Assembly: GCA_041305285.1 (NCBI GenBank)
Contig: JBFYLU010000075.1
Span: 1-25,128, forward strand
Direction of reading: 5' to 3'
Origin: Nanobdellota archaeon
Lineage (GTDB): Archaea; Nanobdellota; Nanobdellia; Pacearchaeales; GW2011-AR1
DNA: 25,128 nucleotides
The position numbers and the translations under genes are program-made. Of the stretch, positions 1 to 25,128 are shown piece by piece (the first letter of the stretch is position 1; each line of letters begins with the position of its first letter). The notes beneath the pieces are model-generated. The model searched no databases, was not told the DNA's origin, and worked only from the letters and a program-made list of their open reading frames with translations.

Positions 1-2
1 TG

Positions 3-668
3 GCACTGGCAGATTCAGTAAATCCATGCGCAATTGCAGTTCTTACAATGGTTTTGGTTTCTATATTAATTCATAATCCAGATAAAAAAAGAAAAGTTTT
101 ATACTCTGGCTTGGCTTTTATTGCAGCTGTTTATATTGGATATTTATTTTATGGGGCAGTGATTATTAACTTCTTTACTGCTTTTGCTCAGTTTATGAGA
201 GAAAACTCTGGATTTGTTTACAAGGGTTTGGCAATCTTTGCCATGATTCTCGGAGCATTAAATGTCAAGGATTATTTTTCATATCAGCCAGGAGGAGTTG
301 CAACTGAGATGCCAATGCAAATGCGTCCTTATGCAAAATTAACAGCAAATAAAATTACTTCTCCATTAGGAGCTTTTTTCATAGGATTCTTAGTCACTGT
401 CTTTTTATTGCCTTGCACAATCGGCCCGTATATTATTGCTTCTGGTTTATTAGCTGAACTTGGTTTTTTAAAAGCTCTTCCATGGTTATTATATTATAAT
501 TTCTTGTTTGTTCTTCCAATGGCAGCAATTGTTGGATTAGTCTTTTGGGGATTCTCCAAAGTTCAGGATGTCTCTGGATGGAAAGAAAGAAACATCAGAA
601 GACTGCATTTAATTGCTGGAGTATTATTATTCTTAGTTGGATTGTTCCTTCTTTTAGGATGGTTGTAA
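3..668 (+). CDS. CcdA/DsbD-type transmembrane thiol-disulfide electron transporter (cytochrome c biogenesis-like), 5'-truncated by window edge
   Basis: The frame is open from position 3 (ALADSVNPCAIAVLTM...), so the listed Met at 48 is internal. It has multiple TM helices and the two Pro-Cys motifs typical of CcdA/DsbD-beta (NPC and LPCTIGPY). Confidence 0.8.
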   Translation, partial: ALADSVNPCAIAVLTMVLVSILIHNPDKKRKVLYSGLAFIAAVYIGYLFYGAVIINFFTAFAQFMRENSGFVYKGLAIFAMILGALNVKDYFSYQPGGVATEMPMQMRPYAKLTANKITSPLGAFFIGFLVTVFLLPCTIGPYIIASGLLAELGFLKALPWLLYYNFLFVLPMAAIVGLVFWGFSKVQDVSGWKERNIRRLHLIAGVLLFLVGLFLLLGWL

Positions 669-703
669 TTGTTGTCACTCATAAGTAATACAAAAACTAA
701 AGA

Positions 704-711
704 TTTATAAA
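704..711 (+). promoter_or_regulatory. Archaeal TATA box (TTTATAAA) with upstream A-rich BRE-like element; representative of many in the window
   Basis: aaaga-TTTATAAA-ccc. The first base is 29 nt before the ATG at 733, and the same spacing recurs at many genes (see findings). Confidence 0.7.
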
Positions 712-732
712 CCCCTTTCTTATAGGCTTTCT

Positions 733-1203
733 ATGGAAAAATTAACAAATCAGGTGTATGAATTGCCTTCAGAAGGACTCCACCTATTGGTTATGGACTT
801 TGTAAATACAATTGTAGATTGCTCTGGTTCAGTTAGACATCCATTTAAACTAAGGCCTGGAGTAAGAGATTTTATCCAGTATCACCAGGATAATGGAGTG
901 CCAGTAGTTATTAGTTCTGATGCTGAAGAAGAGCATATACAAGAGACTATTGAAAGACTAGGGATTAGAAATCATATTAATGCAATTTATGGAAGAACCC
1001 ACATGGTGGATGACATCACAAAAGATATTTCCAGAATATGCAGAGAAAGAGGAGTTGCTCCAGAAAAAACATTGATGGTGGGAGATATCCCTGGAATTGA
1101 CGGGGAATCAGCAAGAAAAGCAGGAGTAAAATTCCTTCATGTTCCAATGCCAGAATTAAATGATTCATTCTCTTATGAACAATATCTTAAAAGAGAAAAC
1201 TAA
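733..1203 (+). CDS. HAD-superfamily hydrolase
   Basis: Motif I-like LLVMDFVNT, motif II ISS, motif IV MVGDIPGIDGESARKAGV. Confidence 0.8.
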   Translation: MEKLTNQVYELPSEGLHLLVMDFVNTIVDCSGSVRHPFKLRPGVRDFIQYHQDNGVPVVISSDAEEEHIQETIERLGIRNHINAIYGRTHMVDDITKDISRICRERGVAPEKTLMVGDIPGIDGESARKAGVKFLHVPMPELNDSFSYEQYLKREN

Positions 1204-1204
1204 A

Positions 1205-1426
1205 ATGAAAATGCATTGCTCAATACCAAAAATTGTGGATAATTTTTTTAATCTTATAGACAAGCAAATACTTGAGAGAGTTGCAAGAGGAGTTTATGCA
1301 CTTGATAAACTGCCTAAAGCTTCAAAGAACAGAGATTCAGCCCAGCCAAGCGATTATGCAACAGCTTACACAAGAGCAATAGAGACTTTCAGGTCAATTG
1401 AAACAGATTCTCGAATTGTGCTATAA
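1205..1426 (+). CDS. Hypothetical protein (~73 aa)
   Basis: ATG at 1205 lies 1 nt after the HAD stop, which is more plausible than the overlapping start at 1160. No recognisable motif. Confidence 0.5.
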   Translation: MKMHCSIPKIVDNFFNLIDKQILERVARGVYALDKLPKASKNRDSAQPSDYATAYTRAIETFRSIETDSRIVL

Positions 1427-1479
1427 AAAATATATTTTTTTATCTAAATCTTTAAAAAACACTTTAATCTTTATTTTTC

Positions 1480-2523
1480 ATGATTATTGGACTAACAGGA
1501 ACTAAAGCTTCTGGAAAGGGGATTCTTGCTGAAATACTTAGGGAAGAAGGGTTTGTTTATTCATCAACCTCAGATAGGGTTAGAGAAGAAGCCATTTTAA
1601 GAGGCATTGAAAATTATACTATAAAAGATTTACAAAATATTGGAAATGAATTAAGAGAAAAATTTGGTTGTGATATTCTTGTTAAAAGAACTCTTGAAAA
1701 GTTAAAGGATAGTAAAAATTTAGTTATTGATGGCATAAGAAATCCTGGTGAAATTGAAGCATTAAAAAAACAAAATGCAAAAATTGTTGCTGTTGATGCT
1801 CCAGAAAAACAACGATTTGAAAGATTAATAAAAAGAGCAAGACATAGCGACCCTAAAACTTGGGAAGAATTTATTGCAATGGAAAAAAGAGATTCTGGAA
1901 TTGGAGAGTCAAACACTGGACAGCAAACATCAAAATGCATTGAAATGGCAGATTATAGGATAATAAATGAAGGAACTCTTGAAGAATTAAAGACTAAAAT
2001 TGAATATTTTTTAATGAAGGTCATCTCTAATAATAAAATAAGGAAAAGAGGTAATTATCTGTCTTGGGACGAGTATTTTATGGGAGTTGCATTTTTATCT
2101 GCTCAAAGAAGCAAAGATCCAAATACACAAGTTGGAGCATGCATTGTTAATTCTGAAAAGAAAATCATAGGAACAGGTTATAATGGTTTTCCGATTGGAT
2201 GTTCTGATGACAATCTTCCATGGCAGAGGGAAGGAAATTTCTTAGATACAAAATATCCTTATGTTTGCCACGCTGAATTAAACGCAATTCTTAATAGCAC
2301 TAGAGATTTAAATGGCTGCACTATTTATGTTGGAATGTTTCCATGCAATGAATGCGCTAAAGCAATAATTCAGTCAGGAATAAAAGAAGTTGTTTATCTT
2401 AGTGATAAGTATATTGACAGCGATTCTGTAAAAGCATCCAAAAGAATGTTTAATCAGGCAGGAATAAGACAGAAGCAATTATTTTTGAATAAAGATTCAA
2501 TATTAATTAATTTAGTTTGCTGA
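1480..2523 (+). CDS. Fusion: N-terminal P-loop NMP/dephospho-CoA-kinase-like domain plus C-terminal dCMP deaminase (ComEB/DCD family)
   Basis: N-terminal [13 protein letters not shown] Walker A and [11 protein letters not shown]-terminal [29 protein letters not shown] and PCNECAK (Zn-binding deaminase motifs). TATA at 1451-1458. Confidence 0.9.
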
Positions 2524-2558
2524 TAATTAATCTTTTTTAGTAATATTTAAAAAATTAT

Positions 2559-2858
2559 CTAATAACTCGGCATCAATTCATTGTGCCCAAACTGAATCAT
2601 CAAGTCAATTTCTTTCTCAATCTCTTTATTTAATACAGGAGTATCACACGCTCCAAAGCACGAATCCATCCAAATAATAAACTCAACCTTGCCTTTAGTA
2701 TTTTCTACAAGGTAATCAACAACAGCAGTAGCATATGGCTTTAAACCATCTGGAAACTGCAATAAAACCAGCTTGGCATTGTTTTTCTTTATATTTGCAA
2801 TTACTTTGTCTAATTCCAAGTCATAGGTTTCATTTAATTCCTGTATTGTTCTTTGCAT
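2559..2858 (-). CDS. dph2: Diphthamide synthase Dph2, N-terminal domain only (99 aa; split gene or fragment)
   Basis: VLLQFPDGLK, SCFGACD and IQFGH match Dph2 domain 1. Full-length archaeal Dph2 is ~340 aa. TATA begins 29 nt upstream (2887). Confidence 0.8.
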   Translation of the reverse strand: MQRTIQELNETYDLELDKVIANIKKNNAKLVLLQFPDGLKPYATAVVDYLVENTKGKVEFIIWMDSCFGACDTPVLNKEIEKEIDLMIQFGHNELMPSY

Positions 2859-2973
2859 AGAAATTCGATATAATCTGAGTTTTTAAATTAATTGATAGCT
2901 TAACTGATTTATTAAAATAACATTTCAAACATCATTGAGAAACTATTGTAATCAAAAGAACTGGTTTTTAATT

Positions 2974-3711
2974 CTATTTCTTTAGAGCTTCAAGAATTTG
3001 AGATTCCAAACCTGTAAGTTTCAGAGTTTCCAAAGCTCTCTGAATATCTTTAGAAGTATATGCTTCTACTCTTGATTCTTTTCCACTTGGCTTCGCGACT
3101 TCGTCGCTCGCACGTACCCCACGAGCCTCATTATCGTCAAGTTCGAGGTCCCAGTTGCCACCAATACCAGACCTGTCGCCTTCGCCAACCCCGCAAAGCC
3201 ACGCTTGTCTTGCAAATGGCGTGTTTCCAGAATTTGCTAAATAAAATTGAATATTGTCAATTCCATTTTCTTTAAGGAATTCGCCGTATTCTTTTGCATT
3301 CTTGCCAAAGGCAAAGTTTGTTAGTGCTTCATCTGCAAATCTCCTTGTTGGAATTTCAGTGTTTGTTCTCTTTACAGAGTCTGCAAGTGATTCTTCTACT
3401 TGTTCATCAGTTAAATAAAAATCCTTTCTACTTCTGTGACAATCTGTTGCTTGTTTTGCATTTGCCATTATTGGAGATTTCTTTGATAAAAAAATTCCTC
3501 TATCTGAATCATAAATAAATGCCTCTCTTGTCCAGTTTCCCCTTCTTGAAACGCTTGAATCTGAACCTTCTTGAACTCTTAATCCTGCCTGCTCTTCAAG
3601 AGATATAACTCTATAGCCATTGCTTTCCAGAGCTTCTTTTGCTTTATCAAAAGCTCCGACAGCATAAGCTGAATGAAGTTTTCCTCTTGTTACATCTTGT
3701 GTTATTTCCAT
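2974..3711 (-). CDS. Putative DGR target (variable) protein, copy 1, predicted C-type-lectin-fold C-terminal variable region
   Basis: Paralogue of 15417-16040. The C-terminal segment ARQAWLC-(20 variable aa)-NEARGVR resembles the W...S...RGVR variable region of DPANN DGR targets (recalled family pattern). Downstream GAA-loop hairpin. Confidence 0.7.
   Translation of the reverse strand: MEITQDVTRGKLHSAYAVGAFDKAKEALESNGYRVISLEEQAGLRVQEGSDSSVSRRGNWTREAFIYDSDRGIFLSKKSPIMANAKQATDCHRSRKDFYLTDEQVEESLADSVKRTNTEIPTRRFADEALTNFAFGKNAKEYGEFLKENGIDNIQFYLANSGNTPFARQAWLCGVGEGDRSGIGGNWDLELDDNEARGVRASDEVAKPSGKESRVEAYTSKDIQRALETLKLTGLESQILEALKK
3095..3192 (-). mobile_element. DGR-like variable region (3133-3192), conserved IMH-like segment and GCGAC-GAA-GTCGC hairpin (3095-3107)
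   Basis: Local GC-rich patch. 15 of 20 variable codons end in C/T. A perfect 5-bp stem with GAA triloop (minus strand) lies 25 nt downstream of the variable core. Confidence 0.65.
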
Positions 3712-3814
3712 GCTTTTTCATAAGAAATGGGATATTTAAAACTTTATATTGTTACTTCTACAAAGTTTGCACAAACTTCACAACATGATAAGCAATTCCA
3801 GTTGCCAATGCTCC

Positions 3815-3991
3815 TTAATTAGGCAAAGCAGGTGGCTGAGGGACTGAACTTCCAGGAATCAAAGAACTAACATCCCCGCCTGAAATCCACAAGTAAATTC
3901 CTATTCCAGCAGCAATTAAGACTGCAATAACTAATATCCAAATCCATAAACTGCTCTTTTTTTCTTGCATTTCTGTTGTTTGTTCATCCAT
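3815..3991 (-). CDS. Small single-pass membrane protein (58 aa) with C-terminal QPPALP motif
   Basis: ATG at 3991 is 1 nt after the stop of the upstream gene. The TM segment WIWILVIAVLIAAGIGIYLW is nearly the same as that of 4980-5705. Confidence 0.7.
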   Translation of the reverse strand: MDEQTTEMQEKKSSLWIWILVIAVLIAAGIGIYLWISGGDVSSLIPGSSVPQPPALPN

Positions 3992-3992
3992 T

Positions 3993-4940
3993 TTAATAAT
4001 TAATATGTCTTCCAATTAAACAAGGCGGAATAGCGTTGTTAAACTGATTCCTAATGGCAGTATTTGTTTCTTCATAAGCCAGGGCCCCACTTTCTCCTCC
4101 TTGTTCTTCCATTAAGTCTGCAACTTCTTGCAAATCACTTTCTGGAACTAAGCTAGCATATTTTTGAGCCACGCATCTTGAGGCAGCATCACAATCTGTT
4201 TGTGAATTATAATCATCAGCATTATTTAAGTCACACTCTTCATATGCAAGTTCCTCATAATAATAATCTTCAATAGTTTTTCTTAATCCAGTATTATTCC
4301 CATTTCCAGGCAAAGGTGGAGGAGAAATTCCACTTGACTCTCCAAGAGTGCAATCATTTGTAACCTTAACAATTAATCCTAATCCTATAGAATCTGAAGT
4401 CAAATGCTCATTCATAAAATTATCATTAACTAAATTACTAGACCACTCCTGAACAATCTGCTCAAAATGATATACTTTTTCAATATCACAATCTCTTGTA
4501 ATGTCCTCAAAACTACTTCCACTCATGTCAGGAGTTATAGTTACAAAATTCCATCCTGCACTAAGCTGCCGCATAGACAATGGCATGTAATCCTCTAAAG
4601 TGGAATATTTTAATATCCCGTCTTTATTAGAATAAACCCACATAGCACTTGTTAATGCAACATCATCATCAATATTAGCAGACATATCCACCTCTGGATG
4701 AATCTGAACATATCTTCTAAGATTTGGAGCATAATACCACACTGCTTTGATATCTGATGCTTGAATTTCACTGTCACTTGTTATTGCTTCATTAGGCATA
4801 ATTCCTGCAATAATATTCCATCCTTTTACAACACTTACTTCCACACTATAAGGAGCATCATTCCCACCAGTCATTGTATTTGCACAGACTAAAACTCCCA
4901 GACTAATCAAAAGAATTAATGTAGCAATTACTTTTTTCAT
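3993..4940 (-). CDS. Secreted/surface protein (S-layer-like, acidic, Cys-containing)
   Basis: N-terminal signal peptide MKKVIATLILLISLGVLVCA, two GWN beta-strand motifs (VKGWNII, SAGWNFV), a PPPLP linker and an acidic C-terminal domain. Confidence 0.7.
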   Translation of the reverse strand: MKKVIATLILLISLGVLVCANTMTGGNDAPYSVEVSVVKGWNIIAGIMPNEAITSDSEIQASDIKAVWYYAPNLRRYVQIHPEVDMSANIDDDVALTSAMWVYSNKDGILKYSTLEDYMPLSMRQLSAGWNFVTITPDMSGSSFEDITRDCDIEKVYHFEQIVQEWSSNLVNDNFMNEHLTSDSIGLGLIVKVTNDCTLGESSGISPPPLPGNGNNTGLRKTIEDYYYEELAYEECDLNNADDYNSQTDCDAASRCVAQKYASLVPESDLQEVADLMEEQGGESGALAYEETNTAIRNQFNNAIPPCLIGRHINY

Positions 4941-4979
4941 ATATTCTAAAAAACATCCTTCTTTTTATAATTATCCATT

Positions 4980-5705
4980 TTACCAGCTAACAGCAGGATA
5001 TTCATTTAAGAAATGCTGAGTTACTGGATTATTAATATCAGCTGAATCACTATAATCATAAGAAACAGAGCCGTCTTCATTGCTTGTTCTGTCAGACTCA
5101 AGGATAAATACCTGCTCATATTCACTTCCTTGGCTGGTAAACCATAAAAGTTCATGGATTTCTAGACTATAAACACTGGTTCCAGGAACAGGAGAAAGTT
5201 CAGGAAACATTGCTCTGGTAACTTCCTGAAAAGTATCCTTGCCTTTGCTAAAATTTCCAAGTGTCACAAAGATAGTTTTTTTATTTAAATTATTAAAATA
5301 TGTTAAAAAAGTTCCGCTAGAGCACACCTCTCCACTAACATTAATTTCATTTCCTTCAACATCAGTCATCCCAGGTTCATAATTAGTGCATTCCTCTTGC
5401 CCTGCTTCTGCTGACTCTAAAACATAATCACTAATTGTTTCTGGAAACTCAGAAGTTTCTAGGATATCTGTCTGAGAAATTATCTCCTCTTCTCCTGCCT
5501 CTTCTTCATTGCCAAGAATCTTCCCATAATCTGCAAATAAGTAAATTCCAATTCCTATTGCAATTAAAACCACTAAAACAAGTGTAATCCAAATCCAAGC
5601 CCTGCTTCCTTGTTCAGGAACTTCTTCTGCTGTTGATGAAGGAGCCTGCTCATTGTATGTCTCATTTTCTGCATTGTTTGTTTCATCTGGGGTTTCTTCA
5701 TCCAT
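4980..5705 (-). CDS. Membrane-anchored acidic surface protein
   Basis: Acidic N-tail, a single TM (AWIWITLVLVVLIAIGIGIYLF) and an acidic ectodomain with two Cys. Confidence 0.7.
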   Translation of the reverse strand: MDEETPDETNNAENETYNEQAPSSTAEEVPEQGSRAWIWITLVLVVLIAIGIGIYLFADYGKILGNEEEAGEEEIISQTDILETSEFPETISDYVLESAEAGQEECTNYEPGMTDVEGNEINVSGEVCSSGTFLTYFNNLNKKTIFVTLGNFSKGKDTFQEVTRAMFPELSPVPGTSVYSLEIHELLWFTSQGSEYEQVFILESDRTSNEDGSVSYDYSDSADINNPVTQHFLNEYPAVSW

Positions 5706-5781
5706 AATATTTCATGAAATTAAATATTCTATATAAATCTTTTGAAGCAGGGTATTGTATTAATTAAAACATAGTAAGAAA

Positions 5782-5789
5782 TTATTAAA
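5782..5789 (+). promoter_or_regulatory. Candidate TATA box for the hairpin RNA
   Basis: aagaa-a-TTATTAAA-aaccc. +29 nt gives 5811, one base before hairpin 1, and no plus-strand CDS follows. Confidence 0.5.
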
Positions 5790-5811
5790 AACCCTTGATT
5801 CTTATGAAAAT

Positions 5812-5920
5812 TGGTTAAGCTTCGGCTTAATCAGAGATAGAACTTCGGTTCTCATCTCACGCTTAACTTCGGTTAGGCACTGGAGGCCAGAAACTTCGGT
5901 TACTGCCTCCTACTTTTTTT
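5812..5920 (+). ncRNA. Candidate small structured RNA: four tandem C(UUCG)G hairpins followed by a T-tract
   Basis: Hairpins at 5812-5833 (9 bp), 5834-5858 (10 bp + bulge), 5861-5878 (7 bp) and 5882-5910 (11 bp with a mismatch and a bulge). All four loops are TTCG closed by C-G. G-U pairs work only on the + strand. T7 tract at 5914-5920. Confidence 0.65.
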
Positions 5921-5946
5921 ATTTTAATAAAATATTCTCTTAGATT

Positions 5947-6411
5947 TCAATTATGCTTCTTATGATTATTCTTCCAAGTTAATCTTTTAAGACTGAATGT
6001 TTTCTGCAGGCTTATTCTATCCAATAGATACTCTCCAACAAATGCAAAAGGAACGGCAATTATAAACGCAGTTAAAACAATTTTAAGAGTTATTGCATCT
6101 CCTATTGCAAGAGAAAAAGCAATCAAATCCTCAGCAACTCCTAAAACAACCCCAAATATCAAGAACTCTAAAAAAACCTCAAGATTCTTGTATTTCTTAT
6201 TTAAATTAAATAATTTCAAAAAATCAATTCTATCCACCACATACTCTCCTAAAAAAGCAAATGGAAGAGTAACTAAGAATATAATCAGCAAGATAAAAAG
6301 AGTTATTGGTTCATTTGTAATAAACTTAATTAAAATAATATCTTCTATTATTCCAAGAATTATCCCTCCAATTAAAAATTCCAAAAAGATAAATAATCTA
6401 TTGTTTTTCAT
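5947..6411 (-). CDS. 4-TM membrane protein with internal tandem duplication and intramembrane acidic residues
   Basis: Two ~65-aa repeats: FLEFLIGGIILGIIED...PFAFLGEYVVDRI and FLEFLIFGVVLGVAED...PFAFVGEYLLDRI. TATA begins at 6440. Confidence 0.75.
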   Translation of the reverse strand: MKNNRLFIFLEFLIGGIILGIIEDIILIKFITNEPITLFILLIIFLVTLPFAFLGEYVVDRIDFLKLFNLNKKYKNLEVFLEFLIFGVVLGVAEDLIAFSLAIGDAITLKIVLTAFIIAVPFAFVGEYLLDRISLQKTFSLKRLTWKNNHKKHN

Positions 6412-6482
6412 AGAGATATATTGATTTAAAGATTTATAAATTCTTTAGAAATCTTTTTAACCTACTTTAATCATTCTTAACT

Positions 6483-8228
6483 ATGGCAAATATTCGTCAA
6501 CCTATTGTGACTGTCTGCGGGCATGTAGACCATGGAAAAACATCTATTCTTGATTGTCTTAGGCAGAGCTGTGTTCAGGAAGCAGAAGCAGGAGGAATAA
6601 CCCAAAAGATTTCATTCACAAAATACCCAATAGACAAGTTAAAATCAGCCTGTCCACTAATAGAAAAATCAGGAATCAAGCTAAATATCCCAGGATTTCT
6701 CCTTATTGACACTCCAGGACACGCAGCATTTACTAATCTTAGAAAAAGAGGAGGAGCATTAGCAGACTTGGCTGTTCTTGTAATTGACATTAATGAAGGA
6801 ATAAAACCCCAGACATCAGAAGTCATTCAAATCCTAAAAATGAACAAGACTCCTTTCTTGATTGCAATGAACAAAATAGATAATATTTCTGGCTGGCACG
6901 CAAACAAGGACAAGGGAATCAAGGAAAGCATTGAATCCCAAAGAGAGCCTGTTCTTCAGTTATTTCAGGAAAGATACATGACCCTAATAGGTTCACTAAA
7001 CAGCTATGGCTTTGACGCTGATTTATATTATAATATACAGGATTTCACAAAGAAGATTGCATTGGTTCCTGTTTCTGCAAGAACTAAAGAAGGAGTCCAG
7101 GAACTAATAATGATGCTCTGCGGAATAAGCCAAAAATATCTAAGCAATAAATTGGAAATTGGAAAAGATGCAAAAGGAGTAATGCTTGAGGTAAAAACAG
7201 AAAAAGCAATAAATTTCAGCGAGGCAATACTTTATGATGGAGAATTATCCAAAAAAGACACAATTGCAGTTGCTAATTTTGAAAATCCAGACAAGCCAAT
7301 AATAACTAAAATAAGGATTCTTGAAGAAATAGAGCCACTATGCCCAAAATTCAAGCCAAAAGAAAAAGTTCAGGCTTCTACTGGACTAAGAATGCAGTTA
7401 ATAGAAAAAGCAAACATTCTTCCTGGAATGCCTTTTGAAATATTCAGGGATAATCTGCCTGAAATAAAAGAAAAATTCAAAAAAGAAATATCTGAAAACA
7501 TAAAAACCCAAAGCAATGGAATAATCGCAAAGGCAGATTCTTTAGGAAGCCTTGAAGCTCTTTTAGTATTGTTAAAAGAAAATCATATCCCAGTTGTAAA
7601 AGCAGGAATAGGAAAGATAAGCAAGACAGATATTATTTCTGCAAAAGCCAATCTGGAAATAAATGAGCTTGATGCCTTGATTATTGGTTTTAATACTGAA
7701 ATAGACGAAGAAGCAAAAGAAATTAAAGGCAATATAAAAATCATCACAGATGAAGTTATCTATAAATTAATTGAAAATCTTGTGAAATTCAGGCAGGAAA
7801 AAACAAAAGAAATTGAAAAAAGAAGGCTAATGGAATTAGCAACACTATGCAAGCTTGAGATACTTCACCAGTATGTATTTAGAAACACAAGTCCTGCAAT
7901 ATTTGGTGTGAGAGTTAGTGCAGGAAAAGCAATTCAAGACCTGCATTTTATAGACGAGAGTGGAGAAAAAGTAGGAAGAATAAAAAACATCCAGCATGAA
8001 AAAGCATCTGTTCCAGAAGCAACAGAAGGCATGGAAGTTGCTATCTCTGTTCCAGGAGCAAACTATGAAAGGCAAATCAAGCCATTAAAATACTTATATT
8101 CTGATATCTCTGAATCTCAGTTCAGGACATTTAAGAAAAACAAGGATTTGCTAAGTCAAGGCGAGGTAAAAACTCTGCAGGAAATTGCAGAAATAAAACG
8201 AAAAGAAAAAAGTGAATGGGGAATGTAA
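6483..8228 (+). CDS. infB: Translation initiation factor aIF5B (IF-2)
   Basis: RQPIVTVCGHVDHGKTS, GGITQ, IDTPGHAAFTNLRKRGG and MNKID. The 581-aa length and KADSLGSLEAL domain III match archaeal IF5B. Confidence 0.97.
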   Translation: MANIRQPIVTVCGHVDHGKTSILDCLRQSCVQEAEAGGITQKISFTKYPIDKLKSACPLIEKSGIKLNIPGFLLIDTPGHAAFTNLRKRGGALADLAVLVIDINEGIKPQTSEVIQILKMNKTPFLIAMNKIDNISGWHANKDKGIKESIESQREPVLQLFQERYMTLIGSLNSYGFDADLYYNIQDFTKKIALVPVSARTKEGVQELIMMLCGISQKYLSNKLEIGKDAKGVMLEVKTEKAINFSEAILYDGELSKKDTIAVANFENPDKPIITKIRILEEIEPLCPKFKPKEKVQASTGLRMQLIEKANILPGMPFEIFRDNLPEIKEKFKKEISENIKTQSNGIIAKADSLGSLEALLVLLKENHIPVVKAGIGKISKTDIISAKANLEINELDALIIGFNTEIDEEAKEIKGNIKIITDEVIYKLIENLVKFRQEKTKEIEKRRLMELATLCKLEILHQYVFRNTSPAIFGVRVSAGKAIQDLHFIDESGEKVGRIKNIQHEKASVPEATEGMEVAISVPGANYERQIKPLKYLYSDISESQFRTFKKNKDLLSQGEVKTLQEIAEIKRKEKSEWGM

Positions 8229-8229
8229 T

Positions 8230-8466
8230 ATGAGCATAACTTTGAGCCCATGTGAAGAAAGAGTTTTTGTCACAGAATACGCAATAACAGAAAGAATGCA
8301 TCTTAAAGATATTCCAGAATCACAATTAAAACAAATTATTGATGTCCTTAAAATTACTTGCTCTTGTGCTGATAATTCTTGTTATAAAACCATTGAAGAA
8401 ATGGTGGATAATTTTCCTCCTAAATTAGATAAAGCAATACTAAGATATTATGGACTTTGTTATTAA
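8230..8466 (+). CDS. Hypothetical protein (~78 aa)
   Basis: ATG is 1 nt after the infB stop. No motif recognised. Confidence 0.5.
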   Translation: MSITLSPCEERVFVTEYAITERMHLKDIPESQLKQIIDVLKITCSCADNSCYKTIEEMVDNFPPKLDKAILRYYGLCY

Positions 8467-9551
8467 TTGCTTCTCAATCTAAGTTTTCTTTGAGTGGCTT
8501 TGAACTCTGGTGTTGGCTCTTTTCTTAAAAAAGCAGGCATTGCAAAGTTAAAAAATTCCTGTCCTGCTTTGTCTATCATTGCATCTGTTCCAACAAGCTC
8601 CAATTTCTTGGCACATGCATATTTTAAATCACATGAATCACATTTTCTTCCTCTTTCAGGATAAATATTCCCTGCTGTGACAGCTTCTTCTGTTCCTATA
8701 ATCATCTTTAAAACTTCTTCAAAATGCTCATTTTTCCTGTCAGACGCAACAACAACATTTGGCATTGTTTTTATCTTTGGGTTATTTGCATCAATTCCAA
8801 GAGCATCAATCATGAAAAATTCAACAACAAAATCAGGATGAATAAAATTAGGATGCCCCATGAATGTCTCAACAACTTGTTTTTCTAGTCCTAATCTCTC
8901 TGCAATTTCAGGATAATGTTTGCATAAGGAACACAATCCAACATTATACATTGTTAGTTGAGGGTCAAAAAAAGATTTCATGTCACCAACCCATGGATTT
9001 CCTGACTTGTAGTCTCTAATCACAACTTTTCCATCTCTTTTTCTAATATCATCCATTCTTCCTGTAAATCTCCTGTTTCCAAGAACAAAATCAAAAGGCA
9101 ATTCACTAAACTCTGGTTTTCCTTCCTTCATAAGATAATCAAACAAAGGCACGCATATTCTTGGAAGAGTTCCATTTACCTGCCATGCTTCTCCATCAAA
9201 CTTCCAATTAATTAATCTCCCTTCATTTCTTTCAGCTTCCTGCTCTAGTTCTTTTGTTGCATACTCTTCTCTTAGTTTCTTGTCTGCTATGATTATTCTT
9301 TTCCATTTCCCTTGAGAGTAGTTTGAAAAACTCTCAGCATCATGGTATTTTTTTCCAGAACTCTTCTTTGCAACCTCATCAGGTGTTCCTAATTTATCCC
9401 AGAAATTATCTATTAGAGCATGCAATAAAGAGCCTCTAACATAAGCAGATAATCTCAATGGCTTTGGCTTGTCTGAATCAACATAATTAAGATAATACCT
9501 CATTCTGCAATAATTAGCAACATTAATCCTTGTAGCACTCCACTTAATCAT
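8463..9551 (-). CDS. PD-(D/E)XK nuclease, Cas4/AddB/RecB-like with 4-Cys Fe-S motif
   Basis: N-terminal NYCRMRYYL, GSLLH, GRMD...IRDYKSG, QLTMY and C-terminal CDSCDLKYAC (C-x2-C-x5-C). Confidence 0.85.
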   Translation of the reverse strand: MIKWSATRINVANYCRMRYYLNYVDSDKPKPLRLSAYVRGSLLHALIDNFWDKLGTPDEVAKKSSGKKYHDAESFSNYSQGKWKRIIIADKKLREEYATKELEQEAERNEGRLINWKFDGEAWQVNGTLPRICVPLFDYLMKEGKPEFSELPFDFVLGNRRFTGRMDDIRKRDGKVVIRDYKSGNPWVGDMKSFFDPQLTMYNVGLCSLCKHYPEIAERLGLEKQVVETFMGHPNFIHPDFVVEFFMIDALGIDANNPKIKTMPNVVVASDRKNEHFEEVLKMIIGTEEAVTAGNIYPERGRKCDSCDLKYACAKKLELVGTDAMIDKAGQEFFNFAMPAFLRKEPTPEFKATQRKLRLRSN

Positions 9552-9609
9552 AACTAAAAATTAATTCAGGATTTTATAAGAATTATTGTCTTGTAATAAT
9601 CAAGAAATA

Positions 9610-9927
9610 TCAATTAGTTTCAAGATTTACACACTCACTGCCTACAAGAATCTCTATCCCGCAGTTTTTAATCAATCTATTGAGTTTTCTTACATCCTGA
9701 GGAGGCATTTTGCAGATAATCCTTTGATACTCTTCTATTACTTTAGAAGCATATGCATTGAATAAAGGATTACCCTCTCTGCTTGTGTTAGCATCCCGTG
9801 CATAAACCATTAAATCATTTGTTCTCTTTTTCCATTCACTAAACGCCTCTCCAACATCCCTTAATTCAAATTTATCTCTTCCAGTAATATGATAATACCA
9901 TTCCTTAACTCTTCCTTTAATTCCCAT
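9610..9927 (-). CDS. Hypothetical protein (105 aa)
   Basis: ATG with TTTATATA beginning 29 nt upstream (9956). No motif. Confidence 0.6.
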   Translation of the reverse strand: MGIKGRVKEWYYHITGRDKFELRDVGEAFSEWKKRTNDLMVYARDANTSREGNPLFNAYASKVIEEYQRIICKMPPQDVRKLNRLIKNCGIEILVGSECVNLETN

Positions 9928-10056
9928 TAAAAAATATTTTTATTATAGTATATAAATATTTTCTTAACACAGAAACTTTATAGACAAAAGTCAAAGATAT
10001 TTTAACTATAAAACATCTAAGATAAGTTTTATAAAGCGATTTTCTCATAAATAAAT

Positions 10057-10599
10057 ATGTTTAAGTTTAATATATCAACAAAACAAGGAAAAACCTTTAA
10101 GTTAGAAGCAGAAGCTATTGGCTTGAAACAGCAAAAAATAGGGGATATTGTTAAAGGAGAAGAAATCCTGCCTGATTTGTCTGGTTATGAATTGCAAATA
10201 ACAGGAGCAAGTGATATTGCAGGATTGCCAGCTCTTGAAATAGTTGAAGGAATTGGATTAAAAAGAGTTCTTCTTGGTTTAGGAACAGCAATGCACAGGC
10301 GTCCTAAAGGAAACAAGAAAAAAATAAAACGTCCTACTAAAGGCCTTAAATTAAGAAAAACAATAAGAGGAAAAGTAATATCAGATGCAATTTCTCAGAT
10401 TAATATGAAAGTTGTAAAAGAAGGTTCAAAATCTCTGAACGCAGTTTTCCCAGAGCAAAACAAATCAGAGGCTCCTCCTGCAGAAGTCCAGGCAGAATCA
10501 GTAGTTGAAAGTCCAAAGCAAGCAGAGCAAAAAGCAGAGTTAGCTAATCCAGACAAAGAACCAAAAGAAGTTGTTGAAAAAGAAGTTGAACAGAGTTAA
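10057..10599 (+). CDS. rps6e: 30S ribosomal protein eS6 (S6e) with low-complexity acidic C-terminal extension
   Basis: FKFNIS, IGDIVKG, GYELQITGASD and LRKTIRGKVISDAISQINMKV. Confidence 0.92.
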   Translation: MFKFNISTKQGKTFKLEAEAIGLKQQKIGDIVKGEEILPDLSGYELQITGASDIAGLPALEIVEGIGLKRVLLGLGTAMHRRPKGNKKKIKRPTKGLKLRKTIRGKVISDAISQINMKVVKEGSKSLNAVFPEQNKSEAPPAEVQAESVVESPKQAEQKAELANPDKEPKEVVEKEVEQS

Positions 10600-10704
10600 A
10601 ATTCTTAGATAGGAGATAGTGCAAATAAATTAGTTTTTATTTGTTAAGATAAAGGATAGTTGAGCAATTATATTCAGATTTTTATTTCATTAATAGATTT
10701 TTAA

Positions 10705-11274
10705 TTATCCATACAAGAACGGCTTATCTACTGCAAGTTCATGAGTTACAACAGCAGTTGGAATAGAATTTGAAACCCCTATTTTAAAGTCCTTTACCTT
10801 GCCTGTTCCAAAACCTCCTTCACATCTTACATATAACTGGACTTTATCTCCAGTATTAACATTAATATTTTCATAAAAAGTCCTGTAGGAAGAACTAGTT
10901 CCTTTATGTTGAGTTCCGTTTGCAACTCCATTTAAATAAATTCTTCCATATGAATCATAGCTTCCGCATTCAACTAAACTAAAACTAACATTAACTGTTC
11001 CAGCTTGTGCAACTTGAATCTCTTTGGTTTTATAATAAGTTCCTCCACTAATAGAAGATTCTAATGAAGAGTGCGCAATAATAACATTTCCAGGAGCAAA
11101 AGTGCTCATTTTATTAACATAATCCTGAACAGAGTCTCCATTGTTTAATGAAACTTGTGCAGCAGGATGAAAAGGAAGTGAGGTATTAACAGCAGCATAA
11201 ACTCCTGTTCCAATTAAGAATATTCCTAATACAACCAGCAAAATCTTCTTGTCTATATTCACCTCAATCTTCAT
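10705..11274 (-). CDS. Membrane-anchored/secreted beta-rich surface protein
   Basis: N-terminal basic-then-hydrophobic segment (DKKILLVVLGIFLIGTGVYA) and a Ser/Thr/Gly/Tyr-rich beta-strand-like C-terminus. TATA begins at 11303. Confidence 0.65.
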   Translation of the reverse strand: MKIEVNIDKKILLVVLGIFLIGTGVYAAVNTSLPFHPAAQVSLNNGDSVQDYVNKMSTFAPGNVIIAHSSLESSISGGTYYKTKEIQVAQAGTVNVSFSLVECGSYDSYGRIYLNGVANGTQHKGTSSSYRTFYENINVNTGDKVQLYVRCEGGFGTGKVKDFKIGVSNSIPTAVVTHELAVDKPFLYG

Positions 11275-11552
11275 ATCTTAAATAATATTAGGGAGTATTT
11301 AAAGATTTTTATCTGTTTTTATTAGCTACAAACAATTAATATTTTATTAATTCAACAAACATTTAAGATTTAAGAGGCTATTGCAAGATAGTTGCTCTAG
11401 TCAAATGACTGTGTTGATTTATTTTATCCAAAAAGAGGTGATAATAACTTCCAACTTATCTGCTGATTATCCAATTAATTATCTTCTAACTCAAAAAGAG
11501 GGGATAATTTTAATTCAATAACTTTAAAAAACTCCTTCAATAACATATTTCT

Positions 11553-12740
11553 ATGAACAAAGAACTTCCTGAAATGAATGTTGGTGTTGTCGGGCATATT
11601 GACCACGGAAAGACAACTCTTCTTAGCAAGCTTTCTGGAAAATTCACAGACACTCATTCAGAAGAACTAAAGAGAGGAATCACAATAAAACTAGGTTATG
11701 CAGACGCAACTATTTCTAATGACAATGGTTTTTACAACATTCAGGGAAAAGGCACTCCAGTCAGATACATAAGCTTCATAGACGCTCCAGGACATGAGAT
11801 GCTAATGGCTACAATGCTTTCAGGAGCAGCAATAATTGATGCTGCAATTCTCGTGATTGCTGCAAATGAAGGAATAAAACCTCAAACAAAAGAGCATTTT
11901 GCAGCTTTGCAAGCCAAGAACATAAAGAACATTATTATTGTCCAGAATAAAATAGATTTAGTAAGCAAAGAGCAGGCATTAAAGAGCTACAATGAAGTAA
12001 AAAAATTCATAAAAGGAACTATTGCAGAAAACTCCCCTGTTATCCCAATATCTGCTCAGCAAGAAATCAACATAGACAAGATACTTGAAGAACTAGCTAA
12101 GTTCAAGATTCCAGAAAGAGATTCAAAGGGAAATCCAATTTTTCTTGTTGCAAGAAGTTTTGACATAAACAAGCCAGGAACACAAATAAAAAATCTTCAT
12201 GGAGGAGTTCTTGGAGGAATATTAAAAAAAGGAACATTAAAAGTCGGAGATGAGATTGAAATCAAGCCAGGATTAACAATAAAAAAACACAATGAACAAA
12301 TTTACAAGCCACTAATAACAAAAATAATCTCTCTTCATAAGGGAAAAGATTCTGTGGATGAAATTGTTCCTGGAACAAGCATTTCAATTGAAACAGAGCT
12401 TGACCCATCACTGACAAAATCAGATTCATTGATTGGATGCCTTGCTTCAAAAAAATCAATTCTTCCAGAAATAACCTACAAAATCAAGATAAAAGAAAAA
12501 CTCTTGGAACATGTATTTGGAACAGCAGACAATCAAAAAGTAGAGCCAATAAAGCCTACTGAAATGCTCATGTTTTCAATAAACACAACAATAACTGTAG
12601 GAAAAGTAGAGAAAATAAAAGACAATGTTCTTGAAGTCTTGCTAAAGATTCCAATCATCTCATTGGCAGGAGACAATGTTGGAATTGCAAGAAATATTAA
12701 TAATCACTGGCGTTTGATTGGCTGGGGAACCTTGGAATAA
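11553..12740 (+). CDS. eif2g: Translation initiation factor aIF2 gamma subunit
   Basis: NVGVVGHIDHGKTTL, HSEELKRGITIKLGY, FIDAPGHEMLMATMLSGAA, QNKID, ARSFDINKPG and WRLIGWG. Confidence 0.96.
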   Translation: MNKELPEMNVGVVGHIDHGKTTLLSKLSGKFTDTHSEELKRGITIKLGYADATISNDNGFYNIQGKGTPVRYISFIDAPGHEMLMATMLSGAAIIDAAILVIAANEGIKPQTKEHFAALQAKNIKNIIIVQNKIDLVSKEQALKSYNEVKKFIKGTIAENSPVIPISAQQEINIDKILEELAKFKIPERDSKGNPIFLVARSFDINKPGTQIKNLHGGVLGGILKKGTLKVGDEIEIKPGLTIKKHNEQIYKPLITKIISLHKGKDSVDEIVPGTSISIETELDPSLTKSDSLIGCLASKKSILPEITYKIKIKEKLLEHVFGTADNQKVEPIKPTEMLMFSINTTITVGKVEKIKDNVLEVLLKIPIISLAGDNVGIARNINNHWRLIGWGTLE

Positions 12741-12846
12741 TCAATCAAATACATACCTTTATAACCCTTATTTTTCTGAATATTTCATAGAATAATATAA
12801 GGCAACACATGTTTCTTTATGTTATATATCAGGAGGATAAAAACCA

Positions 12847-13011
12847 ATGGGAGAATTTAGACCAAGAAACAATTTCAATAGTTTCGGTCCACGAACAATG
12901 CACAAGGCAACTTGCAAGCAATGCGGAAAAGAATGCGAAGTTCCATTCAAGCCTACACCAGGCCGAGATGTATTTTGCAGAGATTGCTTTAGTAAAAGAA
13001 AAGCTGCTTAA
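12847..13011 (+). CDS. CxxC-x17-CxxC zinc-binding domain protein (54 aa), not in ORF track
   Basis: Own translation: MGEFRPRNNFNSFGPRTMHKATCKQCGKECEVPFKPTPGRDVFCRDCFSKRKAA. Exact CxxC-x17-CxxC spacing with the family's VPFKP motif (TIGR04272-type, recalled). AGGAGG at 12831-12836. Confidence 0.9.
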   Translation: MGEFRPRNNFNSFGPRTMHKATCKQCGKECEVPFKPTPGRDVFCRDCFSKRKAA

Positions 13012-13072
13012 TTGCACTAAACAAGATTTTTCATAAATCTTGAAACATTTTTTATTTTTTTATTATATTCCA

Positions 13073-13429
13073 TCAAGGAAGACTTACTCTTCCTTTCTTA
13101 ATCTTACTGAACACATAAGGTTTGCACAATACTTCTAAAATTTCAAGTCTGGATTTTTTATCCAAATTATCTGGAACAGAAACAGGTTTGTTTTTCTCAA
13201 GAAAATGCATTCCTTCTAAGACTCCTATCTTGTCATCTTCATTTTGCAATCTTAATTGAGAGTAAAACACTTCCAAAGCAATTAACTCTGCATATCTAAA
13301 TGCTCCCACTACAACCCTTCCATTTACCTCTGCTTTTATCTTGTAATCTGTTCTTAATAATCTATAAGATAAATCAGCTTTAAATCTCTCCCACATGGAA
13401 GTTCCAAACTCACTAAAATAGCTTCTCAT
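13073..13429 (-). CDS. Hypothetical protein (118 aa)
   Basis: Intact ORF with a TATA-like element ~30 nt upstream. No motif. Confidence 0.55.
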   Translation of the reverse strand: MRSYFSEFGTSMWERFKADLSYRLLRTDYKIKAEVNGRVVVGAFRYAELIALEVFYSQLRLQNEDDKIGVLEGMHFLEKNKPVSVPDNLDKKSRLEILEVLCKPYVFSKIKKGRVSLP

Positions 13430-13518
13430 TGTCTTAATAGCATAAGCGCGACTTTTATAAATTTTTTGAAAAAATAAACAGCAATAAAACTTATATAATG
13501 CAATTATTTTTTAAAGAA

Positions 13519-14373
13519 ATGGTGAAGATATACTCTCATTCTAGAATAAGCACTTTTGAACAATGCAGATTAAAATTCAAGTTCAAGTATATTGACAAGA
13601 TTCTTCCTGAAATAGAAAAATCAATAGAAAGCCATCTCGGAACTTGCATTCACAAAACAATGGAATGGATTTATTCCCAGGTGAAAATTGGAGAGCTTCC
13701 TTCAATAGATGATGTTATAGTTGATTACTCCAAGCACTGGAAAAGGGAGTATGTTCCTGGAATGATTATAGTGAATGAATCTCTAACTGACAAGGATTAC
13801 TTCAATAAAGGAATCCAGTTTCTCCTTGATTATTATTCAAAGCACTATCCTTTTGATGACGGAACAATTGCACTTGAAAAAGAAATAAGAATTAAGCTGG
13901 ATGAAAAAGGAAAATACGAGATAATTGGGTTTATTGACAGACTTGTAAAAAATCTTCAGACAGGAGAGTATGAAATCCATGATTACAAGACAGCAAACTC
14001 TCTTCCAACTCAAGAAAAAATGGATAGTGACAGGCAACTGGCTTTGTATGCAATTGCAATCAAAGAAATCTATGGCTATGCCAATGAAGTCTGCTTAATC
14101 TGGCACTATCTTGCGCATAATCAAAGAATCTGCTCTAAAAGAACCAATGAGCAATTAAACAAATTAAGGCAAGAAACTCTTGAATTAATAAAGCAAATAG
14201 AATCAACAAATGAATTCCCCCCAAATAAAGGAAGACTATGCGACTGGTGCGAATACAAGCAAATGTGCCCTGCATGGAACACTTCAGAAGAAAACAAACA
14301 AGATAATCAAGTTAAAGAAATTAAAGTAGATGTGAATAAATACCCGACAATCTCAAAGTATATCAAGGATTAA
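13519..14373 (+). CDS. PD-(D/E)XK nuclease, Cas4/RecB-like with 4-Cys Fe-S motif
   Basis: YSHSRISTFEQCRLKFKFKY, GTCIH, GFIDRL...IHDYKT, QLALYA and CDWCEYKQMCP. Start moved to ATG 13519 because CTTATATA begins 29 nt upstream. Confidence 0.88.
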   Translation: MVKIYSHSRISTFEQCRLKFKFKYIDKILPEIEKSIESHLGTCIHKTMEWIYSQVKIGELPSIDDVIVDYSKHWKREYVPGMIIVNESLTDKDYFNKGIQFLLDYYSKHYPFDDGTIALEKEIRIKLDEKGKYEIIGFIDRLVKNLQTGEYEIHDYKTANSLPTQEKMDSDRQLALYAIAIKEIYGYANEVCLIWHYLAHNQRICSKRTNEQLNKLRQETLELIKQIESTNEFPPNKGRLCDWCEYKQMCPAWNTSEENKQDNQVKEIKVDVNKYPTISKYIKD

Positions 14374-15362
14374 TCAGTTCCTCTTGCATGAGGCATAATC
14401 TTGCCATGAGGCATTTTAGCATCTCTAATGTCTTCTCTATCCACTCCTAAACTAAGAAGCAATGAAATTTGTTCATCTGGCAAACCTCTTATTTTAAACT
14501 CTCTTCCTTGTGATTTTATCACTCTGTAAAACTTTGCAATTGTTCCAAGAGCATCTGCATCAATTTGAGCTTTTCTAAAATCAAGATAATTAATATCTCT
14601 TCCCAATCTTTCAATTGGATGATACACATCTTCCATGACATTATCCAAACTTACTCTGCCTTTTATTGCAAGTGAATTTGCCCAGCTAATCCACCCCTTA
14701 TCAAAAAAACTCTTAGCCTCTATTTTTGGAGTTAAAACAATGCTCCCGCCCATAAATTCCCCTTCTTCAGCGCAATGAACATACCCATCTACTCTGAATC
14801 TATACCCTCCAATTTCAAAGATATTATGCGGAAATGGTATCTCTCCTTGAGCACAATCTCTGGCATGACTTTCAAAACCAAGAAGATAGTTCCAGAAATA
14901 CCTGTCTAGTCTCAGTGATTTATCCTTTGTATTTAATATTTGGCTTGGTTTTTTTCCAACTATCTCGCCCTTGTAAGAAATGCATGCTCTTGCACTTGGA
15001 TTAAAATACCTGACAACACCTTCATTATCGAGATGTATGACAAGATGAGGAGACTCTTCTTCAATGCACCTTCCAAGATTTAGGGTTGGAGAATTTTCTG
15101 TTAATGCCAGTTGTTCTTCCAAATCACTTCTTTTTACTTCAAGTTCCCTGATAATCTTGGCAAGTCTTCCAGCTTCCAATTCCAATGCAGCACAGGTTAC
15201 TATTGCCTGGCTTCCTCTTTGATAAAACTCCTCTTCTCTTCCTTTAAATGTTCTTTCCAGTTCAATATATTCAGGAGAATGCAAAACAATGTGCTCTCTT
15301 GCAGAATCAGTTAATAATAATCTGACTAATCTATCTCTTAACTCCCCTAATCTCAATCCCAT
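14370..15362 (-). CDS. Coiled-coil + PAS-like + STAS-like (anti-sigma antagonist fold) signalling protein
   Basis: Heptad-like LAKIIRELEVKRSDLEEQL. PAS-like VIHLDNEGVVRYFNPSA...EIVGKK. STAS-like LAIKGRVS...YLDFRKAQIDADALGTIAKFYRVIKSQGREFKIRGL...LLLSLGVD. The ATG at 15362 fits the TATA spacing (15391). Confidence 0.65.
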   Translation of the reverse strand: MGLRLGELRDRLVRLLLTDSAREHIVLHSPEYIELERTFKGREEEFYQRGSQAIVTCAALELEAGRLAKIIRELEVKRSDLEEQLALTENSPTLNLGRCIEEESPHLVIHLDNEGVVRYFNPSARACISYKGEIVGKKPSQILNTKDKSLRLDRYFWNYLLGFESHARDCAQGEIPFPHNIFEIGGYRFRVDGYVHCAEEGEFMGGSIVLTPKIEAKSFFDKGWISWANSLAIKGRVSLDNVMEDVYHPIERLGRDINYLDFRKAQIDADALGTIAKFYRVIKSQGREFKIRGLPDEQISLLLSLGVDREDIRDAKMPHGKIMPHARGTD

Positions 15363-15416
15363 AAATTCCACAAGAAATCTTTTTATTTAAACTTAAGTGT
15401 ATTAAACTATTCTTGT

Positions 15417-16040
15417 TTAGTCGCTTGCACGCACTCCACGAACCTCATTACGATAATAGCTAAGGCCAACGCCATAACCCTCAAGTCTGGACATGGCAGA
15501 ATTATCATCAACCCTGCAACTGCAAAGCCACGCTTGTCTTGCAAACAGCATGTTTCTAGGAGTTGCTAGATTAACCTGTATGCTTTTAATTTCATTTTCG
15601 TCAAGTAATTCTCCATATGCTTTTGCATTTTTGCCAAAAGCAAAACTTGTTAGTGCTTCATCTGCAAATCTTCTTGTTGGAATTTCAGTGTTTGTTATCT
15701 TTACAGAGTCTGCAAGTGATTCTTCTACTTGTTCATCAGTTAAATAAAAATCATTTTCCTTTCTATTTCTATCTGTTGCCTGTTTTGCATTTGCCATTAT
15801 TGGAGATTTCTTTGATAAGAAAATTCCTCTAGCTGAATCATAAATAAATGCCTCTCTTGTTATATTTGTCATTTGAGAAACACTTGAATTTATTCCTTCT
15901 TGAACTCTTAATCCTGCATTTTCCTCTAATGAGGTTATTCTATAACCCTTTGCTTCCAAGGCTTTTTTTGCCTTGTCAAAAGCTCCGAGAACATAAGCTG
16001 AATGAAGTTCTCCTCTTGCTACATCCTTTATGACCCTCAT
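15417..16040 (-). CDS. Putative DGR target (variable) protein, copy 2, lacking the 42-aa C-terminal tail
   Basis: Gap-free 132/173 aa identity to 2974-3711 up to ARQAWLC, then a different 24-aa variable segment, NEVRGVRASD and stop. Confidence 0.7.
   Translation of the reverse strand: MRVIKDVARGELHSAYVLGAFDKAKKALEAKGYRITSLEENAGLRVQEGINSSVSQMTNITREAFIYDSARGIFLSKKSPIMANAKQATDRNRKENDFYLTDEQVEESLADSVKITNTEIPTRRFADEALTSFAFGKNAKAYGELLDENEIKSIQVNLATPRNMLFARQAWLCSCRVDDNSAMSRLEGYGVGLSYYRNEVRGVRASD
15420..15521 (-). mobile_element. DGR-like variable region (15450-15521) and IMH-like segment; downstream hairpin absent
   Basis: 20 of 24 variable codons end in C/T. The 3' flank matches copy 1 through GCGAC and then becomes TAA. 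Confidence 0.55.
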
Positions 16041-16089
16041 GTTTTTTCATAAGAGATAAGGTATTTAAATATTTTTAAAGAAGGGATTA

Positions 16090-18591
16090 TTATTCAGAAC
16101 TAGCCTCTATTCCATTTTCAAGAACCTTGATAATATCTGTAACCTTGTCTCCGTCTTGCAATTTCACAATTCTTACTCCTTGAGTTGCTCGTCCCATTAC
16201 TCTTATATTCTCCAAGGAAGTTCTTATTGCCATTCCTTTTGCAGTTGTGATTATTATGTTGTCATTGTCATTTACTGAAACAGTATTGACCACATTTCCA
16301 GTCTTGTCACTAACCTTGACATTTATTACTCCTTTTCCAGCTCTTGCAGTTTTCCTGTATTCTGCTACTTCTGTTCTTTTTCCATATCCTTTTTCAGTAA
16401 TAGTCATTATAGCAACAGTGTCAAGAACCTCCAAGCTCACTACATCGTCTCCATCATCAAGTTTTATCCCAGTAACTCCATAGCTTGCTCTTCCCATTGG
16501 ACGAACATCACTGCTATTGAATCTAATTGCCTTTCCTTTTCTTGTAGCAAGAAGCACTTCCTGCTTTTCATTGACTACTTCTACGCCTATTAATGAATCT
16601 GAATTATCAGGAGGAAGATTAATTGCTCTTATTCCAGAAGCTCTTGGATTTGAGAAATTGCTTAAAGCGCTTTTCTTTACAATTCCTTTTTTAGTTGCCA
16701 TGAACAAGGCTCCTTCAAAATCCTTGACTGAAATAACTCTTGTCACAGTTTCATCTCTTAATTCAAGCATGTTTACAATTGCTTTTCCCTTGCTGTATCT
16801 TTCAGCTCCAGGAACATCATATGCCTTTAGCCACAAAACTCTTCCTCTTGAAGTAAAGAACATAAGATAATCATGAGTAGAGCAGGTAATCAACTGCTTT
16901 ACAAAATCTCCTGTTGCCAAGCCGCTTCCAATAACTCCTTTTCCTCCTCTTCTCTGCTCTTTATAAGTTTGAGTGTCCATTCTCTTGCAATATCCTTTTT
17001 CAGTGATTGTAATAACAACTTCTTTTTTCTGTATCAAATCCTTTTCTTGGATTTCTTTTATGTTTTTAAGAACACTTGTTTTTCTGTTGTCTCCATACTT
17101 GTTTCTTAATTCAGTTACTTCTTTTGTAATTATTTTAAGCACTTCATTTATATCTCCAAGGATTTTTTCAAGCTCAGTAATTGTAATTCTCAAGTCTTCT
17201 TCTTCTTTTTTCAGCTTTTCTCTTTCCATAGAAGTCAATTGCTGTAACTTAGTTTCCAATACAGCCTGAGCTTGTTTTTTTGTTAATTTGAACTTGCTTA
17301 CAAGATTTTCAAGAGCTTCTGCTGTTGATTTTGATTTCTTGATTGTTGCAATAACCTCGTCTATTTTTGCAAGTGCAATCATCAATCCCTCAACAATTTC
17401 CAGCCTTTCCTTTGCTTTTTTTAATTCAAACTTGGAACGATTAGTAATAATTATTTTTCTGTGCTTTACATATTCCTTGAGAATATCTATTAATCCAAGG
17501 GTTTTTGGCTGCTTTCCAACAAGTGCAAGCATATTAACACTAAAAGAATCCTGAAGCCTTGTGTATTGGTATAACTGGTTTATTACAAACTTAGGATTAG
17601 CTTCTTTTCTGATTTCAATAACAATTCTTATCTTGCCTTTTGAGGATTCATCTCTCAAATCAACAACATCTTTTATTTTCTTGTCTCTTACAAGCTCTGC
17701 AATCTGGGTTATAAGTGAAGCCTTGTTAAGCATATAAGGAATTTCAGTAATGACAATTGCTTCTTTTTTCTTTATTACTTCAGTAGTTGTCTTTCCTCTT
17801 ATTACAAGCTTTCCTCTTCCTGTCTTGTAAATCTCAGACATTTCTCCGCTAACTAATCCACCTGTTGGGAAATCAGGCCCTGTAACAATCTCCAAAAGCT
17901 CTTCTATCTTAATGTCAGGATTTTTAATATAAGCAATAATTGCATTGCAAATCTCTGTAAGATTATGAGGAGGAATATTAGTTGACATTCCAACAGCAAT
18001 TCCAGTTGCTCCATTAATAATTAAATTTGGAAGTCTTGCAGGAAGAAGCTCTGGCTCTTGCAATGAACCATCATAGTTATCCACAAACTTCACTGTTTCC
18101 TTGTCTATGTCTTCAATAATTTCAGTTGAAATTGGCATCAACTTTGCTTCTGTATACCTGTCTGCAGCAGCAGAATCTCCGTCAAGTGAACCAAAATTAC
18201 CCTGCCCAAAAACAAGAGGATATCTCAATGAAAAATCCTGAGCCATTCTTACTAATGCATCATAAACAGCGAGATTTCCATGAGGATGATACTTACCCAT
18301 AGTATCTCCGACAATTCTTGCGCATTTCTTTGTCTGGGTATTTGGCTTTAATCCCATAGTCTGCATAGTATAAAGAATTCTTCTCTGAACAGGCTTAAGC
18401 CCGTCTTCTATTGAAGGAATAGCTCTTGAAACAATAACAGACATTGCATAATCAAGATAAAACTTCCTCATCTCAGAAGAAATCTCTGAGTTAATCACTC
18501 CTTTTTCATTGGAGCATTCTTTCATCACATTATCGCATTTTTCTTCTGGCTTGATTTCTTCAATTTTAGGTTTGTTTTCTTCTTCTGCCAT
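16090..18591 (-). CDS. gyrA: DNA gyrase subunit A
   Basis: [26 protein letters not shown], catalytic RY (AAADRYTE), GyrA-box QRRGGKG and C-terminal beta-pinwheel repeats. Confidence 0.97.
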
Positions 18592-18592
18592 T

Positions 18593-18907
18593 TTAAGCTA
18601 CCTCTTCTCCTTTTTTATCCATATATTTCATTAATTCCTCTTCTGTTAATTCTTTTTCAACAACGTCATATCCTTTCCATTTGCATTTATGACACTGCCA
18701 TTCTTTTCCAGTATTTGATTCCTCTTCACTATCGCTTCCACTTAAAACAATTCCAACATCATCGCTTCCACACTTAGGACACTCTCTTACCTTGAAAGTT
18801 TTCTCGTCTTTTTTCTTGGTTTTTATTTTATGTTTTTTGTTGTATTCTTCTTCTGAGTCAAATCCTTCCAAAATCCATGCAGGTGTTGCTAGTTTGCTTT
18901 TTGCCAT
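18593..18907 (-). CDS. Small zinc-ribbon protein (CxxC-x25-CxxC) between gyrB and gyrA
   Basis: CPKC...WQCHKC with acidic and basic patches. The likely start is MAKSKL (ATG 18907), and the stop is 1 nt before the gyrA start. Confidence 0.7.
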
Positions 18908-18979
18908 TTTGTTTGTGTATTTCAATCAGCCTTGAGCCTATCTTAATAGGAAATGTCATAAGAAGAACCTTGGTTCTTT

Positions 18980-20869
18980 TTATACGTCTAATTCAGCCTC
19001 ATGAGCATTTTCTTCAATAAACTCTTTTCTTGATTGAACATCATCACCCATTAGCATGCTAATAGTCTGGTCAGCCTCCAATGCATCTTCAATATAAACT
19101 TTCTTGATTTTTCTTGTCTTTGGATTCATTGTTGTGTCCCATAACTGCTGTGAGCTCATTTCTCCTAATCCCTTGAATCTTGTAACATTGGTTGTGTTTA
19201 ACTTATCTGTTAATTTCTTTAATTCCTCTTCAGTATAAACATAATGATCTGTCTTTTTCCTGACTCTGTATAAAGGAGGCATTGCAATAAACAAGTTTCC
19301 TTTTTCAATTAATTGAGGCAAGAACCTGTAAAAAAATGTCAATAAAAGTGTTGTTATGTGCTCTCCATCAACATCTGCATCTGCCATGAGAATAATCTTG
19401 CCATATCTTAGTCTATTGTAATCAAAACTCTCTCCAACTCCTGTTCCAACAGCAGTAATAAGATTTGCTATTTCTTCGCTTGATAATGCCTTGACTGGAT
19501 TTGATTTTTCAACATTCAGTATTTTTCCTCTTAATGGCAGTATTGCCTGGATATTTCTATCTCTTCCCATCTTGCTTGAACCAGCTGCTGAATCTCCTTC
19601 AACAATATACAATTCAGTATCTTCTGTTTTTTTATTTGAGCAGTCAGCAAGTTTTCCAGGCAGTCCCCCAAGAGAAAAAGCACTTTTTCTCCTGACTAAT
19701 TCTTTTGCTTTTTTTGCTGCAAGCCTTGCCCTTGCTGAATCCAAAGACTTCATTGCAATTTTTTTTGCAATTAAAGGATTCTCCTCAAAAAATTCAGTTA
19801 AAGCAGATGAAACAATTGAATCAACTAATCCTTTTAATTCAGAATTTCCCAGCTTTGTCTTTGTCTGTCCTTCAAACTGAGGCTCTGGGATTTTCAAGCT
19901 GATTATTGTAGTATTTCCCTCCCTCACATCATCTCCAGTAAGAGAATCATTCTTCAAAAGATTGGTTTTCTTTGCATAATCATTTATTGCTCTTGTCAAG
20001 GCAGTCTTGTATCCAGAAACATGAGTTCCACCCTCAACAGTGTTTATTGTGTTTACAAAACCAAAAATATTTTCTTGATATCCTGAAGTATATTGTATTG
20101 CAACTTCTATCACAGTATTCTCCAAGACTCTCTTGAAATAAATTGGCTTGGTGTGTAGAACTTCCTTGCTCCTATTTATCCATTTCACAAATTCAATTAA
20201 TCCTCCGCTTGCATAAAACTCTTCTTGCTTGTTTTTTTCCTCGTCTTTTAATTTGATTTTTAATCCTGCATTAAGAAATGCAACTTCTTTGAATCTTGTC
20301 TCGAGAACCTTGTAATCAAAAATAATTGTGGAAAAAATCTGCTCATCAGGCCAAAAAGTAACTTTTGTTCCAGTGTCATTATCATTGCATTTTCCAACAA
20401 CTTTTAATTTTGTTGTGGGATTTCCTCTTGAATACTCTTGCTGATGTATTTTTCCCTCTCTTTTTATTTCAATAATTAGTTTTTTTGAAAGAGCATTGAC
20501 ACATGAAACACCAACCCCATGCAATCCTCCTGAAATCATATATGATTTTTTGTCAAATTTTCCACCAGCATGCAGTTTTGTAAGTGCAACTTGAACAGCA
20601 GGAACCTTTAATTGAGGATGAATATCAACTGGAATTCCTCTCCCATTATCCTCAACACTCACACTTCCATCTCTGTTTATTGAAACAAGAATTTCACTGC
20701 AATATCCTCCAAGCGCTTCATCAACTGAATTGTCAACAACCTCATAAACCAGATGATGCAATCCATCTTTGCCAGTGCTCCCAATATACATAGCCGGACG
20801 CTTTCTTACTCCTTCTAAGCCATCCAATACCTTGATTGAATCAGCACCATAATCACTATTTGAGGCCAT
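18980..20869 (-). CDS. gyrB: DNA gyrase subunit B
   Basis: GLEGVRKRPAMYIG, EVVDNSVDE, DNGRGIP, GGLHGVGVS, EGDSA, PLRGKILNV, DADVDG and RFKGLGEM. Confidence 0.97.
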   Translation of the reverse strand: MASNSDYGADSIKVLDGLEGVRKRPAMYIGSTGKDGLHHLVYEVVDNSVDEALGGYCSEILVSINRDGSVSVEDNGRGIPVDIHPQLKVPAVQVALTKLHAGGKFDKKSYMISGGLHGVGVSCVNALSKKLIIEIKREGKIHQQEYSRGNPTTKLKVVGKCNDNDTGTKVTFWPDEQIFSTIIFDYKVLETRFKEVAFLNAGLKIKLKDEEKNKQEEFYASGGLIEFVKWINRSKEVLHTKPIYFKRVLENTVIEVAIQYTSGYQENIFGFVNTINTVEGGTHVSGYKTALTRAINDYAKKTNLLKNDSLTGDDVREGNTTIISLKIPEPQFEGQTKTKLGNSELKGLVDSIVSSALTEFFEENPLIAKKIAMKSLDSARARLAAKKAKELVRRKSAFSLGGLPGKLADCSNKKTEDTELYIVEGDSAAGSSKMGRDRNIQAILPLRGKILNVEKSNPVKALSSEEIANLITAVGTGVGESFDYNRLRYGKIILMADADVDGEHITTLLLTFFYRFLPQLIEKGNLFIAMPPLYRVRKKTDHYVYTEEELKKLTDKLNTTNVTRFKGLGEMSSQQLWDTTMNPKTRKIKKVYIEDALEADQTISMLMGDDVQSRKEFIEENAHEAELDV

Positions 20870-21129
20870 TTTATATGTTTTTTTGTAAGATTTTTAATTT
20901 AAAATTTGCAAATTTTTCACAAATTATAAGAGTATAAATGAATATTCCTTTAAAAAGCTTGCTACATAAATTTAGCTTTTTTAAGGCTTAAAAACATCAA
21001 ATTTACTTTTTCTTTTTTATTACGTGGATAAAGAAAACTAACTAAAAACACGCCAAAAAACCTATTTTGAAGTAACTGAGTAGTGACAAAAATAGAAACT
21101 TTTATAAATAAAAGAATGCACCAAATAAT

Positions 21130-21411
21130 ATGAAAAAGATAATACCTGCAGTGCTTGCAATAGTAACAATAATCTTAATTGTTAGTCTTTTGTACCTTAT
21201 GATTCAGGAAAGAATGACTGGAGCAGTAATAAAAAATCAATATACTTACACAAAAGCAATATGCACTGAAACCAATTTTTGCCAGGATTATGAAATCAAC
21301 TGCAACAATGGAGGAATTGTTGAAATGACTCCAATCACAGGAGCTTTTGTCCAGCATAATTCAAATTGGCAAGACCCAAGGGAAAACAAATCAAGAATAA
21401 CCTGTGAATAA
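21130..21411 (+). CDS. Small membrane-anchored protein with Cys-containing ectodomain
   Basis: N-terminal TM, TGAV motif, and C-x4-C-x6-C plus a terminal Cys. TATA at 21101. Confidence 0.65.
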   Translation: MKKIIPAVLAIVTIILIVSLLYLMIQERMTGAVIKNQYTYTKAICTETNFCQDYEINCNNGGIVEMTPITGAFVQHNSNWQDPRENKSRITCE

Positions 21412-21420
21412 AAAGAATTA

Positions 21421-21717
21421 TTATTTAGATTTCTTCTTTGCCTTTAGATTCAGGTTTTCTGTTGTCAGGCTTCTATGCAATCCACCAACACCTGGAAAAA
21501 TCATTGCAGTTCCAATCAGCAAGGATATAAGTGCATAGTAATCACTTGAAGTGCACATTAATCTGTCTAATTGAGCTGGTTGTTCAACTGTTAATGTCTC
21601 TCCCTGAACTGTCTGAGTTATAGGAAGAACATTGCATGGACGTGAAAGAGCATATCCTATTAAAAGAGCTCCGATTAAGATAAAAACAACACTAATGATT
21701 AGATTTTTTATGTTCAT
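21421..21717 (-). CDS. Small 2-TM membrane protein
   Basis: Two hydrophobic segments flank a loop with two Cys. Confidence 0.6.
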   Translation of the reverse strand: MNIKNLIISVVFILIGALLIGYALSRPCNVLPITQTVQGETLTVEQPAQLDRLMCTSSDYYALISLLIGTAMIFPGVGGLHRSLTTENLNLKAKKKSK

Positions 21718-21780
21718 TGAAAATCACTTCTTTTTATTTGAATACTTATAAGATAATTAAGAATTAAAGCTTTTTAAATA

Positions 21781-21936
21781 TTATTTCTGCTCTATCCATC
21801 TAACTTTCCTTCTTTTCATAGCCATGTTTTTTCTGCACTTAGAAGAGCAAATATAATGAATGCTTCCATCATTCTTTACAAGGGTTATTCCCCTGTGAAA
21901 ATCATACATTTTTCCGCAATAAATACATTTTGGCAT
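21781..21936 (-). CDS. rpl24e: 50S ribosomal protein eL24 (L24e), 51 aa, not in ORF track
   Basis: Own translation: MPKCIYCGKMYDFHRGITLVKNDGSIHYICSSKCRKNMAMKRRKVRWIEQK. It has CxxC...CSSKC and sits in the conserved L7Ae-S28e-L24e order. Confidence 0.95.
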   Translation of the reverse strand: MPKCIYCGKMYDFHRGITLVKNDGSIHYICSSKCRKNMAMKRRKVRWIEQK

Positions 21937-21937
21937 T

Positions 21938-22228
21938 TTAAGTATACGAGCCCTTGCTCACATTAGATTTAATTCTTCTTGCTTCAATCTCAGTTTCTCT
22001 GAGCATTAATATGTCTCCAGGTCTTACAGGCCCCTTTACATTTCTTCTCATGCTCCTTCCTTCATCTCTTCCTGCTTGAACTAAGCATTTTACCTGAGTA
22101 ATCTCTCCTCTAAATCCAGTTCTTCCAAGAATCTCCTGCACAAGTCCAGGAACTACCTGCCCTAAAAGCTTCTCGCTACCTTTAGAACCTGCTTGTTTTA
22201 CTTCTTGTTTTTTCTGTTCCTTTGCCAT
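21938..22228 (-). CDS. rps28e: 30S ribosomal protein eS28 (S28e)
   Basis: [16 protein letters not shown] and [25 protein letters not shown]. Confidence 0.96.
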
Positions 22229-22248
22229 TTTATATTAAGATTAAAATA

Positions 22249-22548
22249 TTATTTAACTGCTGAGAGTTCTTTTTCTGCGTCACCAGCTTCAATAACTGCA
22301 ACAGATGAAGCAGCAACTGGAATTCCAACAGCGATTCCTAATTTTTGCTTGCTGTCAACTTCCTTGCATAGAATCTTTTTCTCTTTGCATAAAACTGGCA
22401 AATGAGCTACAATTTCTTTTGGGCTTACATCCCCTGCATAAACAACTAGCTTTGCAATCCCTCTCTCAATTGCTTTTGTAACTTCATTGGTTCCTTTTTC
22501 TATCTTTCCTGTCTTTCTTGCCTTTTCAATAATTCCGTATACGTCCAT
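22249..22548 (-). CDS. rpl7ae: Ribosomal protein L7Ae (eL8), short N-terminus
   Basis: [45 protein letters not shown] and LGIAVGI. Confidence 0.95.
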
Positions 22549-22591
22549 TTTTTCTTGAGTTTATTTAATTGAGAACAATAAGAAAAGTATA

Positions 22592-22615
22592 ACCCTCGCT
22601 TATCGCTCATCGGAT
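22592..22615 (-). promoter_or_regulatory. Kink-turn in 5' leader of the rpl7ae operon
   Basis: The minus strand reads AUCC-GAU-GA-GC-gauaa-GC-GA-GGGU: C-stem, 3-nt bulge, tandem G.A/A.G and NC stem. It starts 29 nt after the TATA start (22644). Confidence 0.8.
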
Positions 22616-22700
22616 AAAATATTCAGAAAAAATGAATTTATAAATGTTTCTTAGAGTGCAAAACAATAATCCTTAAATAATAACCTTTTGATTAAAAGAA

Positions 22701-23132
22701 ATGGCAAAGACTAAAAAAAGACTCAGAATAATCCCTGTTTTGGAAGTCCTTGAGAAAAATCACGTAACAAAAATGGAAAAGGGCAAATATCTTGAAAGAT
22801 TTGTTTTTCCTCAAGAACATGATTTGCCAAGAGTTAATTGGAAAAAATTAGTATCAGACAGAAGAAAACATGATGCTTATTCTGGAAGTGACGAACATTA
22901 TCAGCCATATTCTGATGTTTTAAGATATTTAAGAATAAAAGGAATCTTGACAACTCCTGGAACTCCTGGAAGTTATTTTCTTTTAGGAAGTGGAATGGAC
23001 TTATCCCCAAATACAGGACATGGAGCAACAATGCATTTTGTTAGAGAAGGAGATGCAGAAGAATATGCTGCAGCTGAATTTGGAAGAAAAAGATACAATT
23101 TATTCCTTTGCAAAAATCTAAAAAAGATTTAA
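22701..23132 (+). CDS. Hypothetical protein (143 aa)
   Basis: ATG with CTTAAATA 29 nt upstream. No motif. Confidence 0.6.
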   Translation: MAKTKKRLRIIPVLEVLEKNHVTKMEKGKYLERFVFPQEHDLPRVNWKKLVSDRRKHDAYSGSDEHYQPYSDVLRYLRIKGILTTPGTPGSYFLLGSGMDLSPNTGHGATMHFVREGDAEEYAAAEFGRKRYNLFLCKNLKKI

Positions 23133-23731
23133 CTCCCTGCTAATTTCATAAGAACTTTTTGCTTTGTGTTTGAAAGTACTTGATAGTGCTCCTCCCATAC
23201 TTCTGGATGCAAGGTTGTTCTGACTTTTTTCTCTAATCTCCTCATTTTTGTTCTTAATTTAACAAACTCTCTGTCTCCCTCAAGCTCTTCCTTGTTCTCA
23301 AGCAAAGTGGTATAATAAGCAAAAAAAGTCTCAGCTGGCTCTTCAAGTTCAAATCCTCCAATCTGCCCTGCCTGCTCCATATAAATAGAGATAAGATGAC
23401 TCTCTCCAGGAACATAAAAAATATCATGTGTCTTGGAATTAATATGAGGATTGAGTAATTGTGTTTCTGCAACTATTGGTCTAGTTTTTATAGGCACCAT
23501 ATCCTCGGGATTAATAGTAAAATCATATGAAAAGGGAGTAACCATTTTCCCTAATTTTCTTCCTTGATAGCCATACCCAAATACCTTTCTATAAAATTCA
23601 ATCTCTGTTCTTGCATAAACTACTTTTGTTTCTTCTTCTTGATTAACAAGACATCTTCCAAAAAGCATAACTTTTCCAGAAGGAAAACCCTTGGAAGCAT
23701 GCTTTAAATCAAAAAATAACTCTTCTGCCAT
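23129..23731 (-). CDS. Hypothetical protein (~200 aa)
   Basis: Start moved to MAEELFF (ATG 23731) on TATA spacing (23760). Helical, charged C-terminus. Confidence 0.6.
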   Translation of the reverse strand: MAEELFFDLKHASKGFPSGKVMLFGRCLVNQEEETKVVYARTEIEFYRKVFGYGYQGRKLGKMVTPFSYDFTINPEDMVPIKTRPIVAETQLLNPHINSKTHDIFYVPGESHLISIYMEQAGQIGGFELEEPAETFFAYYTTLLENKEELEGDREFVKLRTKMRRLEKKVRTTLHPEVWEEHYQVLSNTKQKVLMKLAGS

Positions 23732-23806
23732 GCTTAAAAATAAGAAATTATCCTTTAAAAGCATATTAATAACTAAAGAATATATTTTAATAATAATCTT
23801 TTATGA

Positions 23807-24145
23807 TTAAGTTGGATTATGATAGTATCTTTGATTGACTTGCTTTGCCCACTGAGCAACTTCTTTTTTCATCTCATGCTTGACTTCTCCAACTTCCATC
23901 CTCATTGTTCTTCCACTTTTAGAGTATTCAATAAATAAAGATGGCTCAGAATTTCCAGGTTTTCTATCCATTAAAAAATAATGAATGTCTGCACGAGAAA
24001 GAAAAGAGGAACCATTCTCTGTTGATATAAACACCTCTCCTTTAACTATTGTGAATAGTCTTGATTGAGAGTCAGCAAAAAATCTTCCGTCCCTTTCTCC
24101 TACATTATTGACAAGATTTTGTTTTTTTCTAAATTCAAATACCAT
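23807..24145 (-). CDS. Hypothetical protein (112 aa)
   Basis: ATG with TTTAAAAA beginning at 24174. No motif. Confidence 0.6.
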   Translation of the reverse strand: MVFEFRKKQNLVNNVGERDGRFFADSQSRLFTIVKGEVFISTENGSSFLSRADIHYFLMDRKPGNSEPSLFIEYSKSGRTMRMEVGEVKHEMKKEVAQWAKQVNQRYYHNPT

Positions 24146-24193
24146 AAACTTGTTTTGAATCTAAGATTTTTAAAGATTTATGCAAAAATTACT

Positions 24194-24303
24194 TTATTTC
24201 CATGTAACATTAACTTCATCTGTTCGCTGCCTAGGCAAATGACTGCGTCGATTTGACTTATTTCCATGTAACATTAACTTCATCTGTTCGCTGCCTAGGC
24301 AAA
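24194..24303. repeat. Exact 46-bp direct repeat (24194-24239 and 24258-24303) of the kae1 3' end with an 18-bp spacer
   Basis: ttatttccatgtaacattaacttcatctgttcgctgcctaggcaaa occurs twice, separated by tgactgcgtcgatttgac. Confidence 0.95.
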
Positions 24304-25128
24304 ATATCTATCTTATTCAATTCATTCTCTTTAATTGCAATTCCTGCTTTAAACATAATCTCTCCAAGATAAGCAATCATAGCAGCATTATCAACTAACA
24401 AGCTTCTGTCAGGACAAAAGAATTTAGCACCTCTTTCTCTGCACATAATTTGACACATTTCCTGCAATCTTGAATTGCACGCAACCCCTCCTCCCAAAAG
24501 CAACTCTTTTTTTCCAGTATGAGCAAGAGCTCTTTCAGCTGTTTCAACAAGCATTGCAAAAACAGTTTCCTGCAATGAATAAGCCAAATCTTCTAATTTG
24601 TATTTCCCTGACTCTAACTTTTGCTTTAAATTTGTAAGTATTCCAGACAAAGCAACATCCATGCCCTTTACTTTGTAAGGCAGTTCAATGTACTTACGCT
24701 GATTAAAAGGTTCAGCTAATTTCTGTATTGCTGGCCCTCCTGGAAACCCGATTCCAGCATATCTTGCAAAAGTATCTATAAAATTGCCTATGCCTAAGTC
24801 TAAAGTCTCTCCAAACACCCTATATTTGCCTTCTGCATAGCCTATAACCTGAGTATTTGCACCAGAAGCATAAAGCATTACTGGATCTTTAGCTCCTGTT
24901 AATCTGCCTATTTCCAGATGACTAATGCAATGGTTTACAGGAACTACTGGCTTTTTTAGCTTTAATGATAACTCTTTTGCAAACTTCATGCCTTCAAGCA
25001 AGCATGGAGCTAATCCAGGACCTTGTGAAAAAGCAATAACATCCACATCAGACTCATTAATTCCTGCTTGATTCAGTGCCTCAAAATAAATCTCATTCTT
25101 ATTGTTGCAGTGATGTTTTGCAGATTCA
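24258..25128 (-). CDS. kae1: tRNA N6-threonylcarbamoyltransferase Kae1 (TsaD family), 5'-truncated by window edge
   Basis: The frame is open to the window end (ESAKHH...). Motifs FSQGPG, NHCISHLEIG, LYASGANTQ, GETLDLGIGN, GGGVACN and DNAAMIA. Confidence 0.95.
   Translation of the reverse strand, partial: ESAKHHCNNKNEIYFEALNQAGINESDVDVIAFSQGPGLAPCLLEGMKFAKELSLKLKKPVVPVNHCISHLEIGRLTGAKDPVMLYASGANTQVIGYAEGKYRVFGETLDLGIGNFIDTFARYAGIGFPGGPAIQKLAEPFNQRKYIELPYKVKGMDVALSGILTNLKQKLESGKYKLEDLAYSLQETVFAMLVETAERALAHTGKKELLLGGGVACNSRLQEMCQIMCRERGAKFFCPDRSLLVDNAAMIAYLGEIMFKAGIAIKENELNKIDILPRQRTDEVNVTWK

Follow-up and report, generated by a model that had tools for sequence, protein, structure and literature searches.

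Two dispersed paralogous genes in the window (the whole stretch of 25,128 nucleotides of archaeal DNA that was analysed) were proposed, in a sequence-only reading, to be orphan DGR targets whose RT and template repeat (TR) lie elsewhere or were lost. Are these genes, here called A and B, indeed DGR targets, and could either of them still be rewritten? Both predicted reading frames are present:

2974..3711, minus strand: gene A, coding for a long-form DGR variable protein of 245 aa (ORF and translation), whose AF2 model shows an AvpA-like C-type-lectin fold and, after it, a C-terminal extension of two helices
3712..3755, minus strand: upstream region of A, similar to the upstream region of B (16041-16085) in alignment
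15417..16040, minus strand: gene B, a short-form paralogue of 207 aa, which ends 6 codons past the variable region (VR) and has no C-terminal extension

The products of A and B are 70% identical (BLASTP, E = 1e-100) and align without gaps over the first 173 residues, 132 of which are the same, as had been noted. The reported similarity of the promoters is also found: about 40 nt 5' of both starts align, including an A/T-rich TATA-like box in the upstream region of A, with a gapless identity of only 33/60 over 60 nt. The upstream region was duplicated along with the gene. Pfam and PHROGs scans of both proteins gave nothing but sub-threshold noise, and the exact sequence of protein A is not on record in public assemblies. 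A has 84 close homologues, and the homologues form about 1000 clusters at 50% identity, all of them DPANN where named; A and B are members of a large DPANN-only family. Over residues 1-170 the nearest relatives of B are long forms (P0007, 78%; A, 76%), so that B is a truncated duplicate. An ancient "short-form subfamily" was rejected on the same ground. The B protein stays under purifying selection (dN/dS of B against A is 0.375). As a separate observation, short forms in various parts of the family seem to have originated repeatedly from long ones.

The relatives of A and B are directly linked to retroelements. In at least ten related loci, a family member is located directly upstream of a TR and a DGR-type RT. 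The order of family gene, TR and RT was found in L001, L003 (Nanoarchaeota SCGC AAA011-G17), L006, L010, L012, L014, L026, L031 and L045, while in L007 the TR lies at the contig end and in L036 the RT is truncated. The TR-RT module follows the long-form gene at a distance of 200-400 nt. Mismatches between TR and VR in these loci fall on TR adenines in 96 of 104 cases (82 of 83 without the degenerate L007). With P0011, the target gene of the L026 cassette, A shares 74% identity, and it matches the targets of the L001 and L003 cassettes with E = 7e-71 to 1e-66. In none of the examined archaeal cassettes could an Avd gene be recognised. In L045 a single TR serves two forms, the long one in cis and the short one at a distance of 4 kb; each has an 83-nt VR, the TGGGGT motif and the GAA hairpin, and their mismatches are located at TR adenines in 9/10 and 11/12 cases.

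Two conserved flanks had been described around the hypervariable segments of A and B. Each occurs in exactly two copies in the window, none being expected by chance: TTTGCAAGACAAGCGTGGCTTTGC at 3193-3216 and 15522-15545, and AATGAGGYTCGTGGRGTRCGTGCRAGCGAC at 3103-3132 and 15420-15449. The segments between them (20 codons in A and 24 in B) are poorly alignable, and their codons end in C or T in 15/20 and 20/24 cases, respectively. The claim of a raised G+C content also agrees with our values, 0.58 for the VR of A and 0.47 for that of B vs about 0.33 for the window. The variable segments are real, but their limits had been drawn too narrowly: by homology to TRs in relatives, the true VRs are wider. 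Both begin at a TGG codon within the former 5' flank, and the former 3' flank consists of the VR end and the IMH, i.e., the "conserved flanks" themselves belong to the VR and the IMH. The elements delimited in this way are as follows:

3119..3201, minus strand: VR of A, 83 nt, codons W-L...E-A-R-G (TR homology in relatives)
3106..3123, minus strand: IMH of A, CGTGGGGTACGTGCGAGC, with the TGGGGT motif
3095..3107, minus strand: hairpin GCGAC-GAA-GTCGC with a 5-bp G+C stem and a GRA triloop, within the coding sequence of A (predicted to fold)
15436..15530, minus strand: degenerate VR-derived segment of B, 95 nt (TR homology in relatives)
15423..15440, minus strand: degenerate IMH of B, CGTGGAGTGCGTGCAAGC, with TGGAGT replacing TGGGGT

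Compared with the 86-nt clade TRs, which belong to sister genomes and are not cognate, the VR of A has mismatches at 14/26 TR-adenine sites and at 7/47 invariant non-adenine sites (p = 6e-4). For the VR of B the same comparison gives 13/28 adenine and 11/46 non-adenine sites, a weak bias (p = 0.04). Within the VR, the residues that do not vary (S, L, G and L) correspond precisely to the adenine-free TR codons, and the NNY codon fraction in the VR of A is 0.74. Judging from these patterns, both VRs appear to bear the imprint of adenine-directed DGR mutagenesis. Indels account for the unequal VR lengths, one of the two options that had been suggested. A carries a 3-nt deletion relative to the clade TRs, having lost one AAC of their tandem AAC AAC pair; in the alignment, B has gained 12 nt by insertion and lost 3 nt by deletion, a net excess of 9 nt. 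Since 83-nt VRs are present in 4/6 close relatives, an 83-nt TR variant may exist (none was found).

The rate of non-adenine mismatches to the clade TRs is 15% in A, 24% in B and 0-4% in RT-less relatives, and the scaffold divergence is 15-20% for A and 22-27% for B. The non-adenine VR framework of A appears to have diverged from the clade TRs about as far as the remaining gene. DGR-inaccessible residues (E/K/Q/M) number three in each of the two VRs and 0-1 in most homologues; the VR of A has two GAA (Glu) codons, which are beyond the reach of AAY mutagenesis. As the known clade TRs mutually differ at up to 11/86 positions, A could have a divergent TR of its own, which its non-adenine differences could reflect.

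RT-linked loci of the family carry the TGGGGT / TGGAAT pair as IMH / IMH*, the same pair that was reported for nanoarchaea, where archaeal DGRs have as their cis element a hairpin with a GRA triloop, located within the target gene (Paul et al., 2015; Nat Commun 6:6585, PMC4372165). The hairpin of A is identical and located at the same offset in the relatives L032, L033 and L034. We judged it by this positional conservation across loci and not by its folding energy, which is not exceptional (z = -0.46) and carries no information in so short and G+C-rich a stretch. The IMH and the hairpin of A overlap its coding sequence, and protein-level selection alone could conserve both. There is no G+C hairpin after the IMH of B, the stop codon coming right after GCGAC.

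The AF2 model of A (pLDDT 90.5, pTM 0.79) was compared with known structures. The top PDB match in Foldseek is 5ioo_A (AvpA; E = 6e-9, probability 1.00, TM 0.58/0.67), and most further matches are C-type lectins (CTLDs) with E >= 0.05. A is thus predicted to have a CLec fold closest to 5IOO, with the VR on its C-terminal strands. The expectation of a CLec/FGE-type fold holds for the CLec part; the model points to the AvpA subtype instead of FGE. AvpA, or archaeal variable protein A, is a nanoarchaeal DGR protein of solved structure (PDB 5IOO; Handa et al., 2016, PMC5006420). It is 256 aa long vs 245 aa for A and resembles A in its short VR of about 27 residues around positions 175-203, at the end of which the IMH codes for a conserved beta-5 strand (RFxGV in AvpA, VRGVR here), as well as in a helical C-terminal extension of about 45 residues with the hairpin within its DNA and in the lack of an obvious export signal. 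In agreement with the latter and with the earlier claim that there is no signal peptide or transmembrane helix, neither A nor B contains a hydrophobic stretch (maximal 19-residue Kyte-Doolittle means of 0.34 and 0.60). The AvpA motifs GxxVVVYAH and HPxxxPFxG, however, are not evident in the A/B family, the A model shares just 13% identity with AvpA in the structural alignment, and the family sequence profile matched no PDB chain at E <= 10. This suggests a separate sequence family of the same fold subtype.

A complete DGR, with a nearby RT and a TR/VR pair, is absent from the window. Pfam recognised no RVT_1 among the window ORFs, and tblastn of two cassette RTs against the window gave nothing better than E = 0.97. 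Blastn and repeat searches of the window found just the two VRs and no third copy that could be a TR, and no RT or TR remnants were detected downstream of A and B by tblastn and blastn. This absence holds for 25 kb of genome; as the search covered that much, a TR-RT pair may exist unlinked to the window. JGI metagenomes were scanned with a pattern in which each VR A position could be "VR base or A"; there were 0 matches. The general clade-TR pattern gave 5 matches in the same metagenomes, 3 of them real TRs, all 86 nt long and none compatible with A or B. Assigning the organism's RT by similarity was dropped, as the RT family has >7300 members at 63-74% identity; the NCBI-only RT candidates P0268 and P0319 came from other assemblies.

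With neither TR nor RT in the window, the hypervariable segment might be taken for a surface loop of ordinary type, evolving fast under relaxed or diversifying selection and without any retroelement past in the lineage, and the indels, not normally made by DGR substitution, would fit that as well. Yet both VRs align to sister-genome TRs with an excess of mismatches at TR adenines, the residues that stay invariant are those of adenine-free TR codons, the NNY bias and raised G+C stand out in a genome of 33% G+C, and conservation of the IMH and hairpin extends to the DNA level. We find such a loop very improbable, and this reading is strongly disfavoured. Even less credible, to the point of being scarcely worth entertaining, is the idea that the G+C-rich segment, overlapping the ORFs, is a structured RNA embedded there or a cassette for site-specific recombination. 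G+C-rich islands in A+T-rich archaeal genomes do often mark structured RNAs, and A has a small hairpin, but its region folds with no exceptional energy, no inverted or direct repeats flank the segment, and TR-derived NNY codons together with the IMH fully account for the composition. The embedded RNA was dropped after Rfam and tRNA scans of the window had found nothing.

A more serious question is whether A (less plausibly B) is a live remote target, for which an unlinked DGR supplies mutagenised cDNA in trans. A retains both the TGGGGT IMH and the GAA-loop hairpin, the L045 locus demonstrates that one TR can reach a dispersed paralogue, and the VRs of the RT-less relatives L032, L033 and L034 agree with clade TRs at 44-46 out of 46-47 non-adenine sites, so that rewriting seems to continue there without a linked RT. 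The same option was considered for partial DGRs by Paul et al. (2015, PMC4372165). On the other hand, A differs from every known clade TR at the 7/47 invariant non-adenine sites and by one codon, its two Glu codons are inaccessible to AAY mutagenesis, and no TR in the JGI metagenome collection is compatible with it. B has a mutated IMH and no longer a hairpin, and its VR exceeds every known TR by 9 nt. The sequence of B is also static: it is identical in three strain-level assemblies with 99.6-99.7% ANI (GCA_041305245.1, GCA_041305265.1 and the window's own; consensus assemblies, not reads), and its VR has no SNP across these assemblies, which differ at 20-23 sites in neighbouring genes. For A, no variant was found within its 90% cluster. 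Altogether, we regard a live remote target as a credible but somewhat doubtful explanation.

We consider it very probable that A and B are paralogous DGR variable-protein genes of a Pacearchaeota-type DPANN archaeon, A being a partial DGR and B a frozen truncated duplicate. The proposal of orphan DGR targets is borne out by the family homologues in target-TR-RT cassettes and the predicted CLec/AvpA fold, together with the lack of TR and RT in the window. In this family the RT copies an adenine-rich TR (WLYRIDSDNRSNLNGNNRNLNYDNNEVRG in the nearest clade), misincorporating opposite TR adenines, and the cDNA replaces the VR at the C-terminal beta-strands of the AvpA-like C-type-lectin fold, with homing guided by the TGGGGT-containing IMH and the GRA-triloop hairpin in the target gene. 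B is a truncated duplicate which lost the hairpin, underwent mutation of its IMH and gained indels, so its binding surface would be frozen. As to whether the RT and TR lie elsewhere or were lost, the evidence on B speaks rather for loss or inactivity, B being most likely a frozen fossil that is no longer diversified. A may be a fossil, or else an unlinked DGR may have it as a remote target, and a TR of the known clade type is probably not rewriting it.

RT-less "partial DGRs", comprising only the target gene, its VR and the cis elements, were first described in nanoarchaea by Paul et al. (2015, PMC4372165), who named four DGR groups and posed the question whether such loci are fossil or remote. 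A and B are a further case and not a new mechanism. The Nanoarchaeota DGRs (DUSEL4 OTU1/OTU2) have IMH TGGGGT, IMH* TGGAAT and the intragenic GRA-triloop hairpin in common with the A/B family, and their VR is likewise internal, with a C-terminal extension after it (PMC4372165). A full family cassette is present in SCGC AAA011-G17 (L003), a genome studied in the same paper, which is a link at the genome level only. Unlike the Nanoarchaeota partial DGRs, the window comes from a different, Pacearchaeota-like organism and combines on one contig two RT-less paralogues that have decayed to different stages.

The DGR of Bordetella phage BPP-1 comprises the Mtd target, bRT, Avd, TR/VR, IMH and a cruciform. 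Its mutagenic retrohoming is specific for adenines and leads into a VR of CLec fold, under the direction of the G+C-rich IMH and a downstream hairpin. The mechanism of the family described here is the same. In contrast to BPP-1, the VR is half as long, the CLec is AvpA-type instead of FGE-type, a triloop hairpin inside the ORF takes the place of the GRNA tetraloop, and the host is cellular, with no tail-fibre role.

We also speculate that this target was duplicated, one copy being locked by the loss of the C-terminal extension housing the hairpin and by mutation of the IMH, while A can still be rewritten by an unlinked DGR with an unseen 83-nt TR, and that this is a recurrent route in DPANN. 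This is rather unlikely. If true, a binding specificity made by a retroelement would have passed into a stable gene under purifying selection, given the strain-invariant B, and a general "diversify, then fix" mechanism would operate in DPANN archaea. The comparative evidence shows that long and short paralogues at dispersed sites can share one TR (L045), that DGR cassettes decay (L036) and that the family is large. The two genes document RT-less targets at two decay stages and illustrate that a DGR target can be recognised from raw sequence by an NNY-rich, G+C-rich segment between conserved flanks. Two "hypothetical" DPANN genes can now be annotated as predicted AvpA-like variable ligand-binding proteins. 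CLec proteins of the A/B type are apparently cytoplasmic or unexported.

A and B, the long-form and the short-form paralogue of the window, are diversity-generating retroelement (DGR) targets that lack a reverse transcriptase (RT), known as "partial DGRs" of DPANN archaea, with a predicted AvpA-like C-type-lectin (CLec) fold.

2974-3711, (-) strand: A, 245 aa ORF
15417-16040, (-) strand: B, 207 aa ORF

Paralogues with shared flanks, divergent NNY-rich segments and similar upstream DNA had been described in the sequence-only reading, and every one of these features was re-found by alignment and counting. A and B are identical at 132 of 173 residues without gaps (70% identity, E = 1e-100 by BLASTP), their DNA is 87% identical over one 300-nt stretch, and about 40 nt upstream of the start codons can be aligned. 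Each of the two conserved flanks occurs exactly twice, against a chance expectation of zero. They enclose 20 codons in A and 24 in B, of which 15/20 and 20/24 end in C or T; the G+C content of the variable region (VR) is 0.58 and 0.47, respectively. Both are still under purifying selection, as their pairwise dN/dS of 0.375 (dS 0.39) shows.

Homologues comprise 84 proteins according to the database search and 1003 clusters at 50% identity according to the profile search; no Pfam domain was found in any family member. Named homologues come solely from Pacearchaeota, Woesearchaeota, Nanoarchaeota/Nanoarchaeia and one Aenigmarchaeum MAG. In all aligned members a hypervariable stretch is bounded by FARQxW(L/F) and (V/M/L)RG(V/I), and a fixed S..L.G...L framework runs within it. 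The adenine-free codons TCT, CTY, GGC and CTC of the template repeat (TR) correspond to the invariant VR residues S, L, G and L.

The CLec fold anticipated for these proteins was also predicted by an AlphaFold2 model of A built from an 81-sequence alignment (pLDDT 90.5, pTM 0.79). Its single significant Foldseek match in PDB, also the top one, is 5ioo_A (AvpA; E = 6.4e-9, TM 0.58/0.67), entitled [quoted passage not shown]; the next matches are mostly C-type lectin domains with E of at least 0.05. AvpA (256 aa) has its VR at residues 181-203, followed by a 46-residue helical extension whose DNA houses a hairpin (PMC5006420). A is laid out in the same way; in sequence, AvpA and the A/B family are unrelated.

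Decisive evidence for what this family is comes from the genomic context of its homologues. In L003 (Nanoarchaeota archaeon SCGC AAA011-G17) a homologue is located at 9998-10726; 413 nt past it the variable stretch is repeated over 77 nt, and this repeat is followed by an RT with the YVDD motif (11037-12062). The same gene-TR-RT order was found in L001, L006, L010, L012, L014 (split RT), L026, L031 and L045, while in L007 the TR is at the contig end. Mismatches fall at TR adenines in 96 of 104 cases over eight TR/VR pairs, and in 82 of 83 without the degenerate L007. The TRs end with CGTGGAAT(A/G)GC and the VRs go on as CGTGGGGT(A/G)CG; these end motifs are IMH* TGGAAT and IMH TGGGGT of nanoarchaeal DGRs, the target gene of which contains a hairpin with a GRA triloop (Paul et al., 2015, PMC4372165). 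With homologues in such cassettes and a CLec fold predicted, the interpretation of A and B as orphan DGR targets proved correct.

At L036 6916-7375, adjoining P0013 (72% identical to A, 83-nt VR), an 86-nt TR that looks intact precedes an RT cut to about 107 residues: a DGR cassette in the course of decay. The target gene at L031 10001-10750 is broken at about the VR into 165-aa and 78-aa ORFs, either by a frameshift or by assembly collapse in the hypervariable region. L026 (coordinates listed: 3600-4328 and 12699-14030) carries a tyrosine integrase gene just past the RT, and a 242-aa ORF outside the A/B family whose C-terminal end ...GGYWVDVDDGRAFGVSR resembles the RFxGV/IMH-encoded motif of AvpA; it may represent a second DGR-target family.

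The cassettes closest to A and B, L026 (target P0011, 74% identical to A), L031, L036 and L040, have a common 86-nt TR encoding WLYRIDSDNRSNLNGNNRNLNYDNNEVRG. TR sites were sorted as invariant A, invariant non-A or variable across three TRs (L026, L036, L031), and each VR was then aligned.

VR mismatches to the clade template
L032, L033, L034 (RT-less) and L036 (truncated RT): adenine 13-18 of 26-28, non-adenine 0-2 of 46-47; some one codon shorter
A: adenine 14/26, non-adenine 7/47, Fisher p = 6e-4; one codon lost
B: adenine 13/28, non-adenine 11/46, p = 0.04; 12-nt insertion, 3-nt deletion

The codon missing from A is one AAC of the tandem AAC AAC in clade TRs. As the scaffold differs from that of relatives by 15-20% of nucleotides in A and 22-27% in B, the non-adenine VR framework of both has been changing at roughly the pace of the remaining gene sequence; in the relatives, the conserved TR keeps this framework at 0-4%. 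Residues beyond the reach of AAY mutagenesis (E, K, Q or M) number three each in A and B versus 0-1 in most homologues.

The paralogues also differ in their cis elements.

3106-3123, (-) strand: IMH of A, TGGGGT
3095-3107, (-) strand: hairpin of A, GCGAC-GAA-GTCGC, predicted to fold

The hairpin has the same sequence and offset as in L032-L034. B has TGGAGT instead of TGGGGT and, because its stop codon directly follows GCGAC, no hairpin. Over residues 1-170, B has its nearest relatives among the long forms rather than the other short ones, which marks it as a truncated duplicate. Around B, the window matches two NCBI MAG contigs at 99.7% (L028) and 99.6% (L029) identity, and none of their 23 and 20 SNPs lies within B. 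These SNPs are bunched at 14145-14355, 16447-16627 and 17293-17407 (the 3' end of a PD-(D/E)XK gene and gyrA), a pattern more suggestive of short recombination tracts than of scattered mutations.

With a G+C content of about 33%, the window is a piece of a DPANN archaeal chromosome; it encodes aIF5B, aIF2-gamma, ribosomal proteins S6e, S28e and L7Ae, gyrase A and B, and Kae1, besides the following:

1480-2523, (+) strand: kinase-dCMP-deaminase fusion, N-terminal P-loop kinase-like domain (AAA_18/AAA_17) and dCMP/cytidine deaminase domain
2559-2858, (-) strand: truncated Dph2 fragment, 99-aa ORF, Pfam Diphthamide_syn match limited to positions 1-60 of 302
8463-9551, (-) strand, and 13498-14373, (+) strand: PD-(D/E)XK nuclease genes, one with a weak Cas4 match
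24194-24239 and 24258-24303: perfect 46-nt direct repeat, 64-nt spacing
24258-25046, (-) strand: Kae1/TsaD ORF, GTG start, Pfam match starting only at profile position 51

No gene of the contig was recognised as a cas gene, and tRNA and Rfam scans of the window gave no match. The second repeat copy forms the 3' end of the Kae1/TsaD ORF; a local duplication or an assembly artefact is possible. The Dph2 fragment lies 115 nt after A, where relatives have TR and RT, and adjoins the convergent kinase-dCMP-deaminase gene; it may be a split gene, or the scar of a deletion or rearrangement.

The proposal that TR and RT are elsewhere or lost holds as to their absence: neither was found within the 25,128 nt of the window. 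Metagenome scans found no TR matching A; the clade TRs that turned up were all 86 nt long. A, a cis-competent orphan with drift in its VR, may be a remote target or a gene whose TR-RT was lost. B is most plausibly a truncated fossil that is now frozen. Partial DGRs are a kind already known, and the interest of A and B is modest.

Remote targeting is seen in L045, where 4 kb separate an upstream 207-aa short form (5974-6597) from a long form with TR and RT (10001-12041). The short form has an 83-nt VR, equal in length to that of the long form, TGGGGT and a GGTGGC-GAA-GCCACC hairpin, and of its 12 mismatches 11 fall on TR adenines, which makes it a genuine remote target of the TR that the long form uses. 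Short forms of this family are therefore not always dead.

What the first reader, a model, noticed from the sequence alone, without database searches (positions are those of the whole stretch)
5782..5920. Four tandem C(UUCG)G hairpins forming a stand-alone transcription unit: candidate undescribed ncRNA
Seen: TGGTTAAGC-ttcg-GCTTAATCA, GAGATAGAAC-ttcg-GTTCT(c)ATCTC, GCTTAAC-ttcg-GTTAGGC and GGAGG(c)CAG(a)AAC-ttcg-GTT(a)CTGCCTCC lie back to back with 0-3 nt linkers. Three share the core AAC-TTCG-GTT, but the outer stems differ in sequence while keeping pairing, which is the pattern of selection on structure. G-U pairs work only on the + strand. A TATA-like box sits at the same 29-nt offset used by protein genes, a T7 tract follows, and both neighbours are on the - strand, so this is not their 5' UTR. 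Established: C(UUCG)G is the most stable common RNA tetraloop. A single one is usual in terminators, and I recognise no family with four in series. Inference: a ~100-nt highly stable RNA (protein decoy/scaffold, antitoxin-like, or nuclease guide/substrate), or a REP/MITE-like palindromic element.
Basis: partly seen in the sequence, partly recalled or inferred. Interest (0 to 1): 0.8.

Follow-up and report, generated by a model that had tools for sequence, protein, structure and literature searches.

The report
New DPANN archaeal hairpin-array small RNA
The four back-to-back hairpins are real and are one copy of a small RNA gene family that I could not find described, present in more than 100 places in tiny DPANN archaea, almost certainly transcribed as a very stable roughly 70-100 nt RNA whose job is unknown but which looks built to be bound by a protein.

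Summary
Observation confirmed. Window 5812-5910 (+) holds four abutting UUCG-capped hairpins, preceded by an archaeal BRE/TATA box (5776-5792) and followed by T7 (5914-5920).

It is not a one-off. Synteny and pattern scans recovered over 100 related elements. All identifiable sources are Nanoarchaeota/Woesearchaeota/Pacearchaeota assemblies.

- **Family core:** three hairpins of about 7, 8 and 12 bp, with linkers of 0-2 nt and a median length of 72 nt.
- **Flanks:** a TATA box 27-29 nt upstream and a T-tract 0-10 nt downstream.
- **Window copy:** it carries a clean 25-nt extra hairpin (5834-5858).

Structure is strongly supported. In the seed alignment, 18 of 25 pairs show compensatory changes, 93.8% of cells are paired, and 0 of 500 shuffles reach this. 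G-U pairs outnumber A-C by 107 to 9, which fixes the strand.

Rfam 15, ARAGORN and the literature searches gave nothing. Flanking gene orientation is random, several copies occur per genome, and orthologous positions are conserved. It is therefore neither a terminator of neighbouring genes nor a MITE.

Best reading: a stand-alone structured small RNA. It has almost no single-stranded sequence and its hairpin tips repeat, which points to multivalent protein binding. That function is inference only. No transcript data were available.

The parts
5776..5792 (+). Archaeal promoter: BRE-like GAAA (5778-5781) and TATA box TTAAAAAC (5785-5792), 27 nt before the first paired base. The predicted transcription start is at about 5812-5814.
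   Evidence: Conserved in the four orthologous loci (A3). The family consensus is AAA-nnn-TTTAAAWA, with the TATA box starting 27-29 nt before hairpin 1 in 27 of 32 representatives.
5812..5833 (+). Hairpin 1 (family hairpin a): 9 bp including one G-U, loop UUCG, tip AAGC-UUCG-GCUU.
   Evidence: The orthologue in L005 has A-U where the window has G-U. L003, L006 and L008 have GUCUAAC/GUUAGAC with changes on both sides at three pairs.
5834..5858 (+). Hairpin 2: lineage-specific inserted hairpin of 10 bp plus a 1-nt bulge, with a purine-rich 5' arm, loop UUCG.
   Evidence: It is absent as one clean 25-nt block from the orthologous loci L005, L003, L006 and L008 and present in the near-identical contig L001. 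The covariance model aligns it as hairpin a.
5861..5878 (+). Hairpin 3 (family hairpin b): 7 bp including one U-G, tip UAAC-UUCG-GUUA.
   Evidence: L006 carries the compensatory GCUUGAC/GUCAAGU.
5882..5910 (+). Hairpin 4 (family hairpin c): long hairpin with a purine-rich 5' arm (GGAGG...) and a pyrimidine-rich 3' arm (...CCUCC), loop UUCG, leading into the U-tail.
   Evidence: In the family, the 5' arm is 72% purine and the 3' arm 23%. Seven of 10 pairs show compensatory changes.
5911..5925 (+). 3' tail and oligo-T termination signal: TAC, T7 (5914-5920), A, TTTT.
   Evidence: A TTTT run starts 0-10 nt after the last pair in all 34 family representatives.
5834..5918 (+). Stretch matched by the family covariance model R1 (53.3 bits, E about 4e-8 to 4e-9). 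It is the only match in the window with E below 0.1.
   Evidence: and with filters off.

Best explanation
Window 5776-5925 (+) is a self-contained gene for a small, almost fully base-paired non-coding RNA. It belongs to a family that I could not find in Rfam 15 or in the searchable literature. Every copy whose source organism is named comes from DPANN archaea labelled Nanoarchaeota, Woesearchaeota or Pacearchaeota.

**Identity, shown or strongly supported (about 0.85).**
- An archaeal BRE/TATA promoter places the transcription start at the first hairpin.
- The RNA consists of abutting UUCG-capped hairpins. The family core is short, short, long, with a median of 72 nt. The window copy has one extra hairpin and is about 100-110 nt.
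- An oligo-U tract ends it.
- There are several paralogous copies per genome, each kept at its own orthologous position.

**Mechanism, inferred (about 0.35-0.4).**
- The RNA has virtually no single-stranded sequence (linkers of 0-2 nt, closed tetraloops), so it cannot act by base-pairing to targets.
- The lower stems drift with compensatory changes, while the hairpin tips stay AAC-UUCG-GUU-like and are repeated 2-8 times per transcript.
- This is the pattern expected of a multivalent binding platform for a hairpin-specific protein, acting as a scaffold or as a sequestering sponge.
- The long last hairpin plus U-tail would serve as terminator and 3' protection, and the 5' hairpin as protection against 5'-3' decay.
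For: **Family.**
- Orthologues sit directly upstream of aIF5B in relatives.
- 20 filter-passing members plus two variants (L103, L120), all in DPANN assemblies, were among the 120 rows of a genome scan, whose other rows were chance or coding-repeat hits.
- 91 loci came from a metagenome scan.

**Structure.**
- RNAalifold finds 25 pairs, 18 with compensatory changes.
- 93.8% of cells are paired against 78.6% in shuffles. There are 160 double-change cells against 48.5. No shuffle of 500 reaches this, and slid registers give 24-54%.

**Strand.**
- 107 G-U cells against 9 A-C cells, and 102 TTCG against 2 CGAA.

**Own transcription signals.**
- BRE plus TATA lies 27-29 nt before hairpin 1, and TTTT follows within 10 nt.
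- Paralogous copies share only promoter plus RNA, about 110 nt.

**Not tied to neighbours.**
- All four neighbour orientations occur (16, 11, 10 and 10). The upstream gene faces away in 35 of 67 cases.

**Modularity.**
- Versions with 2, 3, 4, 5, 6 and 8 hairpins exist.

**Loops.**
- By my count from the sequences printed, about 35 of 37 hairpins that no search pattern constrained still carry UUCG.

**No known family.**
-.
Against: - No transcript evidence could be obtained. Expression is inferred from signals and covariation.
- No partner protein is identified. Neighbour clustering found nothing common to all copies.
- The apparent invariance of the hairpin tips is partly built into the search patterns used to collect the family.
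- UUCG may be favoured simply as the most stable cap in an AT-rich genome.
- The closest-but-one relative, L002 (aIF5B 87% identical), lacks the element at the orthologous site and within 9.7 kb. That copy is therefore dispensable or has moved.
- The variable hairpin number could also fit a processed precursor.
Confidence: 0.6

Rival explanations
1. Transcriptional punctuation. The hairpin array with its T-tract would be a strong (bidirectional) terminator or insulator that protects neighbouring genes from read-through in a compact AT-rich genome. The RNA itself would have no role.
For: The last hairpin plus U-tract looks like an intrinsic terminator. In the window the element lies 3' of the minus-strand gene 5947-6411, and a T4/T5 run follows on the minus strand too. 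10 of 47 elements lie between convergent genes.
Against: - The upstream gene faces away in 35 of 67 cases, and all orientations are about equally common.
- A consensus promoter at a fixed distance is conserved in nearly all copies. A terminator has no need for this.
- G-U against A-C (107 to 9) and TTCG against CGAA (102 to 2) show selection on one strand only. That argues against bidirectional use.
- Only one such element occurs in 25 kb holding about 25 genes.
- On established knowledge, archaeal termination needs oligo-T, not hairpins.
Confidence: 0.1
2. Selfish repeat. A REP/MITE-like palindromic element that spreads in intergenic DNA.
For: The element is multi-copy, with two copies on one contig in L190, L208, L210, L212 and L216. 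Many copies lie within about 100 nt of a contig end, as repeats do. The number of hairpins varies.
Against: - Copies on one contig are only 86% identical over 112 nt, and that stretch is promoter plus RNA.
- Positions are orthologous across species with 70-91% identical aIF5B.
- Distinct paralogue types are conserved across many assemblies.
- The stems evolve by compensatory change.
- No terminal inverted repeats or target duplications were seen beyond the hairpins.
Confidence: 0.05
3. Cis-acting leader or attenuator of the downstream gene. In 18 loci that gene is the translation initiation factor aIF5B.
For: aIF5B lies downstream on the same strand in 18 loci, at a median distance of 124 nt. 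Other copies lie near aIF2beta, a ribosome-type GTPase, tRNAs and SRP RNA.
Against: - A T5-T8 tract separates the element from aIF5B.
- aIF5B keeps its own conserved TATA-like box about 30 nt before the ATG. This box is also present in L002, which lacks the element.
- In the window, in L008 and in L142 a minus-strand ORF lies between the element and aIF5B.
- Most paralogues have unrelated downstream genes, or none on that strand.
Confidence: 0.08
4. Precursor or array RNA that is cut into single hairpins. The products would then act as antitoxin units (type III-like), as guides, or as decoys for a nuclease or an immune effector.
For: Architecture is modular, with 2-8 units and alternating short and long units in L112, L242 and L248. 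Identical hairpin tips would suit a unit-recognising nuclease.
Against: - No toxin, cas or other nuclease gene is consistently adjacent.
- Units are not direct repeats of one another.
- The PD-(D/E)XK genes of the window are syntenic housekeeping neighbours of one paralogue only.
Confidence: 0.12

Closest known systems
CsrB/RsmY/RsmZ-type protein-sequestering small RNAs (bacteria)
   Same: A stand-alone gene with promoter and terminator hairpin. The RNA is made of a variable number of repeated stem-loops that present the same short motif. The stems drift while the motif stays. No target base-pairing is needed.
   Different: In CsrB the motif (GGA) sits single-stranded in the loops, and the partner (CsrA) is known. 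Here the loops are closed UUCG tetraloops, the conserved part is the loop plus 2-3 closing pairs, the organisms are archaea, and no partner is known. This is an analogy of design, not homology.
Intrinsic (hairpin plus U-tract) terminators and bidirectional terminators
   Same: The last hairpin, with a G-rich 5' arm, a C/U-rich 3' arm and a U-tract, has that form.
   Different: It has its own promoter and two or more additional hairpins. It shows one-strand selection, and its position is unrelated to gene ends.
Type III toxin-antitoxin antitoxin RNAs (ToxI-like repeat arrays)
   Same: Tandem structured RNA units with a variable unit number, followed by a terminator.
   Different: There is no adjacent toxin gene. 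The units are not direct sequence repeats, and no processing site is evident.
REP elements and MITEs
   Same: Short palindromic intergenic units, several per genome.
   Different: There is a fixed promoter and terminator, positions are orthologous, paralogues are divergent, and stems covary.
GC-rich small RNAs of AT-rich archaea (HgcC, HgcE, HgcF, HgcG; from my own knowledge of Klein et al. 2002)
   Same: A G+C-rich structured island (0.47 against 0.33 for the window) in an AT-rich archaeal genome, with its own promoter.
   Different: There is no match to any Rfam model of these or other families, even at E up to 1-10.
Three-hairpin Hfq-type bacterial sRNAs (for example DsrA, RyhB)
   Same: The size, the number of hairpins, and the terminator hairpin with a U-tail.
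   Different: Those carry single-stranded seed regions. Here the linkers are 0-2 nt.

Membership tests
Any Rfam 15 family (4227 models) | Score at or above the family's gathering threshold | tested here: not met
   There were no matches in the window. The best hits on the element were 22 bits (ctRNA_pT181, threshold 56) and 17.6 bits (STnc210, threshold 100), both reading as chance. Nothing fell on family members in 20 other loci, even at E up to 1.
tRNA / tRNA-like | Cloverleaf with an acceptor stem closing three arms, and an anticodon loop | tested here: not met
   ARAGORN finds no tRNA in the window and none overlapping any element in 36 loci. It does find ordinary tRNAs nearby. The fold is three or four independent hairpins with no closing stem.
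C/D-box or H/ACA guide sRNA | C/D boxes with a k-turn, or a pseudouridylation pocket plus an ACA box | tested here: not met
   No Rfam snoRNA or sRNA model passes. The only such hit was ceN108 at 13.9 bits against a threshold of 50. The hairpins have no internal pocket, and the 3' flanks read ACG, ACU or UAC, not ACA.
Terminator of a neighbouring gene (uni- or bidirectional) | Lies at the 3' end of a co-directional gene, or between convergent genes, and has no promoter of its own | tested here: not met
   The upstream gene is on the opposite strand in 35 of 67 cases, and only 10 of 47 elements lie between convergent genes. A conserved BRE/TATA sits 27-29 nt upstream.
REP / MITE | Many near-identical copies at non-orthologous sites, with terminal inverted repeats and target duplications | tested here: not met
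   Positions are orthologous in 18 loci next to aIF5B. Copies on one contig are 86% identical over 112 nt only. Copy number per complete genome could not be counted.
Type III toxin-antitoxin | The RNA repeat array is immediately followed by an endoribonuclease toxin gene | tested here: not met
   Downstream genes are aIF5B, a PC4-like protein, a GTPase or unrelated genes. There is no shared nuclease.
Protein-sequestering / scaffold sRNA (CsrB-like design) | Several copies of one short protein-binding motif, presented on stem-loops of one transcript | tested here: inconclusive
   In A2 the tip AAC-UUCG-GUU is near-invariant in hairpins a and b, and UUCG-GUU in hairpin c, while the lower stems covary. 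Part of this invariance was imposed by the search patterns. Among about 37 unconstrained hairpins, about 35 have UUCG (my count).
Protein-sequestering / scaffold sRNA (CsrB-like design) | A cognate RNA-binding protein | not testable with these tools
   No conserved neighbour is shared by all copies. Phyletic co-occurrence and binding assays were not possible.
Stand-alone archaeal small RNA gene | BRE/TATA promoter at the canonical distance, an oligo-T terminator, and a structure conserved by covariation on one strand | tested here: met
   For the window copy.
Stand-alone archaeal small RNA gene | A discrete transcript is detected | not testable with these tools
   No read-level transcriptome data were accessible.

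The most novel reading that the evidence does not exclude
The family could be the RNA half of a ribonucleoprotein peculiar to Woese-/Pacearchaeota-type DPANN cells that has not been recognised. In this reading it is a multivalent, nuclease-resistant hairpin RNA whose invariant AAC-UUCG-GUU tips are read by a dedicated protein, and it acts either in translation or ribosome control or in the symbiont-host interface. The translation idea rests on several paralogues sitting beside aIF5B, aIF2beta, a ribosome-type GTPase, tRNAs and SRP RNA. The host-interface idea would have a stable decoy RNA delivered to, or titrating, a host factor.
Probability: 0.2. Interest if true: 0.85.

Novelty: new variant of a known kind. 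Interest (0 to 1): 0.66.

Why it matters
DPANN archaea are uncultivated, genome-reduced symbionts, and their non-coding RNA repertoire is almost unexplored. It is multi-copy and strongly covarying, it carries its own promoter, and it matches no model in Rfam 15.

Its design is unusual for a regulatory RNA. It is fully paired, every hairpin is capped by UUCG, and the number of hairpins is modular. That design gives a concrete handle for finding a new RNA-binding protein or RNP in these organisms.

The covariance model is also a ready-made marker for annotating their genomes. If the family proves to be only a very stable by-product, it still explains recurrent contig breaks and GC-rich islands in these assemblies.

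Tried and rejected
- **Known RNA families.** I ran Rfam at gathering and at permissive thresholds on the window and on 20 family loci, and ARAGORN. No known family fits.
- **Viruses.** A pattern scan of IMG/VR gave 42 hits. All were tandem coding repeats or chance, and none showed hairpin arrays. The family was not seen in viral contigs with that pattern.
- **Partner protein by neighbourhood.** I ran all-against-all clustering of ORFs within 2.5-4 kb of 25 and then 105 elements. This gave only paralogue-specific synteny (aIF5B, a Dph fragment, a PC4-like protein, a GTPase, aIF2beta, DUF424). Nothing is common to all copies.
- **Mimicry of a ribosomal RNA hairpin.** None of the DPANN loci held contains rRNA. 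The one rRNA-bearing hit, L187, is bacterial. This was not testable.
- **A larger repeat or mobile element around the RNA.** Rejected, because conservation stops at promoter and terminator.
- **More copies in the window.** None were found, even with the unfiltered covariance model.
- **A small ORF across the hairpins.** ATG at 5805 meets TAA after four codons. Rejected.
- **Literature.** Six full-text searches, including the motif strings themselves, found nothing describing it. Papers outside the held library were not searched.
- **Pair counts on the five syntenic sequences.** MAFFT placed a gap inside hairpin a, so I compared those stems by eye instead.

Full report
**1. The observation**

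Window 5812-5910 (+) reads as follows:

- H1, 5812-5833: TGGTTAAGC-ttcg-GCTTAATCA.
- H2, 5834-5858: GAGATAGAAC-ttcg-GTTCT(c)ATCTC.
- Linker AC.
- H3, 5861-5878: GCTTAAC-ttcg-GTTAGGC.
- Linker ACT.
- H4, 5882-5910: GGAGG(c)CAG(a)AAC-ttcg-GTT(a)CTGCCTCC.
- Then TAC and T7 (5914-5920).

As RNA the + strand folds into exactly these four hairpins. MFE equals centroid at -43.9 kcal/mol, z = -5.6, and 0 of 200 shuffles do as well. The - strand reaches only -32.3.

All four CTTCGG hexamers of the 25-kb window are inside these 80 nt. The neighbours are on the - strand: 4980-5705 (241 aa) and 5947-6411 (154 aa).

**2. The organism**

The window encodes aIF5B, ribosomal proteins S6e, L7Ae, S28e and L24e, aIF2-gamma, Kae1, gyrase A and B, and two PD-(D/E)XK nucleases, at 30-38% G+C. 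The best aIF5B relatives are named Pacearchaeota, Nanoarchaeota or Nanobdellota. It is a DPANN archaeon. A near-identical 9-kb contig exists in GCA_041305245.1 and carries the same element.

**3. Known families**

- Rfam 15 gives nothing at gathering thresholds.
- On the element itself it gives only chance-level hits at E up to 10.
- ARAGORN finds no tRNA.

**4. Homologues by synteny**

I fetched the loci that encode aIF5B proteins 79-91% identical to the window's. Four of five independent relatives carry a related element directly upstream of aIF5B on the same strand:

| Locus | Position |
|---|---|
| L005 | 51-126 |
| L003 (L004 is the same) | 3877-3945 |
| L006 (L007 is the same) | 3882-3949 |
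| L008 | 3691-3760 |

L002 (87% identical) has none.

These orthologues have three hairpins. The alignment shows the window's H2 as one clean 25-nt insertion. Between orthologues the stems change on both sides:

- Hairpin a is UGAUUAAGC/GCUUAAUCA in L005 and GUCUAAC/GUUAGAC in L003.
- Hairpin b is GCUUAAC/GUUAAGC in L003 and GCUUGAC/GUCAAGU in L006.
- Hairpin c is GGAGGUUGGAU/GUUUAGCCUCC in L006 and GGGUUAGAAU/GUUUUAACCC in L003.

The upstream ATAGTAAGAAAnCnTTAAAAACC and the downstream T-tract are conserved. Behind the T-tract aIF5B keeps its own box, AGAAAYSTTTTTAAYCT, about 30 nt before the ATG. This box is also present in L002.

**5. Homologues by pattern**

- **Genomes.** About 100 rows were chance matches or tandem coding repeats in bacteria. 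Twenty-two were hairpin arrays: 20 that passed the hairpin filter plus two variants, L103 and L120. All 22 came from assemblies named Nanoarchaeota, Woesearchaeota, Pacearchaeota or simply 'archaeon'.
- **Viruses.** The same pattern in IMG/VR gave 42 hits, none of them a hairpin array.
- **Copies per genome.** Two contigs of one assembly (L158 and L167) carry different copies. Five contigs carry two copies each (L190, L208, L210, L212, L216).
- **Paralogue types.** Distinct types recur across many assemblies, each with its own synteny:
  - one begins ACUUAAC.. then UUAUCUGAC..;
  - one begins GUCUAAC.. then GCUURAC.. and sits next to aIF5B;
  - one begins AUUCAAC.. and sits next to tRNA-Ser, SRP RNA and a PC4-like gene.

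**6. Anatomy of the family**

Measured on 33-34 representatives less than 88% alike:

| Feature | Value |
|---|---|
| Hairpin a | median 7 bp |
| Hairpin b | median 8 bp |
| Hairpin c | median 12 bp |
| Linker a-b | median 0 nt |
| Linker b-c | median 2 nt |
| Total length | 66-78 nt, median 72 |
| Hairpin c, 5' arm | 72% purine |
| Hairpin c, 3' arm | 23% purine |

- A BRE-like AAA and a TATA box (TTTAAAWA) start 27-29 nt before the first paired base in 27 of 32 representatives. TTTT starts 0-10 nt after the last pair in all 34.
- With the canonical archaeal spacing (established knowledge), transcription should start at or just before hairpin a. The RNA is then essentially nothing but hairpins plus a U-tail.
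- Hairpin number varies. Among the metagenome-scan arrays counted by the hairpin filter, 85 had 3 hairpins, 4 had 4, 1 had 5, 2 had 6 and 1 had 8. The covariance model also found two-hairpin versions, one with a UUUU loop.
- Arrays with alternating short and long units (L112, L242, L248) resemble the window's short-long-short-long order.

**7. Is the structure selected?**

The test used a MAFFT alignment that was not fitted to any structure (A2).

- RNAalifold predicts the three hairpins, with 18 of 25 pairs showing compensatory changes.
- Counting gives 93.8% paired cells against 78.6% in shuffles, and 160 double-change cells against 48.5. No shuffle of 500 reaches any measure. Sliding the 3' partner by 1-3 columns drops pairing to 24-54%.
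- G-U pairs outnumber A-C by 107 to 9, and TTCG outnumbers CGAA by 102 to 2. Selection therefore acts on the RNA of one strand.
- Covariance model R1 scores family members at 60-89 bits and the window copy at 53 bits (E about 4e-8). It finds no other copy in the window even without filters.

**8. What it is not**

- **A terminator of neighbouring genes.** The four neighbour orientations occur 16, 11, 10 and 10 times, and the upstream gene faces away in 35 of 67 cases.
- **A mobile repeat.** Paralogues share only about 110 nt, which is promoter plus RNA. Two copies on one contig are 86% identical. Positions are orthologous.
- **A leader of aIF5B.** There is a separate promoter and an intervening T-tract. 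In the window, in L008 and in L142 an opposite-strand ORF lies in between.
- **A type III antitoxin or a guide RNA.** No nuclease is shared among neighbours.
- **SRP RNA or tRNA.** These are present separately in the same loci.

**9. How it probably works**

This section is inference.

An RNA with closed tetraloops and linkers of 0-2 nt offers no seed for base-pairing. Whatever reads it must recognise hairpin shape and the tip.

The tips are the conserved part. AAC-UUCG-GUU is found in hairpins a and b, and UUCG-GUU in hairpin c. The lower stems drift by compensatory change. The tips are repeated 2-8 times per transcript.

That is the design of a multivalent protein-binding RNA, either a scaffold or a sponge. 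The 5' hairpin and the 3' hairpin plus U-tail would provide exonuclease protection and termination.

**Caveat.** Part of the tip invariance was imposed by my search patterns. Among about 37 hairpins that no pattern constrained, about 35 still have UUCG. These are the five syntenic loci, the surplus hairpins of longer arrays, and copies found only by the model. This is my count.

Several paralogues lie beside translation genes (aIF5B in 18 loci, aIF2-beta in 5, an MMR_HSR1 GTPase in 5-6) and beside stable-RNA genes. In such reduced genomes this is weak evidence.

I put about 0.85 on 'transcribed structured small RNA gene family' and about 0.35-0.4 on 'protein-binding platform'.

**10. Novelty**

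There is no Rfam model, and six full-text searches found no paper, including searches for the motif strings themselves. The kind of thing, a stand-alone structured small RNA possibly of CsrB-like design, is known. The family and its all-UUCG modular architecture appear undescribed. No direct expression data could be consulted.

Noticed in passing
window 2559-6411, compared with L002, L003, L006 and L008: The stretch between the short diphthamide-synthesis-like ORF (99 aa, 2559-2858 -) and aIF5B is a variable island. L006 has only the RNA element there. L002 and L008 have a 130-aa gene. The window has ORFs of 245, 66, 315, 241 and 154 aa with no Pfam match. The RNA element sits at the edge of or inside this island, much as tRNA genes sit beside islands.
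   Followed up: partly
L005 51-126; L094 13-98; L125 45-129; L081 4959-5037 of 5121; L173, L176, L178, L198, L212, L218, L230, L234, L240: About 13 of roughly 100 elements lie within about 100 nt of a true contig end (locus length equals contig length). This is more than expected for contigs of a few kb. It suggests that assemblies break at this multi-copy element.
   Followed up: partly
L104 247-3585 (oriented as): This Pacearchaeota aIF5B is 1112 aa because an intein with a LAGLIDADG-type motif (FFAGLIDTDGYV) interrupts the P-loop (GHVDHGK|C...). The RNA element still precedes it.
   Followed up: no
L187 555-625: A bacterial 16S-23S spacer carries three or four small tandem hairpins capped by UUCG (GAGAAC-ttcg-GTTCTC, GAAGAC-ttcg-GTCTTC, TGAAAC-ttcg-GTTTCA). 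This is a convergent look-alike. It scores only 36 bits with the model and is not a family member.
   Followed up: partly
L136 548-900; L188, L205, L288; L061, L084, L101, L109, L113, L135, L138 and L157 (one Actinomycetes assembly): The loose pattern also hit unrelated tandem repeats that contain ACTTCGGT. One is a 23-nt unit repeated at least 15 times in an Avoscillospira contig. One is a GTTAAGGAAACTTCGGTTTCCTT array. One is a repeat of about 21 nt spread over many contigs of a single Actinomycetes MAG. Their nature was not examined.
   Followed up: no
window 21781-22548 (-): The apparent gene desert at 20869-22701 holds the conserved archaeal L7Ae (99 aa), S28e (96 aa) and L24e (51 aa) cluster, plus two small membrane-like ORFs (21130-21411 +, 21421-21717 -).
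   Followed up: partly
window 8463-9551 (-) and 13498-14373 (+): Two PD-(D/E)XK (Cas4-like) nuclease genes flank the S6e / aIF2-gamma region. The same arrangement recurs in relatives (L002 and the contig of P0007). No CRISPR array or cas genes are nearby.
   Followed up: no
L163 1145-3179; L195 10071-11023; L198 49-644: Some paralogues of the element sit in small clusters of stable-RNA genes. Two have SRP RNA, tRNA-Ser(GCU) and the element together. Another has the element followed by two tRNAs.
   Followed up: partly
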